Counted from the stretch's first letter, positions 1-64,000 are shown. The stretch is DNA of 64,000 bases from a virus (IMGVR_UViG_3300013308_000002:1-64000), one strand, 5' to 3'. Notes: generated by a model from the sequence alone, not told the origin. Numbers and translations are program-made.

Positions 1-95
1 TAGCGCCACCATACTCATCCGGGTATACTCGACCTCATCGACTACCAGCGGCCATTCAACGCCGACCATCAAACATAGCACGGACACAGATCACC

Positions 96-611
96 ATGAG
101 CGAAGAGTTTGACGAAAAGGAAATGCTAGCCACTCCACGAGACTTTGTGGACGAAAACTTTGCGTTGAATAATCAACCCATCTTCAACCAATATATTGCG
201 ATGAGAGTTCAAGGGTATGCTGGTGGCCGAGTCTTCCGCATTCTCTTTGGCGAGAAGTACGTTGGCGACAACTTGATGCAGGCGCGCATCTATGCTTTGG
301 AAAACAACCCGTACTACCGGCGCGAATTCCCGAAGGCTTTGGACAAGATCAAAATAGACGAACTCTGGAATCCCAAAGTTGCCGTCCATGAACTAATCTC
401 ACTCGTGCGCGATAACTTCGCCAAAGATAGTGCGCGGCTGTCTGCGATGAAAGAGCTCAATGTGATTACCAAGATCACCATCATTGACGAGTCTGGCAAT
501 ACCAAGCCAGGTCGCAGCTTGGACGACTTCTACGCTCAGGAGGGTGTCGAAAAGCCGGAAGACGTCGCGCCGGCCGAAATTACGCTGCCGGCATCGCCGA
601 CGACGCACTAA
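96..611 (+). CDS. hypothetical protein (171 aa)
   Basis: ATG-initiated ORF. It is followed by a GC hairpin plus T-run at 730-772. It is a lone plus-strand gene among minus-strand genes. Confidence 0.45.
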   Translation: MSEEFDEKEMLATPRDFVDENFALNNQPIFNQYIAMRVQGYAGGRVFRILFGEKYVGDNLMQARIYALENNPYYRREFPKALDKIKIDELWNPKVAVHELISLVRDNFAKDSARLSAMKELNVITKITIIDESGNTKPGRSLDDFYAQEGVEKPEDVAPAEITLPASPTTH

Positions 612-729
612 TAACATCGCAGGACATTGCGCTGGGTGGGTCTAGAGGCAAAGATGGGAAAGGATGCAGCCTAGGCGGGAACGAAGCGCCTAGGCCTATT
701 ACAGAAGGAAACCAGAAAGGGATGTTACG

Positions 730-772
730 AAGGCCGAGGCGCGCCAATTCAGGTGGCCTCGGCCTTTTGCTA
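730..772 (+). terminator. rho-independent terminator candidate
   Basis: Stem GGCCGAGGC...GCCTCGGCC followed by TTTTGCT. Confidence 0.45.
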
Positions 773-883
773 TCTGTGGATTGGGAGGCCATGGAGGGCC
801 AGCGAGACGGCCACGGCTATTGCAGCCGCGAGCATGACGACGGCCACAACACCAGCCAGGATGAGCGCTGTTTCGAACTTCAT
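770..883 (-). CDS. small hydrophobic peptide (about 37 aa)
   Basis: C-terminal part of ORF 770..958: MKFETALILAGVVAVVMLAAAIAVAVSLALHGLPIHR, a single predicted TM helix. Confidence 0.25.
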   Translation of the reverse strand: MKFETALILAGVVAVVMLAAAIAVAVSLALHGLPIHR

Positions 884-970
884 ACGCGCACCAACAAACA
901 TCCGACGATGCAGCCGGCAAAGAACGCGCAAGCAATGGCGCAAGTGATCTGGACCCACTCAAAGTACATA

Positions 971-1171
971 TCAAACTCCCATCGCCAGCCAGACGTCCAG
1001 TCGGTTGCGCAGTCTTGCCACGTCATCTTTGGAGAGCAGGACGCTGGTCTTCATTTTCTTGGAGCTCGCGATGACCATAGCGAACAACTCACCTTTGGAT
1101 TCGTCGACGGTTGGATAGACCGCCAGCACGTCGGTAGGCGTCACTTTGCAATTGTATTCTTGACGACTCAT
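971..1171 (-). CDS. hypothetical protein (66 aa)
   Basis: Internal ATG (MSRQEYNCKV...) of ORF 971..1453. The upstream part of that ORF is Arg/Pro-rich junk. Confidence 0.35.
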   Translation of the reverse strand: MSRQEYNCKVTPTDVLAVYPTVDESKGELFAMVIASSKKMKTSVLLSKDDVARLRNRLDVWLAMGV

Positions 1172-1173
1172 AT

Positions 1174-1383
1174 TCAAACTCCCATTGCGAACATTGTGAA
1201 GGTTGCGCCGAAGACCAAGGTCCAAGCGACATGGCTCAAGGTGATACGGCGATGGAGCGGGACCGGGCGCTTGAAGTCTGTCCGGACAACGGCCTTGGTG
1301 CGACGACGGGCCATAGCGTCTGACTCGCAAGCGTAACAGGCGCACGGAGCATCCCGGCCTTCGTACTTGTTTGGATCTCTCAT
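1174..1383 (-). CDS. hypothetical small protein (69 aa, Cys-containing, hydrophobic C-terminus)
   Basis: Internal ATG with AGGA Shine-Dalgarno (SD) sequence. Adjacent to the 971..1171 gene without overlap. Confidence 0.3.
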   Translation of the reverse strand: MRDPNKYEGRDAPCACYACESDAMARRRTKAVVRTDFKRPVPLHRRITLSHVAWTLVFGATFTMFAMGV

Positions 1384-1394
1384 GTTCGTTAGTC

Positions 1395-1544
1395 CTAGTG
1401 GAACCAGATGGCGTATACGGCAAACCCGATGGAGGCCCAACCAGTCGCTGCAACGGTAGCCACAGCTGCGATCCAGACGCCCAGAGGCATTTGAACGGAC
1501 TCGGTAAGGTGGACGACTTCTGCTAGCTGGCTGAGAGCGAACAT
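1395..1544 (-). CDS. small membrane protein (49 aa)
   Basis: ATG preceded by a GAGGAA SD. Product MFALSQLAEVVHLTESVQMPLGVWIAAVATVAATGWASIGFAVYAIWFH. Not in the ORF track because it is under 60 aa. Confidence 0.35.
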   Translation of the reverse strand: MFALSQLAEVVHLTESVQMPLGVWIAAVATVAATGWASIGFAVYAIWFH

Positions 1545-1601
1545 GGTTGGTTCCTCGGGTAGCGGACGCCCTTCTCAGAGCGCCCGGCGATTTGGGTTAG
1601 C

Positions 1602-2249
1602 TTACTCTTCCGAAGGGCCTTCGGTCAAGGCGAAGAGGTACGATTGGCCGTTGAATTCGAAGATGGCCTGGCCTTCCGCCTTCACCAGCATACGGAAGCG
1701 GATGTGCTTGGCATCTGGCAGGCCCAGCTCAGCGAAGGCGGTGCGAACCGATTTGAACTCGGCCGACTTGCCGTTCACGGTAACCATCACGCCGTTGCGA
1801 GTCATGCGCTTGGCTGCGACGCCATCATCCAACCACGAAGCTGCGATGGCCTGGCCCAGAGTCAGACCGGTCTTGGAGCCCTTGGACTCTTTCTTGCCGG
1901 CAGATGCAGCCTTCATCGCAGCCAGTTCGGCCAGCGCCATTTCCTCGGTGATCTCATTCTCCGGGACGTCGGCGTTAGGCGAGACGAACGACTCAACCAC
2001 TTCGCGGCTAGCACGTGTCTTGTGGACTACGACCGGAGCTACGTCAACCGGAGCGGATTCTGGCAGGTCGTCGTTATTCAACAGCGACTCTGTCAGAAGG
2101 GTTTCCAGGATGGCCTTCACACGACGCTCGGCGGTCTTGCGATCCGCGAACTTGGCGACTGGCTTGTCAACGTTGTGAGCGTTGTAGAAGGCAACCAGTT
2201 CTTTGGTGGTCGCTTCGGTCAAGGTGTCGAGGGTGATTTGAGTAGTCAT
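1602..2249 (-). CDS. hypothetical protein, paralog family A (215 aa)
   Basis: GGAG SD. N- and C-terminal blocks are clearly similar to ORF 7709..8152 (LVAFYN/LIAFYN; NGKSAEFKSVRTAF/NGKAEEFRSVRQAF). Confidence 0.7.
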   Translation of the reverse strand: MTTQITLDTLTEATTKELVAFYNAHNVDKPVAKFADRKTAERRVKAILETLLTESLLNNDDLPESAPVDVAPVVVHKTRASREVVESFVSPNADVPENEITEEMALAELAAMKAASAGKKESKGSKTGLTLGQAIAASWLDDGVAAKRMTRNGVMVTVNGKSAEFKSVRTAFAELGLPDAKHIRFRMLVKAEGQAIFEFNGQSYLFALTEGPSEE

Positions 2250-2261
2250 TCTATGTCGCTC

Positions 2262-2345
2262 CGTTCATTCTGGTTGGAAGAGGCCGTTTCCTCTTCCTTG
2301 ACGCCCATTATACGCTCATTAGAATGAGCGTCAACATTTATTTCG
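2262..2345 (-). promoter_or_regulatory. early promoter family member P0 (TTGACG-16-TATAAT) plus leader hairpin
   Basis: Minus strand reads AAATAGTTGCAAATAGTTCG..TTGACG CTCATTCTAATGAGCG TATAAT. There is a palindrome in the spacer and a GGAAGAGG/CCTCTTCC hairpin in the leader. Confidence 0.5.
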
Positions 2346-2357
2346 AACTATTTGCAA

Positions 2358-2525
2358 CTATTTCTGGGACAGTCGCATTTCCAATCGCGAGCGCGCATCT
2401 ACGGCCAGCGCCGATGAGCAGCGGTTGCACGTCACCTGGTGTCGGTAGATTGTTTGGCGACCGGTAGTCGCGCCGCACTTCATGGAGCCATCTGGCATCG
2501 CGTAGTGGACCGATGTGCGACTCAT
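2358..2525 (-). CDS. small Cys-rich (zinc-ribbon-like) protein (55 aa)
   Basis: The ATG overlaps the stop of the upstream gene (ATGA coupling). Contains KCG...TCNRC. Confidence 0.35.
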   Translation of the reverse strand: MSRTSVHYAMPDGSMKCGATTGRQTIYRHQVTCNRCSSALAVDARSRLEMRLSQK

Positions 2526-2830
2526 GGTTGGTCAACACGAGCTTTATGCGCGGCCATCGCGGCCTGAAGGCGAACGTCCGCAGCATCCCAAACAGCCTGG
2601 GCCGTCTCGGCGGTGATCGGTGCGAGCGGAGCCATGATTTCTTCTTTGGTAGAGCCAGGCGCCATCTGGCGGTTGAAGATCTGGGTGCGCGCTTCGTTGT
2701 AGCCGCGAGCAATCCAAGCGCCTTTGGGCGACTTACCAGCATCCGACTTGCCTTCGTTGTGGAGCGAAGCTTTGAGGTTGAAACCCTCCGCGACTTGCTT
2801 GGTTTGAAGTTTGGTCAGTTGGTAAGTCAT
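2522..2830 (-). CDS. hypothetical protein (102 aa)
   Basis: AGGAAG SD. Preceded by promoter P1. Confidence 0.65.
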   Translation of the reverse strand: MTYQLTKLQTKQVAEGFNLKASLHNEGKSDAGKSPKGAWIARGYNEARTQIFNRQMAPGSTKEEIMAPLAPITAETAQAVWDAADVRLQAAMAAHKARVDQP

Positions 2831-2831
2831 T

Positions 2832-2900
2832 TCGGCGCTTCCTAGTGTTGTTTCGTTTCGATAGAGTGATTATGACGCATTCAGATGAACACGTCAACAC
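2832..2900 (-). promoter_or_regulatory. early promoter family member P1 (TTGACG-17-CATAAT) with conserved leader ATCGAAACGAAAC
   Basis: Read on the minus strand upstream of the 2522..2830 gene. Confidence 0.55.
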
Positions 2901-2905
2901 TTATC

Positions 2906-3280
2906 TCAGCATTGCTGAGGATTATTCAAGAGGAAATCGGCCTTGGCGCTAGCGAACACGGTGATGGCGCTTTTGCGAATCTCGGTAGCGCGACGCTGCT
3001 CGTCGCGAGTGAGGTCGTTATAGCCGCTGGCTTGAAGGTACAACTCTTTGGCGTTGCGAGCAAATGCCATCTGCGCAGCCTCATACTCGACATCGATCAC
3101 TACGAAAGTCGAGGTGGTTCCGCGACTGCTGTGGTCTGCACAAACGAACTCAGCCTGGGCCAGAGTCATCGGCTCTACTGGGTAGGTGGTCCAGCTGCCG
3201 GTCGGATCGATCTTGCGGAATTTGCGACCGTCGTAGGTCATTTCGACGGTGAACTTGGTGCGAGTGGTGATTGCGTTCAT
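2906..3280 (-). CDS. hypothetical protein (124 aa)
   Basis: The second ATG has a GAGGAA SD. The first ATG of the ORF lies inside the conserved leader motif. Confidence 0.6.
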   Translation of the reverse strand: MNAITTRTKFTVEMTYDGRKFRKIDPTGSWTTYPVEPMTLAQAEFVCADHSSRGTTSTFVVIDVEYEAAQMAFARNAKELYLQASGYNDLTRDEQRRATEIRKSAITVFASAKADFLLNNPQQC

Positions 3281-3299
3281 TTCCGTATTCCTCAAATTT

Positions 3300-3380
3300 C
3301 GTTTCATTCATTTCGATAGGCTGATTATGCACCAGAAATGAGAACACGTAAACACCTTTCTCAAAGTATTTACGTGTTTG
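3300..3380 (-). promoter_or_regulatory. early promoter P2 with hairpin (ACACGTAAA-N16-TTTACGTGT) over the -35
   Basis: -35 TTTACG, -10 CATAAT. The stem-loop directly follows the stop of the small peptide gene. Confidence 0.5.
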
Positions 3381-3400
3381 GTGAGACGGCCGACGAACGG

Positions 3401-3499
3401 TCATTTGAAGCGGTCGATGAAGTCCCAGATCAGCCAGGCCAAGCAAACCAGGAAGATGACGACCACGAAGACCATCCCAATCAACGGCAGATAGTCCAC
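3401..3499 (-). CDS. small membrane peptide, paralog of 4329..4430 (about 32 aa)
   Basis: VDYLPLIGMVFVVVIFLVCLAWLIWDFIDRFK aligns with MILEIISYWPIIGIGLFAAGCVGLLLDLIKSFK. A GTG start would give 32 aa; the ATG alternative gives 24 aa. Confidence 0.4.
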   Translation of the reverse strand: MDYLPLIGMVFVVVIFLVCLAWLIWDFIDRFK

Positions 3500-3500
3500 G

Positions 3501-3707
3501 TCACACCTCCTTATGCGCGGCTGCGATGATCCGGGCCAACTCTTCGTAGCCTTCGCCAGCGCCAATAGCCTCACGCGCCCGGAGCGCCAACGTCTCGCAA
3601 CCGGACGCCTCATGGAGAGGGATCATCAGAGCCACGATGGCCTTCAACTCAACGATCTTGGCCTCCAGCTTCTTGACGTGGTTTCGAGTCAACTCGACAT
3701 TGTTCAT
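3501..3707 (-). CDS. hypothetical protein (68 aa)
   Basis: Internal ATG with SD. Alpha-helical sequence. Confidence 0.55.
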   Translation of the reverse strand: MNNVELTRNHVKKLEAKIVELKAIVALMIPLHEASGCETLALRAREAIGAGEGYEELARIIAAAHKEV

Positions 3708-3708
3708 G

Positions 3709-3933
3709 TCAGATAGCCTCATCTTGGATGACGGAAAGGAACATCATGATGGCCTTCGCCTTGTCGCCAGATGCACCCTGGGTGAAGGAGTTGCGCGCTA
3801 CGATGAACGTCCCGGAGCCGGTCAACTCGTAAAGGTACACGATGATTGGGCGTTCCTGGCCTTGGATGGACACGGCGACCTCGCCGATGACCTTGGCCTC
3901 TTCGCCTTTGAGATTCACAATATCGCCTTTCAT
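3709..3933 (-). CDS. hypothetical protein (74 aa)
   Basis: ORF with protein-like composition. Confidence 0.6.
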   Translation of the reverse strand: MKGDIVNLKGEEAKVIGEVAVSIQGQERPIIVYLYELTGSGTFIVARNSFTQGASGDKAKAIMMFLSVIQDEAI

Positions 3934-3959
3934 GGTTTGGTACTCCAGGTTGGGTTGGA

Positions 3960-4217
3960 TTATTCAGCAAGCGCCTTTCGGACCTTCAAGGCGATCGCGT
4001 CGACATCGGCGCTGTTCTCAAAACCGAATCCCATCTTGCCATCGGCGTAGATTTGGACTATGGACATTTTGAAGCGAGCGGACAGTTGCAGGGTGACGCC
4101 CTTGCCGAAGTCAATGGCCGCGTCCTGGACTGGCGAGCGCTCCGAAGAGGCGACTACTTTCAAGCCTTTGGATTCGAACTTGGTGACGAGCGCTTGGAGT
4201 TTAGTTTGCTTGGCCAT
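3960..4217 (-). CDS. hypothetical protein (85 aa)
   Basis: AGGAAG SD. Preceded by promoter P3. Confidence 0.6.
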   Translation of the reverse strand: MAKQTKLQALVTKFESKGLKVVASSERSPVQDAAIDFGKGVTLQLSARFKMSIVQIYADGKMGFGFENSADVDAIALKVRKALAE

Positions 4218-4224
4218 TTCGTTC

Positions 4225-4310
4225 TTCCTATCTGATGTTTCGATAGGCTGATTCTACGTCACGATGTGAAACGCGTCAACACCTTTCTCAAAGTAGTTGA
4301 CGCGTTTGGT
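4225..4310 (-). promoter_or_regulatory. early promoter P3 (TTGACG-17-TAGAAT) with hairpin AACGCGTCAAC-N15-GTTGACGCGTT
   Basis: Same architecture and same loop sequence as P2, but the stem sequence differs while remaining fully paired. Confidence 0.55.
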
Positions 4311-4328
4311 GAGACGACCGACGAACGG

Positions 4329-4430
4329 TCATTTGAACGACTTGATTAGGTCCAGTAGCAGACCGACGCACCCGGCCGCGAATAGGCCGATTCCGATGAT
4401 GGGCCAGTATGATATGATTTCTAGAATCAT
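4329..4430 (-). CDS. small membrane peptide (33 aa), paralog of 3401..3499
   Basis: ATGA overlap with the upstream stop. Its stop lies inside the conserved repeat. Confidence 0.45.
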   Translation of the reverse strand: MILEIISYWPIIGIGLFAAGCVGLLLDLIKSFK

Positions 4431-4654
4431 CGCGCAGCACACTTAATGAGCCACTCAATCCTGGCCGCTGCATCCCGGTGCCATTGCGCTCGCTTGGCGT
4501 AATGTTCGCTAGTACGTTTGTCGGCGCTCACTGCCTTGAACGAAGGCCCGTCCGTCTCCACGGCTCGTTTGGCATATGCCTCACAGGCCTCAGCACCTTT
4601 GGTATGGTGCGCGATCAGATCGAACGCCGATACTCCTTTGGCCTCTTCGATCAT
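4427..4654 (-). CDS. hypothetical protein (75 aa)
   Basis: Internal ATG MIEEAKG. Confidence 0.5.
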   Translation of the reverse strand: MIEEAKGVSAFDLIAHHTKGAEACEAYAKRAVETDGPSFKAVSADKRTSEHYAKRAQWHRDAAARIEWLIKCAAR

Positions 4655-4929
4655 CACGCCACCTTCCCAGGAGCAAACTGCCCGCACACCCTGGCGCGTT
4701 TCGCGGCCGTCTTGATAGCCGTCTCCTGGCGCTGCCTACACGAACATTCGTAGCATTGAAGCGCCCGACCTCGCGCAGCATTACGCAGGTAGTCTCGCGA
4801 CTTTATGTCTGTGCGACCGCAAGCGCAGCGAACCTGGAACGTCCGCTGGTCCGCACTTTGGCTTATTACCTTTGATCCGTTCTTGGCGAACCCTAGGTAA
4901 TTGACCGTCATTTTATTTGCCATCGTCAA
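4654..4929 (-). CDS. Cys-rich zinc-finger-like small protein
   Basis: CxC...CxxC pattern. Its stop overlaps the next start by 1 nt. Confidence 0.4.
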   Translation of the reverse strand: MTMANKMTVNYLGFAKNGSKVISQSADQRTFQVRCACGRTDIKSRDYLRNAARGRALQCYECSCRQRQETAIKTAAKRARVCGQFAPGKVA

Positions 4930-5563
4930 GATCCTTCATCATAAGCTCGTTTGGCGACATGAAAAGCTCGCGAACGGAAGCGACATTATCGATTGCTTTT
5001 GAGAATGGGACCGCAACCGGAATGCCGATGTACCGCTTGCTGATCCCCTCCTGCGCACGCACCAGCCTGGCGTAGTACTCCGACTCGGCGCGACGTAGCT
5101 CCAGCTCCAGCTCGTTGGCGGAAAGCTCAGGACCGGTGTTAGAGGCCGTCGGATCGAACGCTACGGTGATGCCGTCCATTCCTTCTATCGGCGAGTCGCC
5201 GGTGATATCGATTGATTGTATTTGGAGGCCGGAGATAAAGCCGAAGGCCGATGACGATCCAAGCTCAATCGCACGGAATGGCGAAATTTGAAGAGGTCGC
5301 GTAACGCAACGGCAGTTCAGAGACTGAAGGGACGGATCGAATGAGCCGCCACGAGCCTTGTCGATTTTCTTGCGTTTCTGGGTTACCAGAATGCTGCCTG
5401 CGCGCTTGCAACGCAACTTATCACTCTTCCCATCGGCGCGATTGATCGCATCCTGGATGATGCGCGGCACTCTATAGTTGCTGGAGCCGACTCGGTTGGC
5501 AGAGCGATTCCGGTGCATGGACCAGAACATATACCACGTTTCGCGAAGGTTCATTCCGTCCAC
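4913..5563 (-). CDS. hypothetical protein (216 aa)
   Basis: Long ORF with protein-like composition. Confidence 0.6.
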   Translation of the reverse strand: MDGMNLRETWYMFWSMHRNRSANRVGSSNYRVPRIIQDAINRADGKSDKLRCKRAGSILVTQKRKKIDKARGGSFDPSLQSLNCRCVTRPLQISPFRAIELGSSSAFGFISGLQIQSIDITGDSPIEGMDGITVAFDPTASNTGPELSANELELELRRAESEYYARLVRAQEGISKRYIGIPVAVPFSKAIDNVASVRELFMSPNELMMKDLDDGK

Positions 5564-5823
5564 CCATACCCTTTGGTTTCTTCATAGGACTTGCGCCACG
5601 AAGCGCGCCACCAGGCCCAGTTGATGGAGTGAAGTTTATACGGGTTGTCGTCAATCTTCAAGCCCAAAACTACGCAATCGTGACGACCTTGGCGCTTGGC
5701 ATTCGCCTGATCCAGAACTCGCGGCTGTTCACGGGCCAGAATCGGAGTGCCATCCTCGGCAAAGCCTTCAATTCGCTTTCCGTCGATTTCCATCCAGCAG
5801 CCTTCGGAGTTGATCTGGTTCAT
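5551..5823 (-). CDS. hypothetical protein (90 aa)
   Basis: ORF overlapping its neighbours by 4-13 nt. Confidence 0.55.
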   Translation of the reverse strand: MNQINSEGCWMEIDGKRIEGFAEDGTPILAREQPRVLDQANAKRQGRHDCVVLGLKIDDNPYKLHSINWAWWRASWRKSYEETKGYGWTE

Positions 5824-6161
5824 TTCGTGGCTCCAATGGTGACCGCATCGCCAAGCGTATCGCGTTCACGAACGGCCTTCACTTCGCCGCCGAAGACGTG
5901 CCAGACGAACGCACCGCCAGAAGTCTGGAAGGTTCCGATGTAGTTGTGCTCGCCAACGCCAGCCGTGTCCGGAATCTGATGGCCCGTTCCGACTACGTGG
6001 AACCCGTAATCCACCAGCGGCTGTGAGGTATCGATGAGCGCCCAGACCGATATGTTCTGGTTTGGCCCTTGGGTCTGGACGTCCAGGAATACGGCGCCTT
6101 TCGGAATCTTGATCACCGGATTATGCCCGACGTTCACGGCGTATTTGTAAATGGTTTTCAC
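5820..6161 (-). CDS. hypothetical protein, MKTIYKY tandem paralog 1 (113 aa)
   Basis: Clear similarity to the 6331..6630 gene (MKTIYKY..IPKG..FLDVQ.QGPN..WAL.DT..PLV). Confidence 0.65.
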   Translation of the reverse strand: MKTIYKYAVNVGHNPVIKIPKGAVFLDVQTQGPNQNISVWALIDTSQPLVDYGFHVVGTGHQIPDTAGVGEHNYIGTFQTSGGAFVWHVFGGEVKAVRERDTLGDAVTIGATK

Positions 6162-6334
6162 GATTTCACCTCATCCAAAGGAAGGTCAGCGAGTTGCTTC
6201 ATCAACCGAACATCGACGAAGACGGCGTTAGGCGATTTGTCACGGCAAACTTCGTTTGGCATGCCGCTGCGCTCGATGGCCGCTTTGAAGTTGGCGATAA
6301 TGGCCGCAGCTGCTTCAAGCTGTTTGGTTTTCAT
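6158..6334 (-). CDS. hypothetical small protein (58 aa)
   Basis: Internal ATG MKTKQLEAAAA. Sits between the two tandem paralogs. Confidence 0.5.
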   Translation of the reverse strand: MKTKQLEAAAAIIANFKAAIERSGMPNEVCRDKSPNAVFVDVRLMKQLADLPLDEVKS

Positions 6335-6630
6335 AGTGCCACCTCGATTTCCGGAGCGACATCGCCAACAAACACGTGCCAAACGAACAGACCACCTTCA
6401 GTTTGGAATGTACCAACGAACTGGTCACGGTAGATATCCGGAGACGTCACCTCATGGCCAGTGCCATAAACGCGGAACGTGACCTCAACCAAAGGACAGT
6501 TGGTATCGACCAACGCCCAGGCCACCACGTTTGGCCCTTGGATCTGGACGTCCAGAAACTTGAAACCTTTAGGTATCTGAAAAGGCGCGTTGCTGCGTGC
6601 GCCGACTTGGTACTTGTAGATGGTTTTCAT
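6331..6630 (-). CDS. hypothetical protein, MKTIYKY tandem paralog 2 (99 aa)
   Basis: Paralog of 5820..6161; start taken at an internal ATG. Confidence 0.65.
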   Translation of the reverse strand: MKTIYKYQVGARSNAPFQIPKGFKFLDVQIQGPNVVAWALVDTNCPLVEVTFRVYGTGHEVTSPDIYRDQFVGTFQTEGGLFVWHVFVGDVAPEIEVAL

Positions 6631-7067
6631 ATGACAGAGTCCTGTTCTTTGACGCGCAAAGCAAACTTGGCATCTGGGTATTTGCGGATGGTGATTTTGG
6701 TAAGCCATCGAAGGTCAGATGACTCGATTACGTCGTAGATTGCGCCACGCTCGGAGTCCCATTTGCCGCCAGCGACATCCGGACCGAAGTGGATCAGGTG
6801 ATGGATCTCAGCGCGATACCACCGGCGCGCCTGGAGTCCGTCCAGGCTGAGCATTTCGTTATAGAGCCACGTCACTTCAAACTCTGGAAACTCAAGAGGT
6901 CCAAACGGGATGACGTCATCCGGCGCTTTCGGAGCCACGACAGGCGCGGCCATCAACTTGGCGCAACCAGGGCAATCCACCGCGAGGAAAGCAATGGTGG
7001 CGTAGCCTTCGAACAGACCGCACAACGTGGCCTTCCCTGGTTGCTCGGATGGGGCGTGCTTTAACAT
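6627..7067 (-). CDS. hypothetical protein (146 aa)
   Basis: Internal ATG with GGAGG SD. The upstream part of the 256-aa ORF is Arg-rich junk. Confidence 0.6.
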   Translation of the reverse strand: MLKHAPSEQPGKATLCGLFEGYATIAFLAVDCPGCAKLMAAPVVAPKAPDDVIPFGPLEFPEFEVTWLYNEMLSLDGLQARRWYRAEIHHLIHFGPDVAGGKWDSERGAIYDVIESSDLRWLTKITIRKYPDAKFALRVKEQDSVI

Positions 7068-7069
7068 GA

Positions 7070-7321
7070 TTACTTTACCTCCGAGTTGATGTCGAAAGGA
7101 AGAACGATGGACAGAGGCAAGGTCTTTTTGATGTAGCGCTTCAAGTCTTTCAACTCGATGGACTCTGCCACGTCGTACATATCTTCGCTGATTACCACGC
7201 CGTCTTTCGAGGTAATACGATAGGTCAGAGCGCGGAAGCACTTGATCACTTTGCCAGGTTGCAGAGAGCTTTTGCGAGTGGCGTTTTCGATGGTTGTTTG
7301 GAATACGGTCACGGTGTTCAT
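7070..7321 (-). CDS. hypothetical protein (83 aa)
   Basis: Preceded by promoter P4. Confidence 0.6.
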   Translation of the reverse strand: MNTVTVFQTTIENATRKSSLQPGKVIKCFRALTYRITSKDGVVISEDMYDVAESIELKDLKRYIKKTLPLSIVLPFDINSEVK

Positions 7322-7324
7322 CTG

Positions 7325-7395
7325 TCATTCTCCAGAACGTTTCGTTTCGATGAGCCAATTCTATACCGGACTTAGCTGGCCGTCTACAACTATTC
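7325..7395 (-). promoter_or_regulatory. early promoter P4 (AATAGTTGTAGACGG-N-TATAGAAT) with leader GGCTCATCGAAACGAAACG
   Basis: Read on the minus strand. Confidence 0.55.
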
Positions 7396-7642
7396 ACAAA
7401 TCAATAGACACTACTGCCGCGATGAATAACGCCCGTGCAGCCTGGAGGTCGGTGGTCGAGTTGGTCGAGTTCTCAAACAGCTGGATGAACCCGTTGCGAA
7501 CGACGATGTACGCTACGACAGAGAATGCTGCGCTTTGGAGAAGCGTCACCATGTCAGGCTCGTCGCGCTTTCCGGCAATCTCGCACTCGGCCTTGATGAT
7601 GAACGTTGCGCCTTTGATCTTTACTATTTCGTTGACGGCCAT
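7394..7642 (-). CDS. hypothetical protein (82 aa)
   Basis: Internal ATG with GGAGAGG SD. Confidence 0.5.
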   Translation of the reverse strand: MAVNEIVKIKGATFIIKAECEIAGKRDEPDMVTLLQSAAFSVVAYIVVRNGFIQLFENSTNSTTDLQAARALFIAAVVSIDL

Positions 7643-7708
7643 GATGCCTCTCCAGATGTGAAGAAGCCCGGTGGACCAATACTCACCGGGCTTCGATTGG
7701 TCCAACTA

Positions 7709-8152
7709 TTAGTGCGACGACTGGCCGTCGTTGTGCTCGCTGATGAAGAATTTATATTCTACGTCTTGGAACTCGAATTTTGCTTTGCCCCAGAGCTTCA
7801 GCGCTCCACGGAACTTGATATGTTGCTGCAGCGGCAACTCCAGAGCGACGAAAGCTTGGCGGACTGACCGGAACTCTTCGGCCTTGCCGTTCCAGACCAC
7901 CATAACATTGTCTCGGGTGGCGCGGGCCTCGGCAACCAACGGATCTTTCCAAGTCTCGGCAACGGCCTTGGAGCGCACGATAGACTGGGTGACCTTTCCG
8001 TGGGTGATTTCGCCAAGGAGGGTGACGATGGTATCCTCAGCTACGGCTCGAGACTTGAAGCGTTTGATTGGGTCTTCCTTGTGATACTTGTTATAGAACG
8101 CAATCAGGTCTTTAGTTTCCATGCTTTTGACTTGCGCGAGAACCTTATTCAT
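7709..8152 (-). CDS. hypothetical protein, paralog family A (147 aa)
   Basis: Paralog of 1602..2249. Confidence 0.7.
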   Translation of the reverse strand: MNKVLAQVKSMETKDLIAFYNKYHKEDPIKRFKSRAVAEDTIVTLLGEITHGKVTQSIVRSKAVAETWKDPLVAEARATRDNVMVVWNGKAEEFRSVRQAFVALELPLQQHIKFRGALKLWGKAKFEFQDVEYKFFISEHNDGQSSH

Positions 8153-8225
8153 GATCTTCTACCTTCATTCTAGGGTTAGGTAAGCAGCGTTCTTGTCTGC
8201 TTACCTATAGAATAGTATTGGATAA

Positions 8226-8495
8226 TCAAATAAGCAAACTGCTATGGTGAGAAGTCGACGGACGGCAGTTTTCTTTAATGACTCTGCCTATTCTCAACAT
8301 CGGCAAATCCGGAGATCCTGACCAGGTTAGCGGAACGCCCGTATTGAGCTCTTTCAACTCCAGCTTGGCGAACTCGGCGCCGTCAAAGTTTACGAACACC
8401 GACTGCACGACTACTTCGACCGACTCCCCTTCGCGGCTCAACTCGATGATGTCCTGAACGTTGAGCCGACGTGCGATAACCAATTGCGCTTCCAT
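8226..8495 (-). CDS. hypothetical protein (89 aa)
   Basis: Preceded by promoter P6. Confidence 0.5.
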   Translation of the reverse strand: MEAQLVIARRLNVQDIIELSREGESVEVVVQSVFVNFDGAEFAKLELKELNTGVPLTWSGSPDLPMLRIGRVIKENCRPSTSHHSSLLI

Positions 8496-8560
8496 CCTTT
8501 GATCCCCATTCTAGTTATTTCGTTTGGCGATTATCGCCGGTTTCTTTTAGATTAGCAACG
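8496..8560 (-). promoter_or_regulatory. early promoter P6 (TTGCTA-17-GATAAT) with palindrome GGCGATAATCGCC over the -10
   Basis: Leader contains CAAACGAAA. Confidence 0.45.
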
Positions 8561-8582
8561 AATATACGTGTTATTCTGCTGA

Positions 8583-8621
8583 TATTTAAAAGAAAGCCCG
8601 AGGGATTAGGCTCGGGCTTTG
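8583..8621 (-). terminator. rho-independent terminator after the SPFH operon
   Basis: Stem AGCCCGAG/CTCGGGCT followed by TTTCTTTTAAA on the minus strand. Confidence 0.6.
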
Positions 8622-8647
8622 GTTCAAGCGGTGTTCGTAGGGCCTGC

Positions 8648-9493
8648 CTACTTGACGCTAACGAACGGAGTCGCAGAGCCAGGAATCATGGTCGTAGGCA
8701 GCTTGCCGTCCCAAGTTTCTACCTTGCGCAACTCCAGGTAGAGAGGGTTGGTTGCCATGGCCTGACCGACCAACGCGATTGCTTGGGCCTGTCCCTCTGC
8801 TCTGCTGATGGCCGCGTCTTTATCGCCTTTGGCTTGTTCGCGGACTTTATCGGCCTTCGCCGTTTCCTGGGCGACCTCGTTGACGAAGCGCGCCGTGGTC
8901 TGGTTGGCTTCGATCTTGGCGTTCAAAGCGGTGACTACCTTCTCCGGCAAACCGATCTTGCCATTCAGATAGATGTTCGTCACCACGAGTCCTTTCTTGG
9001 AGAACTCGTCACGCACCCTGGCCTCGACTTCCTTGAAGAACTGCTCTTTACCTTCACCATAAATCTTTTCGGCGGATAGCTTCGAAGATGCGTTATTCAA
9101 GGCAGTCTTCACGACTTGCGGCACGTTCGTACGAAGGATTTCGTCCATCGACTTGCGATAGGTCTGGAATAGTTCCGGAGCAGCACCATGCGCGGCCTTG
9201 ATCGTGATGCCGAGGTCCACGGTGATTTCCATGCCGTCCATATCCTGGAAGGCAATGACACCGAGGTTTTCATTCTGATCGAACGTCGGGAACTTATACA
9301 GTTCCTGGGATGGCGTGAGGAACTTCCAGCCGCTGCCTTCTTCGACCGGTTGGACGCCGGTGTCGGAGCCCATCATGTTGACGACAACGCCGGTGTATCC
9401 CATCGGGACGCGTTCGGCGCTGGTAAACAGACCGATGGCGATGATGAGGACTACGAAGAAGCCGATAAGCCGGCCGAGGGTGAGGTTAATCAT
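8648..9493 (-). CDS. SPFH/band-7 (prohibitin/HflK-like) domain membrane protein
   Basis: N-terminal TM segment, then a typical SPFH core followed by an Ala/Glu/Gln-rich coiled-coil tail (AEGQAQAIALVGQA). Confidence 0.85.
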   Translation of the reverse strand: MINLTLGRLIGFFVVLIIAIGLFTSAERVPMGYTGVVVNMMGSDTGVQPVEEGSGWKFLTPSQELYKFPTFDQNENLGVIAFQDMDGMEITVDLGITIKAAHGAAPELFQTYRKSMDEILRTNVPQVVKTALNNASSKLSAEKIYGEGKEQFFKEVEARVRDEFSKKGLVVTNIYLNGKIGLPEKVVTALNAKIEANQTTARFVNEVAQETAKADKVREQAKGDKDAAISRAEGQAQAIALVGQAMATNPLYLELRKVETWDGKLPTTMIPGSATPFVSVK

Positions 9494-9683
9494 TGTTACG
9501 ATCCTTCTTTGGGTTGGTGTTGAGAGTTTTGAACAGGCCTGCGATGGACAGGAACCAAACGAGTGTTACGGCCAGACCCATCGCGACTGCGACGTCATCC
9601 GGCTTATTCAGGAACGATGGAACGATGAATCGGATGGTGGTGGTAGAGAGGAATAGGACCAAAAGCCACATGAGAAGTTTCAC
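9486..9683 (-). CDS. small 2-TM membrane protein, translationally coupled to the SPFH gene
   Basis: Hydrophobic 65 aa. Overlaps the SPFH start by 8 nt and the upstream gene by 4 nt. Confidence 0.55.
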   Translation of the reverse strand: MKLLMWLLVLFLSTTTIRFIVPSFLNKPDDVAVAMGLAVTLVWFLSIAGLFKTLNTNPKKDRNND

Positions 9684-10156
9684 GCTTGCGACTCCAGATA
9701 GAGGTTGAATCGGTCGCTGCCAACGATACCCAGACTCTCCGGCGTGCCTTCGTTACGAACACCGCAAGCAGGGCAAAACCGATAGAGCTTGGTCCAGTTA
9801 CGTGGATCAGGATGAGGGCCTTGTTCGCGAACGACGATTTCAGCCATCGGCGCGGCCTGATCCTGATTCGTGCGCAACCAGCCGCGCCCGATTACGTGAT
9901 TGCACTCTACGTCGCAACCTAACACCGCGTCAGCGAGTTCCGCTCCCAACTTAACCGCCAGGACGGCTCCGGACGACGCTCCAGCAGCGGTGGCTACGCT
10001 CAACAGGAGGTCTACGGCCTTCTTGTGCCAGCCGATCTTGTTGGTGCAATGGTCGGCGCGGTCCTGCTTATCAGGAGTGGTCGACTTCGCCAGGATCTTG
10101 GTGTACTTGCCGATGTCGCGTTCATGCTGATTTACGAGTTCGTTGATATCCATCAT
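9680..10156 (-). CDS. hypothetical protein (158 aa, CxxC-containing)
   Basis: Translationally coupled within the SPFH operon. Confidence 0.6.
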   Translation of the reverse strand: MMDINELVNQHERDIGKYTKILAKSTTPDKQDRADHCTNKIGWHKKAVDLLLSVATAAGASSGAVLAVKLGAELADAVLGCDVECNHVIGRGWLRTNQDQAAPMAEIVVREQGPHPDPRNWTKLYRFCPACGVRNEGTPESLGIVGSDRFNLYLESQA

Positions 10157-10467
10157 TCGCCATCCAGAGTCATTACGACTTTGACATATTCGATTCGGTC
10201 AGATTTATCCGCCACGAACACGCGGCCGGTCTGCAGGTTGATGATCCAGACGGCTTCGTTGAGGGCCTTTTTGACACCTTCGGAGATTTCTGGCAGCATG
10301 TTCTTGATGGCCTGGTAACCAGACGTTTCAACGCGCATGCAGATGGCGCCGTCACGACGGAAAGTGACGCCAAGGCTGGTTTCGTCCAGCGTCGGTCGGT
10401 TATCTTTGCCAGCGCCAATCTTGAAAGTGATAGCGGACGGTTTGGCGTACACTCTGATCTTATCCAT
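10153..10467 (-). CDS. hypothetical protein (104 aa)
   Basis: Coupled ORF. Confidence 0.6.
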   Translation of the reverse strand: MDKIRVYAKPSAITFKIGAGKDNRPTLDETSLGVTFRRDGAICMRVETSGYQAIKNMLPEISEGVKKALNEAVWIINLQTGRVFVADKSDRIEYVKVVMTLDGE

Positions 10468-10470
10468 TAC

Positions 10471-10716
10471 TTACGCCTCGATGAAGAAAAGTTGAGTTGG
10501 AACGGGCGTTTGGCCGTCCACTACGATTGCAGCCTCGTATCGCCATTTGATCGAGCTGCCGTTCACCAGCCACAACTCGCCATTTGGATCCACGTTAAAG
10601 ACCTGGCCGCGCTTGAACTTGCCACCGGTGTTCGGGCAGAAGTAAGGCGCCAGAAGCGATACGCGAGCGCGGTCGCCAGCCTCACGAGCCGACGACATCA
10701 GTTGATCCCAGGTCAT
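10471..10716 (-). CDS. hypothetical protein (81 aa)
   Basis: ORF with protein-like composition. Confidence 0.55.
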   Translation of the reverse strand: MTWDQLMSSAREAGDRARVSLLAPYFCPNTGGKFKRGQVFNVDPNGELWLVNGSSIKWRYEAAIVVDGQTPVPTQLFFIEA

Positions 10717-10952
10717 TTGAAGCCTTCCGGCAGATCGATTACTTTGGTGAAGTAGCCCTTGCGAGCTTGCTGATCGATGATGCCGCCCATGCTCTTCTTA
10801 TCGAACACGCACGACTCATTGAACTTGAGGATTCGCGCCTCATCCTTACAGTCGCCACCTTCCAGAAGGCAGAAGCCAGGACCGGCGATGTGGGCGACGT
10901 AGCGAGGGCCTTGGATATTCGCGGCCCGTACTTCAATTACTTTAAACGACAT
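10713..10952 (-). CDS. hypothetical protein (79 aa)
   Basis: Overlaps the downstream gene by 4 nt. Confidence 0.55.
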   Translation of the reverse strand: MSFKVIEVRAANIQGPRYVAHIAGPGFCLLEGGDCKDEARILKFNESCVFDKKSMGGIIDQQARKGYFTKVIDLPEGFK

Positions 10953-11035
10953 TTCAGTGAACCTTTCACTATCTATCAGGAAAGGTGATTCTACTTGAGG
11001 TCAGAATCACCGTCTACAACTATTTAGGCAAAGGT
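10953..11035 (-). promoter_or_regulatory. early promoter P7 (AAATAGTTGTAGACGG-17-TAGAAT) with palindrome GGTGATTCT..AGAATCACC spanning the -10
   Basis: Read on the minus strand. Confidence 0.5.
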
Positions 11036-11269
11036 GTAATCGCCAGTCAGATACCAACGGCCGTTAGAGAGCAAGCGGGCTGCTTGGTTAGCGTAACCGC
11101 CAGAGACGAACGTGGCCAGGCCGGTGTTCGTGTTGACGTTGGTTAGGCCGAACACGGAAAGGTGCGATACGCCAGCGATTTTTCGAGTCATAGTCTCAAG
11201 ACCTTTGAGTTGGTCCAGAGTGATCCTGAAACGCTTGGTATTCATGAGGCTTACGAATCGAGCTTCCAT
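11024..11269 (-). CDS. hypothetical protein (81 aa)
   Basis: The last minus-strand gene before the divergent region. Confidence 0.55.
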   Translation of the reverse strand: MEARFVSLMNTKRFRITLDQLKGLETMTRKIAGVSHLSVFGLTNVNTNTGLATFVSGGYANQAARLLSNGRWYLTGDYTFA

Positions 11270-11360
11270 TCCGATGTCTCTTTCTTGGTTGGTGTGACGA
11301 TATCTTAAGGAAGTCTCAAACCGATGGCAACTTTTATTTCACATTTCTGAATATTTCCGC

Positions 11361-11627
11361 TTGGAGAACTTCCGCCATCGACCGTGGTCGTACCTCTATA
11401 CACCTAGCACGCACGCGGAGCTTGACATGGCTAAGCTTGAAGGGATAAAGGACGATGGTCGCCTATATAGAGTCGTGCGCCACGACAGCTCTTATATTGA
11501 CTTTGTTTGCGTAATACCGGTTGCGCCAGGGGCAAAGCCGGAGAGGTTTAGAGGCGACCCAAGGGATTATGAAAGCCCGATTGATTTCGTATCACAGGCG
11601 ATGCCTATGGATGTGCAGGCGCTGTAG
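11361..11627 (+). CDS. hypothetical protein; position is compatible with a small terminase subunit
   Basis: Non-ATG (TTG) start in the track; an internal ATG (MAKLEG) is also possible. Immediately upstream of TerL. Confidence 0.4.
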   Translation: MENFRHRPWSYLYTPSTHAELDMAKLEGIKDDGRLYRVVRHDSSYIDFVCVIPVAPGAKPERFRGDPRDYESPIDFVSQAMPMDVQAL

Positions 11628-11671
11628 ATCTGACGGTAGCGCTCCATATATACTCCGACCATACTTAATGT

Positions 11672-13072
11672 TTGGCCGGAGTAACTCCAATTTACACTCT
11701 CAACCCAGCACTACGATCCTTCTGGCGGACCAGGAGCCGCTACAAGGCCTTGTACGGCGGTCGGGCATCTTCCAAGTCGCACGACGCTGCAGGCATGGCA
11801 GTATATCTCGCGGCCAACTACACGCTGAAGTTCCTTTGCGCTCGACAATTCCAAAACCGTATTGATGAATCAGTTTATACGCTGATCAAAAACAAAATCG
11901 AAAATAGCCACTTCAAAGACGAGTTCTATCTAACTAAGAACTCTATCAAGCATAAAATCACCGGCTCTGAATTCCTCTTCTACGGTATCGCCCGCAACTT
12001 GTCTGAGATCAAATCCACCGAGGGCGTCGATATCCTCTGGATGGAAGAGGCACACTATCTGCAGGAAGAGCAGTGGGAAGTTATCGAGCCTACCATCCGG
12101 AAAGAGGGTAGTCAGATTTGGTTGATCTGGAACCCGGATGAGATCACCGACTTCATCTATCAGAACTTCGTGGTTAATCCTCCGGAGGACTGTCTGGCCA
12201 AGATGATTAACTGGGAAGAGAATCCATACCTTTCCGATACCATGCTCAAAGTCATCCACGACGCGTATAAGCGCGATCCGGAGAAGGCACAGCACATCTA
12301 TGGCGGAGTTCCGAAGACTGGCGGCGACAAGTCGGTGATCAACCTCAAGTTCATCATGGCCGCTGTCGATGCTCACAAGGTCCTGGGTTGGGAGCCGTCC
12401 GGAACTAAGCGCGTCGGATTTGACGTAGCTGACGACGGCGAAGATGCCAACGCGACCACGTACATGCACGGCAACGTCATTATGGAGATTGACGAGTGGG
12501 ACGGCCTGGAAGACAAAATTCTTGAGTCATCCAAGAAGGTTTACAACTACTGCCGGGATAAAGGCGCCGTCTGCACCTATGACTCCATCGGAGTTGGCGC
12601 GCACGTTGGTTCTAAGTTCTCTGAGATCAACGACGTCCAGGAAAATGGATACGTCCTATCCTATGATCCGTTCAACGCAGGCGGTGGTGTACGGGACCCA
12701 GACGAAGCCTACATGGTTCTGCCGCACGTAATCATCACCAACAAAGAGCAGTTCGCTAACATCAAAGCGCAGATGTGGATGGAAGTCTCGACTCGATTCC
12801 AGAAGACATTCGAAGCAGTTACGATGGGAATTAAGCACCCGCATGACGAACTAATCTCCATCAACAAAGATACTCTCACGCCGAAGCAACTAACTCAGTT
12901 GATGTTTGAACTTTCTGCTCCACGGAAGGACTTGGACGGCAACGGCAAGTTCAAGGTCGAGTCCAAAAAGGACATGCGCGAAAAGCGTAAGATCAAGTCG
13001 CCAAACGTCGCCGACTCCGTGATCATGGCGGCCATCTTGCCTAAGCGCGCCCCGGCCGGCTTCTTCGATTGA
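11672..13072 (+). CDS. terL: terminase large subunit
   Basis: Walker-A-like YGGRASSKSHDAAG. Length and nuclease-half features are typical of a PBSX/Terminase_6-type TerL. Followed by a terminator. Confidence 0.9.
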   Translation: MAGVTPIYTLNPALRSFWRTRSRYKALYGGRASSKSHDAAGMAVYLAANYTLKFLCARQFQNRIDESVYTLIKNKIENSHFKDEFYLTKNSIKHKITGSEFLFYGIARNLSEIKSTEGVDILWMEEAHYLQEEQWEVIEPTIRKEGSQIWLIWNPDEITDFIYQNFVVNPPEDCLAKMINWEENPYLSDTMLKVIHDAYKRDPEKAQHIYGGVPKTGGDKSVINLKFIMAAVDAHKVLGWEPSGTKRVGFDVADDGEDANATTYMHGNVIMEIDEWDGLEDKILESSKKVYNYCRDKGAVCTYDSIGVGAHVGSKFSEINDVQENGYVLSYDPFNAGGGVRDPDEAYMVLPHVIITNKEQFANIKAQMWMEVSTRFQKTFEAVTMGIKHPHDELISINKDTLTPKQLTQLMFELSAPRKDLDGNGKFKVESKKDMREKRKIKSPNVADSVIMAAILPKRAPAGFFD

Positions 13073-13082
13073 CGAACAAAGA

Positions 13083-13110
13083 AAAGCCCCAATCAAGGGG
13101 CTTTCAAGTC
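13083..13110 (+). terminator. rho-independent terminator after terL
   Basis: Stem AGCCCC-AATCAA-GGGGCT followed by a T-containing tail. Confidence 0.6.
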
Positions 13111-13304
13111 TCTCTGGCGGCATCTTATACGGCCAGACTACGTTCGCAGGCTCCAATGGCAGGTTGCATTGCAGAGTGCTGGGCTTGGACAGGCCCGAAC
13201 GCAAGTTGCTGGACACCAGCGTCAATGTGTAGGCTATCGGCTTAATCCCCATTGCAGGGCGCTCACGAACGCGCTAGCCTGGCTATTATATCGCAAATAG
13301 CACC

Positions 13305-13336
13305 CAATAAAAAGCCCTCGACATGGAGGTCTTTTT
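13305..13336. terminator. bidirectional terminator-like hairpin flanked by an A-run and a T-run
   Basis: Sequence AAAAAGCCCTCGACATGGAGGTCTTTTTATT; the stem is imperfect. Confidence 0.35.
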
Positions 13337-13352
13337 ATTCACCTGCCGAGGT

Positions 13353-13712
13353 CTAGATTTTGTCTTGGAATTCCTTCGGCATTACCTCTGCAGAATCCAA
13401 GGCTTGGACGCGTTGGATCTCAGCATTCAAGATGTCGGCGCGGACGATGTAGGCGTTGTTTGGATCTTTCAAATCCGCAGACCAACCAGCGTCGGCTTGG
13501 AGGCCGAGGTCGGAAATTGCCTTGTCCCAGAGCACGGCAGCTTCGGAATCGAGCGCCATGGTAGCGTTGGTGCCGTGAGCGATGGCCGCTTCAATGGCCG
13601 CATTCAGCGTTTTCGCGATGGCCTCTTTCTTCTTGTTGAGAAGGGCCAGATTGAACGCTGTCTTTGGGTCAAGCTTGGCGGAGGTCGGAAGTTTGGAAAC
13701 GTCGATGTGCAT
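13353..13712 (-). CDS. hypothetical protein (119 aa)
   Basis: Internal ATG with AAAGGAA SD. Confidence 0.55.
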   Translation of the reverse strand: MHIDVSKLPTSAKLDPKTAFNLALLNKKKEAIAKTLNAAIEAAIAHGTNATMALDSEAAVLWDKAISDLGLQADAGWSADLKDPNNAYIVRADILNAEIQRVQALDSAEVMPKEFQDKI

Positions 13713-13726
13713 GGTATTCCTTTCGG

Positions 13727-14125
13727 TTAAGTTCTGATCCAAAGGATCAATAGGACGACGAACGCGCCAAGGCCGAGTGCTTTAGGCCAAGACAGCGAGT
13801 AAAAATTCTCTTCCGGGGCCTTACGCTCCGGAGCCCAGACGATTTCGCTGGTCACGTAGGCAGTACGGTCCACGTACTCGGTCGCTAGCGCCTGGGCGTT
13901 GGCTTCGATTGGAGGCGGGATTCTTGACCAGCCTGGACGCGCTGGGTGGATCTGGATCGATGGCGGCGAATAGCCATCAGAAGCCTCCGCGCCGCGCCCG
14001 TAAATTGCGGAAATCGCGATGACGGCCAAAAGACCAATACCAGAAATCCATCGAGTTCGAACGTGCTCGCGCTTAGAACTCCGTAGGCCCGAAGGCGTAT
14101 CCACGAATTTACGTCTGTTTCGCAT
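13727..14125 (-). CDS. membrane protein (132 aa, 2 TM)
   Basis: Hydrophobic segments LLAVIAISAIY and LGLGAFVVLLILWI. Confidence 0.55.
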   Translation of the reverse strand: MRNRRKFVDTPSGLRSSKREHVRTRWISGIGLLAVIAISAIYGRGAEASDGYSPPSIQIHPARPGWSRIPPPIEANAQALATEYVDRTAYVTSEIVWAPERKAPEENFYSLSWPKALGLGAFVVLLILWIRT

Positions 14126-14865
14126 TATTCACTCTCCACGGATTTGGTGATTTCAACGGAACGACCGGCCTTTTGACCTGCCATATATGCAGCTTGGTCT
14201 TCACGGCTTTTCGGCGCGGCCACCGGCTTGACTTTATATCCTGGGTCGCCGAACTTTTCCGTCACAGCGATAGACTTCATCAGCACCAAAGAAGTTCCTG
14301 TAGCAGAGCTGGTCAAGCGGTCGCGCTCAACGGTCATCGCCGCGAGACGATCCGAAATTTCCAGGATGGCAGCCATCTTGAACTTTCCGCCGACACCAAC
14401 CGGGTATTTTGCATATCCTTTATCGGCCAAATACTCTTTGCAAAGACGGTCTACCGCCTCCAGCAAAGTCGTATACATTTGAATCGAAAGCGCCACATCA
14501 GATGCGTAGCCACGGAAGTTTACGCGCTTCCCGGCCTTCTTACGGTCCGCGTCGGTCTTTTTGAAGTCAACCGTCCCGTAGTCGTAGAAAGATTGGGTGT
14601 CGTTATATTTCGCGACGGAACAACTAAACACAGAAAGGTGTTGAGGGATGGCAGAGAAGAATCGCCCGGTAGGCGTCGACTCAAAATCTTCGTCATAGCT
14701 ATCGTTGATGTCGAGCGAGTCAAGCTGGTACTTATCCATCAGCTTGCGGGCGCGACTGGCCGCGATGGCCGCCTCGTTAGGCGAAGAGGAATCCGCGGCC
14801 ATACGCAAGAGCTTAGCGATGCGATCTTTGATCTTGATCAGGTCGGTGAAGTCTTCGGTGCTCAT
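14125..14865 (-). CDS. DUF2786-like N-terminal domain protein
   Basis: Motif AKLLRMAADSSSPNEAAIAASRARKLMDKY matches the DUF2786-type helix pair. Start at MSTEDF with SD. Confidence 0.55.
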   Translation of the reverse strand: MSTEDFTDLIKIKDRIAKLLRMAADSSSPNEAAIAASRARKLMDKYQLDSLDINDSYDEDFESTPTGRFFSAIPQHLSVFSCSVAKYNDTQSFYDYGTVDFKKTDADRKKAGKRVNFRGYASDVALSIQMYTTLLEAVDRLCKEYLADKGYAKYPVGVGGKFKMAAILEISDRLAAMTVERDRLTSSATGTSLVLMKSIAVTEKFGDPGYKVKPVAAPKSREDQAAYMAGQKAGRSVEITKSVESE

Positions 14866-14869
14866 TCTG

Positions 14870-14945
14870 TGTACCTTTCTGGTCGTTTCGTTTGGATGGC
14901 CTATACTAGCGCCATCCAATTTGGAAGTCTACAGCTATTTACGCT
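14870..14945 (-). promoter_or_regulatory. early promoter P8 (AAATAGCTGTAGACT-17-TAGTAT) with palindrome GGATGGC..GCCATCC around the -10
   Basis: Leader contains CCAAACGAAACG. Confidence 0.5.
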
Positions 14946-15316
14946 TTCTGGATGAAGATCGCCAGACCGGTCCCGGCATATTGGAGGCTGAGAATACCAT
15001 CGGCGTGCTGGCGCATATGGACGAGCTCCATGGTATGTCTGGTGTTGAAGGAAGCGAGCGGTTCGAAGGCATTCAACTCTTCATAGATGAGCGCGTGACT
15101 AGACGCGTCGTCCAGGTATTCTGGATCAAGCACCCGGATCTTTCCGCTGTTATTCTTCGCGCCCATCGCCTTAACGATGTAGACCGATGGCGAGGTGAAT
15201 TTATCGCCGATCTGGAGTGGACGGAGGAACAAAAGACTATGCTCGGTGAATAGCGTACGGAGTTGGATGACTTCTACTTCTTCGTGTTCCATGAGTTTAG
15301 CGTTAATAACGGTCAT
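14939..15316 (-). CDS. hypothetical protein (125 aa)
   Basis: Preceded by promoter P9. Confidence 0.55.
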   Translation of the reverse strand: MTVINAKLMEHEEVEVIQLRTLFTEHSLLFLRPLQIGDKFTSPSVYIVKAMGAKNNSGKIRVLDPEYLDDASSHALIYEELNAFEPLASFNTRHTMELVHMRQHADGILSLQYAGTGLAIFIQKA

Positions 15317-15319
15317 TTC

Positions 15320-15395
15320 ATTCTTCCTTTCTGGCTTTGGTTAAGATGGGATAATATTAATCCCATCTGATTTGGAAGTCTACAACTATCTCACC
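15320..15395 (-). promoter_or_regulatory. early promoter P9 (GATAGTTGTAGACT-17-TAATAT) with palindrome GATGGGAT..ATCCCATC around the -10
   Basis: Read on the minus strand. Confidence 0.5.
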
Positions 15396-16316
15396 CTATC
15401 CGCCGAAAAAGTTCTCGAAACAGATAGGACCAATGGACCGCTCGATGGAGAGCTTGTTCGTTAACTCCCGTCCGCAGCACGAACACTCCCCGGTGCGCTT
15501 GCCGTAGGCAACTGCTGCTGCATCAGGAGTAGAACAGGCCTCTACGATGTCCGCTTCCAGCTCGTCGGATACGCCACACCCACGGTAGAACGTACCGTCG
15601 GTAATTTTGCCAAAGTATTCATCACCGTTGGAACTTTTGACGTAAAGAGAGCCGGCATTTGCGCCATGAACGGCTGCGAAGTAAATCACAATGGACGCGT
15701 CGCCTGCCAGGAGCCGCATTTTTGGATTCCGCAGTCCGTTCTTTTTGGCCTTGGTCAACGCCTTAAGGACCGCGCTGATATCGACCTTTCCCGCCAACTG
15801 GGCGTGCTCTTCACGTACGGCAGCGGCCACTTTCTTATCTGCCAACTTCTCGATGCACTTGTAAGCTGCAGCCAGTTGCCCTGGCGTTAGCGAGCCATAT
15901 TTGCGCAGAGCTTCGCGCAACGAAAGAGAGAATGAGAAGTCCTTACCGGCGCCATTCCACCACGCGGCAACTTGTGGATGTTCGGATTCGAACACTGCCA
16001 GTTTCTGGTCCGCTTTCGCCTCCTTACGCACAGATGCCTTCTCGCGAGCCAACGCACGTTCTGCCGCTGGTTTCTTGAAGAAGAGAATGCCCTTCCCTTT
16101 GCACTTCAGACATTGCTGGTGACCCAGGGAGGATGGAGTGCAATACCGACCGGAGCCGGCGCACTTCGGGCAACGTTCCTCTACCATCACACCTTTAGGC
16201 TTGGTGCTAGTGAGCTTTGACGCGTCTTCCATCGTTGCTGGAGTGCCGGCCACGACAGGTTCGCTGTCGAAATCGTCGCCGAGGTCGTCGAATCCGGAAA
16301 AGGCTGGTGCGTTCAT
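15396..16316 (-). CDS. zinc-ribbon protein (N-terminal CPKC..CLKC; C-terminal GECSCCGR...GPIC motif)
   Basis: GAGAGG SD. Two Cys clusters. Confidence 0.6.
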   Translation of the reverse strand: MNAPAFSGFDDLGDDFDSEPVVAGTPATMEDASKLTSTKPKGVMVEERCPKCAGSGRYCTPSSLGHQQCLKCKGKGILFFKKPAAERALAREKASVRKEAKADQKLAVFESEHPQVAAWWNGAGKDFSFSLSLREALRKYGSLTPGQLAAAYKCIEKLADKKVAAAVREEHAQLAGKVDISAVLKALTKAKKNGLRNPKMRLLAGDASIVIYFAAVHGANAGSLYVKSSNGDEYFGKITDGTFYRGCGVSDELEADIVEACSTPDAAAVAYGKRTGECSCCGRELTNKLSIERSIGPICFENFFGG

Positions 16317-16397
16317 TTGGTAATCCTCTCAGTGGTGGGATATCTCTTCAGATGAGTTGATATTACTGGAGGCGGAAATGGAAGGCAACAATTTATT

Positions 16398-16583
16398 TCA
16401 GAAGGGAAAATCTTCAGCCGGAAGGCCGACCATATCCTCAATCGGTCCGTCTTTGTACGTGCCGTCGGCGTTAAACTTGCAACGGCCACTACTCATCCGG
16501 TGAGGGAAGTGGTAGCAGCCGTTTTTGCAAGTCACCTGCTTGCGCTTAGGTGGTCCCTTGCGGACGAACCTGGCCTTGTTCAC
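16398..16583 (-). CDS. hypothetical small protein (61 aa)
   Basis: ORF with Cys/His residues. Confidence 0.4.
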   Translation of the reverse strand: MNKARFVRKGPPKRKQVTCKNGCYHFPHRMSSGRCKFNADGTYKDGPIEDMVGLPAEDFPF

Positions 16584-17269
16584 GCGGAACGCTTAGCCCC
16601 ATCGCAAGGCGATTCCATATTTGGGTTGAACCGTCCCAGGATGTAATCTGGACGGCGGTTGTCTGGTTGCGGACACGCGGCGATGAGCCTCCAGCCAACG
16701 CTCAAGGAGTCCTGAAGCTTATCGGTGCAGGAGTCTTCCAGAAGCAACGTCTCATTATACGACGCGAGCGCCTGGCCTGGCATGTGGACGTCGCACTTCT
16801 GGTTGTAGATGGTCGATCCACCGTCGGTCGCTGGGAACTCGACAGACTCCAGACGCTTCATTACACGCTCCATACGCTCGATAATCCCAGGAAGGGTTTC
16901 GGAAGAAACGACTGCGCCGGACTTGACCGTGATGGTGTCGTCAACTTCCATGATTTCCAGAAGTTGATCGCCGGTGCACGCAAATGTCGGGTTAAGAAAG
17001 CGAGCTGCGCGCTTATATTCGTTTGCTTCGTCGGCGCTCACCTCAACGGCCTGAAGGGTGATTCCGATTCGATCCAACAGAGCAACGCGCTTTTGGACCA
17101 GCTCGCGCCAGCGTTCGATATGGGACTCGTCATCCTCGATTTTCATGTTAGGCGAGCGAGCCGGAGCCGGGGTTTCTTCAGTCGCGGCAGCTTCGATCAG
17201 TCGCGCCTTGATGCGCTCGCCAATGTAATAGTCGCCGATGGTCTTCATAGTTACCAGAAAAATCTTCAT
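16580..17269 (-). CDS. hypothetical protein (229 aa)
   Basis: AAGGAG SD. Confidence 0.6.
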   Translation of the reverse strand: MKIFLVTMKTIGDYYIGERIKARLIEAAATEETPAPARSPNMKIEDDESHIERWRELVQKRVALLDRIGITLQAVEVSADEANEYKRAARFLNPTFACTGDQLLEIMEVDDTITVKSGAVVSSETLPGIIERMERVMKRLESVEFPATDGGSTIYNQKCDVHMPGQALASYNETLLLEDSCTDKLQDSLSVGWRLIAACPQPDNRRPDYILGRFNPNMESPCDGAKRSA

Positions 17270-17449
17270 TCTTGCCTTTCTCCTTTGATCTAGTATTTAA
17301 TTCTGAGGCCGTTTTCGCCTGGATGTGGCATAATTATTGAGGCCGGACGTTGGTTATGCTCTGGCGCGCAATATCGCGCCACCTTTACTGGGCCAGAAAT
17401 GATAGCCGCGATGAGCGCGGATACAACCGCCAGCCAGATGGCATTTTGG

Positions 17450-17824
17450 TTACTCAAGGCAACTCCAGACAACGGCCACTTCCTTATCGATGGCCGAGAA
17501 AATGCCGAACGTTTGACCGGTGCCTTTTGACATGATAGCGCCTTCTTTATTGGTGCTGCGACGAACACCAAACTTGTTCGGTTTCTTTTCGAGAACGCCG
17601 GACACCATGACAAGCTCGAAATCCTCCTTCACGACGGCAAAGACATTTCCATAGTCGATGATGGTGGCGCGCCCGTGCTCGGAGTATTCGCCAATCTCAT
17701 TGGTGTCAAAGTTTACGGATGCCGTCGCTTCCTTGCAACCGTAAACTTTCGCGGCGACCAAGCCGGCCTGAGCGACCATAGGAATGAGCAAAGAAGCGGT
17801 CAATAACAAGATGCGAGTTTTCAA
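17450..17824 (-). CDS. secreted protein with signal peptide (124 aa)
   Basis: TTG start. Product begins MKTRILLLTASLLIPMVAQA. Confidence 0.55.
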   Translation of the reverse strand: MKTRILLLTASLLIPMVAQAGLVAAKVYGCKEATASVNFDTNEIGEYSEHGRATIIDYGNVFAVVKEDFELVMVSGVLEKKPNKFGVRRSTNKEGAIMSKGTGQTFGIFSAIDKEVAVVWSCLE

Positions 17825-17839
17825 ATCAATCCACCGGAG

Positions 17840-18037
17840 TTAGAAATCAAGTTGTTTTTCGTCGGAGCGGCTGACTTCGATGCACTCAACGCGCTTATAG
17901 CTGGAAGAAACCATCTGCCGATCCCACTCGCAATCCGACTTGGATGCGTAAATCTTTTCGGAGATTGGCTCTGCGTGGCAATTATATTCGCCGTAGCAGA
18001 TGATTTGGGCTAGCACATAACCTAGAAAAGCGTTCAT
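17840..18037 (-). CDS. Cys-rich small protein (65 aa)
   Basis: Has its own promoter P10. Confidence 0.45.
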   Translation of the reverse strand: MNAFLGYVLAQIICYGEYNCHAEPISEKIYASKSDCEWDRQMVSSSYKRVECIEVSRSDEKQLDF

Positions 18038-18039
18038 TA

Positions 18040-18100
18040 CGTCACCGTTTCGTTGTTTGTGAGGTGATATTAGGCCAACTCAAACGCACGGTCAAGCTGT
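18040..18100 (-). promoter_or_regulatory. early promoter P10 (TTGACC-17-TAATAT), leader CAAACAACGAAACGG
   Basis: Read on the minus strand. Confidence 0.45.
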
Positions 18101-18436
18101 TTCTGAATAAATCCCTAAAATTTCTTGCGTCATCATCCAGACATACGGCGCTGCGTTGGTTTCGTTGGAGATTCGATACAGGCCTTCGCGCACGATGTTG
18201 ACGTAGCCGCTGCCTTTGTCCGTGCCATCGTCGTACACCACTCGGTCGCCGATGGCGTAGACGTCCTTCTTTACCAGTCGCGGCGACACGTCAGCCTTCA
18301 CGGACACCAGCCACGGCTCAACGACCGTCCCAGGTGGCGCGCCATTTGCGAGTTCGTTGGCGTCAGAGTCCAGATCGAACACGCCAATTATCACTCCGCC
18401 AGAAATGACGATATGCACTATGTTGCCAACTTCGCT
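18092..18436 (-). CDS. hypothetical protein (114 aa)
   Basis: Internal ATG MSEVGN with GAGGAA SD. Confidence 0.55.
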   Translation of the reverse strand, partial: SEVGNIVHIVISGGVIIGVFDLDSDANELANGAPPGTVVEPWLVSVKADVSPRLVKKDVYAIGDRVVYDDGTDKGSGYVNIVREGLYRISNETNAAPYVWMMTQEILGIYSETA

Positions 18437-18592
18437 CATGGTTAGTTCCTCAATAGAAGTTGCGATGATATACCTATCATAAGTTATAGGCAAATAAGTT
18501 AGTTGCATTAACACTATATAATGGCCGATTGCCGTGCAAGTACAACAACACTATACTACATATATCCAGGCCAATTGTTGCGAACTATAAAC

Positions 18593-20860
18593 ATGAAACT
18601 ATTCCAATGGAACTTGTGGGGAAAGAAACCAGAAGTTGAAGATGCCAAAGACGTCCAGACTTTTGCTAAGTCCCATGACCCTTTGGATCCACTAGCCAAA
18701 GCCCATTCAGGCGGCAGCGGTTGGAAAGATGAGCCTACAAACCCATTCGCAGTAACTATCGACCAATATCCGGTATACAACTCCGGCGCGATGGACTCGG
18801 CAGACTCCGGCAATAGCGTAAAGGCAGCGTCGCAGGGTGCACAGGGCTCTTACGCCGTCCCGCCCTCCGTCCAGGAGTGGTACAACTCGCAAGGGTTCAT
18901 CGGATACCAGGCTTGCGCCCTAATCGCCCAGCATTGGCTCGTGGACAAGGCGTGCTCCCAGTCCGGCGAAGACTCCGTGCGTAACGGATGGGAAATCAAG
19001 ACCGACGGCAATGCTTTGAGCGATGAAGAGCTCAGCAAGATCAAAACCCAAGACATCAAGTTCAAGATCAAAGAGAACTTGGTTGAGTTCAACCGATTCA
19101 AGAATATATTCGGCATCCGCGTTGCCATCTTCGAAGTCGAAAGCGACGACCCAAAGTATTACGAGAAGCCATTCAACATCGATGGCGTCACCGAGGGCTC
19201 GTATAAGGGCATGTCTCAGGTCGATCCTTATTGGATGACGCCAATGATGACTTCTGCCTGTACTCAAAACCCGGCAGACAAGCACTTTTACGATCCGGAA
19301 TATTGGGTCATCAGCGGCAAGAAGTATCACCGCAGCCACCTCTGCATCGCTCGTGGGCCGGCTCCGGCAGACATCTTGAAGCCGACGTACATCTTCGGCG
19401 GTATTCCGTTGACGCAGCGCATCTATGAGCGCGTGTATGCCGCTGAGCGTATTGCGAACGAAGCGCCTCTACTTGCGCTCAGCAAACGAACGACGGCCAT
19501 CCACGTCGACGTCGCAAAGGCGATGGCAAACGAAACTTCGTTTGTCGAGAAGTTGCTTTTCTGGGTCAAGTATCGCGACAACCACGCGGTGAAAGTTCTT
19601 GGCAAAGATGAGTCCATGGAGCAGTTCGACACTAACCTGTCAGACTTTGACTCCCTCATCATGAACCAATACCAACTTGTCGCGGCCATCGCCAAAACAC
19701 CGGCCACCAAGATCCTCGGGACTTCGCCTAAAGGGTTCAATGCAACAGGAGAGTTTGAGACAGTCTCTTATCACGAAGAGTTGGAGTCTCTTCATGAGCA
19801 CACTTTCGATCCGATGTTGGAGCGCCATTACTTGCTGACTATGAAGTCGATGGGTCACGAAGTCCAAGTGTCCATCGTTTGGAATCCGGTCGATTCGATC
19901 TCGACTCAAGTCCGCGCAGAACTTAACGCGAAGAAAGCTGCCGCGCATGAAATCTATGTAAATGTAGGCGCGGTATCGCCAGACGAAGTTCGCCAAACCC
20001 TTCGTGATGATTCTACTTCTGGCTATAATCGCCTTTCGGATGAAGAGGCCAACAAAGAGCCAGGTGCGTCGCCAGAGAACTTGGCGGAGTTTGAGAAGGC
20101 CGGAGCCGAAGAAAACCGGACGGCAGCAGCGCAAATCAGCGCTGGATTAACACCACGGCCTGTGACCCACGGCAACCATCCAGCGCCAACCGCTATCACG
20201 CCTCAACCAACGGTCGCGAAACCGGCACCTAGTGTTACAGAGGGCGTATCTGGGCCTTCGATCCAGACCGGAGTCGTCGAAGGACTCAAGGCGTTGATCG
20301 CCAGCTTGAACGAAATGTCAGACAAGCTTCTGCCTAATGGCGTGGACCTGCCAACGCACAACTCGCCTGGAGTCAAACGGACCGTCCAGCCTGGGATTGT
20401 AGGCGACGAGCCAACCACCGTGGGCGCGGGAGCCTTGGTGCCTGCTTCAGACCCAGATAACCTTCCGCGCATCAAAATGCACGATATGGTAGCGGTCATC
20501 GAGAACCATCGCGGCTCTATTCGCCAAGGAAAGAACGGCGATTGGCAGATCAAGATGGCGCACCACTACGGGTTCATCAAAGGGACGGACGGTGCAGACG
20601 GCGACGAGGTTGACTGCTTCATCGGGCCTGACTTGGAATCCAGAAAGGTCTTCGTAGTCAACCAGAAAAAGCAGGATGGGACTTTTGACGAGCACAAAGT
20701 GATGCTCGGATTCCACGGACCTATCGAAGCAAAAGATGCTTACCACGCATCGTACAAAGACGGCTGGACCGGCTTCGGATCTATGCATCCGATGGATGTT
20801 GACGACTTCAAAGCATGGTTGACCTCTGGCGATTGCAACCAGCCTCTGGGTAACATCTGA
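18593..20860 (+). CDS. portal protein with C-terminal family-I inorganic-pyrophosphatase-like domain
   Basis: Lies between terL and the head morphogenesis gene. It is about 756 aa from the ATG at 18593. The C-terminal roughly 130 aa carry YGFI..DGADGDEVDCF, which matches the PPase signature D-[SGDN]-D-[PE]-[LIVMF]-D-[LIVMGAC], plus SYKD. Confidence 0.65.
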   Translation: MKLFQWNLWGKKPEVEDAKDVQTFAKSHDPLDPLAKAHSGGSGWKDEPTNPFAVTIDQYPVYNSGAMDSADSGNSVKAASQGAQGSYAVPPSVQEWYNSQGFIGYQACALIAQHWLVDKACSQSGEDSVRNGWEIKTDGNALSDEELSKIKTQDIKFKIKENLVEFNRFKNIFGIRVAIFEVESDDPKYYEKPFNIDGVTEGSYKGMSQVDPYWMTPMMTSACTQNPADKHFYDPEYWVISGKKYHRSHLCIARGPAPADILKPTYIFGGIPLTQRIYERVYAAERIANEAPLLALSKRTTAIHVDVAKAMANETSFVEKLLFWVKYRDNHAVKVLGKDESMEQFDTNLSDFDSLIMNQYQLVAAIAKTPATKILGTSPKGFNATGEFETVSYHEELESLHEHTFDPMLERHYLLTMKSMGHEVQVSIVWNPVDSISTQVRAELNAKKAAAHEIYVNVGAVSPDEVRQTLRDDSTSGYNRLSDEEANKEPGASPENLAEFEKAGAEENRTAAAQISAGLTPRPVTHGNHPAPTAITPQPTVAKPAPSVTEGVSGPSIQTGVVEGLKALIASLNEMSDKLLPNGVDLPTHNSPGVKRTVQPGIVGDEPTTVGAGALVPASDPDNLPRIKMHDMVAVIENHRGSIRQGKNGDWQIKMAHHYGFIKGTDGADGDEVDCFIGPDLESRKVFVVNQKKQDGTFDEHKVMLGFHGPIEAKDAYHASYKDGWTGFGSMHPMDVDDFKAWLTSGDCNQPLGNI

Positions 20861-21699
20861 TGGCCTTCGTGGCGTCCAAAAAACGTGAACGGCGGGCGCC
20901 AGAGCCGGTGGGAAGGGGCTCGCCTATCATCCCATCGGCAGCGCTAGAGTCTTGGTATAGAAAGCAACTGAATGGCATGGTTGCTTCTATGATCAAAGAG
21001 TATAAGGAGACAATAACAGGCGAGATTAAATCGGAGCAGGGCCAAAGGTTCTATGCCACCGACGCGATATTTGCTGACGCATTCTCTGGAGTCCTCAAAA
21101 GCCTTCAACAAAGATGGGGGCGAATCTTTGAAGGTTTCGCGGCCAAGTTGGCGCCGGAGTATGTAGAGAAGGTCGACGGACAGGCCACATCCGCAACTTT
21201 GAACAGCCTTAGTGTTGCAGGCGTTAAAGCGCCAATAGCAACTTACAACGCAGGCGTCGCGAATACTTTGAAGGCCTCTGTAGAGTACAACCACACTTTG
21301 ATAACCGGACTCGCGGCTGACATCCACGAACAAGTCCACTCTGCAGTCATGCTTTCGCTCACCTCTCCTAATCCAGAAGAGCAGGGCACCAACGGAATTA
21401 AAGCGGCGCTTAAAAAGGCCGGAATCGACTCTGAAAAGCGAGTCGATTTAATCGTCAGGGATCAGACAAGCAAAATATACAGCGCTCTAAGTGACGAGCG
21501 CATGGAACAGAACGGATGCACAGAGTTTGAATGGGCCCACTCTTCGGCCGGGAAAGTGCCGCGCCATACTCACGTTGAGAAGGATGGTCAAATATTCAAG
21601 TTGAATGACCCTAGACTATGGGAGGGCCCAAAGGGGGACCAAGGACCGCCTGGATGGGCGATTAATTGCCGTTGCAGAAAGATCCCGATCTTCAGATAG
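20860..21699 (+). CDS. head morphogenesis protein (SPP1 gp7 / Mu F-like)
   Basis: C-terminal HTHVEKDGQIFKLNDP...PGWAINCRCRKIP is typical of the Phage_Mu_F family. Confidence 0.8.
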   Translation: MAFVASKKRERRAPEPVGRGSPIIPSAALESWYRKQLNGMVASMIKEYKETITGEIKSEQGQRFYATDAIFADAFSGVLKSLQQRWGRIFEGFAAKLAPEYVEKVDGQATSATLNSLSVAGVKAPIATYNAGVANTLKASVEYNHTLITGLAADIHEQVHSAVMLSLTSPNPEEQGTNGIKAALKKAGIDSEKRVDLIVRDQTSKIYSALSDERMEQNGCTEFEWAHSSAGKVPRHTHVEKDGQIFKLNDPRLWEGPKGDQGPPGWAINCRCRKIPIFR

Positions 21700-21719
21700 A
21701 CCACGTGTTGATTGCCGCT

Positions 21720-21908
21720 ATGGAATCAACGAATGCCAAACTAAGTCGAGAAAATCAAATGTACGCAACCGCCAAAAAGTTGCAATTCAGCAATGTCTTT
21801 GAAGGTTTCCTGAAGAAATATGATAGACCGGGATTCTTCAGCATTAGATGGGCCGCAGTTGACGTCGTAGTTATCGCCGCAAGTTTGATCGTCGTTTATG
21901 CAAAGTAA
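21720..21908 (+). CDS. small C-terminally membrane-anchored protein
   Basis: Internal ATG; C-terminus WAAVDVVVIAASLIVVYAK. Confidence 0.35.
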   Translation: MESTNAKLSRENQMYATAKKLQFSNVFEGFLKKYDRPGFFSIRWAAVDVVVIAASLIVVYAK

Positions 21909-21926
21909 CATGGTTTCGGTGTAATT

Positions 21927-22245
21927 TACTTTCCTCCAACCGGCCGCAAGTTGGTTGGAGGAAAGTTGGAGGAAAGTAAGAGCTGCGGATTACGTGGGCT
22001 CTACACTACTTTCCTACTTTCCCAATAAAAATTGCGTTTTTCAAGAGCTATAAGGAAACGTATATATCAATGTACTACTACTGCTTACTCTATATCCTCT
22101 TAAAATTTAAAATAATTAAGGAAAGTAGGAAAGTAGAGTACAAGAACGAGTCAAGCCAGCGGCCTGCTTGACTATTACACCTGTCTGAACTTTCCAAATA
22201 ACTTTCCACGCGGCAATAACATCAGGAAAGTAGGAAAGTACTGTT
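21927..22245. repeat. array of at least 11 GGAAAGT / ACTTTCC heptamers as alternating-orientation doublets, plus a 14-bp-arm palindrome and an AT-rich core
   Basis: ACTTTCCTCCAACC-N11-GGTTGGAGGAAAGT at 21928-21966. Doublets at about 21956-21977, 22007-22023, 22118-22140, 22188-22210 and 22223-22243. AT-rich stretch at 22025-22120. Confidence 0.8.
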
Positions 22246-22382
22246 AATCTCAATGTATGGCCATACTCTGACGTACAGTCACGGCGACACCGAAAGAGTT
22301 TCTGCGACCATTCGAATTAGTTGCCCCTTGTGTAACAGTCGAATATACTCTCCAGCAACTAAGCCAACCGCGAATATGTACG

Positions 22383-23774
22383 ATGCCTACCGCACGCGAA
22401 ATCGATGACAACGGGTTCTTACTTATCAAGGCATGTCCCATCACGTCATTCGGTATCTTTGATTACTCTGCCGGCCAACTTGGCTTGCCGGGTGATCCTA
22501 ATCGCATTGTTAAAGTATTCCGGCCTGAGTCCGCAGTAAATGATCCAGCGGCAATCGAGTCGTTTAAAAACGTCCCGTTGATTAATGATCACGAAATGTT
22601 GTCAGGCTTTCAAGGCGACAAAGATAGTGCTGCTCCGGAAGACTATGGTGTTTCGGGTATCCTTACTTCAAACGTCTATTATGCCAAGCCATGGATGCTT
22701 GGTGATTTGAAAGTGTTCTCTCGTGAGATGCAGGCTCTGCTAAGCAAAGGCAAAAAGGATTTGTCGCTTGGTTACTCCTGTGACTTCGAAGAGAAGCCCG
22801 GTGTTTGGCAAGGCCAAGCTTACGAGATTGTCCAAACCAACATGCGCGGCAACCACATCGCTCTGGTTGATGAAGGTCGCGTGCCGGGCGCAAGGGTATT
22901 GGATGGTTTATGTTTCGACCATCTCAGTTTTGACTTCAAACCATCCGATAAGGAAAACACCATGCCAAAGTCCCGCAAGACTATGGACAAGGCAGCGCGT
23001 GATAGCGCCGTCGAAGAACTGAAAACGCTCGTGCCTGCGTTGGCCAAAGCTCTTGAAGGCTTTCTGGCTGAAGAAGGCGCGGAACCTGAACATCAGGAAG
23101 GCGCAGCACCGGCCGTCGCTGCAAGCGCCGCTCCAGCGGCCGAGAATACCGACTCGCCGGCCGAACCAGCCGCTGCCGCTGCTCCTGCTCCTGAAGCCGG
23201 CGCGGAGCCTGTCGTAACACCACAGGCTGGCAACGAAGCTGGCGGTGATATCCAGGCCCTGATCGCTGCCGCGAAGACCGCCCTGGCCAACCTGGAGGCC
23301 GCAGCATGTCCACCGGGTGCAACCAATGAAGAACTCGCAGCCGACCAAACCGAAGGCTTGCAAGAGCAATCCGCAAACAACGGTGGCGCGGTCGGTACTG
23401 ACGCAGAAGGCCAAGAGCCGGGTAAAATCAACGATAACGAGGGCGGTGAAATGGAAGGCAACCCAGGCAATAAAGCGTCGGATGCTGCGGTTGGTCGTTT
23501 CTACGCTGATCTTGCTGCTAAGACTGGCCTCTACGACCGGCTGTCTAAAGTTGTTGGCGCCTTTTCTCACGGCGGTATGGACGCACGCCAAGTTGCTGTT
23601 TATGGCGTGAAGAAGCTCGGCCTCAAATGCGCTGACGGCATGGAACACGTCGCCGTTGATGCGTACCTCGGCGCTGTCGAAGCTGCCGCAAAACGCACCA
23701 GCACCCAAGTTAGTGCCAAGGCCGCAGACGCTGCCGTTGGTTGCCCAGAAATCGATGCGTACATCAAAGGTTAA
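22383..23774 (+). CDS. scaffolding-like protein (N-terminal DUF2213-like domain, Ala/Pro/Glu-rich low-complexity middle)
   Basis: Immediately upstream of the capsid gene. Contains a long AAPAVAASAAPAAE... low-complexity region. Confidence 0.5.
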   Translation: MPTAREIDDNGFLLIKACPITSFGIFDYSAGQLGLPGDPNRIVKVFRPESAVNDPAAIESFKNVPLINDHEMLSGFQGDKDSAAPEDYGVSGILTSNVYYAKPWMLGDLKVFSREMQALLSKGKKDLSLGYSCDFEEKPGVWQGQAYEIVQTNMRGNHIALVDEGRVPGARVLDGLCFDHLSFDFKPSDKENTMPKSRKTMDKAARDSAVEELKTLVPALAKALEGFLAEEGAEPEHQEGAAPAVAASAAPAAENTDSPAEPAAAAAPAPEAGAEPVVTPQAGNEAGGDIQALIAAAKTALANLEAAACPPGATNEELAADQTEGLQEQSANNGGAVGTDAEGQEPGKINDNEGGEMEGNPGNKASDAAVGRFYADLAAKTGLYDRLSKVVGAFSHGGMDARQVAVYGVKKLGLKCADGMEHVAVDAYLGAVEAAAKRTSTQVSAKAADAAVGCPEIDAYIKG

Positions 23775-23779
23775 TAATC

Positions 23780-24403
23780 ATGACTTTCCAACGCTCCGTC
23801 GCCCGTAACTTTCCGGTCGGTTTCCCAGGTGAAATCGTTCGTGATGGCCCAACCCGCGCCATCGCCGCTCGTGTCGCCACCAGCTCCAAAGCAGGCACCC
23901 CGCGCTTCGTAGGCAACCGCGTCGGCCACGTGTTCGGCTACGTCGGTGAAGTGCCGGTATCTGGCAAAACCCAGGCCGCTCTGGTATCCACCGTCGAAGT
24001 CGGCGGCGCCAACTACGCCGGCATCTTCATCCATCCGAAACACCACGTGCTGCAAGGCACTATCGCTGGCGGTCCGCTCGCAGCATCGCTGGATGTTCCG
24101 GACGCTACCGAAATCGAAGTAGCCAACATGGTTACCGGTCTGGTAGTCCAGATCTACAACCACACCAAGGCAGTCAAGACCATCGTTGCTGGCGACGATC
24201 TGTACTACGTCTCCACCGCGACGACCGACCTTGAAGACGATCTGATCCTGCCTTTGGGCGCTATCATTTCCGTCGCCAAAGGTGGCGCTGCCCCGGCCGG
24301 CTTCACCAAGATCAACGGTCAAGTAATGAACTCCATCTCACTGGTTGCCTCTGCTGTCGGCGCCGTTGTAGCTGGTCTGACCATCATCCAGACCGTTCAA
24401 TAA
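23780..24403 (+). CDS. putative capsid-associated structural protein
   Basis: ATG with AAAGG SD. Lies between the scaffold and major capsid genes. Confidence 0.5.
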   Translation: MTFQRSVARNFPVGFPGEIVRDGPTRAIAARVATSSKAGTPRFVGNRVGHVFGYVGEVPVSGKTQAALVSTVEVGGANYAGIFIHPKHHVLQGTIAGGPLAASLDVPDATEIEVANMVTGLVVQIYNHTKAVKTIVAGDDLYYVSTATTDLEDDLILPLGAIISVAKGGAAPAGFTKINGQVMNSISLVASAVGAVVAGLTIIQTVQ

Positions 24404-24415
24404 GGACTCTGAAAA

Positions 24416-25552
24416 ATGAGCAAGCAAACCAAAACTCTTTCACGGATGTCGGCTCGTAAGGTCCGTCCTCTGGAAATCACCAGCGTTACCGACGCGGCTG
24501 TCAGCGCCCTGGCGAAACTCGGCGTCGTGTTCGATCACGCCACCGTGAACACCCAGTTGCGCGCTCTGGCTGATGCAGGCGCCTTCCGTTCCGGCGTGGC
24601 GAATGACTCCGCGTTCACCGCGCCGGTCACCTCGGCATCCATCCCGACTCCGATCCAGTTCCTGCAAACTTGGCTTCCGGGCTTCGTAAAGGTTCTGACA
24701 GCAGCTCGCAAGATTGACGACATCATCGGCATCAACACCGTTGGTTCGTGGGAAGACCAGGAAATTGTACAAGGTATCGTTGAGCCTGCTGGCGTAGCGA
24801 CCGAGTACGGCGATTTCACCAACATCCCGTTGGCAAGCTGGAACACCAACTTCGAACGCCGCACCATCGTGCGCGCCGAACTTGGCATGGCCGTTGGTCT
24901 GCTGGAAGAAGGTCGCTCTGCGGCCATGCGTCTGAGCTCCGCCGACACCAAGCGCCAACAAGCCGCTGTCGGTCTGGAAATCTTCCGAAACGCAGTCGGC
25001 TTCTACGGCTGGAACTCGGCCGCTGGCAACCGTACGTTCGGTTTCTTGAACGATCCGCAACTGCCAGCGTTCACCACCGCGCCGTCCGGTGGCTGGGCTG
25101 CCTCCGACTTCAAAGGCATCACCGGCGATATCCGTTTCGCGGTCGTCGCTCTGCGCACCCAATCGCAAGACCAGATTGACCCTGAAAAGGTCGACCTGAC
25201 TCTGGCCCTGCCGACCTCGAAAGTCGACTTCCTGTCCGTCACTACCGACTTCGGCATCAGCGTTCGCGACTGGATCACCCAGACCTATCCGAAAATGCGT
25301 ATCGTTTCGGCGCCAGAACTTTCGGGCGCCGACGGCACTTCCGACGTGATGTACCTCTTCGCCGAGGACATCGATTCGTCCATTGACGGTTCGTCTGATA
25401 GTGGCGAGACTTTCGCCCAATTGGTACAGACGAAGTTCCTGACCCTGGGTGTTGAAAAACGCGCCAAGTCGTATGTGGAAGACTACGCTAACGGCACCGC
25501 CGGTACTCTTTGCAAACGTCCATGGGCCGTGGTTCGCTTTACCGCTATCTAA
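24416..25552 (+). CDS. major capsid protein (candidate)
   Basis: 378 aa. Follows the scaffold gene and is followed by the strongest terminator in the window. Confidence 0.65.
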
Positions 25553-25574
25553 TCCAAGCGGTCTGTACTACAAT

Positions 25575-25603
25575 AAAGGGCGGGCACAACCGCCCTTTAT
25601 TTC
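25575..25603 (+). terminator. rho-independent terminator after the capsid gene
   Basis: Stem GGGCGG-GCACAA-CCGCCC followed by TTTATTT. Confidence 0.7.
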
Positions 25604-25660
25604 ACCCGATGTGATTAGGCTGTAGGGGCTTAATTGCACTAATAACTAGGACTACGAACT

Positions 25661-26095
25661 ATGAGCGTTTACATTCTTTCAACTATGACGGCTGGCGTCA
25701 ACTATTCATTCTATAAGAACATTGGTGACTTGCCGGTCTTGCAGCACAAAATTCTCGTGCAGGGTGGCGCCGGTTTGGCTTCGCTCCGTAGTGGTTTCGG
25801 CGAACAAGGCGAAACTGCAGACGGCCGTCCTTTGTGGACCGCCGATGGCGTTATCACGCCAATCTCCGATGAGAACTGGGAGTTGCTTAAGGCGCACCCG
25901 GTCTTCATCAAACACCAACAAAAAGGTTTGGTGAAAGAACTCAACAAAGACCTTCGCGGCAACCACCGAGAAGTTCAGAAGCACGCAGCCGGTATGGAAG
26001 TTGACGGGTTCCGTCCGTTGACCAAAGACACCATCGCGAAGAACCTGAAAGTAACCACCGCCTCGGTTCGTTCTGAAGACGAATTCCGCGTGTAA
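25661..26095 (+). CDS. structural protein (head-tail joining region)
   Basis: Gene order. Confidence 0.5.
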   Translation: MSVYILSTMTAGVNYSFYKNIGDLPVLQHKILVQGGAGLASLRSGFGEQGETADGRPLWTADGVITPISDENWELLKAHPVFIKHQQKGLVKELNKDLRGNHREVQKHAAGMEVDGFRPLTKDTIAKNLKVTTASVRSEDEFRV

Positions 26096-26106
26096 GGAGC
26101 AACACC

Positions 26107-26568
26107 ATGGCCGTGTTCGATGCAACTCTATTTCGGGCCCAATTCCCCGCGTTCAAAGATGCAACGAAATATCCGGACGCCCAAATTGAGATGTATTGGG
26201 ACATGGCCTCACTATTTATTGCTGCTGATGAATGTCCATACCGGACTCTCAGCGGCAAGCATCTTGCGACCGCACTGAACATGTTGACTGCGCACCTTAT
26301 GTTCTTGGCAGGTCAGACGGCAGGGCCATCCGGCGGTAGCTCAGGTGGCGCCGCGTCAGGAGGGTTCACGACCTCGGCGACCGTAGGCGAAGTTTCCGTG
26401 GCTAAGCTGGCCCCTCCTGCCACAGACGGTTGGCAGTGGTGGTTGGCTGGGTCGACCTATGGCCAGATGCTCTGGGCCCTTCTAGACATGTTGTCCGTGG
26501 GCGGTATATCCATTGGCGGACTCCCAGAGCGTGACGCCTTCCGCAAAAATGCCGGGGTGTTCTGGTGA
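26107..26568 (+). CDS. structural protein (connector/adaptor candidate)
   Basis: Gene order. Confidence 0.5.
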   Translation: MAVFDATLFRAQFPAFKDATKYPDAQIEMYWDMASLFIAADECPYRTLSGKHLATALNMLTAHLMFLAGQTAGPSGGSSGGAASGGFTTSATVGEVSVAKLAPPATDGWQWWLAGSTYGQMLWALLDMLSVGGISIGGLPERDAFRKNAGVFW

Positions 26569-26960
26569 GCGTTCCTGGCATAAACCTGCTATCCATCGCG
26601 TTCGAACTTATCGGAACGCAGAACATCAAGTACAGAAAGGCGATGGGACGCACCCAGAACTCTCAGTTTCAATGGATTCCTAATTTTAGCGAGTTCTTTG
26701 ATCTTGAAGTTTCCGTACAGCGAGTGCCGCGCCGTCAATACGTCCAGTACAACCTTGAGTTCCAACGCCAATACGTATCGGTGTTCGCATCGTACGATAT
26801 GATCGATTTGGAGCGTGATACGTCTGGCGATCAGTTCATTTATAATGGCCGCCTGTATAACTTGGAGTCGCAAGGAACCTGGTTCGCCCAAGATGGCTGG
26901 GCCGTCTGCATGGCAGTAGACATTGGACCGGCGCCGCCAGTCCCTCCAGTTACGCCTTGA
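26565..26960 (+). CDS. structural protein
   Basis: Overlapping start and stop with the preceding gene. Confidence 0.5.
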   Translation: MSVPGINLLSIAFELIGTQNIKYRKAMGRTQNSQFQWIPNFSEFFDLEVSVQRVPRRQYVQYNLEFQRQYVSVFASYDMIDLERDTSGDQFIYNGRLYNLESQGTWFAQDGWAVCMAVDIGPAPPVPPVTP

Positions 26961-26968
26961 GGTGCTAG

Positions 26969-27511
26969 ATGCTTGATTCAGAACTTATCATTATCATGGG
27001 CGATACAATCAAAAGCGCCATAGATTCGTCAGGGTTTGGTTCCGTCAACCTAGTCCAAAAGGCTCAGCCAACTCAAGAAGGCGTGCCGACTGGACCGACT
27101 GTCTTTTTCGAGAAACTCTTCCACCTTGGCTATGGCTGGCCGATGACTAAGTACGTTCAAGATCCAGCAACTTTGAGCTTCACCGAAGTCGTCACCCAGC
27201 TAACAGAAACGACTATTCAAATCAGCTCGTTGTCGCGGCAAGATCCAACCTCTTCCAGCGTAATTACCGCCTCGGATTTGGTAAACCACATCAACTTGTT
27301 CTTCGCCATGCCGTCCCAAATTGCCAAGTTACTATCTCAAGGCATTAGTATTCTGAAAGTGAAAGAAGTTCGCAATCCATACTTCGAAAATGATTCCCAC
27401 ATATTTGAAGCGCACCCAAGTTTCGATTTAGTATTTACTCACAACGCAACTATCTCCGTCGGAATTCCCGGCATCATCAACGCCATCCCAGACATTCACG
27501 TGGTCGCCTAA
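26969..27511 (+). CDS. structural protein
   Basis: Gene order. Confidence 0.5.
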   Translation: MLDSELIIIMGDTIKSAIDSSGFGSVNLVQKAQPTQEGVPTGPTVFFEKLFHLGYGWPMTKYVQDPATLSFTEVVTQLTETTIQISSLSRQDPTSSSVITASDLVNHINLFFAMPSQIAKLLSQGISILKVKEVRNPYFENDSHIFEAHPSFDLVFTHNATISVGIPGIINAIPDIHVVA

Positions 27512-28083
27512 TGATTTCTGGCTCTGCTATGATCAACCGGCATATCGAAGCACTCAAAGCCCTGAAGGGGAAGAGTGTCGAGGCCGGTTGGTTTGAGTCG
27601 GCGCAGTATCCATCCGAAGAGGGCAAGCCAGCGAGGTCAGTCGCGGCCAATGCCCGGTTCCAAGAATTTGGCGGGACTATCGACCATCCAGGCGGAACAA
27701 AGTATATTACCGATGCAGCGACATCCGAACGAATGTTGGGAACTCGCTTCGTCAAGAACAGCTTTCAGGGCGAGCACAAAGTAACTCAAGCGCACCAGAT
27801 AGTGGTTCCTGCTAGACCGTTCATGCGACTTGCTTGGTCGACGTTTAATGCAAATCGTGGCCCTATTCAAAAGAGGATTGCCGCTGCTTTAATTAGCGGA
27901 AAGATTACTCCTGATCAAGCTCTAGGGCAAATCGGATTAGAGCTTGAGGCTTGCATTGTAAAGAGCATAAGAAATGGTAATTGGGCGCCCAACGCCAGAT
28001 CAACTGTTTCGGCAAAGGGATTTGACAAACCGCTTATTGAAACGTCATTCATGTGGCAGTCGGTAAGCAGCAAAGTTTTCTAA
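27511..28083 (+). CDS. structural protein (head completion / tail terminator candidate)
   Basis: Gene order. Confidence 0.5.
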   Translation: MISGSAMINRHIEALKALKGKSVEAGWFESAQYPSEEGKPARSVAANARFQEFGGTIDHPGGTKYITDAATSERMLGTRFVKNSFQGEHKVTQAHQIVVPARPFMRLAWSTFNANRGPIQKRIAAALISGKITPDQALGQIGLELEACIVKSIRNGNWAPNARSTVSAKGFDKPLIETSFMWQSVSSKVF

Positions 28084-28098
28084 CTAGGAGTCACAAAC

Positions 28099-29610
28099 GT
28101 GATTAGTCAAAATCGTTATATCAGGATTGTGTCTGGCGTTGGCGCGGGGACTAGTGTCGCAGAACGCAAGCTCATCTTGCGCTTGATTACCAAGAACGCA
28201 GTCCTTCCGCCTGGCATCGTCGTCGAGTTCTCCAGTGCGGATGCAGTCGGCGCCTACTTCGGATTCCAATCGGAAGAGTACAAGCGGGCTGCCGCTTACT
28301 TCAAGTTCATCAGCAAAAACATCACCTCGCCTCGTACTTTGAGCATCGCTCGTTGGGTTGATGTTGCAATCGCGCCGATGATCGTTGGCGATGCATTTGC
28401 CAAAGTCCTTTCGAGCTTCGCAGGCGTCAGCACCGGCACCATGACCGTTAACGTCGGCGCCGTCGTAGTGCCTGTTACCGCCGTTAACCTTAGCGCGGCC
28501 GTTGACCTTACTGACGTCGCGTCCAAGATCCAAACGGCACTCCGCGCCACCGCGAACGCCCAGCTGGCGACTTGCACCGTTACGTTCAACACCAACACCA
28601 ATCAGTTCGTCCTGACCGGCTCGACCACCGGTTCAGGCTCGTTGTCGGTAACGGCCACTGAGCTCGCAACCGACATGTCCCAGATCCTGGGCTGGGCGAC
28701 TGGCGGCACCACTCTGGTAGCCGGTCAAGCGGCTGATACCCCGGCCGTTGCCGTCGCCAAGACCGCAGGCATCAGCAACAACTTCGGTTCGTTCGTCCAC
28801 ATGGCTTCGTTGACCAACGACCAAATCAAGGAAGTTGCCGAGTGGAACGCAACTCAAAACAACACGTACTTGTATAGTGTTCCGACCGTACTTACCAACC
28901 TGGCAACTTTGTTCGGGTTGATCAAAGGGTTTTCCGGCGTCGGCATCACCGTTCTTTCGTCAACCGCGCCGAACGACTACGCCGAGCAATCGCCGTGCGA
29001 AATCCTGGCCGCGACGAACTTCAATGATTTCAACTCCGTCAACAACTACATGTTCTACCAGTTCGCTGGCCGCAACATCGTAGTCAGCGACGATCCGACC
29101 GCCAACACCGCAGACAAGAGCCGAGGCAACTACATCGGCGTCACGCAGATGTCCGGTCAACAACTCGCGTTCTATCAGCGCGGCATTCTCTGCGGCGGTC
29201 CTCAAGACGCAACTGACATGAATACTTACGCCAACGAAATGTGGCTGAAGTCGGCGCTGTCCGGTCGCATCATGTCGTTGTTCCTGGCAGTAGGCTCCGT
29301 GCCGGCAAACCCATCCGGCGCGTCGTCCATCTTGGCGGTGATTCAGCCGATCCTGTCCTTGGCAGGCGATAACGGGACGTTCTCTGCCGGCAAGGTGATT
29401 GATGAGGTACAACAACAGTACATCACCCAAGTCACCAATGACAAGAACGCTTGGCGCCAAGTGCAAACCATCGGCTACTGGTTGGATATTACTTTCTCCA
29501 GCTACGTCAATGAAAATACCCTCCTGACAGAGTGGCAGGCAACTTACAAGTTGATCTATTCCAAGGGCGATTCGATCCGCTTCGTCAGCGGCTCTAACAT
29601 CATGATCTAA
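28099..29610 (+). CDS. tail sheath protein (candidate)
   Basis: 503 aa. Immediately upstream of the tube-like genes. Confidence 0.55.
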   Translation: MISQNRYIRIVSGVGAGTSVAERKLILRLITKNAVLPPGIVVEFSSADAVGAYFGFQSEEYKRAAAYFKFISKNITSPRTLSIARWVDVAIAPMIVGDAFAKVLSSFAGVSTGTMTVNVGAVVVPVTAVNLSAAVDLTDVASKIQTALRATANAQLATCTVTFNTNTNQFVLTGSTTGSGSLSVTATELATDMSQILGWATGGTTLVAGQAADTPAVAVAKTAGISNNFGSFVHMASLTNDQIKEVAEWNATQNNTYLYSVPTVLTNLATLFGLIKGFSGVGITVLSSTAPNDYAEQSPCEILAATNFNDFNSVNNYMFYQFAGRNIVVSDDPTANTADKSRGNYIGVTQMSGQQLAFYQRGILCGGPQDATDMNTYANEMWLKSALSGRIMSLFLAVGSVPANPSGASSILAVIQPILSLAGDNGTFSAGKVIDEVQQQYITQVTNDKNAWRQVQTIGYWLDITFSSYVNENTLLTEWQATYKLIYSKGDSIRFVSGSNIMI

Positions 29611-29616
29611 CCCGAT

Positions 29617-29661
29617 ACAAGCGCGATTGGCATTTGGCTTATCGCGCTTGTTCGGTTATAA
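29617..29661 (+). promoter_or_regulatory. hairpin (11-bp perfect arms ACAAGCGCGAT/ATCGCGCTTGT) with embedded TTGGCT-17-TATAAT promoter
   Basis: Located between the sheath and tube genes. Confidence 0.45.
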
Positions 29662-29685
29662 TCGGGACAATCAGGAGTACAAACC

Positions 29686-30144
29686 ATGACCATCATCGTT
29701 TCGGCGTTTGGCCTTAGCGCGCACATTATCGCAAGTAAGACCTTTCCGAACGGGTTCATTTTGACCGAGTTTGCTGATGACGCAGATCCGCTCGACAGCC
29801 CGGACTTCCAAGCAGCCGATACCGCCAGTGGCCTCAACGGCGACATGTTGGTTTGGTCCAAAGCAGGCGGCATTGAGATTGCGGTTAACGTAATCCCAAC
29901 CAGCCCTGGCGACGACAATTTGGATGCTCTTCTGGACGCCAACCGCAATGGCAAAAACAAGTCCAGCGCTCAGGACGCCATTGGCATCGTCTTCACCTAC
30001 CCAACCGGCCAGCGCGTTATCTGCGCCGATGGCGTGATCCTGTCCGGGCCTATGTTGCCGCAAGTGGCCGGCTCCGGTCGTCTGAAGACTCGCCTGTATC
30101 GCTTCAAATTCGAAAAAGTCACAAAGTCTAAAGTGACTGCGTAA
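29686..30144 (+). CDS. tail tube protein (candidate), paralog of 31143..31640
   Basis: Motifs FPNGFILTEFADDADP and VFTYPTGQRVICADGVILSGP are shared with the second copy. Confidence 0.55.
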   Translation: MTIIVSAFGLSAHIIASKTFPNGFILTEFADDADPLDSPDFQAADTASGLNGDMLVWSKAGGIEIAVNVIPTSPGDDNLDALLDANRNGKNKSSAQDAIGIVFTYPTGQRVICADGVILSGPMLPQVAGSGRLKTRLYRFKFEKVTKSKVTA

Positions 30145-30461
30145 TGGTTAAAATTCCGCTGACATCGACGCCTAATCAATCGCTATCATTCAACTTGGAT
30201 GGTGCCTATTGGAAGCTTCACATCTTCCAAGCGGTCAACCTCATGTATCTGGATATTTCCAGAAACGGCGAAAGTGTTATGATGGGCTCTCGGTGCCTCG
30301 GCGGAATTCCACTTATGCCTTATAAGTACATGCACTTGCCGAACTTCGGCAATTTTATTTTTGACTCTGATGCAGACTGGACTTTGTTCGGTGACTCCTG
30401 CAATCTTTATTATTTATCCGTTGACGAATACGCTGAGTATTCTGCTCTGTCGGGGTTGTAA
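30144..30461 (+). CDS. tail protein
   Basis: Gene order. Confidence 0.45.
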   Translation: MVKIPLTSTPNQSLSFNLDGAYWKLHIFQAVNLMYLDISRNGESVMMGSRCLGGIPLMPYKYMHLPNFGNFIFDSDADWTLFGDSCNLYYLSVDEYAEYSALSGL

Positions 30462-30462
30462 C

Positions 30463-30816
30463 ATGTCAACTACCAGCATAAAAACTGACGAGAACAACGA
30501 CATACTACTAGACCTGGGCGGCAACTTGATACTAGTTACCGACCTGGAAGCTTGTACTCAAGATGTACGTGCACAAACTCTAATGCGGACTGGCGAGGAC
30601 ATTTACAACGTCAAGTCAGGCGTTGGATACTTCGAATACATATTCACCCCGCAACAAAACCACGACGAAGCTAGGCGCTCATTGGTGAATGCAATTTTGT
30701 CTTCGCCGGACGTAACTAGCATCGACCGTTTGAACATTGACATTCAGGGCGACGTATTCAACTACGAAGCTCGGATACTTACCCTTCACGGACCTATGAC
30801 GGTGAAATCAAAATGA
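30463..30816 (+). CDS. tail protein
   Basis: Internal ATG directly after the upstream stop. Confidence 0.45.
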   Translation: MSTTSIKTDENNDILLDLGGNLILVTDLEACTQDVRAQTLMRTGEDIYNVKSGVGYFEYIFTPQQNHDEARRSLVNAILSSPDVTSIDRLNIDIQGDVFNYEARILTLHGPMTVKSK

Positions 30817-31133
30817 ACGGCACTATCCTGATTCAAAGCGCATTTGGCGTACTCTCATCCTCGGTGGACCCTGCCAAGATTTACAGCGAGCCGCTGCCAT
30901 CCTTCAACCCTCTGCCTGAAGAATTCCCGTCCAACCCTCTGGGCGACTCCGACCTCCGCGACCACTTCGCTGGCGCGCCGGACCACGCTGACGGCAAGAT
31001 CGACATTCCGAACATCGACGCGCCAACTGGCACGGGCGACGCCCCTGGCTCCGACGTAGCGTCTGACGCTGCAGTGTCCGCTGAGGCAGAAGCGCCAGTC
31101 GCGGCTAAAACCACCGCAAAATCCGCCAAGTAA
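30813..31133 (+). CDS. tail protein (Ala/Pro/Asp-rich C-terminus)
   Basis: Gene order. Confidence 0.45.
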   Translation: MNGTILIQSAFGVLSSSVDPAKIYSEPLPSFNPLPEEFPSNPLGDSDLRDHFAGAPDHADGKIDIPNIDAPTGTGDAPGSDVASDAAVSAEAEAPVAAKTTAKSAK

Positions 31134-31142
31134 GGGCCCACA

Positions 31143-31640
31143 ATGATCGACGTCAGCGGATTTGGGACAGGCATTGTAGTCCTTTCGCTTCAATCGTTTC
31201 CGTTTGGCTTCCAGCTGAAGCAATTCGCTGACGACGTCGATCCAATCTCTGCCAAAGAGGTTGACGCAATTGGCTTTGAAATGCTTTACGATGGCGACCT
31301 ATTCGCATTCGACAAAGCAGCCCCTATCGAAGTCTCTGTAGGCGTTATTGCAGGATCTGAGGATGATATCAACCTTAAGATCCTGCTGCAGAGCAAGAAG
31401 GGCAGCGCATCCATCCTGCCGCTGCCAGACATCACCTCCATGGTGATAACGTATCCTGACGGAGGTAGGGTGATCCTATCCAAAGGGACCATCCTGCGTG
31501 GCCCCCTTGTCGATACGGTCCTCGCCACCGGCCGAAAGAAAGGCAACACATACACATTCGTTTTCGCGGCCTTCACCGGCGCGCAATCCGCCAAGCAGTT
31601 CGTCGGCGGCCTATTCCAGAGCGCTGCGGAGCTCATATAA
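31143..31640 (+). CDS. tail tube-like protein, paralog of 29686..30144
   Basis: Motifs FPFGFQLKQFADDVDP and VITYPDGGRVILSKGTILRGP. Confidence 0.55.
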   Translation: MIDVSGFGTGIVVLSLQSFPFGFQLKQFADDVDPISAKEVDAIGFEMLYDGDLFAFDKAAPIEVSVGVIAGSEDDINLKILLQSKKGSASILPLPDITSMVITYPDGGRVILSKGTILRGPLVDTVLATGRKKGNTYTFVFAAFTGAQSAKQFVGGLFQSAAELI

Positions 31641-32176
31641 TGGCAGGCAATATTATATCTGCCATGCTGGCGAAAGCCGCATTCAGAATTCGTAATCAAG
31701 CACTCGGTCTGGACTCGGCAACGACCTTGAAGATAACCAGGTGCGTCATAAGGCTCAGCGCAGAACCGCAACGCCACATGCTGGAGGACGGATCGACTTA
31801 TATAGATACTCGAATCATCAAGCCAATACGAATCCACGTTGATGCAATCGCTCCTGATGTAGACTCTTTGATTCAGATCAATGCGGTGGCGAATGACCGG
31901 AAATCTCTTTTCCAGATATCGTCTCGCGGCCTGGTAATCCCGGACATGATGATCGATGCAGAGTTGATGAATCAAAACGGAGAGAACATTTCATCAACCG
32001 TCATGAAGCTATCGTTCAAACAGATCATCATCGAGAAAGGCAGCCAAATATTCCTGGCTCATTCGGCCGATGCAAGTCTGCTGGAGCGTGGCCAAACATT
32101 AATGAGTGATACTGCCGATACCGTTTCTGGCCTTTACGACAAGGCCTCAAGTGCCATTGACAAGGTTATACAATAA
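31640..32176 (+). CDS. tail assembly protein (candidate)
   Basis: Gene order. Confidence 0.45.
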   Translation: MAGNIISAMLAKAAFRIRNQALGLDSATTLKITRCVIRLSAEPQRHMLEDGSTYIDTRIIKPIRIHVDAIAPDVDSLIQINAVANDRKSLFQISSRGLVIPDMMIDAELMNQNGENISSTVMKLSFKQIIIEKGSQIFLAHSADASLLERGQTLMSDTADTVSGLYDKASSAIDKVIQ

Positions 32177-32796
32177 TGGCTAGCTCAATTCTCGGCGCAA
32201 TCTTTGGTACCAATCCGTTCACCATAACGAACGATGATGACTTTCTTCCTGTGAACTACGCCAAGGAACTTCAAATCATCGGCGTTGAGTTCCTAGTTAG
32301 CTCTGCCGTGACGGATCACCCAATCTCTATTGGGGCCAACTTGCAAGCTCCTGACACCAACTTCGTAAACTTGTTTGATATCGACATCGAGAATGGAAAG
32401 ATAATCCAGCCGACCAAGATTCGAATTAAGTGCATGTGCAGCGACCTGACGGCCGTCGAAAGATGGATGCTTTATTTCATAGACACAAGGTTGACTTTCA
32501 CCATAACATCTAAGTCCATCATAGCCGATAACATGATTATGACGGATCTGACTATCACCCAAAGTACAAATTCAATTTCCGCCTCAGAACTATTGTTTGA
32601 ATGGGAGCAGGCCGGTCTGAAGAAAATCGACAAGTTCGAACCTACAGACGCAACCAACGAATCGACGTATGGCGTCAGAATTCAAAAGCCAGAAAGTACC
32701 ATAGGCGACAGCCTTAGCTTTATCGGCGACGAGTTGACTTCAGCAGCCAAATCCCTTTACAATAAAGTCCAAGGTATCATTTCGAGCATCCTATGA
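32176..32796 (+). CDS. tail assembly protein (candidate)
   Basis: Gene order. Confidence 0.45.
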   Translation: MASSILGAIFGTNPFTITNDDDFLPVNYAKELQIIGVEFLVSSAVTDHPISIGANLQAPDTNFVNLFDIDIENGKIIQPTKIRIKCMCSDLTAVERWMLYFIDTRLTFTITSKSIIADNMIMTDLTITQSTNSISASELLFEWEQAGLKKIDKFEPTDATNESTYGVRIQKPESTIGDSLSFIGDELTSAAKSLYNKVQGIISSIL

Positions 32797-33215
32797 TTGA
32801 AATAGTAAGCACTTCCGGCCAACTAAAGTACGTTGTCGTGAGACACTTCGGGGCTCTTGAGGGCTGGGAGATTCAACGCCGGTTCATTGAGTTCGCGGCA
32901 AGTCGCGACGCCAAGTTTCGCCGCGACTTTACGATGGAGATTCTGTCGTATGCTACGGTGGTGTTTGCTGACCGTGAACTTCCACTTTCTACTGATGCGT
33001 TGATTGACAACCACCTTGAAAGTTGGGAGAATATTCAACGCGTGTTTGAAGGGGTTCTCACCCACAACGGCATTGATCCGAAAACGCACGCCGACAATCC
33101 TCAGTTCTGGTCTAATGCAGGGGCAGAAATGGCAATTTCGTTTATTGCTGAATGCACCAAGTTGATGGGTCCTGCTTTCGAAGTTGTTGCCAAGTCCGGC
33201 GCCGCGCCTGAATAA
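32793..33215 (+). CDS. tail assembly chaperone (candidate)
   Basis: Directly upstream of the tape-measure gene. Confidence 0.45.
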   Translation: MIEIVSTSGQLKYVVVRHFGALEGWEIQRRFIEFAASRDAKFRRDFTMEILSYATVVFADRELPLSTDALIDNHLESWENIQRVFEGVLTHNGIDPKTHADNPQFWSNAGAEMAISFIAECTKLMGPAFEVVAKSGAAPE

Positions 33216-33229
33216 GAGCATTTAATCTC

Positions 33230-35461
33230 ATGTCGGAAATGGACAAATTCGTTCTACAGTATACCGTAGAAATGAAAGACGCAATCACCAGGTTGGAGCA
33301 ACTAAACCAACGGGTTGACATCGTCACCAAGCAAACCAGCAAAGCCGGCAAAGAGTTTACCGAGTTCTCAAAAGGCGCGACCGACGAAATAGGAAAGTTG
33401 ATTCCTGGAGTCGATAAAGTCTCTGGCGCGGTCCGGCTAATGTCCGCAGAGTTCGCATTGGCAGGCGCGGCCGTTGCCGTGCTCGCTATCGGCGTCAAAT
33501 CCGTCGTCGACCTCCGCGAGCAATACGGCACACAGCGCGTAGCCGGTATGTCAACAGGCGTCTCTGCCACTCGCATGGAAGAGTACCAACGGAAGTTCGC
33601 CAAGCACTCCAACGGCAACGTCGACCGGGCCCAAGCCTCGACTGAGATCCAGAAGCTATCCGAGAAGCTCCAGGCCGCGTATGCCGACCCAACGCGTATG
33701 GGAACGGAGGCGCGCACCTTCCGCCTGCTAGGCGTTAACGTAGGCGAGCGAGGCAAGGACAAGACGCCTTTCAACGAGTCTCTGACGACGCTGGCCGATA
33801 AGTTCAGCAAGATGAAGCCGGAGCAAGTACAGGGCATCGCAAAAGCAATCGGTATGAACGAGGACTTTGCGCTAACCCTGCAGCGCCTAGGCCCTTCGGT
33901 CGGCAAGATCACAGAGTTGACCGTTGACGAAATCAACAAGCGCCAAACCGCCGAAGAGTCATTGAAGAAATTCAACACAGAAATGAATAACTTCAACACC
34001 AAGATGAACGAGTTGGAAGTGACTTTGGGTCAGAGATTGATCCCAGGATTTACCGCACTAATCGACATCATCAACAAAACTATTCACGCATTACCAACCG
34101 TCAAGGGCAAAGTTCAATCGGCAGGCCTTAAGCACGGCGTGGACATCGAAGGAAGTTTGGACAAGTTTTCAAAATCAAAGATCGGAGAGGCATTGCTGCG
34201 GACTAGTTTCGGAGGAAATGTTTTTCAAGGAAGTAACAAGCTTGGCAACTGGCTTGGCAAGAAGTTCTACGGAGAGGCCCCAAAGAGCAAACCGGTCAAG
34301 CGCACCCCGCAGCAAGTCGCGGCCGTCACCAAAGCAACTGAAGACGCCAAGTCAGCGCCGGCAACCAAGGTGCTTTCCAAGTCCATTGATGCCATGGTCG
34401 ATACGCTTGACCAGACCAACCGGGACGCAACCAATAATGCCGCGAATATGCAACAAGCAATCAACATGTTCGCTGGCGCCGTGTCTACGTTCTCTAATGC
34501 GATTGACGAGAAGCAAGCCTGGGCGGCTTGGGCCGGCGAGGTTGGTCGCGCTGGCGGGCTGGCCCTACCTGGTGAGTCAGGAGGCTTACTGCCACAGGCC
34601 AATGTCCCAGGGCTGCCCGGAACCAACAAGGCGCTTGGCTACAACCCAGAAACTCAATATGACAAGTTTTACGAGCGAGAATCCAAACGGTCCAATGTCC
34701 CTGTAGATCTTCTGAAGGCCGTTACTCGTGAAGAAAGCCAATTCAACCCGAATGCCGTAAGCGGAGTTGGCGCACAAGGGCTTATGCAGGTAATGCCGGC
34801 CAACAAGAAGGGGACCGGGACGACCGACCTTTTTGACCCAGAGCAGAACATCAAGGCAGGCGCTCAGATCCTTGGCGAGAACCTTAAGCGGGCCGGCGGC
34901 GACGTCAGGACCGCTTTGCTGATGTACCACGGCGGCCTTGACCGAACTAACTGGGGGCCGAAAACTCTTTCATACCCAAACAAAGTTCTGGGCGAGAATA
35001 CTCAAGGCAAGGGCGAAACTCGCAACAAGATACAACTAGCGACAGTCCAGCAAAACGTCGCGTCGCGCCTCGGAGTTCCCATTAAGCAACTTCAACAGGG
35101 TGGCGTTAGCAAAGGCGATGTTGAATGGACCACTTCGCAACTTAAGGCTGGTGTTGAAAACCAAATCTTCAACATCAACAAAGAGCTGATGACCGTTGGA
35201 TTGCCGCAACAAACTCGCTCCAAGCTACTTACCGATTTGCGCGAGCAACAAAGCGGTCTGAACATGCTGAATAAATACTCTCCAGAGGTGGACGCCAAGT
35301 CCATGGCAGGAGGCCGTAGCATCACCATCGGCGAACGCGCAATCGTCATCAACGTCGCGGCAGCTAAAGATCCAAGTACGACGGCGCAGATTATCGAAGG
35401 CCACCTGCAGAACAACTTGGGTGATATCGTCAATGGCGCGGTTGATGGAGTTAAATACTGA
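33230..35461 (+). CDS. tape-measure protein with lytic transglycosylase (SLT) domain
   Basis: 743 aa with coiled-coil repeats; SLT motif ESQFNPNAVSGVGAQGLMQVMP. Confidence 0.85.
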   Translation: MSEMDKFVLQYTVEMKDAITRLEQLNQRVDIVTKQTSKAGKEFTEFSKGATDEIGKLIPGVDKVSGAVRLMSAEFALAGAAVAVLAIGVKSVVDLREQYGTQRVAGMSTGVSATRMEEYQRKFAKHSNGNVDRAQASTEIQKLSEKLQAAYADPTRMGTEARTFRLLGVNVGERGKDKTPFNESLTTLADKFSKMKPEQVQGIAKAIGMNEDFALTLQRLGPSVGKITELTVDEINKRQTAEESLKKFNTEMNNFNTKMNELEVTLGQRLIPGFTALIDIINKTIHALPTVKGKVQSAGLKHGVDIEGSLDKFSKSKIGEALLRTSFGGNVFQGSNKLGNWLGKKFYGEAPKSKPVKRTPQQVAAVTKATEDAKSAPATKVLSKSIDAMVDTLDQTNRDATNNAANMQQAINMFAGAVSTFSNAIDEKQAWAAWAGEVGRAGGLALPGESGGLLPQANVPGLPGTNKALGYNPETQYDKFYERESKRSNVPVDLLKAVTREESQFNPNAVSGVGAQGLMQVMPANKKGTGTTDLFDPEQNIKAGAQILGENLKRAGGDVRTALLMYHGGLDRTNWGPKTLSYPNKVLGENTQGKGETRNKIQLATVQQNVASRLGVPIKQLQQGGVSKGDVEWTTSQLKAGVENQIFNINKELMTVGLPQQTRSKLLTDLREQQSGLNMLNKYSPEVDAKSMAGGRSITIGERAIVINVAAAKDPSTTAQIIEGHLQNNLGDIVNGAVDGVKY

Positions 35462-36345
35462 TGCCACTTAACAGGCGGTTACTAAAAGTCACCTTGGCGA
35501 TGCCAGGTGGCGACGTCATCATTGACGAAAGTCTCCAGTTGAAAGTTCGTATTCACAAGGCCGCGCTGTCAACGCAAAACAGGGCGGCCATCGAAGTAAC
35601 CAACTTGAATACGCAACTTCGCGAGCAACTTCTGTCACAGTTCACCGCATGGAACAAGCGCCAAGTAGAGTCCGGACGCACCGCCCAGAACTGGCTTGAT
35701 GTCAAGATCGAGGCCGGGTATTATATTGGTTTGGATAAAAAGAATACACAGTCATCGGTCATATTCGTCGGGCAAGTCGCTTTAGTTGAGCCGACCTCTC
35801 CACCACCGAACATCGGCGTTCGTCTCACTTGTTACTCGCGTCAGATCGATAAGACGACTTTCATCACCGAAAGGGCGCCGTACAAAACGACATTCAAGAA
35901 GTACGTTGAGTGGGCTGCCGGTCAGATGGGCTTCGGAACATCGTTCATTTGCGACACGTCATACAACGACGTCGAGATTTTGAACCCGGCAAGGTCCATC
36001 CACACGGTAGCCGGCCTTCTGCCAGACATCCAAAGTTACTACCGGCCGGACGTCGCGGCGTTCGTCGATGACAACGTGTTGATAGTCAAAGACCGATCAG
36101 CAGTAATTAACAAGGACCAAGTATCGTTGCTGGATAGATTCATCGGAATCCCAGGCTGGACTGAATGGGGCGTAGAGTTCACCGTGATGTTCGATCCTAC
36201 AGTTAGGTTGGCGCAGGCGGTCTTCTTGATGTCAAAGATGAACCGAAGCTTGAATGGTGCCTATGTCATGATGGAAATCGAATACGACCTAACGAGTCGC
36301 GACAAAGCGTTTTATTTGAAAGGAGGCGGCAGCCCGCCGGCCTAA
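35461..36345 (+). CDS. baseplate/tail hub protein (candidate)
   Basis: Gene order. Confidence 0.45.
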   Translation: MPLNRRLLKVTLAMPGGDVIIDESLQLKVRIHKAALSTQNRAAIEVTNLNTQLREQLLSQFTAWNKRQVESGRTAQNWLDVKIEAGYYIGLDKKNTQSSVIFVGQVALVEPTSPPPNIGVRLTCYSRQIDKTTFITERAPYKTTFKKYVEWAAGQMGFGTSFICDTSYNDVEILNPARSIHTVAGLLPDIQSYYRPDVAAFVDDNVLIVKDRSAVINKDQVSLLDRFIGIPGWTEWGVEFTVMFDPTVRLAQAVFLMSKMNRSLNGAYVMMEIEYDLTSRDKAFYLKGGGSPPA

Positions 36346-36855
36346 ATGTCCAGAAAGTCAAGAGAGTTTTCAATGTTTGGCGTCGACTATAGGACGACTC
36401 AATTCTCAGCAAGTTCCGGTCTGGAAGTAATGGAGGAACTAAAAGAGATTCACCCATGCTTGATGCTTGCGCACACCGAAGTAAGCACCGATGATGGCTG
36501 GTTGCAACTTAGTTCAGGCCGCAATATAGATTTGCACGTGAAAGATGTGATCGGTATCATACCTCCGTCCAGAGTACTTTATGCTTTGACCGGGTTGGTT
36601 AATGAATTCAGCTTCGGGTTCTTAGATGGTTGGACAGGCATTCGCGTTCCTCCGCGCTTCTTGGCCGGTTTCAAATCTGTAAGTAGCGCGAACTCCCAGC
36701 CGTTAATATCCCAACTGGTCCAAGACGGAGTTGCTGACCTTCGTAGTCTTCAAGAATATTATTCCCTTGAGGATGCATTCAGGATGTTTGATATTGTAAT
36801 GGCAAAAGGCGTGAACGAAGCGCTAGCAAACGAGGCCGCATCCAAGGCCAAGTAA
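36346..36855 (+). CDS. baseplate protein (candidate)
   Basis: Gene order. Confidence 0.45.
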   Translation: MSRKSREFSMFGVDYRTTQFSASSGLEVMEELKEIHPCLMLAHTEVSTDDGWLQLSSGRNIDLHVKDVIGIIPPSRVLYALTGLVNEFSFGFLDGWTGIRVPPRFLAGFKSVSSANSQPLISQLVQDGVADLRSLQEYYSLEDAFRMFDIVMAKGVNEALANEAASKAK

Positions 36856-36921
36856 GCCTTTACTTGATAAACATCGCGCCGCTATAATAGTGCGATACAC
36901 TTAGCGACGCGGTACTCTCGC

Positions 36922-37641
36922 ATGGAAAAATTATATCCACTAACGGCAGCTGTCTCTTCTGATAAGAAGCGAATGCTGTCGGCCATGGATTTGATGATTC
37001 GCGGCAATGCACTTCGCACTGATGGCCTAATACCGGCAGAGGTCATGCAGTTTGATCGCGAGACTAACGTGGCGACTGTACGTCCGTTAATCATGTGGGT
37101 TGACGTTCAAGATCAGTCCATCCCTCGTGTCGAATTTGCTGAAATAAACGTACTGTCCCTAGGGGCTGGCGGATTTCACATAAGCTTTCCCCTCAAGCAA
37201 GGAGATATCGGTTGGATCATGGCCTCAGACCGTGACCTTTCTCAATTCAAGGCGACTTTGAAAGAGGCCAAGCCAAATTCCGGACGTTGCCAAAAATTTG
37301 AAGATGGCTGGTTCATACCTGATGTATTCCGTAACTATGCCATCAGCGCGGAAGATGCAGGCGCGATGGTTATTCAATCGACTGATTCTGCAACTCGCAT
37401 TTCCATTCGCGGCGATAACATCAAAATCACCTCCCCGGTCAAAGTCACCGTTGACACTCCGCTTACGGAGTTTACTGGTGACGTAAAGATCGATAAAAAA
37501 CTTCAAGTGGTCGATACGGTTACGATGAACAAAGATGCTGTCATCGCAATTGACGCGACGATTGCCGGAATCAGCGTTAAAGGCCACGGTCACACTTCTT
37601 CTGCACCAGGCACCAGAACTTCAGGCGGGATGCTTACATGA
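36922..37641 (+). CDS. baseplate spike / gpV-like protein (candidate)
   Basis: Gene order and beta-rich sequence. Confidence 0.45.
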   Translation: MEKLYPLTAAVSSDKKRMLSAMDLMIRGNALRTDGLIPAEVMQFDRETNVATVRPLIMWVDVQDQSIPRVEFAEINVLSLGAGGFHISFPLKQGDIGWIMASDRDLSQFKATLKEAKPNSGRCQKFEDGWFIPDVFRNYAISAEDAGAMVIQSTDSATRISIRGDNIKITSPVKVTVDTPLTEFTGDVKIDKKLQVVDTVTMNKDAVIAIDATIAGISVKGHGHTSSAPGTRTSGGMLT

Positions 37642-38897
37642 CAGCAAAATACGTTTACATCACCGACACCGGCATCCTGAATGCCGACACCTTGGACGTA
37701 AAGACCGACGTGGAAGAGGAATGGAAAGGCGCTCTTGGCCAGAACCTGAACGTCGCCGCGAGTACGGCACAAGGGACTCTGATTGCCAATGAAACATTGG
37801 CACGCACCGGTGTTATGAAGAACAATGCCGAGTTAGCTAACGTAATTAACCCGAACTATGCGTACGGTCCGTTCTTGGATGCCACTTGCGCCTTTCTCGG
37901 CATTGAGCGCGGGAAGGACCAATCTACAGTAGCGACTGGCGTCAAAATTCTCGGAAACTCACAGACTGCCATTCAGAAAGGTTCACGAGTACAGACGCCA
38001 AATGGCGACATATTCCAGTTGACGGATGACGTCATCATCCCGATTGGCGGCGTCATAATGACGTCGCTCAAGTCAGAACAATTCGGTGATGTAGCGTTGC
38101 CGATTGGCTCGCTAAAAATCATTGATGGATCGATTGGCTGGGGCTCGATTCTAGTCGAGGTCGGCACGTCAGTATTCCCTGGGTTTCGCGCCCTTCAAGA
38201 TCCGAGTCTAAAAAACTCGCGAAACAACCAACTCGCCATCCAAGGGCGCGGCAGCTCCGAGGCCATCAAATCCTTGGTCAGTGCCGTGCCCAACGTAACA
38301 TCGGTTAGCGTGGTTGAGAACAATACCGGCGCTGCCGGCGTGGTCAACGGCGTAACGTTCACCCTGCCAAATGCCGTGTGGGTCTGCGTGGCCGGAAACC
38401 CAAACCCGGCAGACCTTGCCGCTGCACTCTATCAGGCTCACCAGTCCAGCTGTCCTTGGGATTTTGGCGATGTCGGGCAAGGTGTGAAGGTGGATTCGCC
38501 GTTAGGAACTGCCGTCAACGATCCGTCCACTGGGCTTCCGTACCGGGTCAAGTCCACGACGCCAATCAAATACGACACCTATGTCAAGGCCAACGTCAGC
38601 CAAGGCTCTAGCGCGACATCGCCGGTAGAAGCAGTTCAAAACGCAATCATTCAATATGCATCCGGCAAAACCGCAGGAGAGCAAGGATTTGTAGTTGGTG
38701 CGAGCATTTCCGCATTTGAGCTCGGCGGCGCGGTGTCACGAAGCCTGCCAGGCCTTTACATCAAGAGCGTGTCAGTTGCCGTGGTGTTGGCCGGGGCAGC
38801 CGCGCCCGCGCCCGGAGCCTACTCGACAGAGGCCATTCTGAAGCCGTTTGAGCAAGCCCAAATTTCCATCGGTAACATCCAGGTGAACTTGGTATGA
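37638..38897 (+). CDS. baseplate J-like protein (candidate)
   Basis: 419 aa. Start overlaps the stop of the preceding gene. Confidence 0.5.
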   Translation: MTAKYVYITDTGILNADTLDVKTDVEEEWKGALGQNLNVAASTAQGTLIANETLARTGVMKNNAELANVINPNYAYGPFLDATCAFLGIERGKDQSTVATGVKILGNSQTAIQKGSRVQTPNGDIFQLTDDVIIPIGGVIMTSLKSEQFGDVALPIGSLKIIDGSIGWGSILVEVGTSVFPGFRALQDPSLKNSRNNQLAIQGRGSSEAIKSLVSAVPNVTSVSVVENNTGAAGVVNGVTFTLPNAVWVCVAGNPNPADLAAALYQAHQSSCPWDFGDVGQGVKVDSPLGTAVNDPSTGLPYRVKSTTPIKYDTYVKANVSQGSSATSPVEAVQNAIIQYASGKTAGEQGFVVGASISAFELGGAVSRSLPGLYIKSVSVAVVLAGAAAPAPGAYSTEAILKPFEQAQISIGNIQVNLV

Positions 38898-39571
38898 TGA
38901 CGCCATTCAACGGTAATCAGGAGCAGGCTTTAAAGTGGCTTCAGAGCCAAGCGCCTGGCATACAACAGCTAGTTAAATCCAAGGCCGCTTGGTACGATCA
39001 ATTCCAGAGGCAATTTTGGGATGATTGGAAAGTAAACGTATTTGACATTCGCACAGCCAACTCTTTTGGCTTGATGATTTGGTGCATAATCTTAGGAGTT
39101 CCGGCGGGCGGTTTTGGTCTTTATCCAACTTCGCAGGCTTGGGCTTACGGGCCAAACAGACAGAACTTCGTATATAGCGGCGCCGACCCAAGCATCCCAG
39201 TTGGAAATCGATCAACTGGCGGCAACTTCTTCGGAGGTGGAAGCTCAGAGATCCTGGACATTAATGAGATCCGTAATACTTTGCGACTTCGATATGTCGC
39301 AATTGTGAACAACGGAAGCGTAGCGTTCATCAACAAGATGTTGCGTTACATATTCAATGACGATGAGCCCTGGGACTTTCCTGGAGGTCGCTACTTTTAC
39401 TTGGCGGATTGTACTTGCGAGCATGGCACGGCATTGCCAGCATTCCAGATGGAATATCGAATTGGGCCTGCAATGAACTTATCGCCGCAACTTGTAAACC
39501 TATACAATGATCCTAAGATGGGTATTGTGCCTTCATCTGCAGGAAGTAAAGTGACTGTCATCCAGGAGTGA
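38894..39571 (+). CDS. baseplate wedge / tail protein (candidate)
   Basis: Gene order. Confidence 0.45.
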   Translation: MMTPFNGNQEQALKWLQSQAPGIQQLVKSKAAWYDQFQRQFWDDWKVNVFDIRTANSFGLMIWCIILGVPAGGFGLYPTSQAWAYGPNRQNFVYSGADPSIPVGNRSTGGNFFGGGSSEILDINEIRNTLRLRYVAIVNNGSVAFINKMLRYIFNDDEPWDFPGGRYFYLADCTCEHGTALPAFQMEYRIGPAMNLSPQLVNLYNDPKMGIVPSSAGSKVTVIQE

Positions 39572-39575
39572 ATGA

Positions 39576-41360
39576 ATGATTACCCCAGATTTGATTATCA
39601 AGCCTTTCGCCGATAGTGCATCAGGCCCGAACATCCAAACCCCTCCGCAGACATCTCCGACGGGGTTTGTCAACTTCACGGATGGATATACCAGCTCGTA
39701 CGAAATTGCCTTGGCATCCGGCAACCCTCAAGCAAAGGCGGTTGAGCGCCCTGTCCAGAACTATCTGTTCAATGCCCTGTCCAAGAATGCCAATGCGTGG
39801 CAAGCCCAAGGGATTCCGCCGTGGTACTCCGGTATGATTGGCGGGTACATCAAAAACGCCCAAGTCCTTCGTGTGAACGGAGCCAACACGTTCATCTATC
39901 GATCACTTGCTGACGGTAACGTCGCAGACCCAGTAGGCAACCCGACGTTGTGGGAGTATGTACCTACTGCTGCCGAGGCCCTTAAGAACGTCCCTATGCC
40001 ATCCGGCGGGCCTGGCGGGCCAACTGCCGCAGTCATATCCTTGCCAATCGACTTCAATTTGATTCTTAGCGGAACTTTTGAAGTCAAGACGGCTGCGATT
40101 CTTGCTGCATCTGCAAATTCACCGGACTCTCCTTATGGGGTGAATTTCGGCCAGGGCATGCTGGAGGCAATCACCTGGGATACCGGCGCCGGGAACATGA
40201 CCGTCCAGCGATTCACCGATGCATCAGGCGCTACGTCAGTCCGGTCCGGGTTGAATGGCACATTCACGGTTTGGTTGTATAGCGCGTCGTATGTCGATAT
40301 TCAAAGTGCAGAGTCCATTTCCGCCAACATGGCAGGCGGGCCAATTACGTATACGGCCACGCTATCTCCTAATCCTGGTGCTTTGTTCATGGGAATGGAA
40401 GTTCGTTTGCTGGTAAACGCAACCAGCGGCCTGAACCCAACGCTGAACTTGAATGGCCTTGGCGCCAAGCCAATCGTGGGCGGCGCGAACCTTGGGTTGA
40501 AAGCCGGGGAGTTGACGGCAGGCCGAATGGTCTCTTTAATCTACTCGTTGACGAGTGGCGGCCGCTGGTGCGTATCTGGGCAATCCGCAGGCCCTATCCA
40601 AATCGATGCAGCAACAGCATTGAACCACTCGGCCCAAGTGGACCAAGTGCAGCACGACTCGTACAACTACGCGCCGGACACCAACTCTGGCTCCGCAGCT
40701 AACCAATATGGGGCCGTATACGTCCCGGCGGTCGCGACGATAACGCCTGGCTTGACACTTCGATTCTCTGCGCAGACAACCAACACGGCCGCAGCGACCT
40801 TCGGGCCGAATGGCATTGCAGTAAAGCAGATCCTTGACTTGAACCACGCGCCACTTCTGCCTGGCGCCATCATTGCAGGCGGCGTTTGCCAGGTCATATT
40901 CTCGGTTCCGTTGGATGCGTGGATTTTGCAATACTCAACAGGCGTTGCTGCCGTTGCGCAAGCCACCGAAACCAAGTTGGGATTGGCAGAACTTGCGACT
41001 CAAGCCGAAACTGACGCAGGCGTCGATGACCTTCGTATCGTCACGCCGAAAAAGCTTCGGTGGGGCGTTCGATTCTCGGCAGGGATAAATGGATACTTGG
41101 CGCTGCCATCGTGGATGGGTGGATTCATTCTGCAATGGGGGACCACGCCGAATATATCTGCCGGCGGTAACTTACAGGTTGGTATGAATACTCCATTCCT
41201 CGTAAGTAGTCTTTGTGCCGTTTGCATGGCGCAGTATTCAAGCTCACCGAACTCTGGATATATGATTTCCATCTACGGGCGAACGCTTACATACATGCTT
41301 TTCTATAACTCTAACACTGCCGTGGCCAACTCTGCCACTTGGTTCGCGATAGGCGTCTGA
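39576..41360 (+). CDS. tail fibre protein
   Basis: 594 aa. Gly/Ala/Ser/Thr-rich beta repeats. Last structural gene before lysis. Confidence 0.6.
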   Translation: MITPDLIIKPFADSASGPNIQTPPQTSPTGFVNFTDGYTSSYEIALASGNPQAKAVERPVQNYLFNALSKNANAWQAQGIPPWYSGMIGGYIKNAQVLRVNGANTFIYRSLADGNVADPVGNPTLWEYVPTAAEALKNVPMPSGGPGGPTAAVISLPIDFNLILSGTFEVKTAAILAASANSPDSPYGVNFGQGMLEAITWDTGAGNMTVQRFTDASGATSVRSGLNGTFTVWLYSASYVDIQSAESISANMAGGPITYTATLSPNPGALFMGMEVRLLVNATSGLNPTLNLNGLGAKPIVGGANLGLKAGELTAGRMVSLIYSLTSGGRWCVSGQSAGPIQIDAATALNHSAQVDQVQHDSYNYAPDTNSGSAANQYGAVYVPAVATITPGLTLRFSAQTTNTAAATFGPNGIAVKQILDLNHAPLLPGAIIAGGVCQVIFSVPLDAWILQYSTGVAAVAQATETKLGLAELATQAETDAGVDDLRIVTPKKLRWGVRFSAGINGYLALPSWMGGFILQWGTTPNISAGGNLQVGMNTPFLVSSLCAVCMAQYSSSPNSGYMISIYGRTLTYMLFYNSNTAVANSATWFAIGV

Positions 41361-41362
41361 GA

Positions 41363-42022
41363 ATGAAAATTACCAAAGAAGTTTTGATTTTGGGGTCCGG
41401 TTGCTCTCCTTTGGCAGCAACCAAGTGGCTAATGCCAATCCAAGCGGCCATGGACCAATTCGCCATCAACCGTCCAAGTCGTATCGCGGCCTTCCTTGCG
41501 AACGTCGGCGTTGAGTCTGGCGGTTTGACGGCTACCGTCGAGAACTTGAATTATAGCGCTGAGACCATGGCAAAGGTGTGGCCTGGGCGTTACGCGACGA
41601 ATCCCAAGGCAAAGTATGCCGACCGTCTTCCAAACGCCCTAGCGATGTCTCTCAACCGCAAGCCGGAGTTGATCGCCAACGAGACGTACTGCGACCGCAA
41701 CGGCAACGGACCGAAGGAAAGTGGCGACGGCTGGAAGTACATCGGTCGCGGCCTTATCCAGATAACCGGGCGCTCTAAATACTCGGCGTTCTCAAAGGCA
41801 GTCGGGATTGACGTCATAAGCTCGCCTGAGAGAGTGGAAGAGTTGGCCTTGGCCGCGCAGTCGGCTGCGTGGTTCTTCTCGTCAAATGGCTGCAATGAAA
41901 TGGCAGACCGCAACGAGATTAGCCGGATTATCCAGACCATTAACGGTGCACTTCCTGGCGAGGCCAATCACGGAACTCTCCGTATCACTCGATACAACTC
42001 GACCAGACGAGCCCTAATCTAG
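41363..42022 (+). CDS. endolysin, glycoside hydrolase family 19
   Basis: Motifs FLANVGVESGG ... YIGRGLIQITGRSKY. Confidence 0.8.
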   Translation: MKITKEVLILGSGCSPLAATKWLMPIQAAMDQFAINRPSRIAAFLANVGVESGGLTATVENLNYSAETMAKVWPGRYATNPKAKYADRLPNALAMSLNRKPELIANETYCDRNGNGPKESGDGWKYIGRGLIQITGRSKYSAFSKAVGIDVISSPERVEELALAAQSAAWFFSSNGCNEMADRNEISRIIQTINGALPGEANHGTLRITRYNSTRRALI

Positions 42023-42036
42023 TCAAACCGCAGACA

Positions 42037-42069
42037 ATAAAAAGCCCTCTTGATTGAGGGCTTTTTATT
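42037..42069. terminator. bidirectional rho-independent terminator
   Basis: AATAAAAAGCCCTCTTGATTGAGGGCTTTTTATTA. Perfect stem with an A-run and a T-run. Confidence 0.75.
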
Positions 42070-42343
42070 ACTTCGCTTCCGGGAATTCAACTTTGTTGTC
42101 TGTTTCAACTTTTGTCGTGTTACTTCCAGGCTCAAACTTCAACGTCGGGAACTCACGCGGGGTATAAACGAACGGATCAACAACTTCAGGCTCAGCAGGC
42201 CCTTCCATTGCGGTGTAACTGCCAACCGAAGCAATTACGCCGATCAGAACTGCCCGCAACAACTTGTCCTTCACCGACTCGCCAATGACTCTGACGAGTA
42301 AAGCAAGAAGTTCATCCAGCAACTTCTTATCAGTCCGACTCAT
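42068..42343 (-). CDS. membrane protein (holin/spanin candidate)
   Basis: Internal ATG with GGAGG SD. TM segment LLRAVLIGVIASVGSY. Convergent with the endolysin gene. Confidence 0.4.
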   Translation of the reverse strand: MSRTDKKLLDELLALLVRVIGESVKDKLLRAVLIGVIASVGSYTAMEGPAEPEVVDPFVYTPREFPTLKFEPGSNTTKVETDNKVEFPEAK

Positions 42344-42484
42344 CGGACCTCCACGCGGCCGTCTAAAGCTCATATGTCACCTATATTTATAATCTGGATA
42401 TCCTGGTTGGTTAATGGAAGTTTGCGGCTAGTAGCCCATCGCTATTATAGCCGGCTTAGACAGCCGCGTCCCACATAAATTCCG

Positions 42485-42516
42485 TACAAAGTAAAGGCCC
42501 GTGGATGGGCCTTTAA
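42485..42516 (-). terminator. rho-independent terminator
   Basis: Stem GGCCC-ATCCAC-GGGCC followed by TTTACTTTGT on the minus strand. Confidence 0.55.
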
Positions 42517-42530
42517 CGTACACCGTACAG

Positions 42531-42803
42531 CTACTTTCGGATTGGACTGTCGAGCGGTTGCCCGTGCGAATCCACGATGGCATGTTCGTTTCCTGGGACG
42601 TCCGGAGTCGCGGCTAGCAATCCGACCGCCACAGCCCACCAGTACCAAGCCATGTTCAGAACCAGCCTATCACCGTAGCCTTCGTGGTCCCGCAGAGCCC
42701 GAATACGAGCAGGAGACGTCCCAAGCCGTGCCGCGAACGAAGCCTCAAAGCGTAGGCGTTCATCCTCGATCAAATCAGCACGACTCGGAGCGCCGAACAT
42801 CAC
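42531..42803 (-). CDS. hypothetical protein (90 aa)
   Basis: Contains a hydrophobic segment. Confidence 0.45.
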   Translation of the reverse strand: MMFGAPSRADLIEDERLRFEASFAARLGTSPARIRALRDHEGYGDRLVLNMAWYWWAVAVGLLAATPDVPGNEHAIVDSHGQPLDSPIRK

Positions 42804-42882
42804 CCGAAAATCAACCAGAGGACAAAGCCAACGAAAATCATAGTGGCGACTTTATGCAAAAGCTTCGCGGTATTCTCGTCCA

Positions 42883-43815
42883 TCATTCACCTTCCGTTTT
42901 ATCAAAGCGCGTACGAGCATAGCGCGGCTCGCGCAACAGACCGTTTGTGGACTCGCCCAGGGCGTGCACTTCGATGATGGAGCCAACACCGCCGTCCGCT
43001 TGGGTAGGATTTGCCCAGATTGCCTTGCGTTGTTTATCGGTCAACTTGCCGCCACCTACCAGCTGAGGCTTGCCGTTATAGGTGCACTCGTACGCGCCGA
43101 GCATGCCAACAAACTTGCCTTTGCCTTCTACCAGCCCTTCAACCTTTAGGTCGACGCTGAGGATGTCTTTGTCCTTCAGGATGGTGCCGCAAGAGCCAGC
43201 GCCTGCCGTCCAGAAGCCGGTTCGGGATTTACGCATGAAGCCGTCGATGGCAAATATCTCGCCATGTTCATCCTGGCGCTCAGCCACGTAGGCGACGCAC
43301 TCGGCCTTGGTACGGGCAGCGAAGGCCTTATCAAATAGATGGCCATAGCCGAACGTCTTAAGGGCGAATACGGTATCGGCAACGCGTTGGGCGCGAACGT
43401 CATAGGTCGAATAATTCACGCCTTTCATGAATGCCTCAAGAGGTACGTGGTCGAAAACGATGGCCTTGAGGGTATACGGCTCACCTTCTTTATGGCCACG
43501 GCGGAAGTCGCCATTCATGACGCTGTGGATGGAGGTCGGATTCCAACCTTCCACAAACAGAACGAAGTTGTCTGCGGCAACGGCTTCCATCGCACGAAGT
43601 TGACGATCCATCGCGCCTGCAATCGGCTCGCCCTGGCGCGAGAACCCGTAAGCCTTACCAGCGGCCTTTACCAGAATGCCATGGCAACCGTCATACTTTA
43701 CTTCCCAGACGTCATCGAGACGTTCGGCAACTGCCGCTGTGACAGAAGCCGAAAGATTGCGCGGCTCGATTGCTTTGTGAACTAGATTTTTGCGAACTGG
43801 AAGCGAAAAAGACAT
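42883..43815 (-). CDS. ATP-dependent DNA ligase
   Basis: Motif I KYDGCHG (KxDG). Size is typical of T7-type ligases. Confidence 0.75.
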   Translation of the reverse strand: MSFSLPVRKNLVHKAIEPRNLSASVTAAVAERLDDVWEVKYDGCHGILVKAAGKAYGFSRQGEPIAGAMDRQLRAMEAVAADNFVLFVEGWNPTSIHSVMNGDFRRGHKEGEPYTLKAIVFDHVPLEAFMKGVNYSTYDVRAQRVADTVFALKTFGYGHLFDKAFAARTKAECVAYVAERQDEHGEIFAIDGFMRKSRTGFWTAGAGSCGTILKDKDILSVDLKVEGLVEGKGKFVGMLGAYECTYNGKPQLVGGGKLTDKQRKAIWANPTQADGGVGSIIEVHALGESTNGLLREPRYARTRFDKTEGE

Positions 43816-43881
43816 TCTGACATCCCTTATTTCTGGGTAAAGAAAAGCCCGAACGAATCGGGCTAGTCGGTAAGGTTGATA

Positions 43882-44463
43882 TTACTCGCTCTTTTGAGCG
43901 CCGTCTACCAGAATTTGACGCTCGACATCCAAATTGCGATTATTGGCGTTGAATGCCGTGAAGCCATTCGGGAATCGCGCTTTGAGTTTGTCGATGTTGA
44001 CCGTTTGCACGTCTTCGAACGTCTTGCCGGCTACGCGGAGCACCGCAGCGTCATACCACAAGCCGTCGCCGACTTCTTCCAGGATGTTAGGCAGATCCAG
44101 CTCGGTGCCGTTATCGAGGGCGTTGAGGATAGCTTCCAACTTCTCACCGGCTTCGGTTGCGCCGCCGATGAGGCCGTGGATCAGACGTCGACCGTCAACC
44201 ATCTTCATGCCAGGAGGCGTCAGGGTGAAGTCGATGTTTTCTATGGTAGGACCAGAGCCAGGTTCGATTTCGCGGCCGTAGAAAAGGGCCTTTTTGATCC
44301 GGTCCAACTCTTCCAGAGCACGAACTGCTTTGTGCAGGACCAGGATGAAATGGGACTTCGCGATGTTCGCGCCGTGCCATTGGTCGGACATCGTGACGTT
44401 GGCGAGTTCGATGTAGGTTGGCGCGGCGCGACCTTCGGTTACTTCCGGGTTCAAATCAGACAC
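43882..44463 (-). CDS. MazG-like nucleoside triphosphate pyrophosphohydrolase
   Basis: Motif LEEVGDGLWY is of the EExGDxLW type. Confidence 0.5.
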   Translation of the reverse strand: MSDLNPEVTEGRAAPTYIELANVTMSDQWHGANIAKSHFILVLHKAVRALEELDRIKKALFYGREIEPGSGPTIENIDFTLTPPGMKMVDGRRLIHGLIGGATEAGEKLEAILNALDNGTELDLPNILEEVGDGLWYDAAVLRVAGKTFEDVQTVNIDKLKARFPNGFTAFNANNRNLDVERQILVDGAQKSE

Positions 44464-44514
44464 GGTTAATTCCTTGGAAAGAGGCCCGTAGGCCTCAGTT
44501 AACGGGATGGTTGA

Positions 44515-45417
44515 TTAGAAGCCTTCAGCGTCCTGCGGCTTGCTGCCGTCGCCACCGGATTGGTCGCCCTGGGCGCTCGCAGCATCGGCCTTCGCGTAAT
44601 CGGCCTTGACTTCGCCACCGACAACTTGCGTGAAGAACTCTTTGGCTTCTTTGTAGAGGTCCGCTGTTTGAACGGTGCCAGTCAGTTCGAAGTCGACGCC
44701 AGACCACGAGCCGCTGTCGTTCGAACGGCCGGACGACGTAACCTTGACGATGTTCGCGAAGGTTGGCGGCGTGCGCATGCCTTGCGGAGTTTTGACCTTT
44801 TTCTGCTGGAGAGCGGTCATCAACTTTTTGGACGACTTGATCTGGGATGAAGCCAGAGACAAGATGGCGCGGCCATACTCGCCAGTTTCGCGGTCCAGAA
44901 CGATCACGAAGTGCGAACGGGTGTCAGAGTAGTAATCGTTTTTCTTCTCGACAATCGAGCCATCTTCGTTCGGGACGTAGGCCTTCCCTTCCAGGACTTT
45001 GACCTTGTTTTCGTCTTCGCTCAGAGTCATGAACTCTTCAACGGTGAATTCGCCCTTGTAGCCGCCATCTCCTTCACGACCGCCCCACAGAATGAACGAG
45101 CGTTTGTAAGCGCACGGGATGATGTCCAGACCTGACTTGCCGTCAAAGAGCTTGCCGGTCACGGTGTTGTAGAACATGCCGGCTTTCGCGCCTTGGATGT
45201 ACTCGGCATGGTCTTCGTCGACCTTTGGAGACATCTTTTGGAGCAGTTGCAGGAACGGAATTGCAAAGGAGTCTTTATCAGCACCTTCAAAGCCCGAACC
45301 AAAGTCGCCCATATCCATGAAGCCCATATCCACTTCAGTGGACACGCCGGTGTTGGTGGCGCCTACAACCAGCTCTTTGGATTCTTCAGCGACGGCATCT
45401 TTAGCTTTGGTAGTCAT
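44515..45417 (-). CDS. hypothetical protein; possible ssDNA-binding protein
   Basis: Acidic, Gly-rich C-terminal tail ending in ...DAEGF with a terminal Phe, as in T7 gp2.5-type SSBs. Located in the replication module. Confidence 0.4.
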   Translation of the reverse strand: MTTKAKDAVAEESKELVVGATNTGVSTEVDMGFMDMGDFGSGFEGADKDSFAIPFLQLLQKMSPKVDEDHAEYIQGAKAGMFYNTVTGKLFDGKSGLDIIPCAYKRSFILWGGREGDGGYKGEFTVEEFMTLSEDENKVKVLEGKAYVPNEDGSIVEKKNDYYSDTRSHFVIVLDRETGEYGRAILSLASSQIKSSKKLMTALQQKKVKTPQGMRTPPTFANIVKVTSSGRSNDSGSWSGVDFELTGTVQTADLYKEAKEFFTQVVGGEVKADYAKADAASAQGDQSGGDGSKPQDAEGF

Positions 45418-45492
45418 GTTCTATTCTCTCTGTTAAGTTCAGTTGTTCTTCAACTGTGGGAGGATGATAAAGCGTTGATTATGAAAAGTAAA

Positions 45493-46194
45493 CTACTTTT
45501 TCTTGGGTTTTTTCGCTTTTGGTGTGGCGATTTTAGCTTCTTTGAATTCGAACACGCTGAAGCTTTCCGGAAGTGACTCGCCAGCGGCCAGACGCTCCTT
45601 AACGAATGACGTAAGTGTCATCGGGTGTACGTTGCGATCCAACGATCCCATGAAACCGGCATCTTGCAACGCCTTTTGGGCCTTCTTGGCATCTTCCATT
45701 TCGCCCTTGCCGAACTCGGCCAGAACTTTGGTTTTGATGATGCCGTCATACTCGTGCTCTTCAAGCCACTTGAATGCTTCAGGACGGTTAACTTCGCTGA
45801 TGGAAGCGTTGACCTTATCCAAAATGGATACGACCGCGCCGGACTCCATTTTGACTTCGGCCATGCCGAGTTCGGACATGATTTCAGGGAGTTGCACGCG
45901 TACGATCTTTTTGCGCGCCTCTTCCTTTTCTGCCAGCTCAACCGACAGCGTGTCGATTTCACCAGAAAGCGTCTCTGCCGACTTCACCAGCGCGGCTACA
46001 CGCTCCATCGTCGTAAGGGCGATGCCTTCGGAAAGATCCTCCAGGCCGTCCCAGTAATCGATCCCGGAACCATCGCCGAGGTGGCCTGTAACATCGCCGG
46101 CCTGGCTTTCGTCGGAGCTAGGCCCAGGGATAGCCGCGACGTTAATCGGCGCCTCTACCAAGTTACCATCCGCACCTACAACAACCTTACTCAT
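45493..46194 (-). CDS. hypothetical protein (233 aa, C-terminal KKPKKK)
   Basis: ORF with protein-like composition. Confidence 0.55.
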   Translation of the reverse strand: MSKVVVGADGNLVEAPINVAAIPGPSSDESQAGDVTGHLGDGSGIDYWDGLEDLSEGIALTTMERVAALVKSAETLSGEIDTLSVELAEKEEARKKIVRVQLPEIMSELGMAEVKMESGAVVSILDKVNASISEVNRPEAFKWLEEHEYDGIIKTKVLAEFGKGEMEDAKKAQKALQDAGFMGSLDRNVHPMTLTSFVKERLAAGESLPESFSVFEFKEAKIATPKAKKPKKK

Positions 46195-46532
46195 ACACGA
46201 ACCTCAAGTTGGATATAATCGCCCATCCGACGGTCCCACTTCAACATCTTGACGACGTCACGAGTCTTGAAGAGGATACCGGCGCAAATGGCAATAACGG
46301 TAGGGTCACCAACGGCCAACAAAAAGTCGTCATCGGTGAAGTTTGCCAAAGCTTGTTTGGCCTTTTTGGTGACAGAATCGGCCAACAACAACATTTCGAA
46401 TTCGTCAACTACTTCTTTGAGCTGGCCGAGTTTCGCGGCTTGGCTTAAGTCAATTGCAGGCTTAAGCTTTCCTGTCTGGCGGTCTAGACGCCGGACGATG
46501 TGCGGAATATATACGTTTGGCATGTTAGTCAC
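46191..46532 (-). CDS. hypothetical protein (113 aa)
   Basis: Overlaps the downstream gene by 4 nt. Confidence 0.5.
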   Translation of the reverse strand: MTNMPNVYIPHIVRRLDRQTGKLKPAIDLSQAAKLGQLKEVVDEFEMLLLADSVTKKAKQALANFTDDDFLLAVGDPTVIAICAGILFKTRDVVKMLKWDRRMGDYIQLEVRV

Positions 46533-46587
46533 GACCTCCTGGTTAGTGAGGTGATTATGCCGTAGCCCGAAGACTACGGCAAGTCTT

Positions 46588-48087
46588 TTATCGACGGTCG
46601 ATTACGATATCAGCAACTTTTGACTTCATCATGTTTGAACGATGAATGTCCTCGTCAATAGTATCGATGCCGATTAGGTCATAATATGTTACTGTGTTTA
46701 CAGTCCCAATACGGTGGTTCCGGTCCTCCGACTGCATTCGGTGCTCGTTATCGTTGCCGCAAGTATAGTAAATGCCGGTTTCCGCCTTGGTGAGTGTGAT
46801 ACCAATCCCAGCTGCGGCTGCGTGACCGATGAAGAACTGAATACGACCGGCCTGGAACTCATCGATGATGGTTTCACGCGTTTCGCCCGGTTTCGTCTTG
46901 CCATAGTAGAGCGCCGAAGTAAGACCGAGGCTATCGATGTGAGCCTTGATATCCAAAAGCTCCTGCTCGTAAATGGCCCAGACAATTACTTGCGCGTCCT
47001 GATCGATGCCGAGGATGGATTCAACAAGTCCCTTGAAAGCGGACATTCTAGGGTTGTCCTCCGGCGGGAGCATAACAGGCTCGCCGTAGATGTTGATGAA
47101 TCCGGATGTTACTTGCTTGAGCTTTGTCCGTGCCGCGATGGCTTCAAAAGAGACATCCTCCAGACTCCCTTCATTATCGAGGACGTAGCTGTAATCCTCT
47201 TTAATCTGGTCATAAATCTTACGCTGATTCGGAGCAAGTTCGAACTCCACGACCTTGTAAACCTTCGGCGGCAAGTCCAAGCATTCATCTTTACGAACTC
47301 GGTAAGAGTGCGGAGCGATCAAGTCCGCCAGACGGTCCAAGTTCTTCCACATCGGAATCCCCTGCTCATCTTTGGCAACTACTTGCGGAATGCCTTTAAC
47401 TTTCCCGCCCAACTTCCGCATAATAGCAATCATCTGCGGTGAGTCGGCCGTAAGCAAAACAGCATACTGCGAGTTGAAGGCGCGGAACGACTTAGTTCCC
47501 AATAGTCCTTCTTTGAGGAAGTGGTATTGCATAAACAAGTCGGTAGGTGCCTTGGTAATCGGCGTACCAGTCAAGATGCGGCGGGCAGTCGCGAGTTGAC
47601 CGAGTTTACAGACCTTCTGGGAGCGCTTGGCCTCCGGGTTCTTAATCCTAGTTGACTCATCGACGACCGCCATGCACTTGAAGGCCAGCAGGAAGCGCTC
47701 CAGCGCCTCATAGCCATTTGCCGAGTTCAACGCTTCGATATTGATGGCGAATACTCGCAGCGGAGCCTTACCAGCTTCGTAGTGAGTGCGGTACATGCGC
47801 TCGATATCGGCTTTGGCCTTCTTGGTGGTCGGAGTGCCGCGCCAGTAGTAAGTCAACGACTCGACTTCCAGGTGGGTTGGGATCTCACGACGGACCCAGT
47901 TAGAGTGAACTCCGTTCGGAGCGATAACAACAAGCGCTTCAATCTTCTTGGCAATATAGCAGCGCTCAGTATCTGCCAGCGTCAGCCAAGTTTTGCCGGT
48001 GCCCTGCTCCATAAGAAAGGCGAAGTTTCGTTTGCCATCGCAACGCTGCAAACCGACTTCTTGGTGGGCCATAGCTTTAGTTTTCAT
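46588..48087 (-). CDS. SNF2-family DNA helicase
   Basis: Motif I EQGTGKTW and motif II VVDESTRIKN. Confidence 0.85.
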   Translation of the reverse strand: MKTKAMAHQEVGLQRCDGKRNFAFLMEQGTGKTWLTLADTERCYIAKKIEALVVIAPNGVHSNWVRREIPTHLEVESLTYYWRGTPTTKKAKADIERMYRTHYEAGKAPLRVFAINIEALNSANGYEALERFLLAFKCMAVVDESTRIKNPEAKRSQKVCKLGQLATARRILTGTPITKAPTDLFMQYHFLKEGLLGTKSFRAFNSQYAVLLTADSPQMIAIMRKLGGKVKGIPQVVAKDEQGIPMWKNLDRLADLIAPHSYRVRKDECLDLPPKVYKVVEFELAPNQRKIYDQIKEDYSYVLDNEGSLEDVSFEAIAARTKLKQVTSGFINIYGEPVMLPPEDNPRMSAFKGLVESILGIDQDAQVIVWAIYEQELLDIKAHIDSLGLTSALYYGKTKPGETRETIIDEFQAGRIQFFIGHAAAAGIGITLTKAETGIYYTCGNDNEHRMQSEDRNHRIGTVNTVTYYDLIGIDTIDEDIHRSNMMKSKVADIVIDRR

Positions 48088-48518
48088 TAGAGCGCCTTGA
48101 GATATTCGATGATGTTCTCTTTGCCGAAAGCAACCAAAACCCTCTTGGATATAAGATCGTGAGGATAAAGGAGTTGGTCTTTTGTGTAGTCTTCCAAGTC
48201 AATGAACGGCTTGAGCAAGAAGTATACCGGACCGACTCTCAGCAGAACAAATGCATATCCATTCCACCCAGTTCGATGCGCGGCCATAAACGCAAGTTGG
48301 CCCTTTTCAAACTTGCCTTTGAGCGGGCAAGTTGTCGCTCGCTTAGGCCATTCAACTAAGGCCTTAAGTTCCAGCCAGAATACTACGCCGCTGCGATTGG
48401 TTCCGAGGACGTCCGGCATACCCTGGCCAAGTTGGTTTTCGATACGCTCCAACTTCAGACCGCCTACGCACGAATTCTTGAAAGAATCGTAGGCGAGTTG
48501 TTCTTTGAACTTTGCCAT
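48087..48518 (-). CDS. VRR-NUC domain nuclease
   Basis: PD-(D/E)xK-like GMPDVLG...FWLELK. Confidence 0.7.
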   Translation of the reverse strand: MAKFKEQLAYDSFKNSCVGGLKLERIENQLGQGMPDVLGTNRSGVVFWLELKALVEWPKRATTCPLKGKFEKGQLAFMAAHRTGWNGYAFVLLRVGPVYFLLKPFIDLEDYTKDQLLYPHDLISKRVLVAFGKENIIEYLKAL

Positions 48519-48520
48519 AA

Positions 48521-48724
48521 TTACCCCAGATATTCAGTCACGTCTTGCGCCAAAGGAAGTAGCTTAATCAATTCTTTGATTTGGTGCTCGGTTCCGGCTT
48601 CGATGATAAGAGACTTCCCCATATCCGTGACGGTTATTTTAGAGGAAGTTGCCGAAGACTTCATGCGCGTCAACTCTTCAAATTCTGCCAATGTAAGTCT
48701 GGTCTTCAAGATTGCAAGTTTCAT
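48521..48724 (-). CDS. hypothetical protein (67 aa)
   Basis: Small ORF between VRR-NUC and dnaE. Confidence 0.5.
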   Translation of the reverse strand: MKLAILKTRLTLAEFEELTRMKSSATSSKITVTDMGKSLIIEAGTEHQIKELIKLLPLAQDVTEYLG

Positions 48725-48726
48725 AA

Positions 48727-51687
48727 TTACCCCATATTGCTCTGGAATTTATCGATGTTGGCTTGTCGCTCCAACTCGGCTTTTGCGTCGGCTTCGTCTT
48801 TGGCAATCTTTGCCAGTGCCACTTGAGGATCAACTTCATCGACATCAATACGCTTGATGTTCTTGACGATATACATGCCTATATCCCGCAACTTCCAGCC
48901 CTTGACCAAGAACCACGAACCGTTTGGCGCGCCTTCCGCAATCGCCTTCCCCATCTTCGGGAAGTTCTCCGGACGGATACGGAAGCGCATAGGAGAGTCG
49001 CAAGAGTCATCGACCATCATCAAGTCGACGAACTGTGTCAACCCCTTCTTGACTTTACCGCCACGCTTCTTAACCCGGATGGCTTCGTTTTCGTCGGCCA
49101 AAACCTTCTTGGTGAGCTTACAGATCATCAAGCTATCGTCGCCATCCTTGGTCTCAGCCATACCTATGATTGGGCTGCCTGAAGTTACGCCGATAAGCCG
49201 AGGGTTGTCGTAGTAATGCCCCCATTTGGTGTGAGCTTCAGCCAGGTCGCTGAATTTCTTCTCGGCCTTCTCCAACTTCGCGGCTGCCTTCTGGAATGCC
49301 TCTTCGGCCTTATCCGACTCGCCGCGCTGTTCACGGAGGGTGATGAACTTAAGCGCCGTTACCGGGCCATATCCCTTGGCATTCATGATCCCGCCGACCA
49401 ACTTGCCGTCCACAGCCTGCCAGTTCAACCCGGATCGCTCCGGATCGATTGCGGTGTACGCAACACCTTCCTTATTCAACTCGCGAAGGATAGCGATTGT
49501 CTGCTCATCATCTTTGGCCGTGCGCATACACGCGGCTGCGAAGGCCAACTTGTGGTAGTGCTTTAACCAGCAAGTCCAATAGGTCACGACCGCGTACGAC
49601 ACGGAGTGGGACTTGTTGAATCCCCAAGATCCGAACGTCACCATTTCGTTCCAAATCTTTTTGGCCTGGTCTTCCGGAACGCCCTGGGAAGTCGCGCCGG
49701 CAACGAAGTCAGCGCCCATCACGTTGAAATACTCTTCGCCCTTACGGCCAGACATCGCCTTACGAACGGCAGAGGTCTTGACCCAGTCAAACAGGCCGAT
49801 TTCCTTTACCACGGACATGATCTGTTCTTGATAGAGGAATACGCCGTAAGTGTCCTTGAGATACTTTTCAAGTTGCGGCACGTCGTAAGTGATTTCCTCG
49901 TCGCCACGAGCACGAGCGATGTACTTCTGGGCCATACCGGAAGCCAACGGACCTGGCCGCGCTAGCGCCGTCAAGTTGTCGATTTTTGAGAAGCTGTCGA
50001 CAGTAACCGAACGCGCCACGGATCGAACGGCATCACCTTCAAACTGAAAGATGCCACTTACTTTATCACTATTGATGATTTCGAATACTGCCGGATCATC
50101 AAACTTCAAACCGTAAAGTTCATCGGCAGTCACTACACCGGTGTCTTCGATAATGCCGAGGGTTCGAAGTCCCAAGGCATCGATCTTCAGCAGGTTGAGA
50201 TATTCAGAGTCAGGCTTATCGATCTGCGCAACGCCTTCCGCGTTAATGGTGCAGAAGTCGGTGATTGGCTCGTTACATACCAGGATGGCCGCTGCGTGAA
50301 CGCCGGTGTGACTAGGGTGGATTTCGAGGTCGCCCATGCAGTCCGCTGCAGCCGGGTATTTCTCTTTGAAGTTAGCGCCTGGAGTGGTCCCTTCAAACGT
50401 ATCCTGCAGGCCCTTTCCGTAACGGGCGTCACCGGATGAATACTCAATCAAGGCGTTCTTGACGGAGAAAGTCTCATGCTGCGGAATGAGGAACTTCTTA
50501 CCGACCTGGGCCATCACCGACGCGGCCTTCAACGTGTTGATGTTACCCATCTTCGATACGTGGGCGATTCCGTACTTGGCTTGCATATATTCGAACACCA
50601 TATAACGCTTGGTGTCGTTGAAGTCGATATCAATATCCGGAAGGTCGGCGCGGCTGATGTCGATAAAGCGCTGGAAAAGAAGGTCAAACGGAATTGGGTC
50701 AACCTCGGTGATATCGAGGACGTAACAGATCAACGATCCAGCCGCAGATCCACGCGCTGGACCTACCAGCATATGGCGCTTTGCGTAGGCTACCAAGTCC
50801 GCTACCACCAAGAAGTAACTGTCAAACTCCTTGGCCTGAATCTGGCTAATCTCCTCGATGAACCGCGCTTCGTATTCCTCTGTCCATTCGGCGATGTGAC
50901 CACGGTCAAGACGGCTTTGCTGGCCGATACGAGCAAGCGCCACCAGATCGCCTTCGACCTTGATGAGAGGGGCTTTGTTGAGTTGGATGCCGGCCAGCTC
51001 GTCTTCGATGACGTAGGCGTTCTTCCAGGCGCTTTCGAACTCGTCGCGAGTCATGACGTGCTTGAGCGTATCGAACATCGTCCAGCACTCTTCGATAGTC
51101 CTCACGCCCTGCGAGTCGCGAACTTCCCAGGCATAGGCGTAGTTCTTGAACTTCGCCGAAGGCATATCGTTGAAGCCGGTCAGAACCATCGGCTTGCCAG
51201 TTTCACGGTGGCGCTTAACACCAGCAGCGGCCAGCAGGAACGATGATGGGTTGATATCGATATAGTCGAATGCTTCGTCCGGTAGAACGTCCAGCGCGCC
51301 ACCTGAGAAGCGCACGCAGCCTTCTACGGTCCGGAGGTCGCCGGGCGTAAGTCCTTTGTTCTGGACGCAGCGCGAGGTGACGGTGTAGAACTTGCGAAGG
51401 TCTTTGGCCAGAATCCAAGCCTTTGGAGTGAACTTGGACGGCTCGCCATCTTCGTCAAAAGAACGAATCGGAATTTCCATACCAAACATTGTCTGGATTC
51501 CGTGTTTAGCGGCCTCCTTCTCAAACTTAACATGACCCCAAGTTCCGGAGTCGACGATGGCCGCTGATTTGGCGCCGACCTCCTTGAGCCGTTCGAACAC
51601 TTCCGGCATACGTCCATAAACGTCCCGGTAAGTAAAACCAGTACGCACGCGAAGTTGCGGGAATTCTCTCATATCAGCTGAATGCAT
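48727..51687 (-). CDS. dnaE: DNA polymerase III alpha subunit (DnaE-type, PHP domain)
   Basis: N-terminal PHP-like region; GSAAGSLICYVLDITEVDP matches the DnaE GSxAGSLV.Y.LGIT.VDP motif. 986 aa. Confidence 0.9.
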   Translation of the reverse strand: MHSADMREFPQLRVRTGFTYRDVYGRMPEVFERLKEVGAKSAAIVDSGTWGHVKFEKEAAKHGIQTMFGMEIPIRSFDEDGEPSKFTPKAWILAKDLRKFYTVTSRCVQNKGLTPGDLRTVEGCVRFSGGALDVLPDEAFDYIDINPSSFLLAAAGVKRHRETGKPMVLTGFNDMPSAKFKNYAYAWEVRDSQGVRTIEECWTMFDTLKHVMTRDEFESAWKNAYVIEDELAGIQLNKAPLIKVEGDLVALARIGQQSRLDRGHIAEWTEEYEARFIEEISQIQAKEFDSYFLVVADLVAYAKRHMLVGPARGSAAGSLICYVLDITEVDPIPFDLLFQRFIDISRADLPDIDIDFNDTKRYMVFEYMQAKYGIAHVSKMGNINTLKAASVMAQVGKKFLIPQHETFSVKNALIEYSSGDARYGKGLQDTFEGTTPGANFKEKYPAAADCMGDLEIHPSHTGVHAAAILVCNEPITDFCTINAEGVAQIDKPDSEYLNLLKIDALGLRTLGIIEDTGVVTADELYGLKFDDPAVFEIINSDKVSGIFQFEGDAVRSVARSVTVDSFSKIDNLTALARPGPLASGMAQKYIARARGDEEITYDVPQLEKYLKDTYGVFLYQEQIMSVVKEIGLFDWVKTSAVRKAMSGRKGEEYFNVMGADFVAGATSQGVPEDQAKKIWNEMVTFGSWGFNKSHSVSYAVVTYWTCWLKHYHKLAFAAACMRTAKDDEQTIAILRELNKEGVAYTAIDPERSGLNWQAVDGKLVGGIMNAKGYGPVTALKFITLREQRGESDKAEEAFQKAAAKLEKAEKKFSDLAEAHTKWGHYYDNPRLIGVTSGSPIIGMAETKDGDDSLMICKLTKKVLADENEAIRVKKRGGKVKKGLTQFVDLMMVDDSCDSPMRFRIRPENFPKMGKAIAEGAPNGSWFLVKGWKLRDIGMYIVKNIKRIDVDEVDPQVALAKIAKDEADAKAELERQANIDKFQSNMG

Positions 51688-52237
51688 CGTACACCCCCAA
51701 CTTGCCGCAAAGTTCGTGAAGTAAAGTGATGTCGTCCATGGCCCTGTGCTTCTGGACGTAAGTCCCGCAGTACAGTTCGTATAGGTCTTGGAGTCTCATC
51801 CGTCGACCGAACTGGTGCATGGTTTGCTCTACCGTACAGCACGGGATAGAAGGGAAGCCAGACGCGGCGAAATCTCTTTTCGCACGTATGAAGTCGTATT
51901 CGAGCAGCGACGAGTCGAATGACAAGTTGTGAGCGACTGCCACATCAACGCCCAACCAAAACGTTTGAAGGCCATCGATGAAGGCGCCGAACGAAGGTTT
52001 GTCATCGAGGTGCTCGTTTTTCAGACCGGTGATCTTGGTGATGATTTCTTCCAGAGCGATTCCCGGATTGCAAAGGAACTCGTGGGAATCAAGGATCTCA
52101 ACGCCATCCGTAATGATGCCGGCAAATTCGATGATTCGCGGCTGCAGACCGATACTGGCCTCTGGGTGGACGGTGAGTCCTGTCGTCTCGGTGTCGAACA
52201 CCAAGAATTTTTTACGGTAAGGAATAAAGACGGCCAT
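51674..52237 (-). CDS. DEDDh 3'-5' exonuclease (DnaQ-like proofreader)
   Basis: Exo I motif VFDTETTGL. Directly downstream of dnaE. Confidence 0.85.
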   Translation of the reverse strand: MAVFIPYRKKFLVFDTETTGLTVHPEASIGLQPRIIEFAGIITDGVEILDSHEFLCNPGIALEEIITKITGLKNEHLDDKPSFGAFIDGLQTFWLGVDVAVAHNLSFDSSLLEYDFIRAKRDFAASGFPSIPCCTVEQTMHQFGRRMRLQDLYELYCGTYVQKHRAMDDITLLHELCGKLGVYDAFS

Positions 52238-52260
52238 TGTGGCACCTTTCTCTGGTTAAT

Positions 52261-52292
52261 AAAAAAGCGCCCATTGCGAGCGCTTTCCCTTT
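52261..52292 (-). terminator. terminator-like hairpin
   Basis: AAAAAAGCGC-loop-GCGCTTTCCCTTT. Confidence 0.35.
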
Positions 52293-52304
52293 ACGATCTT
52301 ACTC

Positions 52305-52823
52305 TTACAACGGCAACCCGTCAACGCCCAAGCGCACGATGAACTTGAGGTCGACACCGATAATGTCGCGAGTATCAAAGATCACGTAGTTGTACCGGCG
52401 GGAGTCTGCGATGTACTTGTTGGTGTGACTTTGGGTGACGACTTCCTGAGCAACGGCGATGTCTCGCTCGCGGAAGAAAACGCGGTATTGAGAAAGTTCA
52501 GCGGAAGTACAGTGCATGCCGATGTGGCTGACGGAGTTTCGAGCGGACTCGTTATCCTGCATCCAGTTTGGACCGTCCGTGTAGTCGAGGACTTCCAACT
52601 CCAACGGCTTGTCAGCGTGATGGTCGCCGCCGTTGCCGGCCTGGTAGTTGAAGTGTAACTCGGCAGTGCTCTCGCCGTCCTCACCGAACACTTCACCCTT
52701 TGCAATCACACGGTCGCTTACCCATTGGTCCAGACCGAGGGCTGACAGCAACTCGATTGCGCGTGGCGTGTCCGCGACTACGACGGCGATTTGTTCGATC
52801 TGGAACTTGCGTACTTGAGACAT
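52305..52823 (-). CDS. hypothetical protein (172 aa), possibly VOC/glyoxalase-like fold
   Basis: Weak resemblance only. Confidence 0.45.
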   Translation of the reverse strand: MSQVRKFQIEQIAVVVADTPRAIELLSALGLDQWVSDRVIAKGEVFGEDGESTAELHFNYQAGNGGDHHADKPLELEVLDYTDGPNWMQDNESARNSVSHIGMHCTSAELSQYRVFFRERDIAVAQEVVTQSHTNKYIADSRRYNYVIFDTRDIIGVDLKFIVRLGVDGLPL

Positions 52824-52883
52824 GATTTACTTCCTGAATATTGAGAGCGAATTATTGACTAATTTCAGTCGGTTAGCAACAAC

Positions 52884-53552
52884 TTATTTGCCGAATGGGA
52901 TGTCTGTTCCACCCATGTATTTCCAGGCGCCGGACTCCAGGATGTGAGCGATGAACTCGCCAATTGCTGCCGGCGGCGTTTCGAGGCCGTGGACAAGCGA
53001 CTTGCTTTGATATTCCTTCGCATATTCAGCCGTCCAGCCGCGAGTTTTGATGACGTTGGCCTCGATGTCCTTGGACATTTCAGTCCCTTCCAGTTTGTTC
53101 GGTGAGATGGAGAAGACGGTGAGGCCGTGAGTCTTCGACAGCTCGTGGGACATCTGCTTGGTAATCATCAAAGCTGCTGCCTTCGACGCGTTGTAAGCCA
53201 GACTGGAGGTCATCGGCATATGCGCGGCGTTCGATACGATGTTGATGACGAAACCTTTACAGAGCGTCAACGGCGCCAGCAAGGCTTGGGTCATGTAGAC
53301 CATCGAGAAGGCGTTGACCGCCATGACGTGGGGAAGGCTGCCGGCGATATCCGGGAACCACTCGTTATGGTTGATACCGGCGCAGTTGATCAGGCCGTCC
53401 AGCTGGCTGATGTCAGAGAGCCATTCAGAAGGGTTGGCGACGTCATGACCGGCCTCGATATCGTACGTGATTACGTCGTGACCGACCGCCAGCAGAGCCG
53501 TCGCGATTGCCAAGCCCAAGCCGTGCGACGAACCAGTTACCAAAATACGCAT
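52884..53552 (-). CDS. short-chain dehydrogenase/reductase (SDR)
   Basis: TGSSHGLG Rossmann motif and YNASK catalytic motif. Confidence 0.85.
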   Translation of the reverse strand: MRILVTGSSHGLGLAIATALLAVGHDVITYDIEAGHDVANPSEWLSDISQLDGLINCAGINHNEWFPDIAGSLPHVMAVNAFSMVYMTQALLAPLTLCKGFVINIVSNAAHMPMTSSLAYNASKAAALMITKQMSHELSKTHGLTVFSISPNKLEGTEMSKDIEANVIKTRGWTAEYAKEYQSKSLVHGLETPPAAIGEFIAHILESGAWKYMGGTDIPFGK

Positions 53553-53561
53553 GATGAATCC

Positions 53562-54431
53562 TTAATTGACTTGAATGTTGTGGGTATTGACGAGGCGTTC
53601 GCACATGGCGGAGTAAATCGCATCATCATGAATGGAGTCTTCATGTTTCAGGCCGCTCTTGATGAAGCGGGTAAGCTTGACGATTTTCAACTCGAAAAGA
53701 TGCCACATATGGAAGTCTTCCGGAGTCTTCAGAGTGACGCCGTTCGGGAACATCACCGCCATTAGAGCGCCGACCAATACCGCGTTATCCTTGTACAGCG
53801 CATTACGCTCTTTGAACGTTCTACCCATATCCAGAAGTATATCGCCAGCGTCACGCTCGCGGTTGGGCGGAGTTTCAAATGTTGACTTCTGGGTCGGTCC
53901 GTCTTCGGCGAACTCGACATGGCTCATCGGCGCCGGTGGCGGGATAAGCCCACGCTCATCCAGCACCTGTGCGGCGATACCAAGCTCGCGATACATGTCA
54001 ACGATGTCTTGGCGGTCGTCGTATGCCGCGACTACTTTGACCCACGGGGCCATCAGCTTGACTGCGACCGACCTTTTGAGTGATACGGTTTCTTTGTCGC
54101 TGCCGGTAGGGCGCATATGGATGGTGAAAGGAATTTTGTCTTTCGACTTTCGAAAAAGCACCCGTTGCAGCGCTGTGATGGACTCGGCCATATAAGAGAC
54201 TGGGCGAGAAGTATTGAATACGATATTATCGCCCGCATCGTGGTGCTTGAAGATCAAGCCAAGACTTTCCGAAAACGGCAAGTCATCAAACAGCATGTCG
54301 TGATAGAGTTTGAACTCCGACTGATTTTTTGTACCTTTCGTCGGCAGAAGGTGACGTCGCTTACGGTCGTCAAACACGCAACCGTCCAGATCAAAAATTG
54401 CGATTTTGGCACATAGCGATTCGTCAGCCAT
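53562..54431 (-). CDS. HAD-superfamily phosphatase with additional C-terminal alpha-helical domain
   Basis: Motif I IAIFDLDGCVF. The start overlaps the ThyX stop (TAATG). Confidence 0.65.
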   Translation of the reverse strand: MADESLCAKIAIFDLDGCVFDDRKRRHLLPTKGTKNQSEFKLYHDMLFDDLPFSESLGLIFKHHDAGDNIVFNTSRPVSYMAESITALQRVLFRKSKDKIPFTIHMRPTGSDKETVSLKRSVAVKLMAPWVKVVAAYDDRQDIVDMYRELGIAAQVLDERGLIPPPAPMSHVEFAEDGPTQKSTFETPPNRERDAGDILLDMGRTFKERNALYKDNAVLVGALMAVMFPNGVTLKTPEDFHMWHLFELKIVKLTRFIKSGLKHEDSIHDDAIYSAMCERLVNTHNIQVN

Positions 54432-55261
54432 TACATCGATTTCCCGTTGTGAGCGATTGGGTTTGCTTCGGCTTTTGCCGATGACCAGAATACTTTGCGG
54501 AGTTCTTCTTTCTCTTTGGAAAGGTCCATCCACGAGCGGAAGAACGGGCATTGGTAGATTGGCTGGACAGGATGGATCTCGCGGACTCCCACCACCTTAC
54601 CGCCCCACCGAGGGAAAGCGCATTGGCCGGTCGATACGCACGCAACCTGCAAGAGCGAATCGGTCCAAGGGTGTTGCTCTAACACCAGCTCACGGATGAT
54701 CCGGAAGGCATCCTGGTACTCGCCCTGGGTACGGGCGCAAAGGCGGTTCTTGGCCATATCGCTGAGCGTACGGAGGTTGAACTTGGCTTGGATCTTGGTT
54801 ACCATATTCGACGGGCAAACGGCACGGGCATCCTGAAGTTCGGCACCAGCCGCTAGCAGGCCTTTGTAATGGGCGTCGGCGTCGGCCATTGCGTCCATCC
54901 AGAGCATTCCGAGTGCGGTCGGTTCGCCGTCTGGATCATCGGTCCTGATGAACGCTTCAGGCATAACCGTAGCGGACATTACGTCGATCTCAAGAGCGCG
55001 GCTAGTCTCCTGCTGATACGCGCCAGTCCGTGTACGAACCAGCTGGTGCGTGAAGTTTTTGCTTACGCCTTCGATTTCGAAGATGTAATCGACAAACTCG
55101 AAAGGCGACTTGATGGTATCAAGCATATACGCCCAATGGTCGCGTTTTTCTTCTTCCGTCATGGTAGAAGGATCTTGGCCGCGCATACGAGCGGACTTGG
55201 TGCCAAGGAGAAGTTCCAAGGCGTTTTGCGTATGGCTGATGAGTTTGATTTTCATGGTCAA
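54431..55261 (-). CDS. thyX: ThyX-like flavin-dependent thymidylate synthase homolog (RHR motif altered to RTR)
   Basis: SPFEFVDYIFEIEGVSKNFTHQLVRTRTGAYQQETSR aligns with ThyX [32 protein letters not shown]. Confidence 0.7.
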   Translation of the reverse strand: MTMKIKLISHTQNALELLLGTKSARMRGQDPSTMTEEEKRDHWAYMLDTIKSPFEFVDYIFEIEGVSKNFTHQLVRTRTGAYQQETSRALEIDVMSATVMPEAFIRTDDPDGEPTALGMLWMDAMADADAHYKGLLAAGAELQDARAVCPSNMVTKIQAKFNLRTLSDMAKNRLCARTQGEYQDAFRIIRELVLEQHPWTDSLLQVACVSTGQCAFPRWGGKVVGVREIHPVQPIYQCPFFRSWMDLSKEKEELRKVFWSSAKAEANPIAHNGKSM

Positions 55262-55476
55262 ATATTCCGGATGATCGAAAAGCTTTTCTGGATGATCGAA
55301 ACCAAATCGATCAAGTCGTCACGGTCGGCCGATACGCCGTGCGTTTGAACAAGGCATACCACTTCATCGCGGATGGCGACCTTTTCCAACTCAGCCTCAT
55401 GGGCCTCGGCAATCATGAGCGTCGGATGGACGCTCATGTCGGAGCAACGAAAGGCTGTTACGGACTCAATTGCCAT
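55258..55476 (-). CDS. hypothetical small protein
   Basis: Internal ATG of ORF 55258..55677. Confidence 0.4.
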   Translation of the reverse strand: MAIESVTAFRCSDMSVHPTLMIAEAHEAELEKVAIRDEVVCLVQTHGVSADRDDLIDLVSIIQKSFSIIRNI

Positions 55477-55477
55477 A

Positions 55478-55693
55478 CTACACCCGTTGGACGCTATCAG
55501 CATCGGTACGTGGACGGTAAATTTCGAACGACAGGGCATTTGGATAAGCTGATTCGGCCATGCGCAACGCAGCATCAAGAGACGTGCCATCGGCGAATCG
55601 CTCCACCTCAGTTTCCTGATCGATGTACGCTGACTCACCAGTCGCCGGGATGATGATACTACGTTTGAGTACCGCAAGGATAGCGATAGTCAC
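55478..55693 (-). CDS. hypothetical small protein (71 aa)
   Basis: Small ORF between 55258..55476 and 55690..55884. Confidence 0.45.
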   Translation of the reverse strand: MTIAILAVLKRSIIIPATGESAYIDQETEVERFADGTSLDAALRMAESAYPNALSFEIYRPRTDADSVQRV

Positions 55694-55884
55694 GACGGCA
55701 CATCCAAAAGCTCTTGAAGCGCGTCAACAACGTCCTCGACCGTTTCCAGGTGAGAATCCATGGCCAGCGCGGCAACTGCCACGATGCCAGCGCGGAGTTT
55801 GGCCAGGGCGATAGCATTGGCGTTTGCGCGGATTACGGTACTATCCAGAGCTTCTTGCAATTCATCTTTGGTCTTGCGGGACAT
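55690..55884 (-). CDS. hypothetical small protein (64 aa)
   Basis: A GGGCCTTCGGGCCC hairpin lies upstream. Confidence 0.45.
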   Translation of the reverse strand: MSRKTKDELQEALDSTVIRANANAIALAKLRAGIVAVAALAMDSHLETVEDVVDALQELLDVPS

Positions 55885-55932
55885 GGTTATTCTCCCAGGG
55901 AGGATGGGCCCGAAGGCCCGTGGATGGTTGGA

Positions 55933-56115
55933 TTAAATCCCAAGCTCACGTTCGGCGCGAAGCTTGATGCTGGCCCAGCGATTGGCAGCAGGCACCCAAA
56001 CACCGTCCTTTTTGGTTTCGCAGCGCCAAACGCCCTTGTCGTTGATTGCGCGGCTGTTAGCGTGCTGGTAGACCACTTGGGTGCCGTTGTTAGTGCTGTA
56101 GATTTGTGCGCTCAT
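55933..56115 (-). CDS. hypothetical small protein (60 aa)
   Basis: Preceded by promoter P11. Confidence 0.45.
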   Translation of the reverse strand: MSAQIYSTNNGTQVVYQHANSRAINDKGVWRCETKKDGVWVPAANRWASIKLRAERELGI

Positions 56116-56119
56116 CTGT

Positions 56120-56210
56120 CATTCTCCAGAGGGTTTTGCGTTTCGATGAGCCGATTCTACGCTTGGGACATTTCACCGTCAAGCACTATTTCAATGTAAA
56201 TTGAAATTAT
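56120..56210 (-). promoter_or_regulatory. early promoter P11 (AAATAGTGCTTGACGG-17-TAGAAT, leader GGCTCATCGAAACGCAAAAC) preceded by palindrome ATTTCAAT-TTAC-ATTGAAAT
   Basis: Same family as P4 and P7 although located 45 kb away. Confidence 0.5.
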
Positions 56211-57160
56211 TTCAGCGCGATGAGTCGTCGCGAATATGCCGATGCGCTGATCAGGCGGTCGATGGTCTTGATGTCGGACACTACGTCATCCAGCAAGATG
56301 TTGCGCCACGTAGCAAAGCGCCCGAGGGAAAACAAGTTATGTGCGTGGGTGAGCTCGAACATGATTGCTTCGCGGTCGGCCTTTGGCATGTCGACCATCT
56401 TGCCGAAGTTCTGGATGTTGAATGAAAAGGAAGCGATATCCAAATCTTTCACCTCCAGACCGAACGAATACAGCGCAACGTTCAAGTCGTCCAGGTTCAA
56501 ATCGGAAGAGTTCGCGCCATTACCGTCACACAGAGCTTCGATAATCAAGTTGTCGCCGGTAATGGAAGCCCGGAAAATATTCAAGTCCGGATCTGGGAAG
56601 TACACAGTTTGGTACACGTCGGAAGGCGCGGCCAACTTGTAACGACTAACTTGGATGGAAGACTTGTCGAATTTAAATGGAACGGCAAAAGTCGACTCCA
56701 TTCCGGTGGCCGCGAGGTTGACCGACATTGGCGCAGTCGAGACTATGGCGCAGTCACTTTTGATGGACGCGCCAATTTCGACGCCCCAGCTGATACGGGC
56801 TTGGTGTTTAGACACAAGCTGCTGGTAGAAGTCATCCGGCGCAATATACCGCTCGCAAGCGTCCAGGTTGGCGATAGAACGCGCTGATACGCCACCAGAG
56901 ACTTTCAGGCTGTAGAGGTTCTGGTCACGAATGGAAGCGTACGACATCACTCGGTCGTTGCTGTAGACCGCCTTCTGGACGCGGACCTTTTTGAATGGGA
57001 TGCCGGTCAGCTCGGCGACGGCGGTGGAGCGGAAGCGGAGAAGTGCGGTGTGGTTCTCTGTGGGACCTGGCATGCGGTCGATAACGCGAGCATCTTTGAA
57101 ATGACTCGCGGCCAGAAGCCCAGCGAGGCCAGCGCCGACAATAACAATATTTTGAGACAT
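56207..57160 (-). CDS. FAD/NAD(P)-binding oxidoreductase
   Basis: N-terminal dinucleotide-binding motif IVIVGAGLAGLLAA from the internal ATG MSQNIV. Confidence 0.7.
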   Translation of the reverse strand: MSQNIVIVGAGLAGLLAASHFKDARVIDRMPGPTENHTALLRFRSTAVAELTGIPFKKVRVQKAVYSNDRVMSYASIRDQNLYSLKVSGGVSARSIANLDACERYIAPDDFYQQLVSKHQARISWGVEIGASIKSDCAIVSTAPMSVNLAATGMESTFAVPFKFDKSSIQVSRYKLAAPSDVYQTVYFPDPDLNIFRASITGDNLIIEALCDGNGANSSDLNLDDLNVALYSFGLEVKDLDIASFSFNIQNFGKMVDMPKADREAIMFELTHAHNLFSLGRFATWRNILLDDVVSDIKTIDRLISASAYSRRLIALK

Positions 57161-57219
57161 GATACACCTATATATCAAGTTATCGGCAGAATTGCCGTTC
57201 ACACTAAACTGGAGGCGAA

Positions 57220-57246
57220 GAAAAGCCCCAACTAAGGGGCTTTTCA
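57220..57246 (-). terminator. rho-independent (bidirectional) terminator
   Basis: GAAAAGCCCCAACTAAGGGGCTTTTCAG. Confidence 0.65.
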
Positions 57247-57263
57247 GTTACTTCACAGGGCGC

Positions 57264-58157
57264 TTACTCGCCTTGTTCGTTGTGCTCGCCAGCTTCCGGC
57301 GATTCGTCACCAGCCGGTGCATCTGGTTGGTCGACCGGCGCTTGCTCTTCAACCGATTGGAAGTCCAGGTGGCCCATTTCTTCCAGTTTTGCCAGGTAGC
57401 TGCGGACTGGGGTGCCGTACAGCAAGCCCTTCACGCTTTCGCCGAACTCAGCGATGGAAACCGGCACGCCGACTTCGATGTTGTCGAGGATGTGCTGGTA
57501 AATCTTGCCGCGAATCGACAGGGCTTGCGGAGTCGACAGGCCTTTGCCGGTGAAGATGAAGTGGGTGGCACGAGCGCGACGGCCACCGTTCAGCTTGGTT
57601 TCGGCCTTGCGATCAGCGATGGCTTTGGCACGGGCTTCGGCTTCATCTTTGCGCGCTTGCTTGTTGGCTTCGACTTCGGCCTTGCGGGCTTCGATGCCTT
57701 CAGCACGTTCCAGTTCACGCTGGGCTTTACGGTCGGCCTTTTCCTGCAGCTTCAAAGCAGCATTGGCTTCTTTTTCGGCCGCGCCCTGGGTGGCTTTCAG
57801 CGCTTTGGCAGCTTCACGCTCAGCAGCTTTTTCAGCCTTGGCGGTTTCGCGCTCGGCAGCTTTCAGAGCGTTCTTTTCGGCGCGCTCGGCTTCTTTCTTC
57901 GCGTTTTCTTCTTCGCGGCCAGCTTCCTTCAGCGCGTTTGCTTCGTTGCGCTTGGTTTCGCGTTCAAGGTTCTTGGCTTCGCGCTCGGCTGCTTTTGCAG
58001 CGGCCTTGGTTTCGCGGTCCAGTTGCTTTTGAGCCAGTTCAGCGGCTTTCTGTTCGGCTTTTTGTTCTTTGGTCAGGTCGTTCACGGTAAAACTCCAAAT
58101 TTCGTTAAGTAAGTAATTAGATCTGGGCTTCTGCCCGGTGAAAGAAGTATGCAACAA
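57264..58157 (-). CDS. coiled-coil repeat protein (AERExAKxLK-type repeats) with C-terminal globular, possibly winged-helix domain
   Basis: About 170 aa of K/E/A/R repeats encoded by DNA-level repeats. The true start may be GTG near 58085. Confidence 0.6.
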   Translation of the reverse strand: MLHTSFTGQKPRSNYLLNEIWSFTVNDLTKEQKAEQKAAELAQKQLDRETKAAAKAAEREAKNLERETKRNEANALKEAGREEENAKKEAERAEKNALKAAERETAKAEKAAEREAAKALKATQGAAEKEANAALKLQEKADRKAQRELERAEGIEARKAEVEANKQARKDEAEARAKAIADRKAETKLNGGRRARATHFIFTGKGLSTPQALSIRGKIYQHILDNIEVGVPVSIAEFGESVKGLLYGTPVRSYLAKLEEMGHLDFQSVEEQAPVDQPDAPAGDESPEAGEHNEQGE

Positions 58158-58248
58158 TTGAATATCTAAGGCAACTAATTTTTGTGGATAACGCGAAATA
58201 TTTTTAATTCCGAGTTATCCAACTAAGCACGGAACTTTCCGTCGTACA

Positions 58249-59457
58249 CTACTTGTATCGGCGTATCGACAGATATGTAATGGCACGAGTAATGCCGGTA
58301 TACATTAGTTGGTGATACGGCACTCCACGTAGCAACTCTTCCAGAATCAAAACTAGCGGCCATTCCGAACCCTGGGACTTGTGGATGGTCAAGCAATAAC
58401 CAAAGTCCCATCCGCCAACTTTCTTAACGGCCTCTTCGCGTATGTCTTGGTATTCAGAGAAAGATGCCGGGTTGAACTTAGCATAACGCTCAACTCCATC
58501 GGTCAACGATTTGACGACAACTAACATCATGCCATTTGGATCGTCCTTATCTTGGTCGTCTTCTGGAATGGCTTCATAACGAATGACGATGCCTTGCTCG
58601 CCGTTCATCGTTTGATAGCCGTGCTGGTTGAACATGCACACGATCTTCTCGCCAACTTGCGGGAACGTACCAGAGAATCCCAGGGCCTCACGGGCGCGCT
58701 TGTTGTAGTGGTGTCTCGTTGAGTTGTACGAGCAAAGGACAACGGCGTCTTCACCGAGGAACGACAGCAACTCTTCGTCGGTGATGGTGCCGTCTTTAAC
58801 GGTTACGTCGTCATAGATTTTTGTTGGAAGGCGTTTGCCTTGGCGCACAAACATGGAGGCGCGAACGATATTGCCGGCGTTGCGCTCGATTTGGTCCAAC
58901 AGGACATCGGTAGTGCCTTCGACGAACCAAGCCTGGGCCTTGACCGGAGGGATCTGGCCGGTATCGCCTAGCGCCAGCAGAGGGATGCGGTGCTCAAGGA
59001 TTTTGTCGCGGTCATACACGCCGACCATAGATGATTCATCCATAGCAACGAGTCGCGGCCGTTCATCCAAGTCGCCCTTGGCAACAAAGATAGGCTCGCC
59101 ATCTTCGTCTTCGCCACGGACGTTATAGATGAACTGGTGAAGCGTCTTCGCGTTCTTACAGCCTTTCTGGCGGAGTCGGCTTGCGGCCTTGCCGGTCGGA
59201 GCAATAAATTGACACCAGTCCATCCCACAGCAAAGCTCGGCGATGATGCGAGCAATCGTCGTCTTGCCAGTCCCGGCATAACCGGCCAGCGAGAATACTT
59301 GGCGCCGGTGCTTACGGTCCTGCCAACCTTTGTACCAATGCACGGCCTTGTTGATGGCCGCAACTTGCTGATCGTTAATGGTCGGGAATTCGAAGCGCTC
59401 GGCCAAATACTCGGCAGTATACGTTTCGTAAGCTACTGCGTGTTCCATGTAGGGCAT
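58249..59457 (-). CDS. Dda/RecD-like superfamily 1 DNA helicase
   Basis: Walker A GYAGTGKTT; Walker B AMDESSMV. Confidence 0.85.
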   Translation of the reverse strand: MPYMEHAVAYETYTAEYLAERFEFPTINDQQVAAINKAVHWYKGWQDRKHRRQVFSLAGYAGTGKTTIARIIAELCCGMDWCQFIAPTGKAASRLRQKGCKNAKTLHQFIYNVRGEDEDGEPIFVAKGDLDERPRLVAMDESSMVGVYDRDKILEHRIPLLALGDTGQIPPVKAQAWFVEGTTDVLLDQIERNAGNIVRASMFVRQGKRLPTKIYDDVTVKDGTITDEELLSFLGEDAVVLCSYNSTRHHYNKRAREALGFSGTFPQVGEKIVCMFNQHGYQTMNGEQGIVIRYEAIPEDDQDKDDPNGMMLVVVKSLTDGVERYAKFNPASFSEYQDIREEAVKKVGGWDFGYCLTIHKSQGSEWPLVLILEELLRGVPYHQLMYTGITRAITYLSIRRYK

Positions 59458-59467
59458 GATATCGGCC

Positions 59468-59917
59468 TTAAGAAGCGAAAGTTGGTTGTTTAGGTTGAAC
59501 GACGTTTTGTCTCTTTACAAGTTTGGTGATTGTATCCAGAACTAAGCGAGTCTTGCCGTCTGGAACGGACCAGCCGGCGTCTTTGGTGTACTTCACCCCT
59601 TCATCGTCCACCCAATACAGTTTGGTGGCGCGTATTTGATGGGGCTTTCCTATTCCGCCCTTACCGAACACTATAACGCGCCCTTCGTGGGTGAGTCGTA
59701 GGTCGTTACTCGGAGAACTTCCCGGTGCAGTGTGTATAGTAGACAGAGCGAGGCGCGGCCAGGTCACTTCAGCAGGATAGCCAGCCTTAGTTCCATTCGT
59801 CTTGCGCCACCGGGAGCGGTCGTTGTCGATCCAATGGTGATTGCCTTCCTTTAGTAGCACGTCGACTTTGTAGCCGTCTTCGTGATAGATGGTGCCGCGA
59901 AAAATGTACTTGCCCAA
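59468..59917 (-). CDS. hypothetical protein (149 aa)
   Basis: TTG start. Downstream of the helicase. Confidence 0.45.
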   Translation of the reverse strand: MGKYIFRGTIYHEDGYKVDVLLKEGNHHWIDNDRSRWRKTNGTKAGYPAEVTWPRLALSTIHTAPGSSPSNDLRLTHEGRVIVFGKGGIGKPHQIRATKLYWVDDEGVKYTKDAGWSVPDGKTRLVLDTITKLVKRQNVVQPKQPTFAS

Positions 59918-60086
59918 AGTGTTCGCCTACTGTCTGATTTGAAGGAGGTTTGCCGATACATCAGCAACCAACTATTATAAGGTCAGCTCTGCGATAAAGG
60001 CAAACGCCTAATTAACTGCTTGCCTTCTTATCAGAATTAGAGCAGTATTAGTGGCTCAACCAACCACAAGCCGAAAGGTACATAAG

Positions 60087-60656
60087 ATGGATAACAAGCT
60101 GGACCACGTAAGTATCATGCAAGGCAAGATCGAAAGCCTTCACCATGTCTGCAAAGAGCTTCTAGGCGTCATCGGAGAGTTCCGGGCGCTACCGACGCGC
60201 TGTCTGGAAGACCGCATGTTCAAGACCGCCGACCGCTATCGGAAGCGCGTGGACGACAACGCCCCGGACTCCACCATGTTCCTGTCGATGACGCTTGGCG
60301 TCCCGGTCCAAACGCCGGTATACGTCAACTCCGGCCGTCGCCTTCTCATCATCCTCCGCAAAGCCGGGGCTCCAGAAGGTAAAGAGGCAGAGGCCCTGCG
60401 GACGTTCCTCTGGCTGCGAGATAGCCTGTCTCTGCGTCTTGACCTCCAGACCGAAGGCGTTGCAGAGCGGATCATCGTCGAGTCCTTAAAAGGTGTCCCG
60501 ATGGTTCCTGCTCCAAAGACCGGGACCGAGGGCCAGAAGGTTGTTGAACTCGCGTTCGCCCATGGCGCCATCGCCGGTCGGGCTCGCTTCTGGCTGAATA
60601 GCCTTCTGGAAGAAATCGAAACGCTCAACGCGAAAGTTCGTGGCGGTGCGGTATGA
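60087..60656 (+). CDS. hypothetical protein, tandem paralog 1
   Basis: ATG with GAAAGG SD. FAHGAIAGRARFWL in this copy corresponds to FAYGATPGRSRIWL in the next gene. Confidence 0.55.
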   Translation: MDNKLDHVSIMQGKIESLHHVCKELLGVIGEFRALPTRCLEDRMFKTADRYRKRVDDNAPDSTMFLSMTLGVPVQTPVYVNSGRRLLIILRKAGAPEGKEAEALRTFLWLRDSLSLRLDLQTEGVAERIIVESLKGVPMVPAPKTGTEGQKVVELAFAHGAIAGRARFWLNSLLEEIETLNAKVRGGAV

Positions 60657-61066
60657 CTCACAACTTCGAAACCAAACAAGCGGTCGATAACCAAGGCCGT
60701 CGAATCCTTCGTGACGTCCAAGAAATGAACTCGCCACCTGGGATGGAGGTGACGCTTCTGGCCGTGACTCTCCACAAGTTGGATAAGCTCAAGATCGAAT
60801 GGCGCCTGATGAAAGAAGGCAACCAGCGACAGTTGATCGATGACGTCATCAAAGCGATTGGTCCGCGCCAGTTCGATAACGATCCGTCGCGGCCTGGGTA
60901 TTCGTGCGTTAAGTGCCTGTTTGCTTACGGGGCTACTCCAGGACGCTCGCGCATCTGGCTGAAAGAGGCCATGCTTGAGTTGACTCAACTTAAGCGTCAA
61001 GTCGAGTTCTATAAGTGCAACCCAATGCCCGATGAAGCTGATCCGCATAGCAGGTTCGCCCGGTGA
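60653..61066 (+). CDS. hypothetical protein, tandem paralog 2
   Basis: ATGA overlap with the preceding gene; alignable with it over the full length. Confidence 0.55.
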   Translation: MTHNFETKQAVDNQGRRILRDVQEMNSPPGMEVTLLAVTLHKLDKLKIEWRLMKEGNQRQLIDDVIKAIGPRQFDNDPSRPGYSCVKCLFAYGATPGRSRIWLKEAMLELTQLKRQVEFYKCNPMPDEADPHSRFAR

Positions 61067-62139
61067 GTAAGTCGCGGCTGGAGGCGGCCGAAGAGTTCCT
61101 GGTCCAACTGAAGCATACCATTCCGGAGACGGAGCGGGTGATGGCCGGTTACGCAGATGAAGCAACGGTGCAGACTGACGAAAACGGCAAGAAGTTGAAT
61201 GCCGCGTGGTGGCCTGTGCCTTGGAATAACGGAAAGTACATTAACACAAAGGCGAACTGTTATGCCTGTATCTCGTCGTCAATTAAAACAGCGAACCCGC
61301 ACAACGGCCAGATGCGCTTCTGGCGCGGCGAATCGTCCTTTGGTCACGGGCTGGCAGTTATGGTGGATGACATCGGATTTGGAAAAGGCTCTAAAGGAGG
61401 ACTTGGCCTTGACTTCTTCGAGGCTATTCTACCGCCGACTGTCACAGTCGAAACTTCGCCTGGCAACTATCAGTTGTGGTATTTCTTCGATACGCCCGTT
61501 GATTCGCTAATCCACTTCAAGGCTCTGCTGAATAGCTTTGTGGCTAACGTGCTCAAGAAGGGCGGTGATAATACCATTAAGGATACGAGCCGTTACGGTC
61601 GGATGCCGATTGGCATTAACAACAAGAAGCATGGTCCAGACATGCAACTGAAGTACGAGACGGCAGATGGCAAGCCGTTCGAAGTTCAATTGGTCCAGGC
61701 GGATTATTCGCGGCGCTACTCTCCTGAAGATATCGCGAGCGCGTTCAAGTTCACCATTGTAGTGCCGCAAAAACAGATTATCCAGATTGATGCAGAGGAA
61801 TATAAGTACGACCAAGTTTGGCTACATATCGCCGAGTACGTCACCAACAAGGCAAAGATGGGTGAAGCGACTGGCGGTGACGTTAACATGAATATGTCCG
61901 GCAAGTTCCGGATCAAATGCCCTTGGGGTCACGAACATGCCAACGGTGATCCGTCTGGCGCGTACTTCCGTGGACCGATTCCCGGCGCTGAACATGAGTT
62001 CATATTCGGTTGTGGCCATGACGGATGCCGTAAGAAGCGCAGGACATGGGCCGTATTTATCGATGAAATAGTAATCCCTGAGATAGCAGGCCGTTTGGAA
62101 GCTATTAACCGTAAAGCAGCAGGGTTGGATCCAGCATGA
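61063..62139 (+). CDS. primase-polymerase (prim-pol / AEP-like) with C-terminal Cys/His zinc-binding region
   Basis: Motifs MVDDIGFG and ETSPGNYQLWYFF; C-terminal CPWGHEH...CGHDGC. Confidence 0.5.
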   Translation: MSKSRLEAAEEFLVQLKHTIPETERVMAGYADEATVQTDENGKKLNAAWWPVPWNNGKYINTKANCYACISSSIKTANPHNGQMRFWRGESSFGHGLAVMVDDIGFGKGSKGGLGLDFFEAILPPTVTVETSPGNYQLWYFFDTPVDSLIHFKALLNSFVANVLKKGGDNTIKDTSRYGRMPIGINNKKHGPDMQLKYETADGKPFEVQLVQADYSRRYSPEDIASAFKFTIVVPQKQIIQIDAEEYKYDQVWLHIAEYVTNKAKMGEATGGDVNMNMSGKFRIKCPWGHEHANGDPSGAYFRGPIPGAEHEFIFGCGHDGCRKKRRTWAVFIDEIVIPEIAGRLEAINRKAAGLDPA

Positions 62140-62498
62140 GATATTGGACTTTGAGCTATAAGTACCCGGACACCGGAGTTGTTCGGCACGCGGACGGGTT
62201 GAATAAGGGCGAGTGCGTGCTTCGGTTTAAATCGGAGTGCAATCTGATTATGCTTTCTACTCATCCTGAGCATGTCTTCAGGGAAATGGGAATGCGCGGC
62301 CTTTTGCCTGCATGGAGTAGTACCGAAAACCTTTACTACAGAAAGCCAAAGATGGTTTTGGACGGTCCATATTTGACCGTACCAACGATGGGTCCGGTGG
62401 CTGCTCTTACTGTCCTCGAAAAGATGCTATTCAACAAGGCGCTCCGTTTCGCAGCCAGATGGAACGAAAAGATCCTGCGCGAAGCTTTACGCTGCTGA
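62136..62498 (+). CDS. hypothetical protein (120 aa)
   Basis: Start overlaps the stop of the preceding gene. Confidence 0.5.
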   Translation: MRYWTLSYKYPDTGVVRHADGLNKGECVLRFKSECNLIMLSTHPEHVFREMGMRGLLPAWSSTENLYYRKPKMVLDGPYLTVPTMGPVAALTVLEKMLFNKALRFAARWNEKILREALRC

Positions 62499-62540
62499 TT
62501 CAAAAGGTTACAATCCGCCCATATCTCAAGGAATATTGAA

Positions 62541-62879
62541 ATGAAAATCACCCTGCTCTACGGCACCAAGATGGAGAACCACAACCTCCAAGTCGTTCGC
62601 GCCGCCGATTACCTCCGGACCAACGCCCTGATCCTGACCGACCGGACGACCGAAGCCTCTCTCAAGAGCCTGATCAAAGCAGCCCACGAAAGCGACGGCG
62701 ACCCAGAGCCTCACATCCTCCTGGTAACGAACGATCCAACCTTGACAGTCACCGTCCTGATCCACCTCGCGGCCACCTTCCCTGAGCTCTATTCGATCCG
62801 CTGGAGTGGTAACTGGGGATTCGACGCAACCCAGGCCTTCCGTGTGGTGCCTTGGCCATCCGAAAAGACCGAACAATAA
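62541..62879 (+). CDS. hypothetical protein (112 aa)
   Basis: ORF between the prim-pol gene and the P-loop primase/helicase gene. Confidence 0.5.
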   Translation: MKITLLYGTKMENHNLQVVRAADYLRTNALILTDRTTEASLKSLIKAAHESDGDPEPHILLVTNDPTLTVTVLIHLAATFPELYSIRWSGNWGFDATQAFRVVPWPSEKTEQ

Positions 62880-62986
62880 GCGACATCTATTTGCCGGATT
62901 AGTTCCGATGGGGGAGAATAGGCAGCCCCTAGCCATCCGGGGTTCAACCCTCGCATAATTCACCATGCGAATCTCTGAGAGTCTAT

Positions 62987-64000
62987 ATGACCGAGCATGA
63001 ATCACCTGGAATCGATGGGCCGGTTAGTGACGGCTCCGATTACTTTGACATCACACAGGTTGAAGATGTACCGCTAGACGAAAGCCCGATGATGAAAGCC
63101 GCTGGCGAAAAGGCTGAGAAGGCCGTTCTGAACATGGACCATAAGGCGAACCAACGCGAGTTGAACCGCGCCGAGTGCTATATTGAAACGGATCTAGTCA
63201 AGCGCGCACGCCTCCTGACGTCGATGGATGCGATCAAGTTCGTCCACTACAAGAAGGGCAATCCAAACGATCCTGAGAACGTCGGGATGCGAGCCAAGAC
63301 CGATTCGCTGATGAACCGCCACGCGGTCTATGACGCGCTATTCGACTTCGGCTCAGGCAAGGTGCCGTATCCCCACTACGACACGTTTCGGGCGCGGCTA
63401 GTCGATCACGAAGGGCAAGTATTCAGCACCAAGACGCTACGCACCCGCGAGCTGGTACGCGCCATCGACAAGGCCGGGATGGAGAACCCTTCTGACAAGG
63501 AAGTGGCCGACTCGTTGCGGTCCTGGGCTTTGGATCACCGACGCGATAGCCTGGCAGAGTTCTTTGAGGCGTCGATCCCAAAGTGGGACGGCGTTCCTCG
63601 TTTGGACACTCTCCTTCTGACGCTCTTTGAGCCAAGGGACACTCCGATCAATCGGCTATTCAGTCGGTACTTTTGGATGAGCCTCTATAAGCGAGTCACG
63701 GACGCTGGAGCCCAAGCCCCTATCATCCTTTCGCTCATTGGCGCGCAGGACTTGGGGAAGTCGTATTTCTCTGTGTTACTTTGCCGCCTGCTAACGGGTG
63801 ATGATTCCGTTGGCCCGGTGAAGTTGGACTTGGGCGCGAAGAGTTACAACACTTTCTTGCGTAGCATCACCGGTAAAAGTTTGATCGCAGTTATTGGCGA
63901 AATGACCGGCTTCAAACAAGGCGACATGAACCGCATCAAGGATTTTGTAACTAAGACCGAAGATGACCTGGACTTCAAGTTTGAAGATTCGATCATTAAA
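62987..64000 (+). CDS. VirE-like P-loop primase/helicase (partial; runs off the window)
   Basis: Open reading frame from the ATG at 62987 to the window end. Walker-A-like IGAQDLGKS. Confidence 0.55.
   Translation, partial: MTEHESPGIDGPVSDGSDYFDITQVEDVPLDESPMMKAAGEKAEKAVLNMDHKANQRELNRAECYIETDLVKRARLLTSMDAIKFVHYKKGNPNDPENVGMRAKTDSLMNRHAVYDALFDFGSGKVPYPHYDTFRARLVDHEGQVFSTKTLRTRELVRAIDKAGMENPSDKEVADSLRSWALDHRRDSLAEFFEASIPKWDGVPRLDTLLLTLFEPRDTPINRLFSRYFWMSLYKRVTDAGAQAPIILSLIGAQDLGKSYFSVLLCRLLTGDDSVGPVKLDLGAKSYNTFLRSITGKSLIAVIGEMTGFKQGDMNRIKDFVTKTEDDLDFKFEDSIIK

Follow-up and report, generated by a model that had tools for sequence, protein, structure and literature searches.

All phage pyrimidine hypermodifications characterised so far begin with a ThyA-fold enzyme (PMC8989533, PMC13326640). 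The flavin-dependent ThyX family, which carries the signature RHR(X)7S (Myllykallio 2002, as quoted in PMC2826268), includes PolB, a paralogue from polyoxin biosynthesis in bacterial secondary metabolism that still methylates UMP/dUMP (PMC5954106). Recently, the virion DNA of the Pbunaviruses F8 and 14-1 was reported to contain thymidine derivatives with masses of 362 and 390 Da, which are sugar or polyol derivatives replacing about one-quarter of T in a TG context; the authors found no known modification genes and named no biosynthetic genes (bioRxiv 10.1101/2025.03.31.646159). Wifceviruses, in turn, show restriction resistance without a known mechanism (BASEL).

Here we describe a gene module in a 64,000-nucleotide stretch of viral DNA (IMGVR_UViG_3300013308_000002:1-64000; hereafter referred to as the window), the core of which comprises a flavoprotein (phrog_4828) resembling UDP-galactopyranose mutase (UGM), a ThyX-like flavoprotein with an altered active site and a HAD phosphatase with a DUF6378 domain (Table 1). 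On balance, and with some reserve, we favour the reading that this module synthesises, wholly or in part, a thymidine replacement for phage DNA that is substituted at C5 and bears a sugar or polyol, comparable to the Pbunavirus base.

Table 1 Features of the module and of the surrounding part of the window.
Feature	Position	Strand	Remark
MazG-like nucleotide pyrophosphohydrolase	43882..44463	-	PF03819, 23.5 bits, cut-off 22
PolIII-alpha-type polymerase	48727-51687	-	replication gene; Pfam/phrog and ORF data
DnaQ-like exonuclease	51674-52237	-	replication gene; Pfam/phrog and ORF data
VOC-like (glyoxalase-fold-like) protein	52305..52823	-	facultative tailoring slot
Classical SDR	52884..53552	-	facultative tailoring slot
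PNKP-type HAD phosphatase with C-terminal DUF6378 domain	53562..54434	-	third gene of core trio
ThyX-like flavoprotein, RTR motif, four invariant Cys	54431..55255	-	second gene of core trio
Mini-ORF, 72 aa	55258..55476	-	ATG-started portion of 139-aa ORF
Mini-ORF, 71 aa	55478..55693	-	GTG start overlaps stop of preceding mini-ORF
Mini-ORF, 64 aa	55690..55884	-	ORF call
Mini-ORF, 60 aa	55933..56115	-	ORF call; best sigma70-like promoter match lies before
UGM-like FAD flavoprotein, phrog_4828	56207..57163	-	first gene of core trio
Terminator-like hairpin, GCCCC-TTAGTT-GGGGC then T-run	57218..57244	-	read off the sequence; not listed by the scanner

An ORF check of the window recovered every gene of the one-orientation cluster that the sequence-only reading had described, including its four mini-ORFs, as well as the separate MazG-like gene that it had placed outside the cluster; the MazG-like protein is only a possible partner in pool control. 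Of the mini-ORFs, the 60-aa frame has no family match and is not conserved across related loci, the 64-aa frame has weak homologues only in two related loci (L004 and L015) and the 72-aa frame has a homologue in one (L002). The early-type promoter that the same reading had assigned to the FAD gene was not borne out: promoter-like matches in the scan number 5, as against 4.1 ± 1.7 in shuffled sequences, and the best of them, TTGACG-17-TAGAAT (56182-56154), falls downstream of the flavoprotein gene and ahead of the mini-ORFs. The sole signal upstream of this gene is the hairpin, located between phrog_4765 and the flavoprotein gene. Beyond the module, a Pfam survey of 30 non-structural window ORFs (excluding the smallest) revealed no further metabolic enzymes and no ThyA, glycosyltransferase or kinase, and no ThyA-family match was found among 46 window ORFs scanned against Pfam, leaving the ThyX-fold protein as the sole thymidylate-synthase-like gene. 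Among the ORFs scanned there was likewise no kinase or transferase domain, and neither a 5-HMUDK-like or dNMP kinase nor a recognisable glycosyltransferase came to light; many small ORFs of the window belong to no family. A search of 50,697 phage records revealed no close relative of the window phage at the DNA level.

The ThyX-like protein starts at the ATG at 55255 and contains the motif QLVRTRTGAYQQETSRA, exactly as quoted earlier, with RTR in place of RHR. It matches Pfam Thy1 (PF02511; 2.8e-27, 96 bits, cut-off 24.8), whereas its score of 72.9 bits against the NCBIfam equivalog TIGR02170 lies below the cut-off of 87.9. Its AF2 model (pLDDT 86) resembles Thermotoga maritima ThyX (TM0449, PDB 1O26) with a TM score of 0.75. 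A residue census of 76 distinct ThyX-like proteins encoded beside a phrog_4828 homologue revealed that the position of the RHR histidine (H79) is occupied by Thr in 65, Ser in 10, Asn in one and His in none, and that S88 is represented by Thr in 54, Ser in 15 and Ala in 7. H53 is replaced by Ile and Y91 by Val, Ala, Thr or Ile in 76 of 76, and H178→R is common to them all; by contrast, the FAD/dUMP-binding residues Q75, R78, R80, R90, R147, R165 and R174 are unchanged throughout. The proposed inspection of the active site, by model and census, thus gave a divided answer, in which the FAD and dUMP residues are intact and the folate-site and catalytic residues H53 and Y91 are replaced.

An RHR-type ThyX was found beside the flavoprotein in none of 78 cases. 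RTR for RHR is a hallmark of the family and not peculiar to the window phage, and H53→I, Y91→A/V and H178→R are as diagnostic as RTR itself. As a lone diagnostic change, RTR can be set aside, because close representatives of the four-cysteine type retain RHR and nevertheless share the other substitutions. The four cysteines (C175, C208, C214 and C238) are invariant within the clade of the window protein; as a module-wide trait they were rejected, because no more than 41 of the 78 module ThyX-like proteins have them. The contacts of the RHR histidine are limited to the phosphate and ribityl moieties of FAD, and RTR alone is a conservative swap at this position, where the side chain forms a hydrogen bond to the FAD phosphate. 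H53 stacks on the folate and is the residue altered in the mutant structures PDB 4GTF and 4KAR.

These observations bear on the most durable alternative, which we nevertheless regard as unlikely: that the ThyX-like protein is a divergent but functional FDTS boosting dTMP, and that its neighbours are unrelated replication passengers or morons. Its fold, its Thy1 score far over the cut-off, its full set of FAD/dUMP-binding arginines and its annotation as thymidylate synthase in databases agree with this explanation, as does its location among replication genes, a frequent site of thymidylate synthases. Moreover, Thr, Ser or Asn could still hydrogen-bond the FAD phosphate contacted by the RHR histidine, and because H79→T is conservative in this respect, ordinary ThyX activity may persist. 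However, a score under the equivalog cut-off and the replacement of H53, Y91 and H178 in 76 of 76 proteins are not what such an enzyme would predict.

The flavoprotein had been described as an FAD/NAD(P)-binding oxidoreductase, but it is not a generic enzyme of this kind. Its nearest fold is that of UGM, and it has a UGM-type FAD fold, despite an identity of 11–18%. It falls into no Pfam family, GLF included, and no NCBIfam family, and a PDB sequence search returned nothing. The protein consists of one FAD domain, of the UGM/PPO type, and this fold rules out a two-domain NAD(P)H:flavin reductase. UGM is a sugar-handling flavoenzyme that uses the flavin N5 as a nucleophile.

The HAD protein starts at the ATG at 54434, abutting the stop of the ThyX-like gene. 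Its HAD domain matches HAD_PNKP (PF25109; about 6e-11 to 9e-11, 42.5–43 bits, cut-off 27.6) and contains the DxD nucleophile motif in FDLDGCVFDD, and the whole protein matches phrog_4889 (3.5e-60). The extra helical domain that the earlier reading had noted at its C terminus is conserved, and is free-standing in two related loci (L017 and L019). Although the window protein has no direct match to PF19905, some 20 among the 120 nearest relatives of this domain carry a precomputed PF19905 assignment, and on their strength we judge that it probably belongs to PF19905 (DUF6378); a PDB sequence search with this domain found no homologue.

Next to the trio, the SDR matches adh_short (PF00106; 7e-27, 94.6 bits, cut-off 26.6) and has both motifs attributed to it, TGSSHGLG (TGxxxGxG) and YNASK (YxxxK), as expected of a classical SDR. 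The VOC assignment of its neighbour is less firm, as the window protein matches Glyoxalase_4 only weakly (E = 7.6e-4, 20.2 bits, under the 27-bit cut-off) and has no PDB sequence homologue, whereas 12 of 16 members of its family match Glyoxalase_4 (best E = 1.1e-5). We also considered the SDR as a FolM/PTR1-like alternative dihydrofolate reductase working for the thymidylate synthase. Since ThyX chemistry yields THF and not DHF, this assignment was rejected; furthermore, TGxxxGxG is not a FolM-type motif and the matches of the protein are generic.

Neighbourhood searches revealed that the trio is tightly linked. Seeded with the flavoprotein, the search found the ThyX-like gene in 68 of 68 loci and the HAD gene in 66; seeded with distant ThyX-like proteins, it found the flavoprotein in 56 of 58 loci and the HAD gene in 57 of 57. 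Joint presence is therefore 96–100% from either seed gene and across several phage lineages. More than 400 IMG/VR contigs, belonging to several phage lineages, contain the module, which is near-absent from cellular genomes. In most lineages it is flanked by the PolIII-alpha and DnaQ-like exonuclease genes, and part of the co-occurrence could stem from joint inheritance as a single replication cassette. A 207-kb Rhizobium jumbo phage likewise has the three genes in a cluster; there, PolIIIα is not adjacent, and dUTPase and RNR genes lie nearby. In Rhizobium phage RHph_Y65, the labels 'phosphoheptose isomerase' and 'polysaccharide deacetylase' have no Pfam support and belong to homologues of the HAD-DUF6378 protein and the flavoprotein. 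Strict two-way linkage of this kind would be pointless for dTMP synthesis, and it extends to a jumbo phage already equipped with dUTPase and RNR.

The genes adjoining the trio are more variable. The SDR gene is present in 46 of 68 loci in the flavoprotein search and 42 of 57 in the ThyX-like search, nearly always alongside the VOC-like gene (45 of 68 and 38 of 57, respectively), and the two form a facultative pair in a variable slot. Elsewhere, this slot holds a SAM methyltransferase, a radical-SAM enzyme, a sulfotransferase, or MazG or DUF4406 instead of SDR and VOC. An adjoining slot of variable tailoring enzymes also argues against simple dTMP supply. A housekeeping role in the nucleotide pool or at DNA ends, with the HAD protein healing ends or dephosphorylating dNMPs, the flavoprotein reducing or regenerating the flavin of the ThyX-like enzyme, and the SDR and VOC proteins providing auxiliary redox or detoxification functions, would suit the PNKP 3′-phosphatase as top Pfam match of the HAD domain, the location of the cluster between helicase and polymerase, the MazG gene elsewhere in the window and the dispensability of SDR and VOC in many lineages, but we consider it improbable, because the single-FAD fold without a second NAD(P)H domain is not of the flavin reductase type, canonical ThyX works without a partner reductase, and it would leave unexplained why H53, Y91 and H178 are lost without exception and why the slot contains methyltransferase, radical-SAM and sulfotransferase genes.

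The Pbunaviruses encode homologues of the flavoprotein (45% identity), of the ThyX-like protein (65%, with the identical RTR motif) and of the HAD protein, arranged as in the window; they differ in lacking the SDR and VOC genes, although their DNA is modified, and the window phage represents a separate, uncultured lineage with no DNA match. That T is modified in relatives lacking other candidate genes is a further point against a role confined to dTMP, and by analogy the module is so far the strongest candidate for the pathway underlying the sugar-bearing thymine of Pbunaviruses. The complete five-gene module is present in Wifcevirus Bas98.

Several points weigh against the favoured reading, among them the lack of the SDR and VOC genes in modified Pbunaviruses and of a recognisable kinase or glycosyltransferase among the scanned ORFs. 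The relatives do not behave uniformly, as F8 DNA is cut by EcoRI, whereas Bas98 is not restricted by it. F8 and 14-1 contain differing bases, although identity between the two phages reaches 97% for the flavoprotein and 94% for the ThyX-like protein. A comparison of the two genomes was uninformative as to a gene setting the side chain, as the differences are dispersed; divergence is greatest in ORF70 (57%), which encodes a coiled-coil/Zn-ribbon protein that is absent from the window. The TG specificity in these relatives points to an enzyme that works on DNA and reads its sequence, and no TG-specific enzyme of this kind was identified here.

Collectively, the non-canonical-pyrimidine pathway proposed in the sequence-only reading becomes markedly more plausible, because Pbunavirus relatives with the same genes have hypermodified thymidine, because the active site of the ThyX-like protein is altered family-wide and because this protein is linked near-invariantly to the UGM-like flavoprotein and HAD-DUF6378, with a tailoring slot adjoining. 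What does not carry over is the weight placed on the SDR and VOC proteins, which are facultative, and on RTR as a unique feature. If the module indeed serves to replace thymidine, the ThyX-like enzyme would keep FAD and dUMP binding while having lost the folate-stacking His and the catalytic Tyr, and we propose that dUMP therefore receives a C5 substituent beyond the plain folate-derived methyl group. The product may be 5-hydroxymethyl-dUMP, with water capturing the exocyclic methylene, or may bear a carbon chain derived from a sugar. The UGM-like flavoprotein would provide or rearrange the sugar unit, and the HAD phosphatase would dephosphorylate the side chain, the nucleotide or the DNA. In phages having both, the SDR and VOC proteins might reduce or isomerise the side chain, and the neighbouring PolIIIα and exonuclease would replicate using the modified product.

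A bolder version, which we regard as a long shot, is that the ThyX-like protein and the UGM-like flavoprotein jointly perform a new flavin-dependent C5 alkylation or C-glycosylation of dUMP. The carbon of a sugar or sugar-phosphate, held as a flavin-N5 iminium in the manner of UGM, would replace the folate methylene, the HAD protein would remove the sugar phosphate and the slot enzymes would diversify the side chain. Mass arithmetic gives 362 (C14H22N2O9) for dU (228) plus pentose (150) minus H2O plus 2H, and 390 (C15H22N2O10) for dU (228) plus hexose (180) minus H2O; such chemistry would fit because these values match the nucleosides reported for the relatives.

If the thymidine-replacement reading is correct, a ThyX-fold entry enzyme together with a UGM-like flavoprotein would constitute a second, independent route to phage pyrimidine hypermodification. 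It would supply candidate genes for thymidine hypermodification in Pbunaviruses, which are among the phages most used in Pseudomonas phage therapy, and might account for the restriction resistance of Wifceviruses. Given the number of IMG/VR contigs with the module, a hidden class of modified-DNA phages may be common, which would affect sequencing, cloning, phage engineering and sensitivity to defences such as END nucleases.

The ThyX-like protein of the window shares with canonical ThyX (TM0449) the fold, the Thy1 domain and the FAD/dUMP-binding residues, but has RTR(X)7T where the canonical signature reads RHR(X)7S, and carries the replacements H53→I, Y91→A and H178→R. It also has a C-terminal extension with four cysteines invariant in its clade, and is constantly paired with the UGM-like flavoprotein. 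PolB, likened here by description and not by sequence, provides a precedent for the recruitment of a ThyX-family enzyme to make a non-standard C5-modified pyrimidine nucleotide. The phages M6, ViI, ΦW-14, SP10 and PaMx11 (PMC8989533) resemble the window phage in combining, within a phage gene cluster, a head enzyme of the thymidylate-synthase type with variable tailoring enzymes, and the outcome resembles that in the relatives of the window phage, in that some of the T gives way to a bulky C5 derivative and restriction is blocked. These phages use a ThyA-fold dUMP hydroxymethylase, the DNA kinase 5-HMUDK and PLP, radical-SAM or aGPT-Pplase enzymes (PMC8989533), whereas the window module has the unrelated ThyX fold at its head and a core of two flavoproteins and a HAD phosphatase.

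The phage is an uncultured myophage, distant kin of Pbunavirus, and the window covers most of its genome. A search of 50,697 phage records gave no nucleotide match, and the ThyX-like protein shares 65% identity with the homologue of some 290 Pseudomonas Pbunavirus isolates. The cluster of putative nucleotide and redox genes described in the sequence-only reading lies on the minus strand, flanked by a Dda/RecD helicase gene and by those for a DnaQ-like exonuclease and PolIIIα; the description stands, with three start codons corrected (table). The ThyX-like motif quoted there, QLVRTRTGAYQQETSRA, and the SDR and HAD motifs are correct, and the separate MazG gene was borne out. The SDR is a generic classical one. 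The VOC-like protein is sub-threshold in the window, but the same assignment recurs in 12 of 16 relatives. An early-type promoter had been ascribed to the flavoprotein gene, and we detected none above chance; the best σ70-like match (56182–56154) lies ahead of the mini-ORFs, and a terminator-like hairpin precedes the flavoprotein gene.

Selected features of the window and of related loci (L numbers denote loci fetched from relatives; L108 is F8 and L109 is 14-1)
Feature	Locus	Position	Strand	Remarks
Dda/RecD helicase	Window	58249–59457		
phrog_4765 protein	Window	57264–58157	minus	
phrog_4828 GxGxxG protein (flavoprotein)	Window	56207–57163	minus	Start ATG 57163
Four mini-ORFs	Window	Between flavoprotein and ThyX-like genes	minus	
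ThyX-like	Window	54431–55255	minus	Start ATG 55255
HAD_PNKP phosphatase with C-terminal helical domain	Window	53562–54434	minus	Start ATG 54434
Classical SDR	Window	52884–53552	minus	
Weakly VOC-like protein	Window	52305–52823	minus	
DnaQ-like exonuclease and PolIIIα	Window	48727–52237	minus	
Pam3-type gene pair	Window	44515–46194	minus	gp34-like, 8e-85; gp33-like DUF7307, 2e-34
MazG	Window	43882–44463	minus	
Zn-ribbon/DUF6011 protein	Window	15396–16316	minus	Early region
DUF2786/DUF7168 protein	Window	14125–14919	minus	Early region
SPFH/Band-7 protein	Window	8648–9493	minus	Early region; PF01145, 8.7e-23
Radical-SAM/SPASM enzyme	L020	9478–10497		In slot
SAM methyltransferase	L102	8402–8974		In slot
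DUF4406 protein	L007	11706–12038		In slot
Sulfotransferase-family protein	L187 (Vibrio phage vB_ValP_VA-RY-3)	7369–8124		In slot; PF13469, 30.4 bits
phrog_4828 flavoprotein homologue	L186 (RHph_Y65)	4458–5420		36% identity; RefSeq 'polysaccharide deacetylase'
HAD-DUF6378 protein	L186 (RHph_Y65)	9751–10473		RefSeq 'phosphoheptose isomerase'
ORF70	L108	1860–3056		Coiled-coil/Zn-ribbon
ORF70	L109	1769–3073		Coiled-coil/Zn-ribbon

When 30 more non-structural ORFs of the window were surveyed with Pfam, they showed replication and packaging functions only (including ligase, SNF2 helicase, RepB primase, Pam3 gp33/34-like proteins, terminase and SPFH), so that the cluster and MazG are the sole recognisable metabolic enzymes. 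The two neighbouring genes matching Pfam families named for cyanophage Pam3 are placed between MazG and the SNF2-type helicase. In the phrog_4765 protein, a conserved C-terminal domain comes after a long Lys/Glu/Ala-rich repeat region that matches TolA weakly; the protein is kept in Pbuna-like lineages only, directly upstream of the flavoprotein gene.

Linkage was assessed in about 180 loci fetched from IMG/VR, using as starting points the window ThyX-like protein, a flavoprotein profile and a profile built from Cys-less ThyX-like proteins that are distant (about 40% identical). Flavoprotein loci with downstream room contained a ThyX-like gene in 68 of 68 cases, HAD/DUF6378 in 66, SDR in 46 and VOC-like in 45. 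Conversely, the distant ThyX profile recovered the flavoprotein in 56 of 58 loci with upstream room and, in the 57 with downstream room, HAD/DUF6378 in all, SDR in 42 and VOC in 38. Pbuna-type upstream genes occur in only about a third of loci, many of which lie on 40–58-kb contigs. Phages in culture that carry it range from Pbunavirus, Wifcevirus and Carpasinavirus, through myophages of Serratia, Pantoea, Aeromonas, Luteibacter and Xylella and 40-kb phages of Ralstonia, Cronobacter and Vibrio, to Rhizobium jumbo phages of 190–207 kb. In one of the latter, RHph_Y65, the flavoprotein, ThyX-like and HAD genes lie within 6 kb beside dUTPase and RNR with no adjoining PolIIIα, and the linkage is therefore not merely one inherited replication cassette. 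The deposited RefSeq names of two of these RHph_Y65 genes (table) have no Pfam support.

The slot that holds the SDR and VOC-like genes in the window varies across loci: it is empty in Pbunaviruses and elsewhere holds a SAM methyltransferase, a radical-SAM/SPASM enzyme, MazG or DUF4406. A sulfotransferase-family protein occupies it in a Vibrio phage, hinting at a sulfated variant of the module product. Judged from gene content, a core trio with interchangeable putative tailoring enzymes has the layout of a biosynthetic cluster. The C-terminal helical domain of the HAD protein is strongly conserved and free-standing in some loci; we judge it from its relatives to be DUF6378 (PF19905), and a PDB sequence search found no solved-structure homologue.

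The ThyX-like protein has a ThyX fold (AF2 model, pLDDT 86; TM 0.75 to T. maritima ThyX) and scores 72.9, below the NCBIfam equivalog cut-off of 87.9. Residues were placed on T. maritima numbering through a HMMER alignment and counted in 76 distinct homologues adjoining a phrog_4828 gene. The FAD/dUMP-binding residues Q75, R78, R80, R90, R147, R165 and R174 are retained in all 76. H53, which is mutated in 4GTF and 4KAR, two structures of folate complexes (by their PDB titles), is replaced by I in all 76, H59 by F in 75, Y91 by V, A, T or I in all and H178 by R in all; position 79 is T in 65, S in 10 and N in 1. The last change, the RTR for RHR highlighted in the sequence-only reading, is present but not peculiar to this phage: most of the best 150 cluster representatives (from 1.8 billion proteins) carry RTR, RSR, RNR or RQR, and seven carry RHR. 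None of 78 distinct ThyX-like proteins adjoining a flavoprotein has RHR. Since the RHR residues contact the FAD phosphates and ribityl through hydrogen bonds (PMC6514825), H→T is the least drastic of the replacements. A separate group of long (350–570 aa) multidomain ThyX-like proteins, including the cluster representatives P0187, P0190, P0228 and P0230, has RQR for RHR (QMVRQRTAVYAQESLRFAV) and also carries RLCTQAQFE.

The window clade has four extra invariant cysteines in the ThyX-like alignment (C175, C208, C214 and C238), a set found in only 41 of the 78 module proteins. They lie in or after the last core helix, with C175 in RLC and C208-x5-C214 in CxxxGxCAFPR, and suggest a Zn or Fe–S site unknown in canonical ThyX.

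A plain thymidylate synthase serving ordinary dTMP synthesis would fit the fold and the retained FAD/dUMP-binding residues; the substitutions at H53, Y91 and H178 speak against it, and we regard this reading as unlikely. A housekeeping role for the module in nucleotide pools or repair is more doubtful still. We lean modestly towards a modification pathway, in which a ThyX-fold enzyme diverted from folate-dependent methylation would be coupled to a sugar-handling flavoprotein.

Relatives carry modified DNA. In the Pbunavirus phages F8 and 14-1, LC–MS detected new nucleosides of 362 and 390 Da, respectively, which stand in for about a quarter of thymidines and were interpreted as sugar-alcohol and cyclised aldopentose thymidine derivatives; TG is common to all sites given for the Pbunavirus relatives, a family without known modification genes (Yee et al., bioRxiv 10.1101/2025.03.31.646159). 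We found no later paper naming the genes responsible. Both masses fit either ethers of 5-hmdU or a dU whose sugar-derived carbon chain is attached directly at C5; this arithmetic, our own, does not discriminate between mechanisms. The E. coli Wifcevirus Bas98 carries the full five-gene module (Xanthomonas phage FoX7 is another cultured carrier with SDR and VOC); Bas98 is restricted by EcoP1_I (82 sites) and not by EcoCFT_II (93) or EcoRI (36) (PMC11990801 S2 Table). As EcoRI cuts F8 DNA, modification or protection in relatives with SDR and VOC may differ from that in Pbunavirus.

Against the modification reading, the bases of F8 and 14-1 differ while their flavoproteins are 97% and their ThyX-like proteins 94% identical; moreover, no kinase or glycosyltransferase was found in the window ORFs surveyed by Pfam, and our analysis identified nothing that reads TG. 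The most divergent gene of the 19-kb replication segment between these phages is ORF70 (57% identical; neighbours 94–100%), which has no homologue in the window.

The proposal of a modified pyrimidine is considerably strengthened by comparative genomics and recent literature on relatives, yet only partly supported. The most economical reading is that the module would be the missing biosynthetic machinery, or part of it, for sugar-bearing thymidine replacements, which makes its members candidates for the genes behind the thymidine modification of therapeutic phages in wide use. Every pyrimidine hypermodification characterised so far begins with a ThyA-fold enzyme (PMC8989533, PMC13326640); if the modification reading is correct, phage thymidine hypermodification would here have a ThyX-fold entry enzyme instead.
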